This document shows, piece by piece, positions 1 through 51,538 of a stretch of DNA of 51,538 nucleotides. The notes beneath the pieces were generated by a model. That model was not told the DNA's origin, searched no databases, and saw only the letters and a program-made list of their open reading frames with translations. The position numbers and the translations under genes were made by a program. Position 1 is the first letter of the stretch. Each line of letters starts with the position of its first letter. The stretch comes from a virus (lineage: Duplodnaviria; Caudoviricetes): positions 1 to 51,538 of IMG/VR virus record IMGVR_UViG_3300014613_000006. One strand, 5' to 3'.

Positions 1-123
1 CCGTGCCCAGGTCAATGTAAAGCTGCCAGAGGCCGCCGTGCAACAGCCAGAACTTCCGACCGTTCGTTGCCCAGATGCCCCGCTTGTCGAACCGCTTCGG
101 ATACAGGATCGAAATCTTGGGCA
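1..123. repeat. Terminal direct repeat, copy 1 (circular overlap)
   Basis: Bases 1-123 are identical to 51416-51538, and a minus-strand ORF reads in frame through the join. Confidence 0.97.
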
Positions 124-646
124 CTATCCCCGAGCCAATATGATAATTGGCCAACGCATAGCTCAGATTCGGCCCAAAGGTGAGCTGGTCGTCATCTTCC
201 GCGACGGTTGCAATCCCCGTTATCCGTCGCGTCTGCGTCACGCCCTCCCTGCCATCGCCGTCGAATGTGACGTAGGCGTCGATCATTTCCCGCGGCCACG
301 CGTAGGGGGCCTGGAGCTTTTGCAGGGCGTTGCCCCCCGTGACGTAGTTGTCGCTGTCCATGAACACGTCGTGAAACCGGGCACTGGTTATCCCGTAGAA
401 GTCAACGCCCCAGGCCCCGGTAAGCGCGGTGCCCTCCAGATCCAGGCCGCTCGCAAGGATCTGTCTTCGCCCTCCCTCTCGTGCAATCCGTCCCCGGTGG
501 ATCACGTCGCGACCGATGATTCTCGACGCCCACTTAACGGACAGGTTCCATTCGTCGCTGGTCAGGTCGAGATTGAGGTCGGAATTGGCGAGTTCGACCT
601 CGATCAGGCTCTCGTCGGCGTCAGGCTTGAGTCGTATCGGGGGCAT
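1..646 (-). CDS. N-terminal part of tail tubular B / nozzle-like protein (continues at 51415 to 48516; about 1181 aa in total)
   Basis: ATG at 646, 4 nt after the upstream stop. Reads MPPIRLKPDADESLIEV...KFWLLHGGLWQLYIDLGT without a stop, in frame with the 48516..51458 ORF across the overlap. Missed by the ORF track. Confidence 0.85.
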   Translation of the reverse strand, partial: MPPIRLKPDADESLIEVELANSDLNLDLTSDEWNLSVKWASRIIGRDVIHRGRIAREGGRRQILASGLDLEGTALTGAWGVDFYGITSARFHDVFMDSDNYVTGGNALQKLQAPYAWPREMIDAYVTFDGDGREGVTQTRRITGIATVAEDDDQLTFGPNLSYALANYHIGSGIVPKISILYPKRFDKRGIWATNGRKFWLLHGGLWQLYIDLGT

Positions 647-649
647 GGG

Positions 650-1819
650 TCAGCCTCGCGCCGTCGCATACGGGTCCAGTTTCAGGCCGCGCTGCGGGCG
701 CACCCGGCTGGGGGCGCGGTCCATCGTCGTGTTCAGCCATTCCTGGGCTCCGGCCCAGCAACGGCGCCGTTCGTCCAAAAGTCCGCCTCTCCGCGAAAGG
801 TGCGTTCGCTTGGCCGTGTTCATAATGGCCACGTCAAAGGCGTAGAGGCTCTCCAGGCTTTCCTCGCACAGCTCCGGGCAGATTTCGTACAGTACGGTGC
901 CGGTCGGAAGAGTCCCCCATGGGTGCCGCAGCTTGAACGTCCAGGTCGTTGCGTCGCTGTCGTAGAAGTAGTCCAGGATTTCCTTGACCACCGGGTAGTA
1001 CAACGTGGCGGAATAGACGCGCAGCATCGATCCGTTGTAGTAGTCCGCCGACTTGATCATCTCTCCGTAGTTCGTCGCCGGCGTTCCCCCGACCAGCCAG
1101 CACCAGTCAACGTCGAATGCGAACGTGTCGGTGGCCGCCAGGCCGGTCACGGCGGCAAACTCGATGTAATCGTACGTTGCCGCGGTGACGGTCGCGGTAG
1201 CCCCTTCGACGGTGGTTGTTTCGTTCGTCGGCGACGCGAACGTGATCGTCTCGCCCAGGAGGGCGGGCGTGAAGTCGCCAGCGTTGGTGATCCGATTGGT
1301 GCCAGCGACTGGAGTGCTCAGTGTCCACGTGTCGTTGATCACGGCATCGACGGGTGCATCCTTGATAGCGGTCGCCGTGGCGTTGTGCAGGAGGACAGGG
1401 CCGCGCAGGTATGTGAGGGTCCACGTGCCCGCCTCCGCGCTGGTCGGGATGAGATTCAGGCGCAGGCTCTGCGACGGACTGATGATCTCAACTCCGAACT
1501 CGCGCGAGTACAGAGGTATGGTGTTCAACTTGCCCGTGATCACGTCAGGGTCGGAGTCGTCCCGGCGCTCCATACTGATGAACCGGCCAAAGCCGGCCGG
1601 CAGAGCGTAGTGTTGCCGGTTGGCCTCGATCTCGATCTCAGCCTCGGCCCGGCCAACCTCCGACGCATCACCGGCCATCGCCAGGATGTGGCTCCAGATT
1701 CTCCGTTGGACGGTGAACAGGTCGCGGTATTTCTTGGCTGGTGTCAGCCGGCGGGTGACGTGAGGGTCCAGAAGGTGGTCGTCCACCTCATCGTAGAATC
1801 TGTCCAGAAAGGCGTCCAT
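650..1819 (-). CDS. Putative head-tail adaptor / tail tubular A-like structural protein
   Basis: 389 aa; lies between the capsid genes and the large tail protein; YALPAGFGRF segment resembles adaptor proteins. Function is from synteny. Confidence 0.5.
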   Translation of the reverse strand: MDAFLDRFYDEVDDHLLDPHVTRRLTPAKKYRDLFTVQRRIWSHILAMAGDASEVGRAEAEIEIEANRQHYALPAGFGRFISMERRDDSDPDVITGKLNTIPLYSREFGVEIISPSQSLRLNLIPTSAEAGTWTLTYLRGPVLLHNATATAIKDAPVDAVINDTWTLSTPVAGTNRITNAGDFTPALLGETITFASPTNETTTVEGATATVTAATYDYIEFAAVTGLAATDTFAFDVDWCWLVGGTPATNYGEMIKSADYYNGSMLRVYSATLYYPVVKEILDYFYDSDATTWTFKLRHPWGTLPTGTVLYEICPELCEESLESLYAFDVAIMNTAKRTHLSRRGGLLDERRRCWAGAQEWLNTTMDRAPSRVRPQRGLKLDPYATARG

Positions 1820-1829
1820 GATCTGCCCA

Positions 1830-2405
1830 TCAGCTTCCTGCCGGTTGCGTGTCCGAAAGGAACACCCTCGGGCGCCCGTAAGAGGTCAGGTTCAACCGGC
1901 GCATGCCGTCCACGACCTGCTCCATGGCCTCCTCGCGGCTTTTCTCTTCGCGCGCCCGGGCCGAAGCGTCGATGGCGTTCTCGACGGCCTGCTCGATTCT
2001 GTTGACGCCCCGACGGCGTCGCTCGTTGCGCGCCACGCGAAGCAAGCGGAGAAGGCTTTGCGTTGGCCGCAGAGGATTCCCCTCAGGGTCGGCCAGGGGA
2101 AATACCGCCCGCTTGCTGATCCATCCGCCGTTCCGTCTCAGCTTGCCGCAGACGTACCAGACACCCTGCGGATAGAAGCGGTCGGGGCAGCCGCGGGGAT
2201 CCTTCGACTGTGGCGGGATGTACTGGAGCACCAAGCGCGGATCCACGCGTTTGACTCCCAGCCGGAACCAGAGCGGCAACTGCGTTGGAGCCATACGGTT
2301 CCAAGCCGGCCGGCGCGGCATAAACGACGAGCGGAAGCTGCGGTGGATTGCCGATAGCTTCCGTCGTCTGGCCGCACGGGGGTTACACGCGCTTACGGGC
2401 GCCAT
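1830..2405 (-). CDS. Hypothetical basic phage protein
   Basis: Co-oriented and tightly packed in the late operon; Arg-rich with a C-terminal helix. Confidence 0.6.
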   Translation of the reverse strand: MAPVSACNPRAARRRKLSAIHRSFRSSFMPRRPAWNRMAPTQLPLWFRLGVKRVDPRLVLQYIPPQSKDPRGCPDRFYPQGVWYVCGKLRRNGGWISKRAVFPLADPEGNPLRPTQSLLRLLRVARNERRRRGVNRIEQAVENAIDASARAREEKSREEAMEQVVDGMRRLNLTSYGRPRVFLSDTQPAGS

Positions 2406-3982
2406 TCAGTTGCCTCTTTAACCGGCTCGCCGGTACGGGACAGCCGGCGGGTGTACTCCACGATGAGCTTGTCGAAGTAAATGTTCTCGGAGTGGCTGGT
2501 CTTGGTGTCCATCTCGACCATCAAAACCAGCTCATCCATGGCCAGGGTGAGCGTGTTGGCGTCGATGACGCCAGCCGCCGTGCGTTGCGGGACGTCGGCC
2601 GTACCGACCGGAACATCCGCAACAAGTGCGGTATCGAGTGCCGTCGAGGGCACCGCCAGAGCCGTCGTCTCGGTGTCCAGCGCCAGGTGGAAGACCTTCC
2701 AGAGCACGGAGCCCGCGGCACTGGCCTTCTGGCTGATCCACTGGACGTATACGCGGATGTCGTGCCGGCGATCCAGCTCCAACTCTGCCAGATCGAACTT
2801 GTGGACGATCCTCTGGCCGTTGGTGTTCATCAGCAGGGCCATGTGCCCGGTCGTGCTGACCTGATCGAGGACCGCGTCGTCGTCCAGGGCCGACGCCAGC
2901 ACCGTGTCCTCGGTGATGGTTGCGACGGTGGCCCCGCCTTCATCGTCGAATACCTGATACGTCGGCGAGAGCTGCACCGTGCTGTCCGCGTCGCCGGCAT
3001 TGACGGCGAGGAACCGCTCGGTGGCTTCCGCGGCGTCGTCGTCGATGTAGAGCAGGACGCCTTCGCCGTCTGGCGTGGCGTCGTATGTGACCTTGAGCAT
3101 CCGGTTGCCGCTGGTCAGGAACACATGGGCGTCAACCGCGGCCGGAATGTTACAGAGCAGCCGATCGCCCTCGGTGGCGGCGTCATCGTCAAAGTAGACC
3201 GCGCCAATCCACAGGCCATCGATGGCCCACATGCCGTCCGCGGTGCCGGTCACGCCGCTGCCATCGCCGTCGGTCGGCGAGACGAACAGGAATCGCTCGG
3301 CGGCCGTAGCCCCGTCTTCGTCCAGATACACCTGAACGCCGCCGCTGGCCGCGTGCTTGAGCTGCATCAATCGGCCGCTCTTGAGGCGAACGTAGCAGTT
3401 GACCGCGTTGGGGTTGTTGACCAGGAATCGCTCGTCGGTGCTCGCGGCATCCTCGTCGAACGTCAGGGCCATCGCACCGGGCAGGTCCGCCGCCCCGTCG
3501 TTGTCGTAGATGTTGATCGTGTCGGTCGGCGTCGAGGTGTTCATCGTGCCGTCCGCGTTGGTCGGCGACACGAAAACCAGGTTGCACTCCTGGACGCCCC
3601 ACTCGTTGACGCCCGCCACCGGCACGGCATAGACGGCAACGCCATTGCTGGCGGCGCTGTCATCGTCCTTCATCGTGATGGTCGCGTCCTCAACCGGCTT
3701 GTGTAGCACCGGCAGATTCAAGCTGCCCGTGTCGGACTCCACGTTGACCGTGGCGCCGTTGTCCATCTCCGAAACCAGCATCCCCTGCTCGGTGACGCCT
3801 CGTTCGAGCTGCAAGTAGACCTTTGTGCCGTTGGTAGCGGCGCTGTCGTCGTCCATCACGTTGAGGTCGAGCTCGGTCAGGGCGGTGCCGGTGATCGAAA
3901 CCGTCTTTTGGCGCAGGCCGGTGAACTGAGTCACCGGAATGGCGACCTGTTTGCGCATCAGGTTGAGGATTTCGGCTCGCAT
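2393..3982 (-). CDS. Acidic repeat-containing virion protein (decoration/head-fibre candidate)
   Basis: 529 aa, AAGGAG RBS; four (Y/F)xDxDxA....(E/D)R(F/L)L repeats and two DDDSAAxNG repeats; follows the capsid gene. Confidence 0.6.
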   Translation of the reverse strand: MRAEILNLMRKQVAIPVTQFTGLRQKTVSITGTALTELDLNVMDDDSAATNGTKVYLQLERGVTEQGMLVSEMDNGATVNVESDTGSLNLPVLHKPVEDATITMKDDDSAASNGVAVYAVPVAGVNEWGVQECNLVFVSPTNADGTMNTSTPTDTINIYDNDGAADLPGAMALTFDEDAASTDERFLVNNPNAVNCYVRLKSGRLMQLKHAASGGVQVYLDEDGATAAERFLFVSPTDGDGSGVTGTADGMWAIDGLWIGAVYFDDDAATEGDRLLCNIPAAVDAHVFLTSGNRMLKVTYDATPDGEGVLLYIDDDAAEATERFLAVNAGDADSTVQLSPTYQVFDDEGGATVATITEDTVLASALDDDAVLDQVSTTGHMALLMNTNGQRIVHKFDLAELELDRRHDIRVYVQWISQKASAAGSVLWKVFHLALDTETTALAVPSTALDTALVADVPVGTADVPQRTAAGVIDANTLTLAMDELVLMVEMDTKTSHSENIYFDKLIVEYTRRLSRTGEPVKEATEWRP

Positions 3983-4025
3983 TGCTGTCTCCTTTACCGC
4001 GTAACCGGGCGCGATCGAACCTGGT

Positions 4026-4451
4026 CTATCGCGTGGTCGGCTTCGGCCTCGTCGCGCTGGGCTCCAGGTACAGGGTGGCCATCAGCCAGCCCGCCTCGTT
4101 GGCGCCCTGCGAATCGGCCGCGATCTGGATCACCTCACCGGCATCCAGCTCCTCACCGACAATGTCGGCGTGCAACGTCTGCTTGACCGCCAGGATGTTG
4201 GCCGCCATGTCGGCCGTGGCCACCAGATCGAGACCCCCGGTCGCCGTATCGAGCGTGACCGCATCCAGATCCGCCGTGCCGCCGTGGTACGTGTAGTCCA
4301 CCCGGGCGACGTAGCAGTTCCACGGCAGCTTGAACGCGTCCAGGATGAACGAGGCCACGTTCATGCCGTTGGGCACGTAGCCGCCGATGCGGACGATAAC
4401 TGGCCCGTGCGGATACGGAGCCGCAGAGAGAGAATCACTTGCCACGATCAC
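4026..4451 (-). CDS. Small capsid-associated (cement/decoration-like) protein
   Basis: About 140 aa, beta-rich, directly downstream of the major capsid gene, AAGGAG RBS. Confidence 0.5.
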   Translation of the reverse strand: MIVASDSLSAAPYPHGPVIVRIGGYVPNGMNVASFILDAFKLPWNCYVARVDYTYHGGTADLDAVTLDTATGGLDLVATADMAANILAVKQTLHADIVGEELDAGEVIQIAADSQGANEAGWLMATLYLEPSATRPKPTTR

Positions 4452-4514
4452 ATCTCCTTTGTTGCGCGGTCGGTCGCCAACAGGCGGCCGGCTGCTCTTG
4501 CTCGGCCGACTGCC

Positions 4515-6002
4515 TTACGCGGCGGATGCCGTCTGCGTCGAATCGATACCGCGAAGGATAAAGTTCCCCTGCGGACGTGTGACCGCGAGCTGCATCCAGT
4601 AGTAGAAGTCGGCCGCAGTGATCTCGGACAACTGCGTCCCCACCGAGATGGGCCGGAAGATGCTCGGCATCCCCGGCACACCGCCCTGCTGTGTGCGCCA
4701 CTGCACCATCAGATCGTTGGGGAAGTACCGGCGGAACGACGTTCGGTCCAGGCCGTAGATCGTGGATCGGCGACACATCGGTGACGCCAAACGCACGACC
4801 GACTTGCCGGCATACGAATAGACCGGCCCGCTGACACCGCCAGCGGCCGTGAACACGCCCGTCACCGGCGTCATGGCCATGGCCCGACGCTCCAGTTCGC
4901 TGTAGAGCGTCCAGATGGACGCCTCGGCGAGCATGACGTATGGCCCGCGATCCTCGATGCTCCCGCCCTGCGTTTGCAGGTCGAGCACCTTGTCGATCAG
5001 CTCGGGGGTCGGCAGGTCCGGGTCGTCATAGTCGCCATCGATGTACGCCTGGAGCTCCGGCACGTCACCGACGTCCACGCTGGTGTCCGGGAAGTTGCCG
5101 TCATCGATGAGCAGGTTCTCGAACCCGTTCGGTGCCATGCTCGGCGTGTTGTCGGTGGTGCTGGTTGCCGCAGTGTTGAAGTCCCACATGCCTTCGAGCA
5201 GGATGGAATCGTTGTCCACCAGCGTAACCGTTCCTTCGCCGATCTCGGCTTGGAAACCGACCTTGAGGGTGTGCGGGTTGACACCCACGCACCGCAAGAC
5301 GCCGGGGCTGTTCAACGAGCCCGCCCTGGGCGTGTCGAACTTGACCGTGGTGGTCGCGGCCGCCACGTAGCGCTGGCCCGCCTTGAACCGGAATGGCGAA
5401 CCGGCATCGACCGTCACCCAGGCCACGGCGGCATCGGTAATGGCCTGCCCGGCCGCCTGATTCAGCGTGGCCATAACGCCATCGCCGGCACCCCAGGCCA
5501 GGGCCACCGTGTTGTGGCGGACCAGCTTGGTGATGTCCTCCAGGTGCCCCATGGCGATCTGCTCGATGGGCGTCGCCAGGAGCTGGGCTTCGAGCGATTC
5601 CTCGCTCTCGACTACCTGGCCCTTGAGGCGGCGCAGGTAGCTGACCAGCTCCATGTTGCTCCGCGAGGGCGTCTGCATCGGATCCAGGCCCAGCCCGGAC
5701 GCGCTGTAACCCATGATGTGGGCGTCGTTTGGCCCCATCAGGGTCGCCCGCGTCTCTCCGAACTTGGCGCCGGTCATCCGACCACCGCTCTGGAGCTGCA
5801 CCACCCAACGGGCCTCGTAGCCGGCCTCGTTGCGCGACTTGGCGCCGGCACCGCTGACGCGGCCCACCTTCTTGGTGTTGCTGAAGCCCTGGATGATGCC
5901 CCAGGCGGGGTCTTCGACGCGTATTTCGAGGTTTGAAACCGCCGCATCGACTTTTTCGAGCAGGAGGTTCTGGAACCGATTGAAAGATGTTCCGGTGGGC
6001 AT
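4515..6002 (-). CDS. Major capsid protein (HK97-fold candidate)
   Basis: 495 aa after portal and scaffold; AWGAGDG and NGFENLL segments and the C-terminal QLAVTRPQGNFILRGI pattern are typical of podovirus coat proteins. Confidence 0.75.
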   Translation of the reverse strand: MPTGTSFNRFQNLLLEKVDAAVSNLEIRVEDPAWGIIQGFSNTKKVGRVSGAGAKSRNEAGYEARWVVQLQSGGRMTGAKFGETRATLMGPNDAHIMGYSASGLGLDPMQTPSRSNMELVSYLRRLKGQVVESEESLEAQLLATPIEQIAMGHLEDITKLVRHNTVALAWGAGDGVMATLNQAAGQAITDAAVAWVTVDAGSPFRFKAGQRYVAAATTTVKFDTPRAGSLNSPGVLRCVGVNPHTLKVGFQAEIGEGTVTLVDNDSILLEGMWDFNTAATSTTDNTPSMAPNGFENLLIDDGNFPDTSVDVGDVPELQAYIDGDYDDPDLPTPELIDKVLDLQTQGGSIEDRGPYVMLAEASIWTLYSELERRAMAMTPVTGVFTAAGGVSGPVYSYAGKSVVRLASPMCRRSTIYGLDRTSFRRYFPNDLMVQWRTQQGGVPGMPSIFRPISVGTQLSEITAADFYYWMQLAVTRPQGNFILRGIDSTQTASAA

Positions 6003-6137
6003 TGGTGCCGTCCTTATGCAGGATGCGATTGGTCACGAATCGGGCGAACCGATTCACGTCGCTTGCGACACCACGGTCGTATGTTTTGGGATGAGCGATG
6101 CGTCCCTGGGGCGCCTCGGCCCCTTATGGAATTGTCA

Positions 6138-6168
6138 GGCACCACGGCCCGGCGGGCACCACGGCCCG
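6138..6168. repeat. 14-bp direct repeat GGCACCACGGCCCG x2 in the capsid leader
   Basis: Exact copies at 6138-6151 and 6155-6168. Confidence 0.85.
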
Positions 6169-6185
6169 ATGTGGATTACTACCCG

Positions 6186-6214
6186 AATATACACCACGTT
6201 TTATCCGGCGTCAA
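6186..6214 (-). promoter_or_regulatory. Sigma70-type promoter for the capsid gene
   Basis: TTGACG-17 bp-TATATT on the minus strand; shares GTGGTGTATAT with the promoter at 14175. Confidence 0.65.
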
Positions 6215-6602
6215 CTGCGAAATTCGCGGCTGGCCATTTTCCGAGGATTTCCCCCTCCTCCTCGGTGTGGTACTGGAGCACTTTGAACGTGGCCTCGCCT
6301 ACGGTCACATCGTACCCGCAGGACTCGGCAAACAGCACCAGATCGCCCTCCTCGAAGGGGCCAGGCAGGTCATCAGGGTTGACCTTGACGACAAACCCCA
6401 TGGCCTTCTGCTGTGCGAATTTGTCGGGGACAATCAGCGTTTTGGTTGTCCCCAGGGTCTTTTCCGGGGGCACCTGGCGGACCAGGATGTGCCGGGCGAA
6501 GGGCTCGAAATCCTCGATCCGCAGATTCTCGTCGTCCAGGACCGTCTCCTGGTTCAATAACGCGTCAAAGCACGGCTTGATGGCCGCGTCCGTATCCGCC
6601 AT
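6201..6602 (-). CDS. groES: GroES/Cpn10-like co-chaperonin
   Basis: FEPFARHILVR...LIVPD...GFVVKV...EEGDLVLFAESCGYDVTV...FKVL...EILG matches the Cpn10 pattern throughout. Confidence 0.85.
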   Translation of the reverse strand: MADTDAAIKPCFDALLNQETVLDDENLRIEDFEPFARHILVRQVPPEKTLGTTKTLIVPDKFAQQKAMGFVVKVNPDDLPGPFEEGDLVLFAESCGYDVTVGEATFKVLQYHTEEEGEILGKWPAANFAVDAG

Positions 6603-6620
6603 GGGATTATCTCCGTTCGG

Positions 6621-7565
6621 TTAAGAATCTGCCCCCATCGTGGCAAGTGAGCCTCTCATGCCGGCCAGGAAAGTCTCCCGATCTATCGGGGCGTTGGGGT
6701 CTGGCTGTGTCATGCCCGGCAACGAGCCGCCGGCGGCCGGGGACGGAATGTGCGAATCGACGGTCCCGGCGGGTGCCGGCTGCTGGAATCCCGGCGCCGG
6801 CGTCACCGTGACGCTGTCGCGAACGCCGGGCTGGGCCTCTCGCGTCTGGTCGTCCTGTACGGCGGGCCTGGCCGGCGCGTTCGTCGTCGGGGCGACCGGC
6901 CCCAGGATGTCGCGCATCCGGGTCCATCGATTCTCGGCTTGCAGGAGCACCTGGGCCTGGACGCGGGCGGCCTCGTCCGGGCTCATCTTGTTTGGGTCGC
7001 GGCCCGATGCCCGTATGCCCTCGGCAACCGTGTCGGCGCTGCGGATGATCTCGTCAAGCACGCTGGGATCCTTCGCGGCCAGGGCGGCCAAAACCGGGAG
7101 TTGCTCTGCGTGGCCGGTGATCGTGTTGAGCAGGTTGGCCTGCCGGCTCATCTGTCGCAGGCGTTCGTGCATGGGCTTGATCTGCCCCAGTTCCCGCTCC
7201 AGTTGGGCCATTCGCGCTTCGGTGGCCGCGGGATCGGTGCGCCCGGGCGCCGGATCGGCCTCCGTGACCCCGAACAGTTCCTTGATGGCCTCGGTGTCGC
7301 CCTTCTCGACGCGGTCCAGCAGCTCCCACTTCTTGCGCTTGTCCTCGGGGACAGCCGACTCGGCCAATCGCTGATTCTCGGCGATCAGGTCGGCGACCCG
7401 CCCGATGCGTGTGGAGCCGTCGGGGTTGGTGATCTTGATGAACGCGTCGCTCGGTGCGTATTGCGCGCTGGGCGCGGCCGGCTTCGGTGGCTCGGCTGGT
7501 GGAGCGCTGGCCGGCTGGGCGGCTGGCGTGGCCGGCGTGGCCGGCGGCGATTCGGGATCTGGCAT
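6621..7565 (-). CDS. Putative capsid scaffolding protein
   Basis: Pro/Ala-rich ends with a central coiled coil; lies between portal and capsid. Confidence 0.65.
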   Translation of the reverse strand: MPDPESPPATPATPAAQPASAPPAEPPKPAAPSAQYAPSDAFIKITNPDGSTRIGRVADLIAENQRLAESAVPEDKRKKWELLDRVEKGDTEAIKELFGVTEADPAPGRTDPAATEARMAQLERELGQIKPMHERLRQMSRQANLLNTITGHAEQLPVLAALAAKDPSVLDEIIRSADTVAEGIRASGRDPNKMSPDEAARVQAQVLLQAENRWTRMRDILGPVAPTTNAPARPAVQDDQTREAQPGVRDSVTVTPAPGFQQPAPAGTVDSHIPSPAAGGSLPGMTQPDPNAPIDRETFLAGMRGSLATMGADS

Positions 7566-7576
7566 TGCGTTGTCTC

Positions 7577-9673
7577 CTATGCGACCCAGGACTGTGCGAG
7601 CCCGTCGGCCGTTTCCGGGTCAGCCTCGGCGGCCCACAGGCGTTGCTCGGTCTGATTCTGCTCGAACTCGGCGTCGGCGTCGTCAAACCGACTCACGGTC
7701 GGGCTGAAGTTGCCGACGAAATACTGGTGATACTGGAACTCTTGTATTAAGGCTCTTTGCACGGCCTGCGAGTAAGCCACGAACGGCGGATCGAGTATTG
7801 CGCTGCGCAGCATGTCCGCCGCCGTGCGATGATCCTCGATCTGCTGCCGGCCGCTCCTATCCTGATCCGCGGGGGCAATAGCCGGCTGGACGCCGTCGTT
7901 GATAAGCTGGTCGATCCGCCAGCGGATGCGTTGTTCGGTTTCGTCGAACATGACCAGGCCGGGCGGGTTGAGGTTCAGGTCGTACATGGCCTGCCGTAGT
8001 TCGCTGGCGCTGACCATCGGTGTCTTGCCGTCGTCGTTGAGCTGCTGTCGCAGGCCCATCACCATGTTCAGCATGGCCGCCCGGCCGTTGACCACCAGCG
8101 GCAAGGGTGACAGGTCCACGTCGTTGTGGCCGGGCAGCTTGTCGCGGGCCAGCACTCGCTCGCGGGCGATGCCATCGGTGCCGATGGCCTTGATTCGCTT
8201 CTCCTTGGGCCACACCTCTCGAATGTCCGCCAGTGCCCCGCGGAAAAGCCGTCGGTACGCGCGCCACTTGCGGTCCAGCACCGGTTGAAGTGGGGCCTGG
8301 GCGTTCATGTTCAGTAGTGACGTTGCCGGGCCGCCCTCTGTTCGACCCTCCTGTTGACCGAAGATGATGTCGCTGTCGTGACCGGCGGCTTGCCTGGCCA
8401 GCTCGTAGCAGCTTTGCAGAACGGACACCCTCTCGCGGTTGATCTGGTGGGGCGGGACAGAAAGCACCGGGCCGGTCTTGTCCTGCGGATCGCCGAACCG
8501 GAACGGCACCATGCCGTCGGTGGTGTTCTGGATGTCGTCGGCCGTGACCATGCTGCTGTTGTAGAACGTGAAGCCGCGGTTCTGCTGGGCGCCCTCGATC
8601 ATCTCGCTCATCTGGCGGTTGATTTCGAGCTGCATCGACGTGATCTGCTCGCAGAATCCGTAGGGCCACCAGTCGTGCGGTTTCTTGGTGTAGTACACCG
8701 GCTGCAACGGCAGTTCGCCGTCGTCCAGGGCGATCGCTTGCCCCTGCTGGTCCGTGCCGCTCACGTAGCCGAACATCTCATTTTCGATGAGGAACATGTG
8801 CTCCCCGTGTGGATTGAGGTCCGTCGGCTTCATCCACACCCAGATGGCCAGGGCACCGTCGTAAGGCACGTTGTAGTTGAGGCCCTGCCCGAACGCCGTG
8901 AATCTCGCGTGCATTGAACCGCTTTGCGAGTGGGCCAGCGTGGTCATCGGGCGGGTCGGCTTCTGCCCGTTGCGTCGCTCGTACAGATCGTCCTGCATCT
9001 CCAGCCAGGACTGGGGCATGGTGACGGCCCGCATGACACCGTCCATGTTCTGCCAGGTCGTCGCGTTGGACGGAATCGGAAACAGATCACAGAACGGGAA
9101 GTAGCGCAGGAACACCTGATTGCGCTCGGGCGACTTCTCGCGCATCATGGCGTAGCCGCCGTAAACCAACAGTAGCTGGTTCATCTCGTCGTCGAGCGTC
9201 TCCAGGTCTATCTCGCGCACCCAGTGGTTGATTACTTCCTGGGCAATCTGGGCCTTGTAGAACGCCTCGTCCCCCTTACCGCTCACCGGCGTGGCCTGGA
9301 CGCCCAGCTTGTTCGAGCCCACCCGGCCGAGTTCGCGGCGGTAGGCGGGTTCCATGACCGGAACCGCGGCCATCACCTCGCGATCGTCGTTCCTGGTCAG
9401 CGGCTGATACCGGCCCATGGCGTCGATATGAAACCAGTGGACACCGCTCAGGATGCTCACCACCTGCGTCCACCGGGCGCCGTGGATGGTCCGGGCACTG
9501 AGCCCCTCGTCGAATTGCTCGCGGATGCGCTTGGCGATCGTGCTGGCGGTGCCCCGATCCTCTCTTTTCAAGCCGGCGGCGTCGTCGGTGTTGGGCAATC
9601 GCCCGATCGCCTTGCCAGCTGGCTGCATACGGTTCAGAAAGTACCCGAGTTGGCTGTTGGGTGTTGCCGTCAT
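7577..9673 (-). CDS. Portal protein (P22-like)
   Basis: 698 aa after the terminase; LPLQPVYY..KPHDWWPYGFCEQITSMQLEINRQMSEMIE is characteristic of P22-type portals. Confidence 0.8.
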   Translation of the reverse strand: MTATPNSQLGYFLNRMQPAGKAIGRLPNTDDAAGLKREDRGTASTIAKRIREQFDEGLSARTIHGARWTQVVSILSGVHWFHIDAMGRYQPLTRNDDREVMAAVPVMEPAYRRELGRVGSNKLGVQATPVSGKGDEAFYKAQIAQEVINHWVREIDLETLDDEMNQLLLVYGGYAMMREKSPERNQVFLRYFPFCDLFPIPSNATTWQNMDGVMRAVTMPQSWLEMQDDLYERRNGQKPTRPMTTLAHSQSGSMHARFTAFGQGLNYNVPYDGALAIWVWMKPTDLNPHGEHMFLIENEMFGYVSGTDQQGQAIALDDGELPLQPVYYTKKPHDWWPYGFCEQITSMQLEINRQMSEMIEGAQQNRGFTFYNSSMVTADDIQNTTDGMVPFRFGDPQDKTGPVLSVPPHQINRERVSVLQSCYELARQAAGHDSDIIFGQQEGRTEGGPATSLLNMNAQAPLQPVLDRKWRAYRRLFRGALADIREVWPKEKRIKAIGTDGIARERVLARDKLPGHNDVDLSPLPLVVNGRAAMLNMVMGLRQQLNDDGKTPMVSASELRQAMYDLNLNPPGLVMFDETEQRIRWRIDQLINDGVQPAIAPADQDRSGRQQIEDHRTAADMLRSAILDPPFVAYSQAVQRALIQEFQYHQYFVGNFSPTVSRFDDADAEFEQNQTEQRLWAAEADPETADGLAQSWVA

Positions 9674-10029
9674 GTCACCGTCTCCAGCAGGTTGCTCGCG
9701 GGTTTACCGCGCGACCCGCGGGGTTGTGGATCGGGTTTGGACTGCTGCCCGGCGGCCGCCTCGCGCTCAGTGACGGAATCGAGTGACCGCTGGTGTGCGC
9801 GCTCTTGCAGGTGCCCCTGGGCTATCCATTTCGGATCGCACAGGAGCTTCTCGGAGAACTGGGCGATGATGGTCATGGCATCGTGGCGCTGGCGGTCCTG
9901 CGATCGCGTGGCCGTCGCCGTTGTTTCCGTGGCCCGCTCCACGAGCCGCGCGAGCAGCCGGCAAAGGGGGAACGCGATCACCACCTGGGCGGCCAGAAAC
10001 GCTATTACCAGAATCCCGATCTCGCTCAT
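9670..10029 (-). CDS. Small membrane-anchored protein
   Basis: N-terminal hydrophobic helix; its stop overlaps the portal start. Confidence 0.65.
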   Translation of the reverse strand: MSEIGILVIAFLAAQVVIAFPLCRLLARLVERATETTATATRSQDRQRHDAMTIIAQFSEKLLCDPKWIAQGHLQERAHQRSLDSVTEREAAAGQQSKPDPQPRGSRGKPASNLLETVT

Positions 10030-10032
10030 GGT

Positions 10033-12111
10033 TTACACTCTGCACAAGGCGTAAGGGTCCATGCGGCGCCGACGCCGCGGGGTTTCCGCCGGGCTCATCG
10101 CTTCCGCGGCCCGTTCGCGCATTTGCTCGGTCCAGGCTTCTTCGGGCACCAAGTGCGGCACTGCTTGCCAATCGACGCCTGCCTTCCGCCATCGCTCGAA
10201 GACTTCCTCGTTCTCGTGTACCGGCTCGGGTGGCGATCCGTGCATGGTCGCCAGGCCCTCGATGGCCATCTGGAGAGCGTCCGCCGCGTCGTCAGGGCGA
10301 GGCGGCCCTTCGTCGGTGTAGCGGTCGAGCTCGCGCAACAGCTCGACGAAGGACCGCTCGTTGGGGTGTGGTGCCGGATAGTGAGTCAGGCCATCCGGCG
10401 TGGACACGGACTGAAAGCGGGGGAAGAAGATCAGGTGTCGGCGATACAGCGGGCGCAGTGTGGCCAGGACGCGCAGGTGCTTGCCCATCGTCTGACAGCG
10501 TAGTGGCACGAGCGAGGGGGGCACCTCACCGCGCTCCTCCATGTCCAGCCGTAACTGCTCGGCCATGCGGTACACGACCTTCTGCATGGCGTTGGTGTCG
10601 AATGCCTGGCGGACGGCACCCCACTCGATACACATCGACATCGCCGTCTCCGGCCAGTCGTCGGCGATCTGCCGCTTGGCGACGCAGTCAAGCACGTACT
10701 TCTGTCGCTCCTGGTTCACGCCGACCATCGCGTTGGCGCCCAAACAGGCCCGCTTGCTCAACGAGTCGGCCAGGTCACATCCACCGCCGATGACCAGGCT
10801 GGCCAGGAAGTGGTCCCAGGGGACGATTGTGCCGGTCAGCAGATTCAGCATGTACTCGGCGGGCAGGCCGGGCTTGAACTCCGGCGACCGCGGATCGTTG
10901 AGGCAGTGCATGTACCCGTGCTTGTACGAATCCCGAATCAGGGCGAACTGCCCCTCACCGATAGGCTTGCCGTCGTACTCGGCGGCCACGTGGGCGGCAC
11001 CCATGGTCTTGGTCTTTACGTCGTAGCCCTCGACGGAGACGTGGTCGCGCATGATCGAAAAGCGCTCGCCGCTCTTGCTGTCCTTCTGGATCATCCCGAA
11101 GTGGACCTTGTTCCAGTCCTCGAACTCCTCATCCAGATCCTCAGAGTCCAGAGTGGGGTCGATGATGCTCTGCAAGGCCCGAAACGCGAACGAGCCGGCC
11201 AGGGCGTTGGCGATCGTGACCAGCTTGCTGCCCGGATAGAACATGCCGAGCAGCTCGCCGAGGATCAGGTCGGTGAGCTCCTTGTTGTTCTTGGGGTTCA
11301 GCAGGGTCTTCTTGTCCTCGGGGTCGTCGATCACGCCGAAGATCGGGTGGCGGCCACGGTGGGGCTTCTGCCGGGAGTAACCGCGGAGGCTACAGAACGG
11401 GTGGCGCAGGAAGTCGAGCTGGCTGTCCTTCCACTTGCCGCCGCTGCGAGCCTTCTGGCTGTAGAGCTCGCCAGCCCCGCCGAAGTCGGCCTGGATCAGC
11501 TTGTTGTGCTCGATCGTCTGGCGGACCACGGCCAGTTCCTCGACCGTTCGCTCCTGGTTGATCTCCATCACCAGCATGATGGTGTACGGTCGCACGATCG
11601 GGATCATCGACCCGGCCTCATGGACCAGGGTGACGGTCTTGGTCGTGCCGCGTGGTGCGTGGATAGCCGTCTTGGCCGGCTCTGTCGGCTCCTTTGCCGG
11701 GCTCATGGCCGCCCGGAGAATGTCGTACTTGACATGCGAATCGCGGAAGTGATACCGGCCACCCGTGTACTCGTCCGGTTTGAGGTAGAACTCGACCCAC
11801 AGCCAGTGCGCCGCGATGTAATTGTCCACGTCAGAGCACAGTTCGTTGGGCTTGGCGCGGTCGTACCAGGACTCCAGAACGGCGATGCGGGCATCCCGCT
11901 GCTGCTCGGGCGTCCCCTCGTCGTACTCGCCGGGCAGGTGAGCCGCGGCCAGGGTCGCCGACCGCACGGCCTTCTCGAACTTCTTGGCGCTCAGGTCGAA
12001 AACGCTGGCATCGAGGTAGTGTCGCAGATGCGGGTTGGGCAGCCGCTCAATCATCGCCCGATCGAGCGGACGCTTCCTCGGTGACGATTTGTGCCTGATC
12101 TCCACACTCAC
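10033..12111 (-). CDS. terL: Terminase large subunit
   Basis: Walker A APRGTTKT, RGRHP..VIDDPED Walker B, nuclease GCDLA and C-terminal DDAADAL motifs. Confidence 0.9.
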   Translation of the reverse strand: MSVEIRHKSSPRKRPLDRAMIERLPNPHLRHYLDASVFDLSAKKFEKAVRSATLAAAHLPGEYDEGTPEQQRDARIAVLESWYDRAKPNELCSDVDNYIAAHWLWVEFYLKPDEYTGGRYHFRDSHVKYDILRAAMSPAKEPTEPAKTAIHAPRGTTKTVTLVHEAGSMIPIVRPYTIMLVMEINQERTVEELAVVRQTIEHNKLIQADFGGAGELYSQKARSGGKWKDSQLDFLRHPFCSLRGYSRQKPHRGRHPIFGVIDDPEDKKTLLNPKNNKELTDLILGELLGMFYPGSKLVTIANALAGSFAFRALQSIIDPTLDSEDLDEEFEDWNKVHFGMIQKDSKSGERFSIMRDHVSVEGYDVKTKTMGAAHVAAEYDGKPIGEGQFALIRDSYKHGYMHCLNDPRSPEFKPGLPAEYMLNLLTGTIVPWDHFLASLVIGGGCDLADSLSKRACLGANAMVGVNQERQKYVLDCVAKRQIADDWPETAMSMCIEWGAVRQAFDTNAMQKVVYRMAEQLRLDMEERGEVPPSLVPLRCQTMGKHLRVLATLRPLYRRHLIFFPRFQSVSTPDGLTHYPAPHPNERSFVELLRELDRYTDEGPPRPDDAADALQMAIEGLATMHGSPPEPVHENEEVFERWRKAGVDWQAVPHLVPEEAWTEQMRERAAEAMSPAETPRRRRRMDPYALCRV

Positions 12112-12126
12112 CGCTTCTTCTTCGCG

Positions 12127-12321
12127 TCAGCCTTCTTGGGCACGCCCGTCTTCGCTCCCGCCATCGTCGCCACCATCAGTTTGTGCTGCTTGCTGCTCTT
12201 GGAGGGCATGATCAGACTCCAGTTCGGCGATCAGCTCGGTCAGGCGGATGGGAAAGAACCGATACGGCGGCACCGGACCAGGGCAACCGGCCGAAAGCTC
12301 CAACATCTCAGCCCTGGTCAC
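12127..12321 (-). CDS. Hypothetical protein
   Basis: 64 aa filling the gap upstream of terL. Confidence 0.45.
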   Translation of the reverse strand: MTRAEMLELSAGCPGPVPPYRFFPIRLTELIAELESDHALQEQQAAQTDGGDDGGSEDGRAQEG

Positions 12322-13141
12322 GATTCGACTTCTCCACCAGATCAGTGGCCACGACCTCTAACCCGGCGCCGGCAGAAGTGTCGCCCGCCGCCTCCGCCGG
12401 TTCCCCGGCCGAAGCTGGTTCGACGGTCCAGGCTGGTACAGCCTGGGCCTCCGAAACACCCTTGGCTGACACTCCGACGCCAGACCCTGCCGGATCCACT
12501 CCCCGTTCTTCCGCCTCACCAGGATCATCTCCAGGCAGTTCCGACACCTCGCCGTCCACCCGTGCCGGCTCCGACGCCTTAGCGTCCCCAGCTTGTGCCC
12601 CAGGGCCTCGCACTGCTCCGTCACCGTCGGCTTGATCACGCTGATCCGCACAGGAATCCTCCTGTTTCGGGCCAACCGGCCCCAGCAACCGCTCCCGCAC
12701 CGCCCGCGGGGCCGGCAACGCCAGCGTCTCCAACACGTCCATGGCCACCAAAGGCAGCTTGATCCGCACGAACCGCGGATCCAGACCACCACGCCGACCA
12801 TGCTTGGTAACCCCATCCGACAACAACGACACCCGCAAGACCGGGTAAACCGCCTTCACACCCTCCCGAAGCTCCTCAGCCAACCCCCGCGGGATAATCG
12901 CACGCGAAATGCCGAACATGAACTCGATCCCACGCAACGCCGAATCCACCAACGCCGGCAACGTCAGGTCCGTAACGTACCAACCCTCGTCACCACGAGA
13001 AGCCGCCAACGACCGCAACTCCTCAATCGTCCCCTGCTGGGTCTCAACCACCTCCTCCAAACCCCGAACCCGAGCCTCCATCCCAACCCCCCACTCACGA
13101 CTGAAACGCGGAGGAGCCTTCTGAGACATCTTCGCCATCAA
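12308..13141 (-). CDS. First gene of the late operon, hypothetical
   Basis: GGAG RBS, short coiled coil near the N-terminus. The low-complexity 3' half overlaps another likely gene, so the true end is uncertain. Confidence 0.5.
   Translation of the reverse strand: MMAKMSQKAPPRFSREWGVGMEARVRGLEEVVETQQGTIEELRSLAASRGDEGWYVTDLTLPALVDSALRGIEFMFGISRAIIPRGLAEELREGVKAVYPVLRVSLLSDGVTKHGRRGGLDPRFVRIKLPLVAMDVLETLALPAPRAVRERLLGPVGPKQEDSCADQRDQADGDGAVRGPGAQAGDAKASEPARVDGEVSELPGDDPGEAEERGVDPAGSGVGVSAKGVSEAQAVPAWTVEPASAGEPAEAAGDTSAGAGLEVVATDLVEKSNRDQG
12358..12651 (-). CDS. Small Cys/His (zinc-binding-like) basic protein nested in the 12308..13141 ORF
   Basis: AGGAGG 6 nt upstream of GTG 12651; product MRISVIKPTVTEQCEALGHKL...ARCRNCLEM...SEC (97 aa). 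Confidence 0.55.
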   Translation of the reverse strand: MRISVIKPTVTEQCEALGHKLGTLRRRSRHGWTARCRNCLEMILVRRKNGEWIRQGLASECQPRVFRRPRLYQPGPSNQLRPGNRRRRRATLLPAPG

Positions 13142-13256
13142 AAATCACTCCAAATAAGCGAGCCGAGAGCACCATGAAGTGGTCAAACCCGAAATCGTCT
13201 GCCCGTGGTGGGTGATGGCAACACCTCAAGACGCCATGATGCCCCGACTCAACACA

Positions 13257-13285
13257 AGTGTACCCCACATGATGACCAAAAGCAA
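13257..13285 (-). promoter_or_regulatory. Putative promoter of the packaging/morphogenesis operon
   Basis: TTGCTT-17 bp-TACACT on the minus strand, about 115 bp upstream of the first late gene. Confidence 0.6.
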
Positions 13286-13323
13286 CATCGCACGAAAATG
13301 ATGCCTAAACACACCACACGACG

Positions 13324-13339
13324 TGTTCCACGTGAAACA
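13324..13339. promoter_or_regulatory. parS: parS-type palindrome TGTTCCACGTGAAACA
   Basis: Exact match to the bacterial chromosomal parS consensus TGTTNCACGTGAAACA. Confidence 0.8.
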
Positions 13340-13416
13340 TGAGAGCTGAGTTGGCCCCAGTTGAGAACCAGAGGTGACGAAGAAAAGGGTGTGCGAGGGT
13401 GAACCAAGGTGAAACG

Positions 13417-13487
13417 GAGAGAACAGAGAGAACAGAGAGAACAGAGCAGCAGCCTTTATACCACACGTTTATACCCGAGGTTTATAC
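13417..13487. repeat. Tandem GAGAGAACA x3 followed by TTTATAC x3 at 13-bp period
   Basis: 9-mers at 13417, 13426, 13435; TTTATAC at 13455, 13468, 13481. Confidence 0.8.
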
Positions 13488-14174
13488 GCGGCAAAGCGAA
13501 ACCACGCCCACAGAGCAGAAACGGCGGTTTTGGCAGAAATCTGGCCGGCAATATATCGGGGGGGAGGAGGATTCCTTTAACGTGGGGGCACGCGCGGGGG
13601 GGAACCCCCCCCTCGGAATCCCGACATTATGCTCGATCCGCGCCACGAGCCAGGAATCAGCCCGGCCAGCACGCCAGCTCGCCCGTTTGACCGCTGTTGA
13701 AGCCCCGTTACGGCCTTGTTCGGCCGATCCTGGCCTGATCGCCGCCGGAACACGAGCTTCGGCAGGGCAAGCCAGGTCGAACCATGCCGAGGGGGCATCG
13801 GATTGTCAATCCGATGGTCTAAAGTCAGAAGTGCAGACAGGCCAGACGCTTACAGACAGGCCGACAGCGGGCGGATTGGAAGCGCGACAGTTCCGCAACA
13901 GCTGGCGCGCAACGTTGCGCCAACCGGGGAGCCAGCCAACAGGCCCGAAACAGCGCCGGAACAACGGCAGAACAGCCCTCAACCTATTGCAGCAACACTG
14001 GCAAACATGGAGCTGGCCAACAACGAAGTCCCACTCTCCTTGCGCTTATAGAGTCTTACTATCATGCCTGTATGCACCGGAACGCCCCTCTTTGACTTAT
14101 GAATACCCCCCTATACTACGTATAGGCCCCCAAAAAAGCTCGTTAGATTTTTTCGATTTCGGTGAGCCGAAAAC

Positions 14175-14203
14175 TTGACATGACCCCGATTGTGGTGTAT
14201 ATA
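14175..14203 (+). promoter_or_regulatory. Promoter of the rightward early/accessory operon
   Basis: TTGACA-17 bp-TATATA with AT-rich upstream sequence. Confidence 0.6.
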
Positions 14204-14303
14204 GATATTGAGCCCGCGATGAGCTGGTCATCCGGGCTCGTGGCCGGACGATGAGTTAGATCGTCTGACTGCCACATCCTACCAGCCCGGAAGGGTTTCC
14301 ACA

Positions 14304-14687
14304 ATGCAAGCCTATTCAGATCCTACAAGGGCGGACGAACCGCACACCTTGCCAATCGCGAACACCCCCAAACACTGCGTCATTCGACGCGCCGACTACC
14401 GTTACAAGTCCACCAGCCCGGTTTTGGACGGCTGGACGAACAACCCGTGGATGGCCCGAGTCTACTTCGACGACTACGACGACGCCAGCCCGCTCTTGAG
14501 CCGCTGCGTCCGAATCAATCTATCCCGCCGTGGCCTGGCCGAGCCGTTCGCTGAGCGCGCCCGGGCCATTGCCACCGATGCCGGCTGTGACGGTCAACCG
14601 ATCGAATGGTACGTCAAGCTGGCGAAAACCCACCGCAACAACATGCGCGCGATGCTCCAGGACATCGCGAACGGGGCCACGATATGA
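14304..14687 (+). CDS. Hypothetical protein with a clamp-loader-like AAA+ C-terminal fragment
   Basis: ASPLLSRC...ERARAIATDAG...NNMRAMLQDI resembles the SRC motif and lid helices of RFC/DnaX/RarA-type ATPases; no Walker motifs. Confidence 0.55.
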   Translation: MQAYSDPTRADEPHTLPIANTPKHCVIRRADYRYKSTSPVLDGWTNNPWMARVYFDDYDDASPLLSRCVRINLSRRGLAEPFAERARAIATDAGCDGQPIEWYVKLAKTHRNNMRAMLQDIANGATI

Positions 14688-14917
14688 CCATAACCGAAAA
14701 ACGCTATCGCTGTCGTCGATGCGGGCACATAAGTCGGCAAAAAACGAACCATTACGGGCCAACGTGGTCCTATGGACACTACAACACCTGTCCGAAATGT
14801 CCACCGTGGGCAAAGTACACGGAGTTCGGCGGACAAACGATATGGGATTGTGTAGACGAGCAGGGGGCAACTGAACCGGCTGGGCCGATGCCGGCTAACC
14901 GAAAGGCTGAACGATGA
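14684..14917 (+). CDS. Small zinc-ribbon protein
   Basis: ATGA-coupled start; CRRCG...CPKC. Confidence 0.7.
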   Translation: MTITEKRYRCRRCGHISRQKTNHYGPTWSYGHYNTCPKCPPWAKYTEFGGQTIWDCVDEQGATEPAGPMPANRKAER

Positions 14918-15090
14918 AGAAGATCACGATCACGATTGAGACAGGGAGCGCGGCATTCGGCCCAGACCCCGAAGTTGAAGTGGCGCGCATCCTAGCGGTG
15001 CTGGCTGAGCGTTTCCGGCGCTACGAGCACCCCGAGATTGTCATGGACTACAACGGCAACACCGTCGGCAAGGTCGAAATCGAGGATTGA
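14914..15090 (+). CDS. Small phage protein (58 aa, below the ORF-track cutoff)
   Basis: ATGA-coupled; MKKITITIETGSAAFGPDPEVEVARIL...DYNGNTVGKVEIED. Confidence 0.7.
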   Translation: MKKITITIETGSAAFGPDPEVEVARILAVLAERFRRYEHPEIVMDYNGNTVGKVEIED

Positions 15091-15125
15091 CCCCTTAGCC
15101 CGGTGCCAGGGCGAAAAAGTCGGCG

Positions 15126-15202
15126 CTGACAAATGAATAGTGCCCCCGCGCCAGGCGAGTGGCGCAGGGGCGGTGCCAGCCAAGGCGTACTTGGCCAGCA
15201 CT
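15126..15202 (+). ncRNA. boxA-like motif followed by a two-hairpin structured element
   Basis: CTGACAAATGAATAG, then an AGTGC/GCACT stem enclosing two GC-rich hairpins; intergenic. Confidence 0.4.
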
Positions 15203-15234
15203 TATGAACATACTCGCCCGACGAGAATCGGGCA

Positions 15235-15519
15235 ATGAAAACGGACCTACCATCATGGGAAGTATACGGGAACTACAAGAGCGGGAACTACGGGGCACAT
15301 GCTCTAGTTTTTACAATAGGGCACCTGCGTGTCTGGTTCAGCTACCAGACGCCTGTAGCCTTTGCCGTTGGCAACGCGGACCCCATTGTACGCCGCAACG
15401 GCTGGGGACCGACGACCGGCAAACACCTAAACGCCATCGACGGGGGCAACAAGAAAACGCGGCTGCCCGGCGACGCATTCGAGGCCCAATTGCGGGGCGT
15501 TTTAGCTGAGACCACCTAA
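15235..15519 (+). CDS. Hypothetical phage early protein
   Basis: 94 aa; FSYQTPVA...TTGKHLN pattern seen in small phage proteins. Confidence 0.7.
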   Translation: MKTDLPSWEVYGNYKSGNYGAHALVFTIGHLRVWFSYQTPVAFAVGNADPIVRRNGWGPTTGKHLNAIDGGNKKTRLPGDAFEAQLRGVLAETT

Positions 15520-15553
15520 CCCCCAGCGCCCGACGGGCAGGAGGAAATCAATC

Positions 15554-15967
15554 ATGGGAGATCGTGCATTAGTTGTATTCACAGATCGGAACGAGACCAA
15601 CTACAGCCCGGTGGTGTATCTGCACTGGGGCGGCAGCGATGTGTTGTCACTACTGGAAGCAGCGTCGCCGCGAATGCGCACGGGCGACGTTTGCTACAGT
15701 GCGGCGCGATTCATCGGCGTTTGCCACGAACAGATGAACGGGCACCGCGGGCTGGGGATTTTCAACTCCCCGACCGGCGACGACGCCAGGGAGGTTATCC
15801 GTAGCGATGATTTTTCCCACGGTGACGCGGGCGTATTCCTTGCGAACGTGGACACATGGATAGTGCAGGCATGGCACGGCTACGGTTTTGGCAATGGAGG
15901 TGATCACCCCACGCCTGACCAGCCGCACACCATGCCGCTTGACGCGTCGAAAGTACCAACGACGTGA
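15554..15967 (+). CDS. Hypothetical phage early protein
   Basis: Strong AGGAGG RBS; MGDRA...VYLHWGG N-terminus. Confidence 0.75.
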   Translation: MGDRALVVFTDRNETNYSPVVYLHWGGSDVLSLLEAASPRMRTGDVCYSAARFIGVCHEQMNGHRGLGIFNSPTGDDAREVIRSDDFSHGDAGVFLANVDTWIVQAWHGYGFGNGGDHPTPDQPHTMPLDASKVPTT

Positions 15968-16036
15968 CGACGCCTGAAATCCCAACCCGAACTAATCCGT
16001 CCCAGGATTAGTATTGCCGAGAGGCAGAAGGAGAAA

Positions 16037-16243
16037 ATGATGCCAGTTATTACGCCAGACGATGCAGCGGGAGTGAAGCGATCGTGCCGTAAGTGGCAGA
16101 CGCTATACCCATTGCAGTACATCGCGACATGCAAGCGAGGGTGCCACGGCGCCCCCGGAGACACCTACGACGACGCCTTAAAGTTGCAGGCTGGCTTAGA
16201 GGCAGACTGCCAGCGTGACCGCGAGAGCGACGACGACAGATGA
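16037..16243 (+). CDS. Hypothetical protein
   Basis: AAGGAG RBS within a linker repeat. Confidence 0.6.
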   Translation: MMPVITPDDAAGVKRSCRKWQTLYPLQYIATCKRGCHGAPGDTYDDALKLQAGLEADCQRDRESDDDR

Positions 16244-16304
16244 CACCAGGGCATTCGGCGCTGGTGCCGATTGAACATTTACCCCCCGAAGGCAGAAGGA
16301 GAAA

Positions 16305-16529
16305 ATGATGAACATGGACAACGAAATTGACGCGGCTATCCGCATCCGAGGTGGCTGGGCATTTATGAGCCGTTGGTTCATTCACAGGGATGGGGATGAT
16401 CGCGTAGAGGTTATCACCCCTACGGAGTGGACCGCGCAGGAGGTCTTGTCACACCCACAGGTCAGCGGGCTGGGGCCGCAGGGTTTAACTAGGGATGTGT
16501 CCGTAGTGGTAATCGCAAACCCCAGCTAA
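16305..16529 (+). CDS. Hypothetical protein
   Basis: AAGGAG RBS within a linker repeat; the stop begins the next repeat. Confidence 0.65.
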   Translation: MMNMDNEIDAAIRIRGGWAFMSRWFIHRDGDDRVEVITPTEWTAQEVLSHPQVSGLGPQGLTRDVSVVVIANPS

Positions 16530-16559
16530 CCCCCAGCGCCCGAAGGGCAGGAGGAAATC

Positions 16560-16823
16560 ATGGCCAAAAATGAACAGTACACGGTTCAGCAAATTGATAC
16601 TCGCACACGCATAGACCGCGAATCAGGCAGCCTAGATGTGTACCGCATATTTTTCGTGACCAAGTCTGGTGGCACGCCCCACACTGTTAATGTCAGAGTT
16701 AGCCACAGCGGCACCCCACAGTCGGAGCGATGCGACTGCCAGGGCTATCGGTATCGGCGTACCTGCAAACACATCACCGCCGTCTATGATGCGGGTGTTT
16801 TGGTTGCAGACCCAGAATGGTAA
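16560..16823 (+). CDS. SWIM zinc-finger protein
   Basis: CDCQGYRYRRTCKH = CxC-n-CxH. Confidence 0.8.
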   Translation: MAKNEQYTVQQIDTRTRIDRESGSLDVYRIFFVTKSGGTPHTVNVRVSHSGTPQSERCDCQGYRYRRTCKHITAVYDAGVLVADPEW

Positions 16824-16906
16824 TCATTTACCCCCCGAGGATGCAGCTCCCCGGGGGGCGTTGGCCGGGCCGGTGTGCGACCCAGCCACGAACAGGATAG
16901 CTGCCC

Positions 16907-17242
16907 ATGGAAGCAGACACAATGACTACTGTTGAAACAGGCGAATGGCTCTGCCGTTGTGGGCGTGTGCTGACCGACGAAATCGCTGCCTGCCCCAACT
17001 GCCTGACCAGGCGCGAGCATGGGGAGGATCTGGCCGTTCGCCAAGAGCTGGTGAAGCGCGTCCGAGGCGAGATCGCCGACGGAACGTATGAGACGCCCGG
17101 TAAGGTGGTCGTGACGGTACGGCGCCTTCTGCCGGCGGTCACGGTGGATACTCGGCCTGGCAAGCCCTGCGTCATCTGCGGAACTGAAATCCCCCTGAGT
17201 GACGAAACCGACACGTGTGTCGGTTGTGAGATTGGAGGCTGA
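16907..17242 (+). CDS. FlgM-like anti-sigma28 segment flanked by two zinc ribbons
   Basis: VRQELVKRVRGEIADGTYETPGKVVVTVRRLL resembles the FlgM C-terminal motif; flanked by CRCG..CPNC and CVIC..CVGC. Confidence 0.65.
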   Translation: MEADTMTTVETGEWLCRCGRVLTDEIAACPNCLTRREHGEDLAVRQELVKRVRGEIADGTYETPGKVVVTVRRLLPAVTVDTRPGKPCVICGTEIPLSDETDTCVGCEIGG

Positions 17243-17243
17243 C

Positions 17244-17738
17244 ATGACGATCAGACGATACAAGCCCACCGAGATGTGCGAGGTGTGCGGTAGCAAATGC
17301 TGCAAGGAAATACCCGGCACGTTATATCCTGAGCAGGTTCGCCCCCTGTCGGCTACGACCATTGCGGAAATGCTGCGAACGGGCCAATGGTCCATCGACT
17401 GTTGGGAGGGCGACGTGATCCCAGATGGCGGCCTGGGTCACGTTAAGTATCTACGCCCGGCAACCATGACTGGGCGGAACACCCACTTTGATCGATCATG
17501 GGGCGGGGTGTGCGTGTTCCTCGGTCACAATAGCTGCAAGCTACCATGGGATAATCGCCCACTCGGCTGCCAGATGCTCAAGCCTGGACCAGCCCCTGGC
17601 ATGTGCTGCATCCCAGGTGTTGAAGAACCCAAAAAGCACGGTGCCTTAGCATGGCGACCACATCAAGCCCTGTTAAGAGAAGCCCTGATGATAGCCGAGG
17701 ACTCCGAAATCTGCCCTGCATGCGAACTAGGAGAATAA
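17244..17738 (+). CDS. YkgJ/CxxCxxCC-like cysteine-cluster protein
   Basis: CEVCGSKCC...CVFL....C......RPLGC; GGAGG RBS before ATG 17244. Confidence 0.75.
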   Translation: MTIRRYKPTEMCEVCGSKCCKEIPGTLYPEQVRPLSATTIAEMLRTGQWSIDCWEGDVIPDGGLGHVKYLRPATMTGRNTHFDRSWGGVCVFLGHNSCKLPWDNRPLGCQMLKPGPAPGMCCIPGVEEPKKHGALAWRPHQALLREALMIAEDSEICPACELGE

Positions 17739-17739
17739 C

Positions 17740-18030
17740 ATGAGCGAGACGAAACACACGCCAGGGGCGATACGAGCGGCCACAGCAATCACCGAGATGC
17801 TCGGTAATCTCTATAGCCCCGAGAAGGTTGTTGATCCAATCGCTGAAATCATCGACCGCGCAACCGCCGCCCCCGAGATGCTGGAGGCAGGGCGGGGGTT
17901 CTTGCATTGGTTCTACGATCACGCAGCCGGCGCCGGCCACCTGCCCCCGCAATGGTGTGAACTCCGGCGCGCCATCGCCAAGGCGGAAGGGGTGACACTG
18001 GAGGATCGCAGTGAAGTTCAAAGCCGTTGA
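17740..18030 (+). CDS. Hypothetical phage protein
   Basis: MSETKHTPG...AAPEMLEA...RAIAKAEG, a common small phage protein pattern. Confidence 0.75.
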   Translation: MSETKHTPGAIRAATAITEMLGNLYSPEKVVDPIAEIIDRATAAPEMLEAGRGFLHWFYDHAAGAGHLPPQWCELRRAIAKAEGVTLEDRSEVQSR

Positions 18031-18793
18031 CACGATCCTGTACGTGCATGGGGGCGCCTTCGCACCTGCTGCTGAGCAGACGGCAGCGCTCTGGGCGTGG
18101 GGCAAGGCACAGCAGGGGCGATGTCGCGTGCTCCGCGATCGCGACGACGAACCCAAACGCGGGACACGTTGGCGTCGCCACCTTGGTCGGATGGTAGGTG
18201 GAGGGCATGTCCACCGCATTGCCATTTATCGCCTCGCCTGTCTATCCTACCGTGCGCGGGAGATTGCCAAGTTTCTGAGGCATTGCCATGGTCATGGAGT
18301 CGAGGTCTTCATCCTTGGCGATGGCTGGAAGATACCTCCAGATGCTCGCGGGGAACGGGTATTGCGCTTCCTTGAGGATGCAGTCCGCTGGGAGCTGCGG
18401 AAGCCAACCCTGGCCCGACGGAAACCCCGCCGGCCGGTGAACATCGAGCATCTTCTCCAGTACGTCCGTGATGGCATCCTGAGCCTGCCGCAGATCGCCC
18501 AGGTGATGGGCGTGCCGACGATGCGGGTCCGCCGGGCGATCGCCAACCGTGGCGGCGTCCGTGCCCACCGCTACTGGCGGCGGCGGCGGATGACTCGCGG
18601 CCAGCGCTCGCTAGTTCAAGAGGCAGTTGATTTTCACGTGGCCGTCCGCGAGAAGGGCGGCCGACCGAAATGGGAGTACCCCGATGGAATCGTCCCGACC
18701 AAACCTCGTACGCGACGCTATCGGCGCCGAGCTGGATCGCGTCGGCGTCAGTCAGCGCACGCTCAGCAGGCGCAGCGGGATCAGCCAGGGTAA
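18011..18793 (+). CDS. Degenerate serine resolvase-like protein with HTH
   Basis: Resolvase-like spacing (ILYV...RIAIYRLACLSYRAREI..FL......GVEVFIL) followed by HTH SLPQIAQVMGVPTMRVRR; catalytic motifs absent. Confidence 0.55.
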   Translation: MKFKAVDTILYVHGGAFAPAAEQTAALWAWGKAQQGRCRVLRDRDDEPKRGTRWRRHLGRMVGGGHVHRIAIYRLACLSYRAREIAKFLRHCHGHGVEVFILGDGWKIPPDARGERVLRFLEDAVRWELRKPTLARRKPRRPVNIEHLLQYVRDGILSLPQIAQVMGVPTMRVRRAIANRGGVRAHRYWRRRRMTRGQRSLVQEAVDFHVAVREKGGRPKWEYPDGIVPTKPRTRRYRRRAGSRRRQSAHAQQAQRDQPG

Positions 18794-18968
18794 GGTCAAC
18801 CAGTACGTCGGCGGCCGCGTCGATGTCACGACCGCGAACGCCTCGAAGATGCTGGCGGCCCTCTCGCTCGCTATCGTGCCCCAGGAACGTTTGGGGCCGA
18901 CCCAGACTGCGTCCGAGCCCAGCGAAGCCGCTGACGGCTCTGTATGCGTGCGAGACGAGCGTTCTTGA
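18684..18968 (+). CDS. XRE-family HTH regulator
   Basis: GVSQRTLSRRSGISQGKVNQYVGGRVDVT...KMLAAL; GGAG upstream of ATG 18684. Confidence 0.8.
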   Translation: MESSRPNLVRDAIGAELDRVGVSQRTLSRRSGISQGKVNQYVGGRVDVTTANASKMLAALSLAIVPQERLGPTQTASEPSEAADGSVCVRDERS

Positions 18969-19040
18969 GGCCGAGCCGACGCGCCCGACAAACTCGGCGC
19001 GACAGATCCGCAACAGTGTCGTGGTGCGGACATGGCTTAT

Positions 19041-19077
19041 CGTGACCTTGCGTGACCTTGTGTGACCGAGCTTGACC
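19041..19077 (+). repeat. Integrase arm-type / directionality-factor repeats
   Basis: CGTGACCTTG CGTGACCTTG TGTGACCGAG CTTGACC at 10-bp period, 50 bp from the att core. Confidence 0.65.
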
Positions 19078-19126
19078 CGTTATGGCTAGGTACACGCCAC
19101 AACAACGTGTCAGGAGTGCTTGCCCC

Positions 19127-19173
19127 TTGGACTGTCGATCCGAAGGTTGCGGGTTCGATTCCCGTCGGCCTCG
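19127..19173 (+). other. attP: attP core: 3' half of tRNA-Asp(GTC)
   Basis: Anticodon arm TTGGA-CTGTCGA-TCCGA, T arm GCGGG-TTCGATT-CCCGT, 3' acceptor CGGCCTC-G; no 5' half; 100 bp upstream of the integrase. Confidence 0.85.
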
Positions 19174-19276
19174 ATCATAAACCCCCTCAGCGACAGAACT
19201 TAGGGCTTTCTCCTGGCTTGTACGAAATCTCGTCACAGACGCGCGGCGCAGATCCGCGACAGTCAGGAGGCTCATC

Positions 19277-20503
19277 GTGCACTGGCGAATCGTCTGGATT
19301 CAGACTCGGCAACGCAAGACGCTGGTCAGCTACCAAGTGTGCTTCTGGGACAGTGGGGCATCGCCCCCAGGGCGACGGATCAAGCGGTCCTTCCGGCATG
19401 AGCGCATGGCCAAGGCTTATGCCCGCCGCCTGGAGCTGCACCTGAACGGCCAGGGACCGGACCCGGAGGCCGACCACTTCCCCGCGGCTGAAGGCCCCGA
19501 AGCCGCCGGCACGCCCTGGCCCGAGGCCGTCGAGACCTGGCTGGGGCGCGGGGGCCGTCGATCCAAGACCACTGCCAGCTACCGGAGTATCCTCGCGGCC
19601 GTCGGGCGGGGCCTCGGCCAGCCCAATGTCGAAGCGGTCTCAGAGGCCACGCTGGCCGATTACCTCACCACTGTGCACCGAAGTGGTGCATCCCTGGCTA
19701 CCGTGGCGGGCTACGTCCGCGTGCTGGGGCCATTCCTCGAAACCCTCCACCCAGGCCCGTCGCCCGTGACCAAGGGGATTCGGGCCGCGTGGAGGCCCTA
19801 TAAGACGCGGAAGAAGGCCCGTCCTCACTTCTACACCGCCCAGGAGTTCACCAACCTCATCGCCCACTGTGAGGCCATGGTGCCCAAGGGGCGAACCTAC
19901 CGCAACGGCCCCTGGTGGACGGCATTCCTGACGTTGCTCTATGAGTGCGGGGTTCGGCTGGGCGAGGCAAGCCACCTCATCTGGCAGGATGTGGACTTCG
20001 AGAATGGCATCATCACCATCCAGCCCCATACCCGGTTAAAGGGCATCACCGACTGGACCCCCAAGGACCAGGCGAGACGCTTCCTGCCCATGTCCGACGA
20101 CCTGGCCTCTCGGCTGATCGTGCTCCAGGAGCGTCAGCCCGCCGGTATCCCGTATGTGTTCCTGGGGGCCGATCGGTATCAGCGGCTACTCAGCCACGGC
20201 CTGTGTGCCTCGGGGGATCTACTCCACGGCATCCACAAGCGATTCGTCGCCATGCGGGCCAGCGTCGGCATCGTGGACGGAGATCTCCACAGCTTCAGGC
20301 GAACGGCGATCACCAACTGGGCACGTGACCCGAACCTGAAACCCAAGGATGTGCAGCTCCTGGCCGGGCACCAGAGCATCGTCACGACGCTGGAAATCTA
20401 CGCCATGGTTGACGGGGATGATGTGGTGAAACGGGCGCGAGGCACTGGGTCATCTCATTCCTCCAGCGCCTTCAGGGCTTCGTTGATCGACTCCGACGTG
20501 TAG
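19277..20503 (+). CDS. int: Tyrosine recombinase / phage integrase
   Basis: Catalytic R (GVRLGE), K, HSFRR, LAGH and Y (LEIY). Confidence 0.93.
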   Translation: MHWRIVWIQTRQRKTLVSYQVCFWDSGASPPGRRIKRSFRHERMAKAYARRLELHLNGQGPDPEADHFPAAEGPEAAGTPWPEAVETWLGRGGRRSKTTASYRSILAAVGRGLGQPNVEAVSEATLADYLTTVHRSGASLATVAGYVRVLGPFLETLHPGPSPVTKGIRAAWRPYKTRKKARPHFYTAQEFTNLIAHCEAMVPKGRTYRNGPWWTAFLTLLYECGVRLGEASHLIWQDVDFENGIITIQPHTRLKGITDWTPKDQARRFLPMSDDLASRLIVLQERQPAGIPYVFLGADRYQRLLSHGLCASGDLLHGIHKRFVAMRASVGIVDGDLHSFRRTAITNWARDPNLKPKDVQLLAGHQSIVTTLEIYAMVDGDDVVKRARGTGSSHSSSAFRASLIDSDV

Positions 20504-20691
20504 TAGTACCGCAGACCAACCTTCATCCGTCTCAGAGACGGTTGGTTGCGTTCGGCCCGGCGATTGTTCGCCTCGGCCCATCCGCGCACAAACCGGCGGC
20601 GCGCCGCATCCGGCGTGGGGGCTTGGTCGGCGCCGGGCCAGAGTGCCGCCGCCTCATCGACAGACAATGCGCTGATCACGTCTGTACTCAT
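20455..20691 (-). CDS. Possible excisionase / small winged-HTH protein
   Basis: LSVDEAAAL...RRMKVGLRYYYTSESINEAL; last gene of the leftward early operon, converging on int. Confidence 0.55.
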   Translation of the reverse strand: MSTDVISALSVDEAAALWPGADQAPTPDAARRRFVRGWAEANNRRAERNQPSLRRMKVGLRYYYTSESINEALKALEE

Positions 20692-21368
20692 TTACTCACC
20701 ACCTCGAACTCGACAACCTCGACCCAAGAATTCACGTCCCAGCCGTAGCCGCGCTTGGCGTTGATGCTATCCCACAAATCCTGAAACGCCCCCCGCAATG
20801 CCGTACAGCCAGGCCGGCAAGTACCATAGGTGCGCGGGCACACAGGACACACCACACCTTCTGCCATGATGTCCATGTCACTTATCCCCGACACCCGCTC
20901 GTACCGTGCTCCCGTTCTGCGCAGCGTGATCCGGCTGGCCCAGCGAGGCATGAACCTCGACGAACGCTTACGTGCGCTAAACTCCTGCGCGCATCGCCGC
21001 GAATCAGAGTCCATCGACGCATCCCACCCGACCAACCGGGACCGGCCCTCGTAATCTTTTACGTTGCCTTCTTCGGGGGCAAACGCATACGGATCATCAC
21101 ACATCCACCATGTCTCCTTGACCCACAGCAGATGGCCGACCTTTCCGTAGGGGGATCTGAACCACGTCGGGTAAGTACCGTTCGGATCCGCCATGTCGTA
21201 GAAGACGGCACCCGCATCGCCCAGCCACGCTTTCGGCGTGCGGCCCAGATGCCACGTGGGATCGAGCCCACGGATTGAACGCCGCGTCTGCGCCTTGCGC
21301 CCGTCCTGAATCGCCCGCACCATCGGCCCACTGAACAGAATCGGATGCCACAATGGCTTACTGATCAT
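20688..21368 (-). CDS. ASCH/PUA-like conserved phage protein
   Basis: PILFSGPMVRAIQDGRKAQTRR...LWVKETW...FMPRWASRITL...WVEVVEF. Confidence 0.8.
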   Translation of the reverse strand: MISKPLWHPILFSGPMVRAIQDGRKAQTRRSIRGLDPTWHLGRTPKAWLGDAGAVFYDMADPNGTYPTWFRSPYGKVGHLLWVKETWWMCDDPYAFAPEEGNVKDYEGRSRLVGWDASMDSDSRRCAQEFSARKRSSRFMPRWASRITLRRTGARYERVSGISDMDIMAEGVVCPVCPRTYGTCRPGCTALRGAFQDLWDSINAKRGYGWDVNSWVEVVEFEVVSK

Positions 21369-21865
21369 CCAGCCATCTCCTTGGCTCGCCGCTGTTTGAA
21401 CCAGTACACACATAACCCGATCGCGTCGGCTATATCCCCGCCGGAATCAGTCTCAATCCGGTAGGCTGGCAGCGCCGCCGCAATTACTCGCTGGCGTGTG
21501 CGCTTAGGCACGCCGTTTGTCCATCGGTTCTCATACAGCGACGTTACGCTGCTCGCGCCCAGCCGTTCACAGCAGGCGTTCCGGATCGCGCCAACGGCCA
21601 TACCATACGTGGCCAGACCAGCCCCACCGCCGCCGTGCCGCCTGCCGATGTGCCCAGTAGTTACCTCAATCACAACCCTGGTGATTCGCTGCTCAGACAG
21701 GATTCCCGTGACCTCGGACACCATCTGGTCGATTCGATCAAGGGCGGGATCGCGACGGTTCTCGCCCGTGAGGGCGCCCGCCTCGACAAGATTGGTCGGA
21801 CTCGTCATCACGGCGTAACCCGTGCGCGTCGAAGACGGGTCGATGCCAAGAACGCGATCAGTCAT
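21365..21865 (-). CDS. ruvC: RuvC-like Holliday junction resolvase
   Basis: VLGIDPSSTRTGYAV, VVIE, DIADAIG acidic catalytic set. Confidence 0.85.
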   Translation of the reverse strand: MTDRVLGIDPSSTRTGYAVMTSPTNLVEAGALTGENRRDPALDRIDQMVSEVTGILSEQRITRVVIEVTTGHIGRRHGGGGAGLATYGMAVGAIRNACCERLGASSVTSLYENRWTNGVPKRTRQRVIAAALPAYRIETDSGGDIADAIGLCVYWFKQRRAKEMAG

Positions 21866-22277
21866 CGTCGTTATTGCCCTCGCCCTTTGACTCCTGGGTG
21901 TCAGCGTCGCCAATGCGGGCGAGCCCAACCTCTCCCTTCTCGCCGGCCAGCTGGCCCAACACGTTGGGATCGATGCTCGATCGCGGGAACACTAGGCTAC
22001 ACGACCAGTGATCGGGGAAGCGCCGGTAGCTCGCGATCTCGCCAACGCCGGAGCACGTGACGGCAGCGGCGTCCATCACTTGCTGGCCCTCGGCGTCCTT
22101 CTTCGAGCCGGGCACGTACTGGAGCTTTGCCTGAACCTGGGCACCGAGCAGTAATTCCTCGGCGAGCTCCGATCGCATGTCGTCAGCGTCGATAGACAGA
22201 CCGATCCGAGCAGTGCCAGAGAGCGTAACACTCCGGAACTTCACCGGGATCTTGTGGGCAGGGGGGTTCTTGCTCAT
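21858..22277 (-). CDS. Hypothetical protein
   Basis: AAGGA RBS; start lies at the upstream gene's stop. Confidence 0.65.
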   Translation of the reverse strand: MSKNPPAHKIPVKFRSVTLSGTARIGLSIDADDMRSELAEELLLGAQVQAKLQYVPGSKKDAEGQQVMDAAAVTCSGVGEIASYRRFPDHWSCSLVFPRSSIDPNVLGQLAGEKGEVGLARIGDADTQESKGEGNNDDD

Positions 22278-22924
22278 TGCAATTTCCTTTCTGGGCGGCA
22301 ATCCATGCCGCTCTTTGCGCCCTCGCTCTTACGAAAACTCGGCCACAAGCATTCCATGACGCCGCCAGTCTCGATCAGCCGATCCGTAATGCTGGGGTCC
22401 AGGCTGGCGGTTAGTGCCTTCGGTGTCAGGTTCCCGATCACGATCGTGTCGTGCATGTCGTCGTAGCGCTTGTCAATCAAGAAGGCGAGCATCAGATTCT
22501 CGAAATCGGTCTCGCCACGCTGCTGAACCTCGTCAATCACCAACAACTGCGGCTGCGTGAACTCAAGGATCGCATCCAGTTCCGACTGCTCCGGGTTCGT
22601 GTACGTTGCCCGGATCCTCAGAAAGATTTCCATCGCCTTCACGTATCGACATGATCGCTGCCCTTTGCAGGCCCACGTAACCGCATGAACCGCCATCTGT
22701 GTCTTCCCGGTTCCGCGACTGCCAATCAGGGCAACCAGACAGCCGGAGCCGATCAGCCCACACAGTTTGTCCCGCGCATCCAGCCATCGCCCCGGGGTGT
22801 CTGTGGTGTCAGCATTCCGCACATGCCGGCGAGGCACGCCGGTCTGAGCCAACGCCGTAGACACGTCAGAGTTGCGGCAACGGTTTATCTGGCTCGGGAT
22901 ACTCTCCCCGATTGGCTGAGGCAT
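22274..22924 (-). CDS. DnaC/IstB-like helicase loader ATPase
   Basis: GSRGTGKT, LLVIDE, IDKRY, TIVIGNL, DRL; follows the initiator. Start codon uncertain. Confidence 0.85.
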   Translation of the reverse strand: MPQPIGESIPSQINRCRNSDVSTALAQTGVPRRHVRNADTTDTPGRWLDARDKLCGLIGSGCLVALIGSRGTGKTQMAVHAVTWACKGQRSCRYVKAMEIFLRIRATYTNPEQSELDAILEFTQPQLLVIDEVQQRGETDFENLMLAFLIDKRYDDMHDTIVIGNLTPKALTASLDPSITDRLIETGGVMECLWPSFRKSEGAKSGMDCRPERKLQ

Positions 22925-23738
22925 CGCGTGCTCCGCATCTGCGCGGCGGGCCGTTAGCCTCGCGTTGGCCCGACCGAGCCTGTTTCGGCTTGCGGAACTG
23001 GTCGTACCACTTGAGCAGGGCCTCGGGGCCGAAGGCGACCCCCTCCCACTGCTCACAGCATCGGTCGTAGACTCGTCGCATTTCATCTGGCGTGGCTCCC
23101 TTAGCCTTGAGGTCCGCAACATTCCGGCCCACGCGACGCTGCTCCTGCTTCGTCGTCGGGCCCAGCCCAAACAACTCCACGAGCGTGTCCCAGATCAAAT
23201 CGCGCCGTCGCCCCTTCTTAGATTCCCCGCTAAGTTGAGATTCCTCAGGGAATCCCTCCGAAGAGGACGGGGAAAGAGTTTTACTCCCCCCCATAGTCCC
23301 CCCCTCAGGGGTTGGTTTATACCCACCTTTAACCCCCCCTTTAACCCCACCATTGGCGCGCCCTTTATAGGTAGAGCCCCGGAGTGCCGGATTCCCGCCA
23401 CCCTTCCTGCCTGCCGCTACGCACTTCGCCCGCGTTTGCTCCTGCCGCACGATATGCCGGGAGTACCAGACCCCGGTGGGTGTGATTCCAGGTACACCGG
23501 CGGCTCGGAGTTCATGTAACAGGGGATCAATCTCCGCAAGTGATCGGCCGACCGCCCAGGACAACCGATCGCCGGCTAGGGGACCATCTCCCCATTGCAG
23601 GAAACCGCGATGCTCGTTCTTGTGCATGAGACAGATTAATCTGATCCACAGTCCCTGAGCTGCGTATGAACAAGTGCCCAGCCGCTCATCTGAGAGCCAG
23701 GCATCCACGTCGAATTGCAGTATCGAAGCCTTGGCCAT
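22866..23738 (-). CDS. Replication initiator (lambda O-like position)
   Basis: N-terminal QFDVDAWLSD..L..CS..AQGLWIRLICLMH, a low-complexity linker with iterons, and a helical C-terminal domain. Confidence 0.75.
   Translation of the reverse strand: MAKASILQFDVDAWLSDERLGTCSYAAQGLWIRLICLMHKNEHRGFLQWGDGPLAGDRLSWAVGRSLAEIDPLLHELRAAGVPGITPTGVWYSRHIVRQEQTRAKCVAAGRKGGGNPALRGSTYKGRANGGVKGGVKGGYKPTPEGGTMGGSKTLSPSSSEGFPEESQLSGESKKGRRRDLIWDTLVELFGLGPTTKQEQRRVGRNVADLKAKGATPDEMRRVYDRCCEQWEGVAFGPEALLKWYDQFRKPKQARSGQREANGPPRRCGARDASANRGEYPEPDKPLPQL
23314..23370. repeat. Putative replication origin iterons inside the initiator gene
   Basis: GGTTTATACCCA, CCTTTAACCCC, CCTTTAACCCC and CCTTTATAG at 23314, 23326, 23338, 23362 (12-bp register). 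Confidence 0.6.
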
Positions 23739-23744
23739 TCCACC

Positions 23745-24119
23745 TTACCCGTCGAAACAGACTCTCGCCCCTGGTTGCCGACCGCGCCGCTCCTGCTCGA
23801 CGTTCTGGTGCCAGTCGTCGCGGGAGGTTGGCCGGTGTTTGCGCTTGCGAGCGGCGGCCCTGATCTTGTCGGCGTGGGGGCAAGTATCGAGGTGTTTGAG
23901 CAGCACCCGGTAGATCGGGGTGCCCGCCGCCAGGACAATGCCCTCGTCTCCCTTTGGCACCAAAGTACCACGGCGCCACTTCTCGGCTTTCCAGTCCCAG
24001 GCCAGGACGGAGCCAACCGTGCTCGGTAGGAGTATCCCAGGCGGCCAGTCGAACGGCACGCTATGGCCCCCGGCCTCAAAGAACTCGATCATTCGCCCGC
24101 AGGCGCGGCAGTTTGACAT
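23745..24119 (-). CDS. Small Cys/His metal-binding phage protein
   Basis: CRACG...HLDTCPHA. Confidence 0.7.
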   Translation of the reverse strand: MSNCRACGRMIEFFEAGGHSVPFDWPPGILLPSTVGSVLAWDWKAEKWRRGTLVPKGDEGIVLAAGTPIYRVLLKHLDTCPHADKIRAAARKRKHRPTSRDDWHQNVEQERRGRQPGARVCFDG

Positions 24120-24403
24120 GATGCTTCGGGCTCCGTCCCGCTTGACTCGTTCCCACCTAGTACCATCTGGCCGGCCGCGCCCGCCGGCGCTTGCTCCTCT
24201 TTTCCCCGAGGAGGAGGGGTGGTCAGGCCACGGGCGATGAACCGCACCAAACGCTCGAAGGCACGCGGGGAAAGGTCGCCTGTCTCACAGAACAGATCGT
24301 GCCATGTGTCGTCGCTGTCCATCCGCTCGATCGCGACCCGGAACTGTCCGATGTTCTGTGTGGTTCTAAACACGTCACATCGCCGGAGCGTCTCTAAGCT
24401 CAT
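24089..24403 (-). CDS. Hypothetical protein
   Basis: AAGGAG RBS; packed in the operon. Confidence 0.6.
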   Translation of the reverse strand: MSLETLRRCDVFRTTQNIGQFRVAIERMDSDDTWHDLFCETGDLSPRAFERLVRFIARGLTTPPPRGKEEQAPAGAAGQMVLGGNESSGTEPEASCQTAAPAGE

Positions 24404-26219
24404 TCGCTGGCTCTCCTTTGGCTAACAGGTTCGCTTCGGACAAAAAACGCGAGGGCAGGCGCTTGTTCCGGCCCTTCGCCTGATCGCAGAATCGTCGGAA
24501 ATGGACGATCAGCCGCTCCTTCGCCCTCGTCATGGCAACGTAGGCCACGCGCCGTTCCTCCTCGACGCCGGCCGACTCCCGCAGCGACATCGCGCTTGGC
24601 AGCGTGCCCTCGTTGCACTCGACCAGGAGCACGACGGGCCACTCCAGGCCCTTTACGGTGTGAACCGTAGCCAGGGTGACGCGATTGTCAGCACGCAGAT
24701 CGTCTTGGGAATCGCGGCACGCGTACTGGGCCAGCGCGTCTCCCACTCTCCGGTTCGGGCACCACGCCTTCCACCAGTTCTGAATGGGCTTGATGCCAGC
24801 CATGGCCTCGGGGGGGATCTGGTCGAGGGCTTCGTCGAGTTGGCTGTCCAGCGTCAACTCCCCAAGATTCGCCAGCCACGAGTCGGGCACCAGCGATCGA
24901 AAGGCGGTCAGGCTCGACGCGCCTGTTCGGCCAGCCTCGGCCCTGATCTGAGCGTGCGTGTAATCGGTCCCCCCCACCCAGGGAGACAGGCGCATGAATG
25001 CCATCTCGTCGCATGGATTGACCAACAGCCGTAGGTATGCGTGGACCCGGCGGAAGGCCGGTTGATCGCAGATGTCGAACCCGGTGCCAACATGATGGTG
25101 GGGCACCCCGGCTTCTCGGCAAAGCTCGGCGAGCCGGCGCAGCGTCCGGTGGTTACGGGCCAGGACAGCCATGTCGCCCCAGCCAAAGCCCACATGATTG
25201 AGATCGGAGAGCAAGGACACAATGTCGGCACAGCGGCCCAGATGGCGATCGACGGGGGCTATTCGCTCATTAGCGCAGAGCATCGGCTTGCACAGAGGGT
25301 CGTTGTTGTGACTGATCAATGCGTTCACAGCCTGCACAACAGGTGCCGGACAGCGGAAGCACCGCTCCAGATCGAAGACCTGGGCATCCTGGTGCTGGTC
25401 CGTCATCAGGCACGGGTTCGATCCCCGGAAGCCATAAATCGCCTGCCGACGGTCGCCGACCATGAACAGCTCGGCCGGGGGGGCGAAGAACGACAGCAGC
25501 CGGTGCTGGATCGGGTTGGTGTCCTGAGCCTCATCGATCAGGACGTGTCGGACCCGCCCCCTGTAGTCCGTCAGGACGGACGGGTTTTCGCAGAGCAGCT
25601 TCGTGGCGTTGAGCACGAGCAGCCCGTAATCCAGGGCATTGGCCTCGGCGAGCGTGCCCAGGTAGGCGTGGATGATCCGCTCGCAGAAGTTCGCGCCGGG
25701 CTCCTCCGATGGAGCCGGCATCTCGCCACGGGTGTAGTATGCGTCGAGGTATCGCCGGATCTTCCGTAGTGAAAGCTGGTGGCGCCACTCGGGTTTAGCC
25801 TTGAGCTTGACATAGCCGAGCTGCTCGGCCGCGGTGAGCAAGGCCATCTCCGAATCGGCCTCGTCGATGACCGTCGGGCAGCCACGGTAGCCGATGAGAT
25901 GCCCGTGCTGGCGAATCATGCGCAGGGCCACGCTGTGGAAAGTGCCCGCTAGCATCTCGCGGACCATCGTCTCGGCCTTCTGCGGAGTCTCGCCGGCTTC
26001 GACCAGCGCCGCCTGCACACGCCCAAGCATCTCGCCGGCCGCCCGCCGCGTGAACGTCAGCACCATCAGGTCCGACGGTGACGCCCCGCGATTCTGCAAG
26101 AGGTGAAGTATCCGGGCCGTCAACACGCGCGTTTTACCAGAGCCCGCACCAGCGACGACCAGCGTCTCGTGGGCCTCGCTCTCGACAGCCGCCCGCTGCT
26201 CATCCGTGAGTTCAATCAT
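24375..26219 (-). CDS. UvrD/PcrA-family SF1A helicase
   Basis: LTDEQ, AGAGSGKT, TFTRRAA, TFHS, LIDEAQD, VGDRRQAIYGFRG, TVHTVKGLEW, EERRVAYVAMTRAKE. Confidence 0.95.
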   Translation of the reverse strand: MIELTDEQRAAVESEAHETLVVAGAGSGKTRVLTARILHLLQNRGASPSDLMVLTFTRRAAGEMLGRVQAALVEAGETPQKAETMVREMLAGTFHSVALRMIRQHGHLIGYRGCPTVIDEADSEMALLTAAEQLGYVKLKAKPEWRHQLSLRKIRRYLDAYYTRGEMPAPSEEPGANFCERIIHAYLGTLAEANALDYGLLVLNATKLLCENPSVLTDYRGRVRHVLIDEAQDTNPIQHRLLSFFAPPAELFMVGDRRQAIYGFRGSNPCLMTDQHQDAQVFDLERCFRCPAPVVQAVNALISHNNDPLCKPMLCANERIAPVDRHLGRCADIVSLLSDLNHVGFGWGDMAVLARNHRTLRRLAELCREAGVPHHHVGTGFDICDQPAFRRVHAYLRLLVNPCDEMAFMRLSPWVGGTDYTHAQIRAEAGRTGASSLTAFRSLVPDSWLANLGELTLDSQLDEALDQIPPEAMAGIKPIQNWWKAWCPNRRVGDALAQYACRDSQDDLRADNRVTLATVHTVKGLEWPVVLLVECNEGTLPSAMSLRESAGVEEERRVAYVAMTRAKERLIVHFRRFCDQAKGRNKRLPSRFLSEANLLAKGEPANELRDAPAM

Positions 26220-26229
26220 CGATCCATCC

Positions 26230-28464
26230 TTATGCTGTGATGGCAGTACGGCGGCTCAGGGCCATGACGTTCCAGCCTTCGATGCTGACCACCTGGGGCT
26301 CCGTGTGGCACGCGGCCACGAGAACCTGCATCTCGCCCTCGACGTGGCGCAGGGCACCGGCGAGGCGATCCATGTGGTCTTTGTCCAACTCGGCGGCCTC
26401 AATCAGCAGGAGCTTCAACGGGGGGTCCGCCAGCTTGACCAGACTGTACGCCAGGGCCGCCAGGAAGATCGTGCTTTCGCCACCTGATAACCCAGCCAGC
26501 GATACCCGTTGCCCGTCGCACACCCAGCCCAGTTCAAAGATCGCCGTGCCCCGCTCGTTTGCAAGGGCGCAGTATGCGGCGCATCCCGGCATGGCAGCTT
26601 TGAGGATCGAAGCCATGTTGTTGATCAGGGGCGCGACGAGAGAGTGCATCAGGGCTTCGCGGCATGCCTTCGCCGCCAGTTCCACGGCCTTGCCCATCTC
26701 GACGCTTGCAGTGGCTCCCTCCGCATCAGCCGAAGCGTTGTGCAGCATCTTGCTGGCCTCGGCCGTTCGCGTGGCTGCGGAGATGGATGCTTCGAGTTGG
26801 CCTATCCGCTCGCGCAGCGCCTCCCGCTGCTGCTCCAGCGTTTCCGTCGGCACAAGGCCACCCTCGGAGTCGAGAGCGTTCAAGCGAGACTCTGCGTCGG
26901 CTCGGGCCTTTTTCCTCCGGTCGATCTGGTCGGCGAGTTGTGCCAACTGCTCTGCCCGCCGCTGGCACTGCGAGCGAAGCTGGCCGCCCTCCTGCCCCAG
27001 GTCGCGGATCTCGTTCTGGACTCGCGACTGCTCGGCCAATACCTTGCCAGCCTCCCCCTCGGCATCGTGCCACGCCTCGACCGCTGCGGTGCAATCCTGT
27101 CGGGCGGCGTCCTTGTCGCCAAGGGCAACCTGGGCCACGTTCATGGCGGCCTTGATCTGTATCTGGACTGCGCCGTGCTGCTCACGCAGTCGCTCGATGC
27201 GGCTCGGGTCGGCCTGCTCACCGAGTACCAAGTCCAACTCGGCGACGGCCTGCGCCACGTCGGAATTGGCGGGCTGGTCTTGCAGACCTACCTTGATCCG
27301 CTGCCAGGACTGGAGTGCCCGCGTCCACGGGGCCTGCTCCAGTGCCGCGATGCGGACCAATATCTCCCGTGACTGGCCGGCGAGCTTCTCGTGCTCGTTC
27401 GCCGCGGCCGAGGCGGCTTCGGTGGCATCATCTCGTCGCTTCTCAGCATTGATCGCGTCCTGCCGCAAGCGAGCAATGCGCTCACTGTCAACCTCTGGAA
27501 GCGTCTCGCGGAGATCAGCCGCCTGTTGTTCTACGGCCAGGGCATGGGCCATGTGACCCGTGTACTCTACGTCGAGGCTCATCAGCTCGCGGTATTGCTT
27601 TTCGCCAGCAGCGACCTGCTCGGCGAGCATGTCCATCTGGTCGGCGAGGCTCGTCCGCGCAGTCGCCCGGCCCTCCTGGTTGGCGATCTGGCCGACCAGC
27701 TCGGCATCTTGGTGCCGCGCCTTCTGGAGATCCTCCTGGAGCTGCTCCACGCTGCCACCGATAGGCGGCGCGTCCGCCGGGCCCTCGCTCAAATGGCGAG
27801 CAGCCTGGTGAGCAGCGTCAGCCTGTTGCTTCGCTTGATTCGCCTTCGAGCGGGACCAGGAGATCGCTACGTCGGCCGCTGACGCACGGTCGCTGCAATG
27901 GCTGACGACCGCCGGCAGTTGAGCCAGATAGCTGTTCAGGGCCAGCGTCTCTGCGGGCGACGCGTGCGCGCTGTCGATGTGGTTGTTGATGGCCTGCACG
28001 AACTCGTGGACGTCAAAATCACCGGACGCCTTGGCGCACAGCTCGACGACAGCCGCCCGCTGTTTCTCTAGCGAGAGCGACGTGAACGCTGCCACGTCCC
28101 ACATCGGGGCGAAGTCGCCGACGATCTCACCCAGTCGCTCTTGCACGCGGCGCGTGCCTTTTTCGTTGACGCCGGCCACGAAGAGGTCTTGGCTGACGGT
28201 TGTGCCATTTGACCGCACATGCCGTTCGATCAGCCGACCATCATTCAACGTCACCGAGACCGAGCACCGGCCGTTAGCAGCGTAGAGCAGGGCGGCATCG
28301 TTCTTCGAGCCAGCCGGAGTCACCCCCGTGATGGCAAACCTCGTAGCCAGCAGTCGGGCCGTCTTGCCCGAGCCGTTTGGCCCGAGCAGGAGATTGAGCT
28401 GGCCGAGCTTCTCGCTTGCGGTCACGCCCTTGAAGGCGTTCAGGGCAAGGCTGTCGATGTGCAT
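26230..28464 (-). CDS. SbcC/Rad50/SMC-like ABC ATPase with long coiled coil
   Basis: AFKG, LLGPNGSGKT, long coiled coil, LSGGE signature, variant Walker B LLLIEAAELD, terminal H. Confidence 0.88.
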   Translation of the reverse strand: MHIDSLALNAFKGVTASEKLGQLNLLLGPNGSGKTARLLATRFAITGVTPAGSKNDAALLYAANGRCSVSVTLNDGRLIERHVRSNGTTVSQDLFVAGVNEKGTRRVQERLGEIVGDFAPMWDVAAFTSLSLEKQRAAVVELCAKASGDFDVHEFVQAINNHIDSAHASPAETLALNSYLAQLPAVVSHCSDRASAADVAISWSRSKANQAKQQADAAHQAARHLSEGPADAPPIGGSVEQLQEDLQKARHQDAELVGQIANQEGRATARTSLADQMDMLAEQVAAGEKQYRELMSLDVEYTGHMAHALAVEQQAADLRETLPEVDSERIARLRQDAINAEKRRDDATEAASAAANEHEKLAGQSREILVRIAALEQAPWTRALQSWQRIKVGLQDQPANSDVAQAVAELDLVLGEQADPSRIERLREQHGAVQIQIKAAMNVAQVALGDKDAARQDCTAAVEAWHDAEGEAGKVLAEQSRVQNEIRDLGQEGGQLRSQCQRRAEQLAQLADQIDRRKKARADAESRLNALDSEGGLVPTETLEQQREALRERIGQLEASISAATRTAEASKMLHNASADAEGATASVEMGKAVELAAKACREALMHSLVAPLINNMASILKAAMPGCAAYCALANERGTAIFELGWVCDGQRVSLAGLSGGESTIFLAALAYSLVKLADPPLKLLLIEAAELDKDHMDRLAGALRHVEGEMQVLVAACHTEPQVVSIEGWNVMALSRRTAITA

Positions 28465-28482
28465 GGTGGACCTTTCTAGCGA

Positions 28483-29838
28483 CTACTTGTGTGACTTGTT
28501 GCTACGACCCGAACCCCTGGCGGGCGGCTCCATCTGCGGCATCGGCCCGTCGTCTGGCAAAAGGCTCTCCTGCTGCTCTGGCTTCGGCGCGGGCTTGAAG
28601 GCCTGCTTTTGCACGGTCTTGAGCTTCGCGTCTTCCAGATACGTTTTCACCCCGGCCAGAACCTCGGGATCCTCGCACTCGGACAGCGTCTGCCAGGAGC
28701 TCAGGCCATGCTCGACCAGCGCCTCTTCCGTGGCGTCCGGGCCTACCTGCCGACTCAGCTCACGGATCTTGGCCCGCAAAGCCTGCAAGTCGGCCTGGGG
28801 CTCCGGGGGCGCAGCCGGCGGCGGGGCGACACCAGCCGGCTCGTTCACGTCCGCAGGATCGAACGGCGGGCGCGAATCCTCGTCCTCCTGGCCGGCGAGC
28901 GCGGCGTCGATGTCGTCCTTGTCGTCAACCTCCTGGGCTTGCCGAACGACCTCAACGGGCTCGCCGCCGGGCAGGGGATTCCCGCGTTCGGCCGCTGCCG
29001 CAATCCGACCGATGGCGTGAAGATCCTGATCGGGCTGGATCCAGCCAACGACAGGGACGGTCATGTCGCTCTGGTTGGGCATCGCCACCGCCAGGAAGGT
29101 TCGTAGGATGTTCCGCCGGCAGATGGTCTGCGCGTTTCTCTCGGCGAACTTCTGCCGGCCGATATGCTCATTGAAGCAATCGATAACGTCGGGGTGCGTG
29201 AGGTCGAGGACCAGGGTGACGCCGCCAGGGCAGGGCACGGCGATGTGCGTGATGTCGAGCTCCGTCTTGGGGACCGCGACAGTCGGAAACAGTTGCCCCC
29301 AGCTCTTCGGCTTGTCGTTCCTGCGGCCTCGCCACTTGCTCCACAGATCCTGGGCGAAGTACGTGCGCAGGTTGTAGGTGATAGTCAGGTCATGGCAGAC
29401 CAGGTTGCCGACGGCGTTGCGGCCGATGCCAATGAACCGCACCTGGACGTAGACGATCTCGTCGCCGTCCCTGTGCATGTAGGGGTTCGGGCGTAACTGG
29501 TTGGGACCTTGCTCGCCCGTGCTGATGTGGTCGGGCTTGTAGAAGCTGATGCCGACGAACTGGTTGAGCTTGTCGTAGCCGAGCGCTGTGATCTGCTGCA
29601 CCGTTGCCCATTGCTTGGTCTCAGGATTGCGCACCGACATACCGAACGTCTCTTTGTGGCCCGGACGCAGCCGAATCCGAGTCTGCAAGGCGCGAACCGT
29701 CTTGCCGTCGGCGCTAAGTTTCGCGAGTCCCGTTACGGGGGCATCGTCAGGTGAGGAGCCAGGGAACACGACGATCTGCACGCGCTCCCGCGGAGCAGGG
29801 CGTTCGGTACGTGCGGGGAGAGTTTCAGTCTGAGCCAC
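28483..29838 (-). CDS. Putative single-strand annealing / recombination protein
   Basis: GAGGTG RBS and GTG start; globular N-domain (GYDKL, KFAERNAQTICRRNIL) plus acidic Pro-rich tail; upstream of the ATPase and helicase. Function is inferred. Confidence 0.45.
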   Translation of the reverse strand: MAQTETLPARTERPAPRERVQIVVFPGSSPDDAPVTGLAKLSADGKTVRALQTRIRLRPGHKETFGMSVRNPETKQWATVQQITALGYDKLNQFVGISFYKPDHISTGEQGPNQLRPNPYMHRDGDEIVYVQVRFIGIGRNAVGNLVCHDLTITYNLRTYFAQDLWSKWRGRRNDKPKSWGQLFPTVAVPKTELDITHIAVPCPGGVTLVLDLTHPDVIDCFNEHIGRQKFAERNAQTICRRNILRTFLAVAMPNQSDMTVPVVGWIQPDQDLHAIGRIAAAAERGNPLPGGEPVEVVRQAQEVDDKDDIDAALAGQEDEDSRPPFDPADVNEPAGVAPPPAAPPEPQADLQALRAKIRELSRQVGPDATEEALVEHGLSSWQTLSECEDPEVLAGVKTYLEDAKLKTVQKQAFKPAPKPEQQESLLPDDGPMPQMEPPARGSGRSNKSHK

Positions 29839-29851
29839 GTTAACACCTCTC

Positions 29852-30275
29852 AAAAAAACGACCGGGGGCGGGCACGCATGACCCGACTCATGTCGGTATA
29901 AGACAGGCCGCCCCCAGCCCCAGTAGATGCCAAATGCGTCCTGGCGCCGCCATTGGACAAACGCCAGGACGCCAACCAGAGGGGTAACCGACCGGCGCGC
30001 ATCCGACGCGCCGACGGGTAAAAGCCAAAGCCCCGAGCCGGCACATAGCGCGTGTGACCGGCCCAGGGTCGGGCGAAAGTATCTGTTGACTTGAGTAGCT
30101 CATGTCGGTCCCACAGTGGCAGGGGGCCGGCGGCTTTTCAGCGACGTAGCCTCGGGCTTCCTCCTGCGCCCTTGCCGCCGGCCCCCCATATCGCGGAGCC
30201 CTAGCTCCGGTCGCAGACAAACCAAGGGCCGGCGCGCCGTGCCACCGGCCCGTTGGCGGAGGGGAAAAGAAGCTA
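29852..30275 (-). ncRNA. Long hairpin-rich non-coding leader ending in a terminator-like stem plus U7
   Basis: Perfect stems 30122-30134/30174-30186 (13 bp) and 29936-29946/29962-29972 (11 bp); GGGGGCGG/CCGCCCCC followed by T7; 11-mer repeat at 29887 and 30099. Confidence 0.5.
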
Positions 30276-30315
30276 TGAACAAGATCCATCGAACTTCCAC
30301 TCGCTGCTTCAGTTG

Positions 30316-30674
30316 CTATTTCAACATGTTCGCAGGTGACAACGTCACCTCAATGATCCGATCGTTTTGGTTGAGGTGTGCCCTGTAGGCATGGCCAATG
30401 CAATCGGGAAACCGCTTGGCAATCTCGCTACATGACACCGAAGTCGTTTGCCTGGTTCTCTTGTCCTTGGCTACGCGCATGCTATATGCGCCAACTTGCT
30501 CATCACTGCCACGCACTAATCGTGGGCCCAAGGCACGCCGATCAGTATCAATCAGTACGTGGACCATGCGAGACTTTGCCACATCGAATGCCTCGGCGCA
30601 ACTGCGGGCACCTTCTCCCAATCCTCGCCATGCCCATGACACACCCGCCGGCTTTGAATGACATTCCAGGCCAT
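30316..30674 (-). pseudogene. Small gene, apparently split across two frames
   Basis: The strong AAGGAG-ATG at 30674 opens only a 40-aa frame (stop 30552); the protein-like part VHVLIDTDRRALG...GAYSMR lies in another frame ending at 30316. Confidence 0.35.
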
Positions 30675-30791
30675 TGATAGACTCCTTATTTGCATTCGCC
30701 GTACTATGCTCGGACGGCCAACCAGCCACGTCGTTGTGCTGGCGGGCCGTGCAAGCACGCGCCTACATCCGCACTGATTCGGATTTCAAAT

Positions 30792-30885
30792 TGTGCCGGG
30801 CAGGACTCGAACCTGCGACCCAGGGTGTTGGCAAGTCGTCACCAGCCAACAGGTCTCCCCACTCTGCCATCTGAGCTACCGGCAC
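30792..30885 (-). ncRNA. tRNA-like RNA with extended, non-canonical anticodon arm
   Basis: Acceptor GTGCCGG/CCGGCAC, D arm GCTC-AGATGGCA-GAGT, T arm GCAGG-TTCGAGT-CCTGC; anticodon region 38 nt instead of 17. Confidence 0.8.
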
Positions 30886-30904
30886 CTATTCGGATTTCAA
30901 AAAC

Positions 30905-31065
30905 TGGGCGTGCCACGATTCGCACGTGGTGCGCTTGCCCCACCTCGCCAGGCGAGCACGGCGTTTGTGCCACTTATGAGGCTTGATGGCCCTACGTTGC
31001 CACCCTGCTTCGGGCAGATCGCAGTACGATGATCTGACCGCCTGGTTGCCCCAGGCGCCACGCCC
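30905..31065 (-). ncRNA. Second tRNA-like RNA (161 nt) with acceptor and T arm but expanded interior
   Basis: Acceptor GGGCGTG/CACGCCC-A, T-like arm CCACG-TGCGAAT-CGTGG, D-position hairpin GCCTGG-GGCAA-CCAGGC. Confidence 0.65.
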
Positions 31066-31131
31066 GTATTCAGATTTCAATCACCTGCCACAGAGGTCAC
31101 AGAGATCCCGTCTCCGTTTCTGCGGTTATTC

Positions 31132-31374
31132 TCATCCCATTGTCGCAGTCCCAACATCGCGTTGACCCATCGGTGATCTCGTCGCCGCAACCGGGGTAGG
31201 GGACGCCGGCTTTTCCGGATCGCGCTTGAGTCCCGCCAGGATCGCATCCTGCACCGGCCTATCTGCCGTTCGGTCATGTCCACAGACCATGCAGATGATT
31301 CGATTGATCCTGTTGTGCCCGCCGCACTGGTCGCACGTCCATTCTCGTTCGTTGATCGCTTCAGCTACGGTCAT
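31132..31374 (-). CDS. RanBP2-like zinc-finger protein
   Basis: WTCDQCGGHNRINRIICMVCG; GAGG RBS. Confidence 0.7.
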   Translation of the reverse strand: MTVAEAINEREWTCDQCGGHNRINRIICMVCGHDRTADRPVQDAILAGLKRDPEKPASPTPVAATRSPMGQRDVGTATMG

Positions 31375-31398
31375 CGTGATGTCCTCAGCTATTAGTTC

Positions 31399-31608
31399 TC
31401 AGTTGCCCGTAGTCCGCTTTTTATACGGCACTCGTTTACAGCACCGACCGCACAACCAGAAGGCGCGTAGGCTATGGTGTGCCTCTTCTTCGGTGACCGG
31501 CCTGGCGCCGATCGGCCCGTGCGGCACAAACGGTGTCGATAGGACACGGTGAAACCCCAGGGGACACAGCAATCGTCGTTTCAGTCGATATAGCCATGAC
31601 TCAGGCAT
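31399..31608 (-). CDS. Small Cys/His protein
   Basis: LLCPLGFH...CGRC; AAGGA upstream. Confidence 0.6.
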   Translation of the reverse strand: MPESWLYRLKRRLLCPLGFHRVLSTPFVPHGPIGARPVTEEEAHHSLRAFWLCGRCCKRVPYKKRTTGN

Positions 31609-31609
31609 A

Positions 31610-32101
31610 TCAGCATCCTTCCTCTATTCCCCGGCGGGCGGGTCGCCGGGGGGTCCTAACGAGGGTTCTTGCCATTCTCTTGCTCATCATCGTGCCAGCG
31701 GCAGACGCACGGGAGAACGGGCGCCGGGTTTGAAACGCCTCACAGGTATAGACCAACTGATGATTCAGTTCGCCAATCACGTAGCGATACGTGCGCTCGC
31801 CCTCACTCTTAGCCATCACCGCCCCCCCCCAAAACAACGAGACCAACACACCCACCGCCACGATGATCGCCGCCGCGAGCCAGACGATCACCGAGCCGCT
31901 ACGGGATCGTGGTCCACCAACCATGCCGCGCCCCGACTTCCGATCAGCGCTCCAGACCATTGTTCCACCACATGTATCAGCTAGGAACATGACTAAATCA
32001 CGAGCAGCCCGGCAGTTGACGCATCCGAGGTTTCGTCCTAACGGAGTCTTACATATCGAACAGGTGAACGGACCCAAGAGGTGTTCAAGGAGCCTTGTCA
32101 T
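31610..32101 (-). CDS. Hypothetical (Cys-rich + transmembrane + C-terminal module; may be two or three fused genes)
   Basis: ATG 32101 is ATGA-coupled to the upstream stop; contains CSIC..CVNC, a TM helix, a G9 tract and an internal ATG at 31816. Confidence 0.5.
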   Translation of the reverse strand: MTRLLEHLLGPFTCSICKTPLGRNLGCVNCRAARDLVMFLADTCGGTMVWSADRKSGRGMVGGPRSRSGSVIVWLAAAIIVAVGVLVSLFWGGAVMAKSEGERTYRYVIGELNHQLVYTCEAFQTRRPFSRASAAGTMMSKRMARTLVRTPRRPARRGIEEGC

Positions 32102-32485
32102 CGCCGCGGGTGCAGCTCTGTCCGATCCGCCCGGCCCTCCAGCATCCGCGTCCGCAGCTCCAGCTCCTCGGGTGACATGGGGTCGAGGTCGTTCAGGTCG
32201 GCCAGGATCAATTCCAACGTAGCCGTCGGGTCGATCCGCCAGAGCCGGCGCACCTTCAGTAGCGCCGGCCCCAGGGCCTGGCTGACCTTCCGCGGATTCA
32301 CCTGAATGGCTACCGCAGCATCTTTGTCGCTCCAGCCCGTTCGCATCCGTGATCCCGCAGTTGCCCCAGGCGTACAGCGCCGTCAACTGGGCTCGCTGCT
32401 TCGGCGTCACGACCGCGTCGGCCGGCAGGCGAAGCTCCTCCCGGACCTGCTGGTCGATCAGTACGAGTTCGGATTCAAGGCTCAT
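32098..32485 (-). pseudogene. Sigma70 region-4-like HTH regulator interrupted by a +1 frameshift
   Basis: VTPKQRAQLTALY in one frame and GWSDKDAAVAIQVNPRKVSQALGPALLKVRR in the next together form one region-4-like HTH. Confidence 0.55.
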
Positions 32486-32738
32486 TTGGGGGCCTCCGCA
32501 GGCTGAAGAACGGGGTCGGGGGAAGGGGGCGAGGGGCGGGGGGATCCGCCTTCTCAGCTTCTCGCCGGGCCGCGATCCGCGCCGTGGCCTCGATATAGAG
32601 TTGTGATTGACGGGCCATGACTGCCAGAGCGTTGGTGGCGCTCCCGTAGTCGCCGGCCCCTAATTCCTCTGCGGCGTCGAGTACATCGCCGTACTTGCCG
32701 TCGCCCACATCTCGACTCATTCGCAAGTCTTCTAGCAT
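32475..32738 (-). CDS. Cro-position regulator, ribbon-helix-helix-like
   Basis: First gene after a strong promoter; ATG 7 nt from the -10 (leaderless); strand RMSRDV followed by two helices. Confidence 0.55.
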   Translation of the reverse strand: MLEDLRMSRDVGDGKYGDVLDAAEELGAGDYGSATNALAVMARQSQLYIEATARIAARREAEKADPPAPRPLPPTPFFSLRRPPNEP

Positions 32739-32744
32739 GGGATA

Positions 32745-32835
32745 AGTGTACCGCATGTTCACGTCGGTGTCAAACGGTAACAGGCGGGAACAAACGGTTT
32801 CATTGCCTTGCCTTTGTCTAACCTCATGCTAGGGT
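32745..32835. promoter_or_regulatory. Divergent immunity-switch promoters and operators
   Basis: Leftward TTGACA(32773-32768)-17-TACACT; rightward TTGCCT-16-TAGGGT with extended -10 TG; CAAACGGT repeats at 32771 and 32791. Confidence 0.7.
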
Positions 32836-33027
32836 AGTGGTTATGGCCAAGAAAAAACTTGGTGGAGAGGTCCTTGAGGAGCGGGCTGACCATTTTGCGC
32901 GGTGGTGCGAAAAGGTCGGTATGGTGTTGGGCGACAATTAAGATTCCCTCCTGACGACAATTAAAACTCCCTGGCTTTGGCGAGGTTTTCGGCTATCCAG
33001 GTGCTCTTTGGTGGAAAGGAGCACGGG

Positions 33028-34527
33028 ATGGTCAAGGATCAACAGGTCAGGAGGTTATTCACAATGTTGCAGAGGGAGAATTCACAGGCGGTTGCGGCGG
33101 CCAAGGCGGGCATGGACGTCAAGACCGCGCGCAAGTATCGGCGGTTGGGCAAGTTGCCCAGCGAAGTCGCGGTTACTCACAACTGGCGGACCCGGGAGGA
33201 TCCGTTTGCGGAGGTCTGGGAGGAGGTCCGGCAGGAGTTGGCGGTCAACCCGGGTTTGCAGGCCCATACCCTGCTGGCGGCGTTGCAGCGGAAGTATCCG
33301 GGCCGGTTCCAGGATGGGCAGGTGCGGACCCTTCAGCGGCGGATCAAGACCTGGCGGGCGTTGGAGGGACCGGCCAAGGAGGTGTTCTTCTCGCAGGTGC
33401 ATGAGCCAGGGCGGCTCTGCCAGTCGGACTTCACGCACCTGTCGGACCTGGGGATCACCATTGCCGGTCAGCCGTTCGACCACATGCTCTACCACTTCGT
33501 GCTGACCTACTCGAACTGGGAGCAGTGCACGGTGTGCTTCTCGGAGAGCTTTGAGAGCCTGGCGGAAGGCTTGCAGAACGCGCTGTGGGCACTGGGCGGC
33601 GTTCCCGCCGAGCATCGCACGGATCGGCTGAGTGCGGCGGTCAACAACCTGGCGAAGCAACCCGATGAACGTCGCGAACCCGCGTTCACCCGGCGTTACC
33701 AGGCTCTGCTGGAACACTATGGTCTGACCGGCCGGAAGATCCGGACGGGCAAGGCGAACGAGAACGGGGATGTCGAGCAGCGTCACCACCGGTTCAAGCG
33801 GGCCCTCGACCAGGCGTTGATGTTGCGAGGCAGCCGGGACTTTATCAGTCGCGAGGAGTACGAGACGTTCGTGGGTGAATTGATCGACCAGCTGAATGCC
33901 GGGCGGCGTGAACGGCTGGCGGAGGAACTTGCCATCCTGCGTTCGTTGCCCGATCACCGCTACGAGAGTTGCCAGCGATTCGACGCCAGGGTGGATTCGG
34001 GCAGCCTGATCCACGTGGACCGCAACGCCTATTCGGTCACCAGCCGACTGATCAGGGAGAAGGTCGAAGTCCGCCTGTACGTCGAGCACCTAGAGGTCTG
34101 GTACGCCCAGCGACTCGTCGAACGATTACCACGACTTCGGGGCCGCAACAAGCATCGCGTATCGTATCGGCACATCATCGACTGGCTGGTGCGTAAGCCC
34201 GGCGCGTTTGAGCAGTACCGCTATCGTGACGACTTGTTCCCCACCAGCCGGTTCCGCATGGCCTACGACAGCCTCAAGCAGACGCACGGGGATCGTGCGG
34301 CCAAGGCCTATCTCGGCATCCTGTATCTGGCGGCTCGCGAGACCGAGACCGGCACGGACGAGGCGTTGCGGCACCTGCTCAACGAGGGGCAGCCGATCAG
34401 CTTCGAGGCCGTGGAGGCTCTGGTCCGCCGTGGCCAGGAGATCCCGTCGGCCACCCAGGTGACGGTGGATCCTGTGGATCTGGCCGGCTATGACACTCTG
34501 ATGACGGGTCAGGAGGTGGCCTCATGA
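33028..34527 (+). CDS. istA: IS21 transposase
   Basis: N-terminal HTH (GMDVKTARKY), QSDF, RTDRL and ENGDVE DDE motifs; AAGGAG RBS. Confidence 0.95.
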   Translation: MVKDQQVRRLFTMLQRENSQAVAAAKAGMDVKTARKYRRLGKLPSEVAVTHNWRTREDPFAEVWEEVRQELAVNPGLQAHTLLAALQRKYPGRFQDGQVRTLQRRIKTWRALEGPAKEVFFSQVHEPGRLCQSDFTHLSDLGITIAGQPFDHMLYHFVLTYSNWEQCTVCFSESFESLAEGLQNALWALGGVPAEHRTDRLSAAVNNLAKQPDERREPAFTRRYQALLEHYGLTGRKIRTGKANENGDVEQRHHRFKRALDQALMLRGSRDFISREEYETFVGELIDQLNAGRRERLAEELAILRSLPDHRYESCQRFDARVDSGSLIHVDRNAYSVTSRLIREKVEVRLYVEHLEVWYAQRLVERLPRLRGRNKHRVSYRHIIDWLVRKPGAFEQYRYRDDLFPTSRFRMAYDSLKQTHGDRAAKAYLGILYLAARETETGTDEALRHLLNEGQPISFEAVEALVRRGQEIPSATQVTVDPVDLAGYDTLMTGQEVAS

Positions 34528-35297
34528 AGCGATCCGATGATGAGAAGGCTGCCCTCGTGAGTCATTTGAAGGAACTGCATCTGCCCACGATCCGCAGCTG
34601 CTTCGAGGAACTGGCCCGCCAGGCCGAGCAGGAGACGTTGAGCTACGAGCGTTACCTGCTGGCCCTGGCCGAACGGGAGTTGCAGGTCCGTCGGCAGCAC
34701 CACCTGGAACGGCAGTTGCGGGATTCACGGCTGCCGATGGATAAGGACTTGACCAGCTTCGACATGAAGCGGTTACCGGCCAAGCTGGCCCGGCAGGTCA
34801 AGAGCCTGCTGAACGGCTCGTTCGTGGGCCGCCGGGAGAACCTCCTCGCGTTCGGGACGGTGGGTAGTGGCAAGACGCATCTCTTGTGCGGGATCGCCCA
34901 CGAACTCGTTCGTCAGGGCCGTAAGGTGTACTTCAGAAGCTGCGGCCTGCTGGTGCAGGAACTCTTGGCCGCCAAGCGGGACCTGAAGCTGAGCCGACTG
35001 ATCAAGAAGCTGGCCAGGTACGAGGCGATCGTCATCGACGATCTGGGCTACGTGCAGCAGAGCCGGGAGGAGATGGAGGTGCTGTTCACCCTGCTGGCCG
35101 AGCGGTACGAGCGGGGCAGCGTCATGATCACCAGCAACCTGCCGTTCTCCAAGTGGGAGGCCATCTTCAAGGACCCCATGACCACGGCGGCGGCCATCGA
35201 CCGGCTGGTGCATCACTGCGTGATCCTGGAGCTGAACATCTCCAGCTACCGGATGGAGCAGGCCAAGAAGAACCGCCCCGACGCCTCGGCGGCGTGA
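34524..35297 (+). CDS. istB: IS21 helper ATPase
   Basis: GTVGSGKTHL, IVIDDLGY, ERYER, TSNLPFSKW, AAIDRLVHH. Confidence 0.96.
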   Translation: MKRSDDEKAALVSHLKELHLPTIRSCFEELARQAEQETLSYERYLLALAERELQVRRQHHLERQLRDSRLPMDKDLTSFDMKRLPAKLARQVKSLLNGSFVGRRENLLAFGTVGSGKTHLLCGIAHELVRQGRKVYFRSCGLLVQELLAAKRDLKLSRLIKKLARYEAIVIDDLGYVQQSREEMEVLFTLLAERYERGSVMITSNLPFSKWEAIFKDPMTTAAAIDRLVHHCVILELNISSYRMEQAKKNRPDASAA

Positions 35298-35858
35298 CCG
35301 GCGGAACGAACCGGCGAAACTCACAATTTCACAGGAACTCACAGGATTTCACAAAGAAAGAAAAAGAAGCAAAAAGAAAGAAATCCACTACTACTGTATC
35401 GTGTGGTGAGGAGGAAAAACGGGAGGAATAATTGTCGCCGAGGGACACGGATAATTGTCGCTTGACAGTATGGCCAAGGGGGCGGCCTGTGACGCCGCTA
35501 TCCGGCTACTTGAGCACGCTCCGCTGGCTCTACGGGACTGGGCCTGGAGAGGCGAAGACAAGGCGGTCCAGATGTGGTTTCAGCAGGCCGAGGCCCTAAT
35601 CGCCAAGGACATTGTTCTAGGCGCGGTAGAGAGCGCACGGCCGAAAGCACCGCCTCCTGGGTCCAGGCGGGCAACAGGCGGAAAGCGATGACTAATTGCG
35701 ATTCGAGGGTTTCATCCGAGTCCATGAAATGTTCCCCATGTATCGGTAGGCGCGTCTGGCTCTGTATTCTACCAGGAGTTCCACAGAATTCAATGAAAAA
35801 TGGCGCCCACAAGACAACAATAGGGCGAACACCCCATACCGTAAAGGAGAACAGGATA

Positions 35859-36185
35859 ATGAGGGCTCCCATTTATATTGTTGCGGTTGCTCTGTTGGCC
35901 CCCCTGCTGCTGGGCCAGATGTGCGGGATGCCGCTTGTGCCTGAGGCTCAGGCACCGGGCCGGCTCGATGTGACACCGACCCTCAGGGCCGCTTGCGCCG
36001 ATCTCGGGTTAACGAGCGACGGAGAAATTCGGACGGTGATCCTGGGGGCCGAAGCTGATCGTCAGGCCGGGTTGACGTTTTCGGAAGAGATAGACGATGT
36101 GGTCATGGGCTGCCCGGCTTTCCCCGACCCAGCCGCCTGCGCCAAGTGCATGAGTGCCATTGCTGGCCAGGTTTACGGCTACTGA
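35859..36185 (+). CDS. Exported/lipoprotein-like Cys-rich protein (lysogenic conversion or exclusion candidate)
   Basis: AAGGAG RBS; hydrophobic leader ending LLLGQMC; co-oriented with the repressor-position gene. Confidence 0.65.
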   Translation: MRAPIYIVAVALLAPLLLGQMCGMPLVPEAQAPGRLDVTPTLRAACADLGLTSDGEIRTVILGAEADRQAGLTFSEEIDDVVMGCPAFPDPAACAKCMSAIAGQVYGY

Positions 36186-36373
36186 GCCTTCGGCGTGCTC
36201 TTCTTGACCGCGTGCTTGATAGCCACGCCGGTCCAGCCCGCAATGGGAATCATGGCCCACTCGAACTGCTCGGGCGTGATTTGCTCCATCTTGAGCAGTA
36301 TGCTGGCCGTGGCAAACGCAAGCAGGCCAAGCTCAGTCTTCCATCCGTCGATTGCTTTCCAGATCTTGCTCAC
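36179..36373 (-). CDS. Holin-like small membrane protein
   Basis: IDGWKT followed by two short TM helices and a basic tail; last gene of the late operon. Confidence 0.6.
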   Translation of the reverse strand: MSKIWKAIDGWKTELGLLAFATASILLKMEQITPEQFEWAMIPIAGWTGVAIKHAVKKSTPKAQ

Positions 36374-36590
36374 GTGTCACCTCGATAATGGTGTCTGGCT
36401 CCGGGGCTACTGGGCTGTGATGCTCGTACAATACCACCTTCTCGATTACAATGGCCCGCTCGGTGCAGCCACAGACCAACAAGCTGGCCGCGGCGCCAAC
36501 GAGAATCAATATGAACCATGACGCCAGCCGCACCGCCCCGCGTAGCATCTGCACGTAGTCAATCGCCATCATCCAGCGCCTCCAGTACAC
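36333..36590 (-). CDS. Small lipoprotein-like protein
   Basis: TM helix ending LLVCGC. Confidence 0.5.
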   Translation of the reverse strand: MYWRRWMMAIDYVQMLRGAVRLASWFILILVGAAASLLVCGCTERAIVIEKVVLYEHHSPVAPEPDTIIEVTREQDLESNRRMED

Positions 36591-36709
36591 CAGCCCATGA
36601 GTCGAGATAGTCGGCCCGCGCGGGCTTCAGTTCCCGGCACGCATCAGCCAGCCTCCTCAGCCGCTCGATCGAGCCTTCCAGTCCCCAGCCGGGTAAAACC
36701 TTGCCGAAC

Positions 36710-37159
36710 TCACTCGGGGGCGGGCCAACTTGCTGGTTGTTCTCCCTCTGGCTCATCGTCCACCTCGGTGGCGTAAATGCGTGAGAACAGGTCAACCAGG
36801 GCAGCAAACTTCTGCGACTTCGACAAAGCCGCATCGTTGATGATCTCCCAGGCCCTGGCATTGTCGTCTCGTGGGCCAAGTGCACCTTGAGCGCTCACGC
36901 CAAACTGCCCCGCCAACCCATCGTAACGGGCTGTGGCGCGGTACACGATCGCCGCCTCCATGACGATGCCTGGATTCAGGCCCTGGCCCGAGACCTGCAT
37001 CTGCCCCACGCTGCCGTCCGTTAGCCGCAGGGCCGCGTCACCGGCCATGCCGCGCATCAAGTCAAACTCCTTGACGTGCGTGTCGAACAGGCTGCATCCC
37101 CACACGCACCCGCCGAGGATCACCATCACCACCAGTACGATCAGTCGAATCCGTTTCAT
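36710..37159 (-). CDS. Lipoprotein-like protein
   Basis: MKRIRLIVLVVMVILGGC leader (lipobox-like). Confidence 0.65.
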   Translation of the reverse strand: MKRIRLIVLVVMVILGGCVWGCSLFDTHVKEFDLMRGMAGDAALRLTDGSVGQMQVSGQGLNPGIVMEAAIVYRATARYDGLAGQFGVSAQGALGPRDDNARAWEIINDAALSKSQKFAALVDLFSRIYATEVDDEPEGEQPASWPAPE

Positions 37160-37257
37160 GGCCAGACTCCATTCTCAAAATTGAACTCGACGGACCCCGC
37201 GACTATCGCCAAGAAGGTCACCAGTTCCGCCAACCAGTAGAGTATTTGAGAGAGCAT
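37156..37257 (-). CDS. 33-aa transmembrane peptide (not in the ORF track)
   Basis: MLSQILYWLAELVTFLAIVAGSVEFNFENGVWP; GGAG RBS; ATGA-coupled to the next gene. Confidence 0.55.
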   Translation of the reverse strand: MLSQILYWLAELVTFLAIVAGSVEFNFENGVWP

Positions 37258-37258
37258 G

Positions 37259-37573
37259 TCATTTCTCCGTGATCCACTTCCACATGTTCTGAACGTGCAA
37301 AGCGACCAGCGTGGCGATCAGGCCAACAGCCGAAAGCACCGTACCAGCAATGATTCGATCGCTTCGCTGCCTCAGTCGTCGGCGATCGTCCGCTCGGCCG
37401 CGGCATTCCTTCTCGATGAGCGCGACCCGCGTGCAAAGCCCTGAACGCTCCCCCTCACCCTTTAGTGTATGCAGAACCTCAAGCGAAGTGCCCTTCATCT
37501 CGGCGATGTCTGCGCAGACGCCCTCTAGCTTCACGCCCAGCTCCGCAACCAGGACCGCCAGTTGTTCACTCAT
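37259..37573 (-). CDS. Coiled-coil protein with C-terminal TM helix (holin-accessory-like)
   Basis: TAATG-coupled start MSEQL; LKGEGERSGLCTRVALIE followed by a TM helix. Confidence 0.65.
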   Translation of the reverse strand: MSEQLAVLVAELGVKLEGVCADIAEMKGTSLEVLHTLKGEGERSGLCTRVALIEKECRGRADDRRRLRQRSDRIIAGTVLSAVGLIATLVALHVQNMWKWITEK

Positions 37574-39735
37574 TACCACGGCCTCAACCAGTAGACCGGC
37601 GACGTTTCGCGCCGCTGCACCGCCCCGATGTCCATGTACTCCACGCTCGACGCCCCGCGGGCCGGTGAGCCGAAATGGATGCGCCAATCGTCAGCGTCCG
37701 CGTCGCCGGTCACGCTACGGAACCTTGGATCGCCCTCGATACTGTTGGCGTCGTTCGTTTCACCAATGGTGCCCGCTTCGTAGGTGCCCCACTTGGTCCG
37801 AAGAGCTGACAGGGTCGTATATGACGTATTATCAAGATAAGCGGCGTCCGCCCCTGTCCCTGGTGTGTAGAACAGGTTGTAGCCAGATCGGATTCGATAG
37901 GCCACCCCGTCTGCGTCGTACAGGCACGCTACATTTGTCCCTTGTGCCTCAAAGATGTTGTCCGTGATGACGTTGCCAAACGGCACTCGATCATCGCCGG
38001 GCGTGTTGTACGACCAGCCGATGCACCACACGCCCGAGGTTGTCCCCACGAAGCTGTTGTGCTGCACTTGACAGTCCTTCGCTCCAGACAGGTACAGGCA
38101 CCGCACGCCGTAGAACATGTTGTGATGGATGTTCATATGGCGGCCCTTGGCGACCAGGCCGTATATCTGATTCCCCGTATTCGTGTCGTAGAAGCGGTTG
38201 CCCACGATCTCTGCACTGGTGACACCTCCCCCAAAAAGCGTCAGGTGCTTGTCATGCGAATCGTCGCACGTCTCTCCACTGAACTTGTTGTCTTTCACGA
38301 CAATCCGGCCGATGGCGTTGGTGTCAGTGGGGACATCCACCCCAAATGACACCAGTGTGTACAGGTTGTCTCCATCCCCCTTTCGGGCAATCGTATTGCC
38401 TTCGATCCAGAAAGACACCCACTTGCCACTACCGTCTCCTGGGGCGACCCCGTCCGTATCGTCCCAGGGATTATTGGGGGCCACCTGTATAAACCCCGAC
38501 ACCACCCCGGTGTTGTCCTTTACGATCACGTGCCCCTGCCCGGTCCAGTTGGCGTCCACCAACACGAATCGCCCGTCTAAATCGTCAAGGCCCGTGTTGT
38601 CGTGGATGTTTGCGGTAGTGATTTCCTGTTCCAGCCATACTCCGACCCCTTCTCCAGTGAAACTACAGTCCGTCACCTCCAGCGTGTCCAAGCGGCGGAC
38701 TGTGATATACCCGTGGTCGGGATCAATCCCACCGGCGAACGTGCATCCATCAACAGTCAAACTGCCAGTGCTGAGGGCGGAATTCAGCACGCGAAGGGTT
38801 TGAAATGAATCAGCACCATCTGCGTCGAACGTGCAATCGGTGAACGTGGCAGCTAGGGTGTTGTTCTGGACATAACAGGCCCGGACATTTCCTGCTCGCC
38901 GCAGGTGGATGCTCTGCATAGTAAAGGCGGTTGTTCCTGCCGCCCCAAATAGATACTCGGCCGAAAGCGACACCGCCGCCTCATCCGCCGCAGCCGAAGC
39001 GTTCCCCACTACAACACAGATCGTTGGGGACGTGACTGAAAGCATTGTGTACGGGGAGCCGACTCCGCCAGTGATCGCAACGTCACATCCAATCTGTTTT
39101 TCGTCGAAAATCGCATCGTCCACTGTGACCGTAGAGTTCGCCCCACCAAAGACGGGAGCACCATCACAGGTACTTGTCTGGTCTAATCCTTTCCAGATCG
39201 GATCAGCACCGGCACCTGTAGGGTCATATTTCCTAATCGCGAACGTCGGCAGGTTGCAGAAGACGAACGCCTCTTGGAACGTGTCGCCGGCTGCCAGCCA
39301 GATGGTGTCGCCTGATGCCGCCTCCGCTTCCGCCGCGGCGATGGTCAACTTGGGGCCGTCGCTGCCGTAGATGTTATCCTGTCCCGAGGTGATCCCTGGG
39401 CCTTCCACGGGCGTGGGGTTCACCTGGATGTTGTTCTGGTCCGTGTACGCCGTGACCGTGTACCAACCATATTCTGCCGGCGTGCTGTTGTCCTTCAGGT
39501 AAATAAGGTTGCCCGCACTGTATCCCGCCAGGTAGCCATTCGAGGGAGTATCGACGACGTAGCCCACGCCGGCTGTTACGGTGTATGTACCGTCCTGGAG
39601 TCCACTCCCGACCATATCGAGGCCGTCATTGGCGTCACTGCCATCGTCGGCCGCGAACCAGTAATCGGCGCCCGCCGACGCACAGAGCATCAACACGAGC
39701 AGCAGGCCCAAGACCCATTTTGCACATCGAGCCAT
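37573..39735 (-). CDS. Signal-peptide-bearing right-handed beta-helix (pectin-lyase-fold-like) protein
   Basis: Leader MARCAKWVLGLLLVLMLCASAGA; DDGSDANDG and GPKLTIAAA..AASGDTI cap motifs; Asn-ladder repeats; C-terminal GDPRF..SPA..DIGA. Confidence 0.8.
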   Translation of the reverse strand: MARCAKWVLGLLLVLMLCASAGADYWFAADDGSDANDGLDMVGSGLQDGTYTVTAGVGYVVDTPSNGYLAGYSAGNLIYLKDNSTPAEYGWYTVTAYTDQNNIQVNPTPVEGPGITSGQDNIYGSDGPKLTIAAAEAEAASGDTIWLAAGDTFQEAFVFCNLPTFAIRKYDPTGAGADPIWKGLDQTSTCDGAPVFGGANSTVTVDDAIFDEKQIGCDVAITGGVGSPYTMLSVTSPTICVVVGNASAAADEAAVSLSAEYLFGAAGTTAFTMQSIHLRRAGNVRACYVQNNTLAATFTDCTFDADGADSFQTLRVLNSALSTGSLTVDGCTFAGGIDPDHGYITVRRLDTLEVTDCSFTGEGVGVWLEQEITTANIHDNTGLDDLDGRFVLVDANWTGQGHVIVKDNTGVVSGFIQVAPNNPWDDTDGVAPGDGSGKWVSFWIEGNTIARKGDGDNLYTLVSFGVDVPTDTNAIGRIVVKDNKFSGETCDDSHDKHLTLFGGGVTSAEIVGNRFYDTNTGNQIYGLVAKGRHMNIHHNMFYGVRCLYLSGAKDCQVQHNSFVGTTSGVWCIGWSYNTPGDDRVPFGNVITDNIFEAQGTNVACLYDADGVAYRIRSGYNLFYTPGTGADAAYLDNTSYTTLSALRTKWGTYEAGTIGETNDANSIEGDPRFRSVTGDADADDWRIHFGSPARGASSVEYMDIGAVQRRETSPVYWLRPW

Positions 39736-39747
39736 CGCAGAGTCTCC

Positions 39748-40080
39748 TTACGCGCGCCGGTAGAGCCACACGTAGAACGTATGGCTGGCCCCAGCCCCGC
39801 ACACGTACAGCCGCCGCAGCGACTCGCGGGGCATCTCAAACGGATGAATGGTCGGGTAGGGCAACATGCCCATCGCCGCATAGTTTGCAGGCGCATCGCC
39901 GGCGTCGGTGGACGGCGCCAACGCAATCCCCAACGGATCCGCTTCCAGGTTCTGGATGTGGATCGCGATCGTGCTGTTCGGAATGTCCTCATCATCCAGC
40001 AAGGTATCCAGCAGTACCGGCGAGCCGTCCACGCTGCACTTCTCGCTGTGATCACCATGAACGAAATTGCGTCTATCCAT
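39748..40080 (-). CDS. Hypothetical small protein (structural candidate)
   Basis: Packed in the late operon; beta-rich. Confidence 0.55.
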   Translation of the reverse strand: MDRRNFVHGDHSEKCSVDGSPVLLDTLLDDEDIPNSTIAIHIQNLEADPLGIALAPSTDAGDAPANYAAMGMLPYPTIHPFEMPRESLRRLYVCGAGASHTFYVWLYRRA

Positions 40081-40369
40081 TGGACTGCTCCGTCACAAAA
40101 GGCTCGGCCGGCTTCAGGTCAACGAGTCGGCCCTCACTGTCCAGCTCTGGTACGAGAAACTCATATTTCGGCGTCACGTTTCCCTGCTCATCCTGCTCTA
40201 CAAAGCGCGACCCGTTCACCGCCCGGTCGATGCCACGGTGGGCCTTCAGGCCCGGGGGCACCATGATCCTCAGCCGGTCGCCCGAGACCCTCACGATCTC
40301 GACAAACCCCATCGGCGTCTCGATGACAACCGGCCGCTTGCGATGCACCGTCAGAACTTGCTGGGTCAT
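40073..40369 (-). CDS. CsrA/RsmA-like RNA-binding protein
   Basis: ATGA-coupled start; QVLTVHRKRPVVI....VEIVRVSGDRLRIMVPPGLKAHR aligns by eye with CsrA (LILTRR...V.V..V.G.QVRIG..AP....VHR). Confidence 0.65.
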   Translation of the reverse strand: MTQQVLTVHRKRPVVIETPMGFVEIVRVSGDRLRIMVPPGLKAHRGIDRAVNGSRFVEQDEQGNVTPKYEFLVPELDSEGRLVDLKPAEPFVTEQSNG

Positions 40370-43314
40370 GCAGCCAATCCTCCTGGTAGTGCCGGGGGCA
40401 TGATCAGGTCCGGGTCCGCTTCGTAGATGTCGCTCTCCAGGTATCCGCCCGCTGCGCCGGCCGTCTGCAACATCCGCTGCAAGAGCGGCATCCTCGCTGA
40501 GTCCTGGTAGCGCTTGGCGTCGCGGTGCGTGATGTTCAGGGCGGGCCAATCCGGGAACGCCTTCTGCCACTGCGATTCGAGCTGGGTCATCGCCTTGGTG
40601 TCGTACTGCGACCACGCCGCGGCGTAGGCCCGTCGGAACTTCCGAACCCTCCCACGAATGTTGTAGACGCGGTCGATGTAGTGCCGGGTCCGCCGCTGCT
40701 TCTCGGTGGGCAGACCGATCGCTGCCAGGACCATGTCCGTGCTGTTGCCCCGGTACATGAGCCGTTCGTTCTCATCGACGAACCCACCCATATCGGGCTC
40801 GAATTGCTGGACTGCCTTGAAGAGTCGATTGAGGCCGATGCCAGCGGGGAACAACGAGCGGGGGATCGGCACCTGGCCAACCACCGGCAGGTGCATCGGC
40901 TGAAACTCCTTGATGTCGCGGTTTGCCGCTGCCGACACCAGCCCGACCGCCAGCCCAGCCATCGGCGGCACGGGGATAGGTGCCAGCCATTCGCCCTGTG
41001 AGGTAAACGTGAAGGGGGCCGTCGGCCCCAGCATTCGCCCGAGGTCCAGCCCCAGAATGTCCGCCGCCCCCTTCTGGGCGACGCGGCCGTAGAGCACCAT
41101 CCTCGCCAGTGCCCCCAGGTTCCGCCCGCCGGTCACTTTCGCCAGGAGCCCCGCGGTTTCGAGTTGTTTGTCGGTCATCGCCCCCCGGACGGTGGATTCC
41201 ATCATGAACGACGCCGCTCGGATAGGGAACGACGTGAACATCCGCAGGGGGGCCGGGAGCAGCGACTGGAGCAGCGTCTGCCCGCCGGGGCCGGGGCGGA
41301 ACTGTGTCGCGTTGACGATCTGCCCGGCCTCGAAGTTCAGCCACTCGTCGAGTGCCGGCCCGACCAGCCGCTTGCCCGCCACGTCAACCGGCGCCTCCAT
41401 CTCACCCATGCGGATGGCCTGTTTCAGCCGTGGCCGGGCGCCATAGAACGCCCCCGCCTGGTTGGCCATCTCGCCGTGGGTGAACGGTTGCAGAAGAAAC
41501 CGGACAAAGTCGTCGTAGCTCTTGAACGCCCGACCCATTCGCGGGCTTATCGCAGTCGATCCGGGGGCCATCTCGAACAGTCGCGGATCCAGAGCCAGGC
41601 CCGCCTTGGCCAGCTCGGGGAAGGTGCTGTTGAATGCCCGCTGCGCCGACTCGTTCATGCGTGAGAACAGCCGCTCCGGCGCCGTGAGCCGGCCCATCGG
41701 CATACTCGCCTTGAGTGCCCGCCACTCGGCCATAAGAGCCCGGCTGTACTGCGGCACACGTTTGGCCACCTCCAGTGAGCCTCGCAGGGCGGGGCCGAGG
41801 CCGATAGCCGGAGCTGTGGTCAGGATCGGCTGGCCGAACTGCTGGATGGTGCTCCAGGGGTTCAAGCCCAGTGTCGAGCCGTAGAAGTGGCTGACCAGCA
41901 TGTTGGACACGGCCCCGTGCCTCTCCTGCCGTTCCATCTTCCGCAGGTAGGCGTCAACCCCGACCTTCTCCTTGTAGCCGGCCGCATGGGCGGCCTGATC
42001 GAACTTCCTGCCCACCGCATCGAACAGGCCGCCGAGCATGAAGTGCCCGACGTCGTTCTGGCCCATCATGTTCTTGGTCAGCCGTTGGAGAGCGGCCAGG
42101 GCCAGGGGGTTCTCGCTGCCCGGCGCCATGCGGCGGATCACCCGGTTCGTTCCAGCGATCGGCTGCTCGATGAACCGAGCGCCCAGGTTCCGCATCCCCT
42201 CGTTGATGGTCTGCACGATCAGCGGGTCGTCGGTGGGCACCACCGGGGGGCCGTCTGGCCGGTACACCGTACACAGGGCACGCTCCTGGGGCGTCAGGGG
42301 GGCATTCAGGGCGTAGGTCCGGGCCGCTGACGAGACGTACCGTTGCAGGACCACGTTGAGGTCGGTGACGAACAGCTCCTGTCCCTGTTGGCTATCCAGC
42401 GGAATCCCGTGCCGAATCCGCTTGAACAGGTGTGGGTTGTAGACCTGCCCCTGCGTGTCGTTCAACAGTCGCTGATAGCGGCCGAAGTTGCTGCTCAGCC
42501 GCTGGGCCTGATCCGTCGTCCAGACCTGCTTCGGGCTGGTCTTCGTCGCCTGAAACACCTGATACGTCCGATCCATCCCCAGCCGGCGCAGGGCCTCGGC
42601 CGGGTCCATCTCGATCGTGCTGGCCTTGCCGGTCAACGGAATGTGCGGCAGGTAGTCGCGCAGGTACTTGGGGGCCTCGCCCTGGGCAAACGGTTCGGCC
42701 CAGGCTTCGGTGATCTCGTCGCCCTTGAACCCGCCCTTGACCTTCCGCGTGTTGCGCAGAAGCCCCCACATATCGTCCACGTGCTTTCGGAGATTGCGGG
42801 CCACCCGCTTGAGCTCCGGCGTGGCCCCGGCGGGCCGCTGGCCCTCCATGATCAAACTGACGATCGGCATCTCCTCCGACCATTTCGGTCGGCGCATGAC
42901 GTCGAACATCCTGGACCCGATCTTCCGCACCTGCTCCTCGCGGTGCAGTTGCAGGGCGGTCAGCTTGGGCACCATCGTGCCCCGCTGCCACGTCTCGACC
43001 GGCCGGATGGCCGCGCTGACGCCGCCGAACTCGTTGGCTGCTCCCACGAATCGGTGAGGGATTCGCCCGGTCATCCAGGAGATCGTCGGGTACATGCGAT
43101 CGAACAGGAACGACACCCAGACGACGGGATCGCTGACCACGTCCACGGCGAACTTCAGCAGGGGGTTCTTGAACCCCAGCTTCTCGGCCACCGTCCGCTC
43201 CTGGTCGGGCGTGATAGTGTCCGGGTCGGTCAGCACCTTGGCCGTCAGGTCGATGTCGCCGGAAGTGACAGACCTCATAAGCAGGTCGAGCTGTTCGGAC
43301 ACAGCAGTGGGCAT
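40366..43314 (-). CDS. Large internal virion / DNA-ejection protein
   Basis: 982 aa, helical, last and largest of the post-tail cluster, as for podovirus ejection proteins. Confidence 0.6.
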   Translation of the reverse strand: MPTAVSEQLDLLMRSVTSGDIDLTAKVLTDPDTITPDQERTVAEKLGFKNPLLKFAVDVVSDPVVWVSFLFDRMYPTISWMTGRIPHRFVGAANEFGGVSAAIRPVETWQRGTMVPKLTALQLHREEQVRKIGSRMFDVMRRPKWSEEMPIVSLIMEGQRPAGATPELKRVARNLRKHVDDMWGLLRNTRKVKGGFKGDEITEAWAEPFAQGEAPKYLRDYLPHIPLTGKASTIEMDPAEALRRLGMDRTYQVFQATKTSPKQVWTTDQAQRLSSNFGRYQRLLNDTQGQVYNPHLFKRIRHGIPLDSQQGQELFVTDLNVVLQRYVSSAARTYALNAPLTPQERALCTVYRPDGPPVVPTDDPLIVQTINEGMRNLGARFIEQPIAGTNRVIRRMAPGSENPLALAALQRLTKNMMGQNDVGHFMLGGLFDAVGRKFDQAAHAAGYKEKVGVDAYLRKMERQERHGAVSNMLVSHFYGSTLGLNPWSTIQQFGQPILTTAPAIGLGPALRGSLEVAKRVPQYSRALMAEWRALKASMPMGRLTAPERLFSRMNESAQRAFNSTFPELAKAGLALDPRLFEMAPGSTAISPRMGRAFKSYDDFVRFLLQPFTHGEMANQAGAFYGARPRLKQAIRMGEMEAPVDVAGKRLVGPALDEWLNFEAGQIVNATQFRPGPGGQTLLQSLLPAPLRMFTSFPIRAASFMMESTVRGAMTDKQLETAGLLAKVTGGRNLGALARMVLYGRVAQKGAADILGLDLGRMLGPTAPFTFTSQGEWLAPIPVPPMAGLAVGLVSAAANRDIKEFQPMHLPVVGQVPIPRSLFPAGIGLNRLFKAVQQFEPDMGGFVDENERLMYRGNSTDMVLAAIGLPTEKQRRTRHYIDRVYNIRGRVRKFRRAYAAAWSQYDTKAMTQLESQWQKAFPDWPALNITHRDAKRYQDSARMPLLQRMLQTAGAAGGYLESDIYEADPDLIMPPALPGGLAA

Positions 43315-44159
43315 CAGATGATTCCGGCCGCGGCTTGCGGCTGAGTCGCCGTCATCTCGCGGAGCTGTTTGACGATGGCCATGGTCCTCGACAGGTTCAT
43401 CAGGTCACGGCCCTGGCGTCGCTGATCCTCGGCTGGATCGGCCTGGCCGCCCTGGAGTCGCTGCAACATGAGCATCTGCATCTCGGGGGGCACTTCCTGC
43501 TTCTTGTCGCCGAACAGCTTGCTCAGCAGCATGGTCCCGGCGATGGCCGCACCCGCGCCGAGGCCGAGTTTCTTCATACCGCCCAGCTTTTTGGCCGCTT
43601 GTGCTTCAGCGGCCTTCGCCAGCTTCGCCTCTTCGGCTGCGCCTTTCAGCCGGCTGGCCAGGATGTCTTTGGCGCTGGCCCCCTCGGACATGCCGACCGA
43701 CACGTCGGCAGCGCTGGGCATGTACGACTCGACACCCTTGGCCTTCCAGTCGGGCAGGGCATCGGAGATGGCCTTGCTTGCCGCTTTCTGTCCGCGATCG
43801 CCGAGCACACGCCGCAACTCGCTGGCCATCACCTTGCCGCCCACCAGGCTGAACGCCTTGCCCTCCAGCGTCTGGGCGGTCTGTTCGGCGCGAGCCGTTA
43901 GTGCCGACTCGTTCCTGACCGCGTTCTCGTAGAGCGTCTTGGCGTACTCAAGGGCGGCGATCCTCGGCCCCCGCTGTTCGGCCTTGCCGGCCAGGAGCAT
44001 GTTGCGAAGCGACGCCAGGATGGAGTCGATGCCGCCGGCCTCAGTTGCAGCAGCGGCCGCAGCAGGCGCAGCAGAGGGGGCCGGCGAAGGCGACGCCTTT
44101 GCTGGCCCCGTCGGCCAGTCGAGGTTTTTTACGATGCGTTGAAGTTCTTCAGGTGTCAC
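43314..44159 (-). CDS. Putative DNA-ejection protein
   Basis: Ala-rich with a Gly/Ala hydrophobic stretch. Confidence 0.5.
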   Translation of the reverse strand: MTPEELQRIVKNLDWPTGPAKASPSPAPSAAPAAAAAATEAGGIDSILASLRNMLLAGKAEQRGPRIAALEYAKTLYENAVRNESALTARAEQTAQTLEGKAFSLVGGKVMASELRRVLGDRGQKAASKAISDALPDWKAKGVESYMPSAADVSVGMSEGASAKDILASRLKGAAEEAKLAKAAEAQAAKKLGGMKKLGLGAGAAIAGTMLLSKLFGDKKQEVPPEMQMLMLQRLQGGQADPAEDQRRQGRDLMNLSRTMAIVKQLREMTATQPQAAAGII

Positions 44160-44170
44160 CGTCTCGTCTC

Positions 44171-44869
44171 CTACACTTGCGAGTTACCGAAGAGCCCGGC
44201 AAGCCACGGGTCAAGATTCCGCCAGTTGGCGATCGTCGGCTTGGCGTCGCCCGGCAACCCGCTCCAGTCGCCGAACATGATGGCCAGCAAGTCCATCATC
44301 TCCTCCGGGAGCCCGTTAATTCCAGGCAGCGACTGTGCGTCCAGGCCGTTGGCCGCCATCGGCTCTGGCGTCGGCTCCGCTGCCACCGGTGCGTTGGGGT
44401 TCACCCACGGCGTGGCCAGCTTCTCGGCGTTCAGCGCCGTGGTATCCACCACTCCCTGATCAGCCGCCGTCGGCCCGTTGTACCAGTAGTAGCCGTCGGG
44501 CAATTGAATATCCCATTCGTCCAACGGCACGTCGGCCTTGTTGAAAGCCCGGCCTAACGAGTCATCCACACCTGGAGCAAAGATGTCGTAAGCCGCGTAG
44601 CCCTCGGCAACGCCTTCTGTGACCGGCCTCAGCTCGACATTCGTCAGCGGCTTGTCGGGCGTGCCATAGATCGTCTCGGGCGGCTGGTAGGGTGGCAGGT
44701 TCTTCGGCGAGTACGAAACCGGGAACGGGCCGTACTCCTGCTGCTCCGCCGGCGTTTCTTGCTGGTTCTGCGCCGCGGCGGCGAAAGGTGCCAGCGCCGT
44801 CAGTTGGCCCGCCGCTCGCATGGACGGTGGCTGAAACAGCGAACCGAAGAAATCACCAAAGGGGTTCAT
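44171..44869 (-). CDS. Putative virion protein
   Basis: GGAGG RBS; acidic and Pro-rich. Confidence 0.5.
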   Translation of the reverse strand: MNPFGDFFGSLFQPPSMRAAGQLTALAPFAAAAQNQQETPAEQQEYGPFPVSYSPKNLPPYQPPETIYGTPDKPLTNVELRPVTEGVAEGYAAYDIFAPGVDDSLGRAFNKADVPLDEWDIQLPDGYYWYNGPTAADQGVVDTTALNAEKLATPWVNPNAPVAAEPTPEPMAANGLDAQSLPGINGLPEEMMDLLAIMFGDWSGLPGDAKPTIANWRNLDPWLAGLFGNSQV

Positions 44870-45342
44870 ATAATTCCTCCCTCTGCCATGATCTCCTCGA
44901 TAGCCTGGCGCAACACGTCGTCATTCACCATGCGCCGGACGGTCTGCTGCTGGGCGATGTAGTCCGGTGGCGGCCCACCTACATCTTGCAGGGCCTGGGC
45001 CAGTCGCCCGTGCTCATCGGTGTCCTGGCCGAACAGCCACTCGCCGGCCGCATTGCCAGCCATCATACCTGGGTGGAATGCCGCAAAGCTCGCCGCATAA
45101 CCAGGTGCTGCCGCGGCTGTCCGAGCGATCGGCCCCGCCGCTTTGGCCAGCGTGGCCCCCATCGGCAGCCGAGACGCCGCACCTGTCAAAGCCTTTTGCA
45201 GGGCACCGGACGCGGCGGTTTTGGCGCCCGGACCAATCAGTCGCCCGAGCACCGAGGCAGCAGCCTTCTGGGAGGCCATGCCACCGCCGATGACAAGGCC
45301 CGTCCGTGCAAGCATGGCCAAGATTGAGAGAATCCAGGGCAT
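44866..45342 (-). CDS. Putative DNA-ejection protein
   Basis: Ala/Gly-rich amphipathic sequence with a hydrophobic N-terminus. Confidence 0.5.
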   Translation of the reverse strand: MPWILSILAMLARTGLVIGGGMASQKAAASVLGRLIGPGAKTAASGALQKALTGAASRLPMGATLAKAAGPIARTAAAAPGYAASFAAFHPGMMAGNAAGEWLFGQDTDEHGRLAQALQDVGGPPPDYIAQQQTVRRMVNDDVLRQAIEEIMAEGGII

Positions 45343-45343
45343 A

Positions 45344-46498
45344 TCAGTACGCCAGTCCCTCGTAAAACGGATCGAGGCTCGTGTCCGCGTCCGGTTCCAG
45401 AACCTCCACTGCCGGCTGTGACGTTGGTGCCTGATATGGTGACGGCGGGTTCAGTATGTCCAGGGCCTCGGTAGCCGAACGTCCCTCGGTGACGACCCGC
45501 TGGAGGGCCGGAGCCTTGTCCCGCAATTCACCCAACGCCTGGGTGAGTCGATCGGCCACGGCCATTCTCTCTTTGGCGGCCACCGTCGGCTTGAGCAGGT
45601 CTTCAGCCTTACCGCGAACCGACAACATCTTGTCGATCAACATCTGGCGGGCGCGTTCTTCCGGCGATGGCTCGTTAGCAAGCCAGCGAGCGCCTCCCCT
45701 AATAAGGGATTTGCCCGTGAGGTGCTCCAGAAGCCGGTATGGGCGGCCAGCGAAACTGAAGCCCGCCTCCGATATGGCCATTTGGAGCTTGTCTATGGCA
45801 GCCATCGCCTCCTGTACCGCAGCGTCTCGCGCCGGGCCTGGCTCCATTCTCTCAAGAGCCTCATAGCTGCTCTGCGTGGCCTTTTGTGCGTCGTCGATGA
45901 ACTTGTCTGTGTCGCCCGGCGTCATGGATGCCTTGGCCCGCATTGCCACTCGTCGGATTCCCGAAAGGGCCGGTACTATCTTCTCGAATCCCTCTGCCCT
46001 CTTGAGCGCCTGCGTCGCCTCGACCTTCTGGCCCTCAGACTCCGCCGCCTCCATGGCCCCGGTTCGGGCGGCTTCGTATGCCGTGTTCACCGTGCCGCGG
46101 GTGCGCTCCTCCTGCGAGGCTTTGAGCATCGCGTCCATCTGCCGCTCCAGCAGGCCGACGCGCCGCTTCTCGGGCTCCTGCGACAGCTTCAGTTGTTCGA
46201 TGGCGCTCTTGAGGCCCCCCTGGAACATCTCGCGTTGCAGCGATCGATCTTCCGCGCTACCGCCTTGCCGCATCCCCTCCAGTTCTAGGGACAGCTCGCG
46301 TTGCGACTTGTTGTTCATCTGGGCCATGAGGAACTGCAACAGGGCCAGCATCATCGGGTCGTTCTGTGAGTCGTCCAGGATGCGAGCCATCATGTACTGA
46401 CCCATGTCCGAGCCGCCGCCCCTGGCCGCCTGGCGCGCCGCGATGAAGTTCCCTGTTTGCAGGGGGGTCGATCGTGAACTGATTGGAACAAGGGGCAT
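45344..46498 (-). CDS. Putative DNA-ejection protein (coiled coil)
   Basis: AGGAGG RBS before MPLVPISS; helical, rich in Q/A/E/M. Confidence 0.55.
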   Translation of the reverse strand: MPLVPISSRSTPLQTGNFIAARQAARGGGSDMGQYMMARILDDSQNDPMMLALLQFLMAQMNNKSQRELSLELEGMRQGGSAEDRSLQREMFQGGLKSAIEQLKLSQEPEKRRVGLLERQMDAMLKASQEERTRGTVNTAYEAARTGAMEAAESEGQKVEATQALKRAEGFEKIVPALSGIRRVAMRAKASMTPGDTDKFIDDAQKATQSSYEALERMEPGPARDAAVQEAMAAIDKLQMAISEAGFSFAGRPYRLLEHLTGKSLIRGGARWLANEPSPEERARQMLIDKMLSVRGKAEDLLKPTVAAKERMAVADRLTQALGELRDKAPALQRVVTEGRSATEALDILNPPSPYQAPTSQPAVEVLEPDADTSLDPFYEGLAY

Positions 46499-46508
46499 GA
46501 TACGCCTC

Positions 46509-46967
46509 CTACGCGAACATTCCCGCGCCCGCACCAGGTACTGCCGACTCCCACGGATGGCCACTCAGTGAGCCACCGCCGAACAAATCAGGGATCGGCA
46601 CCGATAGCATCCCGCCAGACCGCTCGGCCCGTGTTTCCAGGGGCGTTACCGTCGTCGAGTTGCGGGGCGACGTCGATTGGGCCTTGAGCATCTTCAGCAT
46701 CTCGCCCATCATGGCGTTCTGCCCGCCGCCGCCAGCGTTGACGCCGAACCAGTTGTCCCCGCTCTGAACGCCAACCTTCGCCGTGCTGAGCAGCTTCATC
46801 CACGCGGGCAGATCCTGCATCCCTTCCATGCCCAGCATCGGATTGCTCGCCGTCGCCAGTTGGTCGATGGTGTCCCAGAAGCCTGAAGATGGCGAACCGG
46901 CGTTGTATGTACCGGCCGGCGCTGTTGCCATCTCCGGGCTGATTCGGGCGGCATCAAAAAGGCTCAT
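46509..46967 (-). CDS. Putative DNA-ejection protein
   Basis: Gly/Met/Ser-rich; ATGA-coupled. Confidence 0.5.
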   Translation of the reverse strand: MSLFDAARISPEMATAPAGTYNAGSPSSGFWDTIDQLATASNPMLGMEGMQDLPAWMKLLSTAKVGVQSGDNWFGVNAGGGGQNAMMGEMLKMLKAQSTSPRNSTTVTPLETRAERSGGMLSVPIPDLFGGGSLSGHPWESAVPGAGAGMFA

Positions 46968-48523
46968 GTCTCAACTCCTTTGCTGGTCTCGGCCGCTTGC
47001 TCGATCTCGTGCCACTTCTCCAGGCCCATCGCTCCGATCACCGAATCGACCTCGAATCCGTTCGCGATGTAGGCCACGTTTCCTTCCAGCATGACATCGC
47101 CGGCGGGCACGTAGGACACCTTGTGCAAGGCCATAACCCTGTCCGGTTCGCCGTTGACCTGGATGGCGTCGCCCGGCGACCAGTCCGAGAGCGGCTTGCC
47201 CTGCAAGCGGTGCTCGGGCGTGCCCACGATCACCGACCGCTCCGTGCGCAATTCGATCATGTCCGTCTGCTCGTGGCCCGGGGCGGTGCCGAAGTCGTGA
47301 GCCAGTACCTTGCGGAACTTGCCGTCCGCGGCCAGGATCTCGTCGCCGACCTTGACCAGCCCCAGCAGCTTCTTGCCGTTCCGCACCAGCACGATCGCCC
47401 GACCGTCGATGCAGGAGCTGCCGAAGCCCCCGCCCGTTCCGAGAATGCTGGCCGAGAAGTTACTGCCCGTCTTCGGTTCCTGGCTGAGCGCCGAATACTG
47501 CATCCAATTCTGGGTCGCATCGGAGAAGGGGCTCATCTGCAACATCGGGACCGACTGACCGGCCGTGATCCCGGCCGCCTGGAGCATCCGATTCAGGTCC
47601 ATCGTCTCGTATTGCGTCTCGACGCCCTTGGCCGCGAACTGGCGGGAGATCTCGTCGGTCAACGCTCCCCACATCTGGACCTTGTCCTGATCCGCGATGT
47701 TGGCCTCGTTCAGTAGGATGCTGGCCAGCGACTGAGCCGCCGTCATGATCTGGTTGGCCTGCGTCTCACCCAGCCGGGCGGTCAGTGACGCCTTGGTCGA
47801 GGCCAGTTGGGCGTTGATCCCTTCCGCCTGAGTCATTGCGGTGCTCTGGGCGCCTGCCTTGGCCACCCTCGCCTGGTTCATCATGTTCTCGGCCGCGGCC
47901 TCTTGCCCAGCTACCTCCCGCCCGCGAGCCTGCCCCTCGGACATCTGGATGGCCTCGTCGAGGTCCGCCGTCTCTTCCAGCGTCCCGCCGCGAGCGAGCG
48001 TCGAGGCCCGCCCACGAGCCAGGGCGGTGCTCAGACGGCCCTTCGACGCATCCTCGGTATTGAGGGCCTGCTCTTTCAGCCAGGCGTCGGTCTCCGGCAT
48101 TCCCGCGTCGTAGAAGCCCCCAATGCGATCCGAGAGCTGCCCCGGATCGACCCGCCCCTCGTCGATCTGTCCGCTTACCCGCTTGTTCAGGTCGTTGAAG
48201 TCGAAGCCGCGCCCCAGGGCCGTCTTGAATGCCTGGCTGGCCCCCACCGGCGTGCTGAACCAGTCCTGCAAGTCGATCGTGCCTGCCGAGCCTTCCGGCT
48301 GGTACGTGTAGCCTGGTGCCCTGACACCGGGCAGACCCATCTCGCGGGTCACGTCGGCCGTCGTCGGCACTCGTTCGCGATCGGCGTCCAGCCGGCCGAC
48401 GGCCTCCTGGGCCAGGCCATGGCTGCGCTCGTATGACCGCTCCGAGAGGAAGTAGTTGAGCAGTGCGTCCATGAAGGGGGACGCTAGGCTCGCCATTCCC
48501 ATCATGTTACCCATATCACGCAT
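46964..48523 (-). CDS. Ejection-type protein with C-terminal Hint domain
   Basis: GGGFGSS|CIDGRAIV...VKVGDEIL...GTPEHRL...YIANGFEVDS = Hint blocks A, B, F and G. Confidence 0.85.
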   Translation of the reverse strand: MRDMGNMMGMASLASPFMDALLNYFLSERSYERSHGLAQEAVGRLDADRERVPTTADVTREMGLPGVRAPGYTYQPEGSAGTIDLQDWFSTPVGASQAFKTALGRGFDFNDLNKRVSGQIDEGRVDPGQLSDRIGGFYDAGMPETDAWLKEQALNTEDASKGRLSTALARGRASTLARGGTLEETADLDEAIQMSEGQARGREVAGQEAAAENMMNQARVAKAGAQSTAMTQAEGINAQLASTKASLTARLGETQANQIMTAAQSLASILLNEANIADQDKVQMWGALTDEISRQFAAKGVETQYETMDLNRMLQAAGITAGQSVPMLQMSPFSDATQNWMQYSALSQEPKTGSNFSASILGTGGGFGSSCIDGRAIVLVRNGKKLLGLVKVGDEILAADGKFRKVLAHDFGTAPGHEQTDMIELRTERSVIVGTPEHRLQGKPLSDWSPGDAIQVNGEPDRVMALHKVSYVPAGDVMLEGNVAYIANGFEVDSVIGAMGLEKWHEIEQAAETSKGVET

Positions 48524-51500
48524 CCTCCGACGCGTCCGCTACCTCATCGCTGGAGTCGCGAACGCGCATCTGGACGGATTGCAGACGGAAGTCAGTTCGG
48601 GAATCGACGCACTCGATTTCGAGCGTCAGAGATGTGCCATCACCCACGATCGATGATACCCGGTCAACCGTTTGCAAGTCAACATCCTGATCCCCGAATA
48701 CCCGAATGTGCCCTTCCTCCTCGGCCGTCTCGTCCGGGATGACGTCACCGTGCTCGCGGTATAGCCGTGTGGCGATCGTGCCCTCAGGCGGGCTGGGCCA
48801 ATCGTCGTTTTCGTTGTTTCGTGGCCCCGGCAGAGCCACCACCTGGACCCCGTCCAGGGCCTTCACGCTGCTGCGCCGCTGGCCCAGGTAGGGGGCGAAC
48901 CGGATCAGGAAGTGGGGCGTGCCGATGATGAACTCGTCACCAATCGCCAGCCCCTCGACGTAATCGAAGATGAGCTTGCGGTGGTAGCTGTCGTCTTTCA
49001 GGAATCGCACCACCCCATCAACTGCGGCAGTGTCGGAGCGGAATCGAATCACATCCCCTGCCGTGTAGTCGCCGACTGGAAAAGTGTTCGCGTTGTCCGT
49101 GATCTCGTGGCGGATCACCCTGAGTATTACAAATGTGTCCCCCGCCTGTGGGGTGTTGGGTAGATCGCTGTCAAAATAGGCTGTGGCGCCACGATACCAA
49201 CTCAGCTTCCGGTACTCGTCAGTATTGGCGCCGCCAGTAATCCAGATGTATGCACCATCCCAGCTCTGATCAAACCACGAGGTCATGGCTCCGATGCCAG
49301 ATACCGTCATGGCGTAATCCGGCCCGACCTGCGAGCTGACCAGGATGTCGTCGTCGTCCTTGATGACCGCCAGTGTCGGGCCAGCGGACAGGACAATCGT
49401 GTCTTGGAGGCAACGGCCATCGTAGGGGTGCTCGATGCCGTAGTGGTTGACCAGGAACACGTGGCCGAGGCTGTCAACCGAATAGAGGGCCGCGGTCTGC
49501 CTGACGGGAACAACATACGCATCGACACTATTACCAACGTCGGCCCCGATTGATTTCCCGAGGAGTAGCACACTGGACGGCTTCTTTGGCCCCAGGCCCG
49601 CTATCAGATACTCTCCCGCCAGGGCCGCCGGGCTAGTGACCCGAAGCAGGTCGCCACGATTAAAGGTGTACCCGTGCCACGGGTCTGACTCTGTGACGCC
49701 AGTGTCATCCTTGATGACGGCGTGTTCGCCTTCGGCGTTGCCGGTGTCGTCGTAGTCACCACTGACGCACTCGTAATCGGAGCGTTCCGCACACGTCGTG
49801 CTCGCGTACCGAATCCCGTTGTCATCATCCAGCAGCGTCCAGAGATTCGTCGTCCAACAGAACTGGATCGCCTGATAGGTGTGCTCGTCCTCCTGTCGCC
49901 GCCAGCGGATGCACTTGTTGAGTATGTCAACGCCGGCATCGACCGGCCAGCCGTTGGCCTCCGCTTCCTCGAACCAGGCCGCCACGCGCCCCTCGGGGTC
50001 CAGGGAAGTGATCTGTGCCCGTCGGCCCTCATCGTCCGCATCTGGCGAAACGCGCATCACCAGTGGCCCCTGGCTCGTCGCCCAAAAGACCATGTCGGCG
50101 TGAACGGCGATGCTGTGCTCCCAGGGTGTGCCCTGGCCGTGCTCGCTGATGGCGTCCACTTCTACCGTGCCCGCCGTGGCATCGTAGCGCAGCAGGTGAA
50201 CCCCGTCGCGCATGATTGCCGCGACATAGTCACCGACCTCGGCCAAACCCATGAGCACGTCGCCGCGATTGGATAGCCTGATCGGCGACGCCAAGAATGA
50301 TTCCGGCGCGAACTTGTCTGCCCGGCTGTGGTAGATTTGCTCGTCTGACCTGATATACGGCCAGGGGACCGTGTAACTGCGACGGATGTACGCCTCGACG
50401 TTGGTAAGGTTTTCGCCCGGCCCCGGCGAGTCTAGTTCGATCGTCGTGTTGCTCACCCGGCTGGAGATGGCGTAGGTGCCGGTGACGTCTTCGTCCGATG
50501 CCGTGATCACCAGTTCGTCGCCAGCCGCGAAGATGTAGTAGTCCCACGTCTGGTCGGCCGCCGCTGCCAGTCGCAGCGTGGCGTGCGTATAGGTCGTGTC
50601 GGCGGGCCGCGTGTAGAAGTTGCGCGAGTAGACGGTCGGGTCGTTGCGGACTTCGCTGGCCGCCCCGGCGCAGATGGTCACACCTTGCAGGCTGGCCACC
50701 TTGCGGCACATCGGCGGGTGATGGCCTGACAGGGTGTCGGCCGTCAGCTTGATGGTTTGTGCCCCGAGTGACGCATCCGACATCCGGCAGGCCGACCCCA
50801 TGGCCGAGGGGCCGCGAGCGATGGACCGCGGGAACTTACTACCCGACGCCACGACGCGATGTTCCTGGCGGGCCGCGGCTACCTCAATCGACCGCTCAAG
50901 GTAGAACGTGCTCGCGTTAACCTTGGTCCGCCAGACCTCCAGGTGCGTCCACCGCTGGTGGAACGGGGGCGGCGTGTGGTGGCTGGCGGCCGCCGCGTTG
51001 TCGTGCAGAACAGTCTCTTCGACCTGAATCGAGTTCGTGGCCACCGCCGTCATATCGCGATCGTCGGCGTCCGTGCTGTCGTAGACGTTGACAAACCGCG
51101 ATTCGGCGTCGTCGTCGATGTTCACGCCCCGGATCTGGATCTTGTAGTCGCCGGCGGACAGACTGCCCGAGCCTCCGCCCGTTACCGTGCCCAGCCAGGA
51201 CTTGTTCCACAGCGTGTCGTCATCGCCGCTTGTTTCCGCGTTGTCGGGCTTCTTGGGGATGAGCAGACCAGCCAACGATGCGTCGTCCGAGACTTCACTG
51301 TCGCCCAGCGGTTCGTCACTCAACCGCACAATTCGCGTTGGCCAATCGGGGCTCACGAACATCAGCAGCCGCGTCGAGATTTGTGCGCAGTCCCACTCCG
51401 CGCCGAGGGCGTCATCCGTGCCCAGGTCAATGTAAAGCTGCCAGAGGCCGCCGTGCAACAGCCAGAACTTCCGACCGTTCGTTGCCCAGATGCCCCGCTT

Positions 51501-51538
51501 GTCGAACCGCTTCGGATACAGGATCGAAATCTTGGGCA
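48516..51538 (-). CDS. C-terminal part of tail tubular B / nozzle-like protein (starts at 646)
   Basis: Open to the window end; QIYHSRADKFAPESF and HGQGTPWEHSI...VFWATSQG resemble P22 gp10 / T7 gp12 beta-propeller motifs. Confidence 0.7.
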   Translation of the reverse strand, partial: PKISILYPKRFDKRGIWATNGRKFWLLHGGLWQLYIDLGTDDALGAEWDCAQISTRLLMFVSPDWPTRIVRLSDEPLGDSEVSDDASLAGLLIPKKPDNAETSGDDDTLWNKSWLGTVTGGGSGSLSAGDYKIQIRGVNIDDDAESRFVNVYDSTDADDRDMTAVATNSIQVEETVLHDNAAAASHHTPPPFHQRWTHLEVWRTKVNASTFYLERSIEVAAARQEHRVVASGSKFPRSIARGPSAMGSACRMSDASLGAQTIKLTADTLSGHHPPMCRKVASLQGVTICAGAASEVRNDPTVYSRNFYTRPADTTYTHATLRLAAAADQTWDYYIFAAGDELVITASDEDVTGTYAISSRVSNTTIELDSPGPGENLTNVEAYIRRSYTVPWPYIRSDEQIYHSRADKFAPESFLASPIRLSNRGDVLMGLAEVGDYVAAIMRDGVHLLRYDATAGTVEVDAISEHGQGTPWEHSIAVHADMVFWATSQGPLVMRVSPDADDEGRRAQITSLDPEGRVAAWFEEAEANGWPVDAGVDILNKCIRWRRQEDEHTYQAIQFCWTTNLWTLLDDDNGIRYASTTCAERSDYECVSGDYDDTGNAEGEHAVIKDDTGVTESDPWHGYTFNRGDLLRVTSPAALAGEYLIAGLGPKKPSSVLLLGKSIGADVGNSVDAYVVPVRQTAALYSVDSLGHVFLVNHYGIEHPYDGRCLQDTIVLSAGPTLAVIKDDDDILVSSQVGPDYAMTVSGIGAMTSWFDQSWDGAYIWITGGANTDEYRKLSWYRGATAYFDSDLPNTPQAGDTFVILRVIRHEITDNANTFPVGDYTAGDVIRFRSDTAAVDGVVRFLKDDSYHRKLIFDYVEGLAIGDEFIIGTPHFLIRFAPYLGQRRSSVKALDGVQVVALPGPRNNENDDWPSPPEGTIATRLYREHGDVIPDETAEEEGHIRVFGDQDVDLQTVDRVSSIVGDGTSLTLEIECVDSRTDFRLQSVQMRVRDSSDEVADASEDA
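51416..51538. repeat. Terminal direct repeat, copy 2
   Basis: Identical to bases 1-123. Confidence 0.97.

Follow-up and report, generated by a model that had tools for sequence, protein, structure and literature searches.

Taking over a host with the help of anti-sigma factors is a classic phage tactic. T4 AsiA and T7 Gp5.7 are small early proteins that attach to a sigma factor of the host and block transcription or redirect it, and gp39 of P23-45 is grouped with the phage anti-sigma factors. To our knowledge, factors of the AsiA or Gp5.7 type are not derived from host anti-sigma factors and target sigma-70 or sigma-S, not sigma-28, and we know of no zinc ribbons in them. We also know of no phage anti-sigma factor derived from the host's own anti-sigma-28 factor, and none appeared among the titles and abstracts listed by literature searches. 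Zinc-binding anti-sigma (ZAS) factors such as RsrA carry the motif HxxxCxxC.

According to PMC4598750, FlgM blocks the polymerase-binding determinants of sigma-2 and sigma-4, and PMC3372961 places the export signal of Salmonella FlgM in its N-terminal part. A different phage device is TldR, a prophage-encoded RNA-guided repressor of flagellin in enterobacterial phages (PMC13418256).

Here we describe a phage gene whose product shares with FlgM (PF04316; solved with sigma-28 in 1rp3/1sc5 and, going by its molecule names, in 9wsf) the C-terminal element of a helix, I-A-x-G-T-Y and a second helix, and whose module is predicted to dock, like FlgM, on sigma-2 and sigma-4 of FliA. FlgM was the nearest family by every sequence search made. 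The gene differs from flgM in being phage-encoded and in that only about the last 45 residues are common; the disordered N-terminal part of FlgM is replaced by a putative zinc ribbon, and a second one follows the module. After G-T/S-Y, 115 cellular relatives end at a median of 20 residues (maximum 37), whereas the phage protein continues for 50. Unlike ZAS factors, it has no HxxxCxxC in its 111 residues; its only His, H38, stands after C32, and its Cys residues form two separate C4 sets. It would resemble TldR in being a means by which a temperate phage rewires the expression of flagellar genes in its host, but TldR is an RNA-guided DNA-binding repressor at one promoter and not a protein mimic acting on a sigma factor. 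We find it somewhat probable (about 0.55) that the gene encodes a phage anti-sigma factor made from a captured FlgM module, and its most likely use is as a tool that silences a host sigma-28-type transcription factor.

Genomic Context of the Gene

The source virus genome is from groundwater, and its record is complete, with direct terminal repeats and a CheckV completeness of 100. The window, meaning the whole stretch of 51,538 nucleotides that was analysed, carries the phage hallmarks portal, large terminase and tyrosine integrase. The open reading frame (ORF) and its surroundings are listed in Table 1. The cluster that holds it has GC and GC3 values below those of the structural genes, and repeated leader sequences precede several of its genes. 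The following gene starts one base past the ORF stop codon and is probably co-transcribed with it; its product gave no match in an NCBIfam search. GC3 cannot tell the ORF frame from antisense ORFs; the evidence for the reading frame is the profile match described below. A scan of 12.5–21 kb for sigma-70 promoters and terminators gave sites no more numerous than in shuffles, and no Rfam families were found in the window. The gene is identical in contigs of two runs of a further study (X3 and X4), an identity that is no evidence of selection.

Table 1. Positions of the ORF, its parts and the surrounding features in the window.
Feature	Position	Strand	Basis or remark
ORF, 111 aa: putative zinc ribbon, FlgM-like two-helix module, putative zinc ribbon	16907..17242	+	Translation; profile match
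Alternative start (second Met)	16922	+	106 aa; public gene call P0001
N-terminal four-Cys putative zinc ribbon (C16, C18, C29, C32)	16952..17002	+	Cys pattern; pLDDT about 62-64
FlgM-like module	17009..17146	+	Residues 35-78 align to positions 33-76 of 81 of the cellular profile
C-terminal four-Cys putative zinc ribbon (C88, C91, C104, C107)	17168..17227	+	Cys pattern; pLDDT about 69-72
CxxCxxCC putative zinc- or iron-chelating domain protein, 164 aa	17244..17738	+	Pfam PF03692, 26.7 bits, cut-off 23
Cluster of small, mostly Cys-rich accessory genes holding the ORF	14304..20503	+
Zinc-ribbon-like neighbour	14606-14917
SWIM-like neighbour	16560-16823
HTH/resolvase-like gene near cluster end	18011-18793	+
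Tyrosine integrase closing the cluster	19277-20503	+
Sole TAAA-N17/18-CGATA site in the window	13579 to 13554	-	Strict pattern search

In the databases searched, the whole protein appears to be an orphan. A word-based protein search returned only the protein itself, and a scan of viral contigs, made with the protein and also with A2 as query, found no relative. There was no match at E<=1 by tblastn against 50,697 GenBank phage records, none in NCBIfam, and nothing under E 0.8 among PDB sequences. The ESM Atlas gave feature scores of at most 0.84 and structural TM scores of at most 0.42, which serve as leads only.

Relationship of the Central Segment to FlgM

In the preliminary description, the central segment was read as a FlgM-like module between two Cys sets. 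The translation agrees: residues 44-75 (17036-17131) are VRQELVKRVRGEIADGTYETPGKVVVTVRRLL, and the flanking sets are C16-x-C18...C29-x-x-C32 and C88-x-x-C91...C104-x-x-C107. The segment is homologous to the cellular planctomycete FlgM-like proteins. A profile of 119 of these proteins, which holds no phage rows, matched the ORF with 51.6 bits (E 5e-15, 1,112 six-frame pieces), and the second-best piece of the window reached only 7.6 bits. The 119 members came from the matches listed among 2,991 hits and had been gathered with an earlier profile in which the query segment was one of six rows. Profile positions 1-32, the cellular N-terminal region, were unmatched in the ORF, which carries a Cys4 pattern at its N-terminus instead; the absence of the FlgM N-terminus, claimed earlier, is borne out by this alignment.

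The match to the curated Pfam profile was less clear. FlgM (PF04316) does match residues 43-65, at profile positions 24-46 of 55, but with 15.9 bits (E 0.016) it remains under the gathering cut-off of 25. The six-frame search of the window gave the ORF 16.4 bits; such sub-threshold scores are common, as control searches gave matches at E<=1 in 11 of 14 genomes, archaea included.

An exhaustive phmmer search of 1.84 billion representatives returned nine matches, one of which was the protein itself. Three were long proteins (P0002, P0003, P0006), and the two of these with a listed stretch align over a ribbon. The other five were small proteins of 52-128 aa that align only at residues about 28-78, with 47-62% identity to the module (E 7.4e-6 to 9e-4); they scored 19.9-35.6 bits against Pfam FlgM, one of the five above the 25-bit cut-off. 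When the family profile was used to search solved structures, the best match was 9wsf_B, a "negative regulator of flagellin synthesis" (E 0.0065). The same profile also matched 4r1h_A (E 0.014), a GntR-like reading that we set aside in view of the family profile, the naming of its members and the FliA model. Five of six FlgM-like sequences tried had no match among the PHROG families, and the sixth (P0004) matched a holin family and some families whose function is unknown, all of them only weakly.

The module keeps all three invariant and 16 of 18 nearly invariant positions of the family (19/21); the altered ones are T70 for A and V71 for L. Its second helix has diverged (KVVVTVRRLL versus the consensus KWEAALDRLL). 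These observations bear on the idea that the gene is an unselected by-product, in which a piece of flgM was captured recently and became joined to zinc-ribbon cassettes that had been duplicated, and that it is devoid of function. The orphan status of the whole protein and its place in a cassette-like region with repeated leaders and atypical composition would agree with such an origin. However, the reading frame is intact, and the conserved positions are retained even though identity to the closest cellular modules is no more than 47-62%, a distance which also argues that the capture was not recent. We consider a functionless by-product very improbable.

The Cellular Planctomycete Family

Among pattern matches in genome contigs, 372 of 413 were relatives. 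The best 80 were mostly labelled Planctomycetota or its lineages (Gemmataceae, Pirellulales, Phycisphaerae and others), and a few otherwise, e.g., Alcaligenaceae. The link drawn in the preliminary description between GTYETPxK and planctomycete FlgM proved right, since the segment relates specifically to this form. NCBI and JGI label some members, in Gemmataceae, as FlgM. The gene is single-copy in 60 of the 61 genomes of one planctomycete order and present in one copy in each of five genomes checked; in five of five genomes, the family member was the sole Pfam FlgM match at E<=0.1, and in three of these it scored above the cut-off. FliA was found above the NCBIfam cut-off in 59 of the 61 genomes. 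The FliA/FlgM-like pair is near-universal in this order, but flagellar markers were found in only about a third of its genomes: searches for flagellin and for FlhA both drew a blank in 40 of the 61, and of these 40 genomes 37 retain a FliA-family sigma factor together with the FlgM-like gene. Judged by its sequences and distribution, the family behaves as the FlgM of this lineage. A literature search on FlgM and Planctomycetes gave no title on the testing of planctomycete FlgM-like proteins.

The cellular proteins share a basic linker and, in their N-terminal part, a conserved motif with the consensus MxxHGPxCLxGPVxRxRxWW. G003, for which no flagellin or FlhA match was obtained, has this motif too. 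A CxxC pair is absent in 118 of the 119 listed relatives, and the exception (P0096) has a single terminal one. The phage gene shares none of these features, while its module matches at 19 of the 21 conserved positions. The loci also differ. In 52 of 80 cellular loci, the gene directly downstream, in the same orientation, belongs to the Fur family (at least 700 nt of downstream sequence was present in 74 of them), and a sigma-28-type promoter is possible: TAAA-N17/18-CGATA occurs in the sense direction 369-496 nt upstream in 8 of the 80 loci and in none in the antisense direction, whereas 200 dinucleotide shuffles averaged 0.115, and a relaxed sigma-28 pattern occurs in 20 of 80. Neither feature is found at the phage gene; the one strict-pattern site of the window is on the other strand.

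The family might be mis-named and represent a small regulator tied to the downstream Fur-family gene or to another partner, a function that the phage protein would then mimic. The frequent Fur-family neighbour speaks for this, as do the lack of any flagellar gene among the 10 neighbours scanned at the cellular loci, the persistence of the gene in the 37 genomes mentioned above, and Pfam scores mostly under the cut-off. On the other hand, the FliA-family sigma factor and the gene co-occur in nearly all genomes, the gene carries the sigma-28-type promoter, it is the sole FlgM-like sequence in each genome checked, and the module is predicted on sigma-2/sigma-4 of FliA with controls of 0.00. Moreover, sigma-28-family factors without flagella are known elsewhere (WhiG, 7lq4_A, is among the solved relatives). 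Mis-naming seems improbable to us, and a FlgM-type partner of FliA is the preferred reading of the family.

Predicted Structure and FliA Complex

AlphaFold2 predicted helices at residues 38-57 and 64-80 (pLDDT 82-89) with the loop G59-T60-Y61-E62-T63 between them. The FlgM-type helical element is present, but it is internal and not C-terminal. When the module (residues 33-86) was modelled with a Gemmataceae FliA as a stand-in for that of the host, the ipSAE was 0.69 (runs 0.65, 0.69 and 0.70) and the best of three controls was 0.00. Of 80 solved complexes 58 came up to this mark, and of 110 mismatched pairs 2 did so; these counts hold only roughly since we used our own alignments. The runs shared at least 65% of their contacts, and the pLDDT of the partner was at least 66. 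The predicted contacts involve module residues 42-79 and FliA residues 40-52, 72-80 and 202-264, and 13 of the 21 conserved module positions sit in the interface. These contacts fit the blocking of sigma-2/sigma-4 determinants by FlgM, and the model supports binding of the module to FliA. It should be read with two points in mind: the high score may reflect memory, because sigma-28/FlgM complexes have been solved (1rp3, 1sc5, 9wsf), and the ribbons could clash with docking, because the model took the excised module only. A FlgM profile match and predicted sigma-28 binding, whose joint absence would have spoken against the earlier proposal, were both found.

Cysteine-Rich Parts and a Second Viral Fusion

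CxxC-type knuckle pairs about 10-12 residues apart occur twice in the ORF, and it is this Cys pattern that makes both parts putative zinc ribbons. The Pfam profiles DZR (15.6 bits, threshold 27.3) and Zn_Ribbon_1 (12.7 bits, threshold 25) matched below their thresholds, and the AlphaFold2 pLDDT over the ribbon regions was 52-72. Residues 84-107 have 53% identity to the repeated Cys4 unit of P0006 (E 8.7e-5).

A search for longer fused forms found no zinc-ribbon fusion and one cellular protein of 227 aa (P0124), on weak evidence. A second viral contig (L097, Mu-like) contains a 213-aa ORF whose N-terminal part is rich in Cys and whose C-terminus holds a FlgM-like module, which matches the cellular FlgM-like profile with 24.7 bits (E 1.2e-6); a Mu-type transposase adjoins this ORF. 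BLASTP between the two phage proteins gave no significant alignment (best E 0.67), and their only link is therefore the module. As two viral contigs fuse the module to a Cys-rich domain, the sequences point to a recurrent viral strategy of keeping the part that grips sigma-28 and dropping the part by which the cell exerts control over it.

With two of its three parts being putative zinc ribbons, the protein could instead be a factor that binds nucleic acid or polymerase, its FlgM-derived hairpin being a spacer or dimerisation element that has lost sigma-28 binding. The products of 14606-14917, 16560-16823 and 17244-17738 are likewise small Cys-rich proteins, the second helix is rich in beta-branched residues and has lost consensus acidic positions, and the structural neighbours in the ESM Atlas are zinc-ribbon proteins, all with TM below 0.5. 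A spacer role is nevertheless hard to reconcile with the 19 retained family positions; the conserved face is the predicted FliA interface, and the second phage joins the module to a Cys-rich part that gives no significant BLASTP alignment. We regard this alternative as unlikely.

Proposed Mechanism

In the anti-sigma reading, which we prefer, residues about 35-80 would form a hairpin of helix, G-T-Y loop and helix equivalent to the C-terminal end that is conserved among planctomycete FlgM-like proteins. This module would dock on those surfaces of sigma-2 and sigma-4 that FliA uses for core RNA polymerase. With its polymerase-docking surfaces occupied, FliA would therefore be kept from the holoenzyme, and its regulon would be silenced while the phage infects the cell or persists in lysogeny. 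A folded Cys4 zinc ribbon would stand in place of the cellular N-terminal region, with a second ribbon capping the C-terminus, and through this replacement the inhibitor may escape the removal or control that the host applies to its own FlgM-like protein. In flagellated bacteria, the control evaded would be export, and the phage protein would then be non-exportable. The enteric export logic may not hold for this host, because the pair and the N-terminal motif persist in genomes without flagellin or FlhA matches. It is also possible that the conserved N-terminal motif, absent in the phage protein, is needed for inhibition.

The preliminary description proposed that the protein could shut off host flagellar genes. 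This is too specific, given the 37 of 40 genomes that keep the sigma-28/FlgM-like pair without a flagellin or FlhA match; flagellar genes would be affected only where the host is flagellated. If confirmed, the protein would be a compact, export-proof sigma-28 inhibitor and would open a first functional approach to phages of planctomycetes. The role of the sigma-28 factor in that planctomycete order is now a testable question.

Host and Sigma-28-Type Promoters

The large terminase had no relative in viral contigs, nor in 401 planctomycete genomes at E<=1e-20. Relatives of an IS21-type transposase within the phage genome occur in 20 of the 401 genomes, with at most 64% identity, in a search that covered planctomycete genomes only. 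The transposase result is no more than compatible with a planctomycete host. By blastp against the 80 cellular loci, the module scored alike across Gemmataceae, Pirellulales and Phycisphaerae, and so assigns no host.

The minus-strand site in Table 1 raises the alternative that the phage itself uses sigma-28. Such a promoter would drive the packaging and structural operon, and the export-proof FlgM-like protein would be a timer or lysogeny lock that holds sigma-28 until the late genes are due. The strict pattern of the cellular flgM-like genes does occur once in the 51.5-kb genome, in a 1.2-kb divergent non-coding region, where it faces the large terminase and the ORF at 12308-13141; the FlgM-like gene belongs to the cluster closed by the integrase, which runs in the other direction. 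However, the single-site count is not significant, because shuffles gave at least one match in 5/100 or 12/100 cases, and the argument from location was made after the fact. The extended -35 (TAAAGGAA) and -10 (CCCGATAT) elements differ from the cellular TAAAyCTT and GACGATA, and the 8 kb of L097 searched have no strict site. Timing by sigma-28 is, in our judgement, an improbable role for the protein.

A broader form, to which we give still less credence, takes the host sigma-28/FlgM switch as the developmental clock of the phage. A sigma-28-type promoter would serve the structural operon, and the zinc-ribbon-locked module, beyond removal by the host, would govern the timing of sigma-28 release for late transcription, or the host cell type in which it occurs. 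The hijacked circuit would be non-flagellar, because most sampled Gemmatales keep the pair without flagellar genes; if so, it might be a cell-cycle or differentiation programme that is so far undescribed.

A search upstream of 10 planctomycete flagellin genes did not find the strict pattern, so the sigma-28 consensus is only partly calibrated. As a separate observation, looser CAAG-N16/17-CGA(T/A)xA-like sites were seen by eye in some of the flagellin upstream regions.

Results

Residues 44-75 of the phage ORF read VRQELVKRVRGEIADGTYETPGKVVVTVRRLL and are flanked by two cysteine sets, C16/C18/C29/C32 and C88/C91/C104/C107; on re-reading, module and flanks matched the preliminary description exactly. 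Its assignment of this module to FlgM fared differently with two profiles. Pfam FlgM gave 15.9 bits, below its cut-off of 25, and in a six-frame control the same model also matched, at E<=1, in 11 of 14 reference genomes, some of them archaeal. On the Pfam score by itself, the FlgM identity of the ORF would not be decided. In contrast, a profile built against circularity from 119 cellular proteins with no phage row, and run over every six-frame piece from the window and from a second viral contig (L097), gave the ORF 51.6 bits (E 5e-15, profile positions 33-76 of 81), its selection being not fully independent as the proteins were collected via the alignment A1, in which the query segment is one of six rows. 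The next-best window piece reached 7.6 bits. In a 122-row alignment, all three invariant residues are present in the ORF, and of the 18 positions that are nearly invariant it keeps 16, the two departures being T70, where the family has Ala, and V71, where it has Leu. On the basis of this score and these positions, the homology of the module to FlgM-like proteins is solid at the sequence level.

The cellular relatives were collected as follows. A phmmer search of the ORF against 1.84 billion representatives returned nine hits, one being the ORF itself. Three are long proteins (P0002, P0003, P0006), with a ribbon matched in the two that have a listed stretch, and five are small proteins of 52-128 aa, matched only to residues about 28-78 (E 7.4e-6 to 9e-4, 47-62% identity). 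Pfam FlgM was found in all five small relatives with 19.9-35.6 bits, and one passed the cut-off. The A1 profile, made of these five and the phage query segment, retrieved 2,991 proteins, 24-224 aa long. The 120 matches listed include proteins that NCBI calls 'flagellar biosynthesis anti-sigma factor FlgM [Gemmataceae bacterium]' and proteins that JGI calls FlgM or anti-sigma-28. The link drawn in the preliminary description between the 'GTYETPxK' form and planctomycete FlgM proved correct. In genome_contigs, 372 of 413 stretches with the motif pattern were relatives, and the best 80 of the 372 were mostly labelled Planctomycetota or its lineages (Gemmataceae, Pirellulales, Phycisphaerae and others), with a few labelled otherwise, e.g. 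Alcaligenaceae.

In the literature on FlgM and Planctomycetes, no experiment on a planctomycete FlgM-like protein was found, judged by titles. The genomic evidence is consistent with the cellular family being FlgM. Exactly one copy of the gene was present in five of five genomes, and in each Pfam FlgM has a single match at E<=0.1, which coincides with the gene (over the cut-off in three). In the planctomycete order of genome G003, a single copy was found in 60 of 61 genomes, and 59 have a sigma factor of the FliA/WhiG family that passes the NCBIfam cut-off. Among solved structures, the family profile matched best to 9wsf_B, a 'negative regulator of flagellin synthesis' (E 0.0065), followed by a GntR-like protein (E 0.014). 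It is known that flgM is under feedback control by sigma-28 in enteric bacteria. The strict sigma-28 core promoter (TAAA-N17/18-CGATA) was found on the sense strand of 8 of 80 planctomycete loci (L003, L007, L014, L016, L020, L023, L033, L036), 369-496 nt upstream of the G-T-Y codons, and on the antisense strand of none of them; in 200 dinucleotide shuffles, the count averaged 0.115 and never exceeded 2. A relaxed pattern gave 20 hits versus 4.28 expected, and the extended boxes at the eight strict sites read TAAAyCTT...GACGATA. Beside these matches and promoters, we judge it unlikely that the family is something other than an anti-sigma-28 factor. Between the promoter and the likely start codon of the cellular genes lies a leader of about 150-250 nt, in which no conserved ORF was evident.

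The FlgM-like gene and a Fur-family gene form a conserved pair: the latter was directly downstream, on the same strand and within 600 nt, in 52 of the 80 loci, 74 of which have at least 700 nt of downstream sequence. Within the order of G003, flagellin and FlhA were each matched in 19 of 61 genomes (21 in union). Of the 40 genomes without either match, 37 retain the sigma factor together with the FlgM-like gene, and several of these 40 are assemblies with megabase-scale contigs; therefore, incompleteness is not the whole explanation. Because these 37 genomes keep both regulators, the pair is probably not purely flagellar in this lineage, which suggests a non-flagellar sigma-28 regulon in the order. 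For the planctomycete sigma factor, the nearest relatives with a solved structure were 6pfv_A (201 bits) and 6pfj_A (197 bits), ranking before the FliA-named chains 6pmi_F (168 bits), 9wsf_A and 1rp3_A; WhiG (7lq4_A) was also among them. In G003, a genome without a flagellin or FlhA match, the cellular protein also has its conserved N-terminal motif, and therefore this motif is not simply a flagellar export signal.

The phage protein corresponds to the C-terminal module only of the cellular protein. A replaced FlgM N-terminus had been proposed, and indeed the module alone is retained, with a four-Cys set on its N-terminal side. The chain of cellular relatives (n=115) ends a median of 20 and at most 37 residues after G-T/S-Y, whereas the phage protein has 50 residues beyond G-T-Y, a putative Cys4 ribbon among them. 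Of the 119 cellular relatives listed, only P0096 contains a CxxC or CxC pair, a single terminal C-x-x-C. AlphaFold2, with the 122-row alignment, predicted a helix at 38-57, a G-T-Y-E-T loop and a helix at 64-80 (pLDDT 82-89), the putative ribbons having pLDDT 52-72 and the whole a pTM of 0.33. As modelled, the protein comprises a confidently predicted hairpin to which two small domains are loosely attached.

Binding to sigma-28, as previously proposed, was modelled with phage residues 33-86 (alignment A2) and a Gemmataceae FliA (alignment of 33 planctomycete FliAs). The ipSAE was 0.69 (runs 0.65, 0.69, 0.70) versus 0.00 for the best of three controls, the FliA being a stand-in for that of the host and the ribbons being omitted. 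Of solved complexes, 58 of 80 reach this mark, as do 2 of 110 mismatched pairs; these counts are approximate since our own alignments were used. The runs share at least 65% of contacts, with partner pLDDT of at least 66. The predicted contacts join FliA 40-52, 72-80 and 202-264 to module residues 42-79. This model supports, and does not show, binding of the module to FliA, and the pass may reflect memory because like complexes (1rp3, 1sc5, 9wsf) are solved. It is rather improbable that the hairpin is merely a spacer in a zinc-ribbon factor; the predicted interface takes in 13 of 21 conserved module positions.

The phage record, 51,538 bp long, has direct terminal repeats and is complete by CheckV. 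The accessory cluster holding the ORF shows GC and GC3 below those of the structural genes, and repeated leader cassettes directly precede several of its small genes. The public gene call for the ORF begins at the second Met, giving 106 aa. The adjacent gene carries a CxxCxxCC domain (PF03692, 26.7 bits) and matched no NCBIfam model; PF03692 also includes the Salmonella flagellin methylase FliB, but a flagellar link of this gene is at most conceivable. Relatives of the IstA-like protein occur in 20 of 401 planctomycete genomes at identity <=64%. At gathering thresholds, no Rfam family matched any part of the window. The region 14300-18100 is present in groundwater metagenome contigs, with at least half of the sampled words in four runs, two of them possibly the source, and contigs of runs X3 and X4, which belong to a further study, carry the FlgM-like gene without any difference.

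Features of the phage record, the second viral contig and example planctomycete loci
Record	Feature	Position	Strand
Phage	Portal gene	7577-9673	-
Phage	Large terminase gene	10033-12111	-
Phage	Tandem array of a 9-nt unit (AACAGAGAG-like, three overlapping 16-nt copies)	13413-13446	
Phage	Candidate sigma-28-type site, TAAAGGAATCCTCCTCCCCCCCGATAT	13579 to 13554	-
Phage	Small-gene accessory cluster, ending at tyrosine integrase (19277-20503)	from 14304	+
Phage	39-nt repeat (95% identity), before ORFs 15554 and 16560	15512-15550, 16522-16560	
Phage	Identical 21-nt repeat, extending into starts of ORFs 16037 and 16305	16022-16042, 16290-16310	
Phage	Identical 14-nt CATTTACCCCCCGA, ahead of ORF 16305 and the FlgM-like ORF	16276-16289, 16825-16838	
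Phage	FlgM-like ORF, 111 aa	16907-17242	+
Phage	PF03692-domain gene	17244-17738	+
Phage	Replication block (DnaC-like loader, helicase, SbcC-like protein)	about 20.7-30 kb	-
Phage	tRNA-like gene, four-base anticodon (ttgg), identity left undefined by ARAGORN	30792-30885	-
Phage	IS21-type insertion (IstA-like 516 aa, IstB-like 257 aa)	32977-35297	+
L097	HTH gene	3011-3487	
L097	FlgM-like ORF, 213 aa	3524-4165	
L097	Mu-type transposase gene	4565-6676	
L072	Fur-family gene	6280-6774	
L009	Fur-family gene	6276-6764	
L026	Fur-family gene	6492-6995	

Discussion

FlgM and phage anti-sigma factors are both already known kinds. What is new is a FlgM-derived module in a phage, its setting between putative zinc ribbons with the regulatory N-terminus replaced, and its recurrence in a second phage. 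A phage FlgM was not found in the literature by title or abstract. PHROG gave no family for five of six FlgM-like sequences tried, and the sixth, the database protein P0004, had weak hits only, to a holin family and to families without an assigned function.

The second phage is L097 (IMGVR_UViG_3300014501_000046), whose 213-aa ORF was the one further relative among 57 pattern matches in the viral_contigs scan with A1. Its C-terminus is the FlgM-like module (Pfam FlgM 19.9 bits; cellular profile 24.7 bits, E 1.2e-6), and its N-terminal part is Cys-rich, with Zn_ribbon_SprT at E 0.012, below threshold. An HTH gene lies upstream and a Mu-type transposase gene (DDE_2 42.9 bits, Mu-transpos_C 37.6 bits) directly downstream. 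BLASTP of the phage ORF against this protein gave no significant alignment (best E 0.67), and no similarity was found outside the module. Thus, two viral genomes that differ mechanically (terminal repeats plus an integrase in one, a Mu-type transposase in the other) have each joined the module to a Cys-rich domain, which argues for selection rather than accident. That the phage ORF is functionless appears very improbable.

We consider it slightly better than an even chance (roughly 0.55) that the phage protein clamps a host sigma-28-family factor off core polymerase and escapes the normal relief of FlgM inhibition. The FlgM hairpin would grip the sigma factor and withhold it from the polymerase. 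In Salmonella, FlgM inhibition is relieved by export, directed by a disordered N-terminal signal (PMC3372961). Since putative folded ribbons stand in place of the cellular N-terminal region, the phage inhibitor should escape the usual relief. The position of the gene in an integrase-leading cluster with lower GC and GC3 and repeated leader cassettes points to a possible early or lysogeny-associated accessory factor. The shut-off of host flagellar genes proposed in the preliminary description would apply if the host is flagellated, the silenced genes then being late flagellar and chemotaxis genes, but the marker-less genomes that retain the sigma-28/FlgM-like pair speak against it as a general account; in a host without flagella, an undescribed sigma-28 regulon would be silenced.

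It is also conceivable, though unlikely, that the phage puts sigma-28 to use for a late operon of its own. The strict promoter pattern occurs once in the phage, inside a 1.2-kb divergent non-coding region (13.14-14.30 kb), facing ORF 12308-13141 and the terminase, a placement that a late promoter would need. However, this count is not significant, as at least one match arose in 5 of 100 or 12 of 100 shuffles, and the extended boxes are unlike those of the cellular sites. The same non-coding region holds, near the candidate promoter, the short tandem array.
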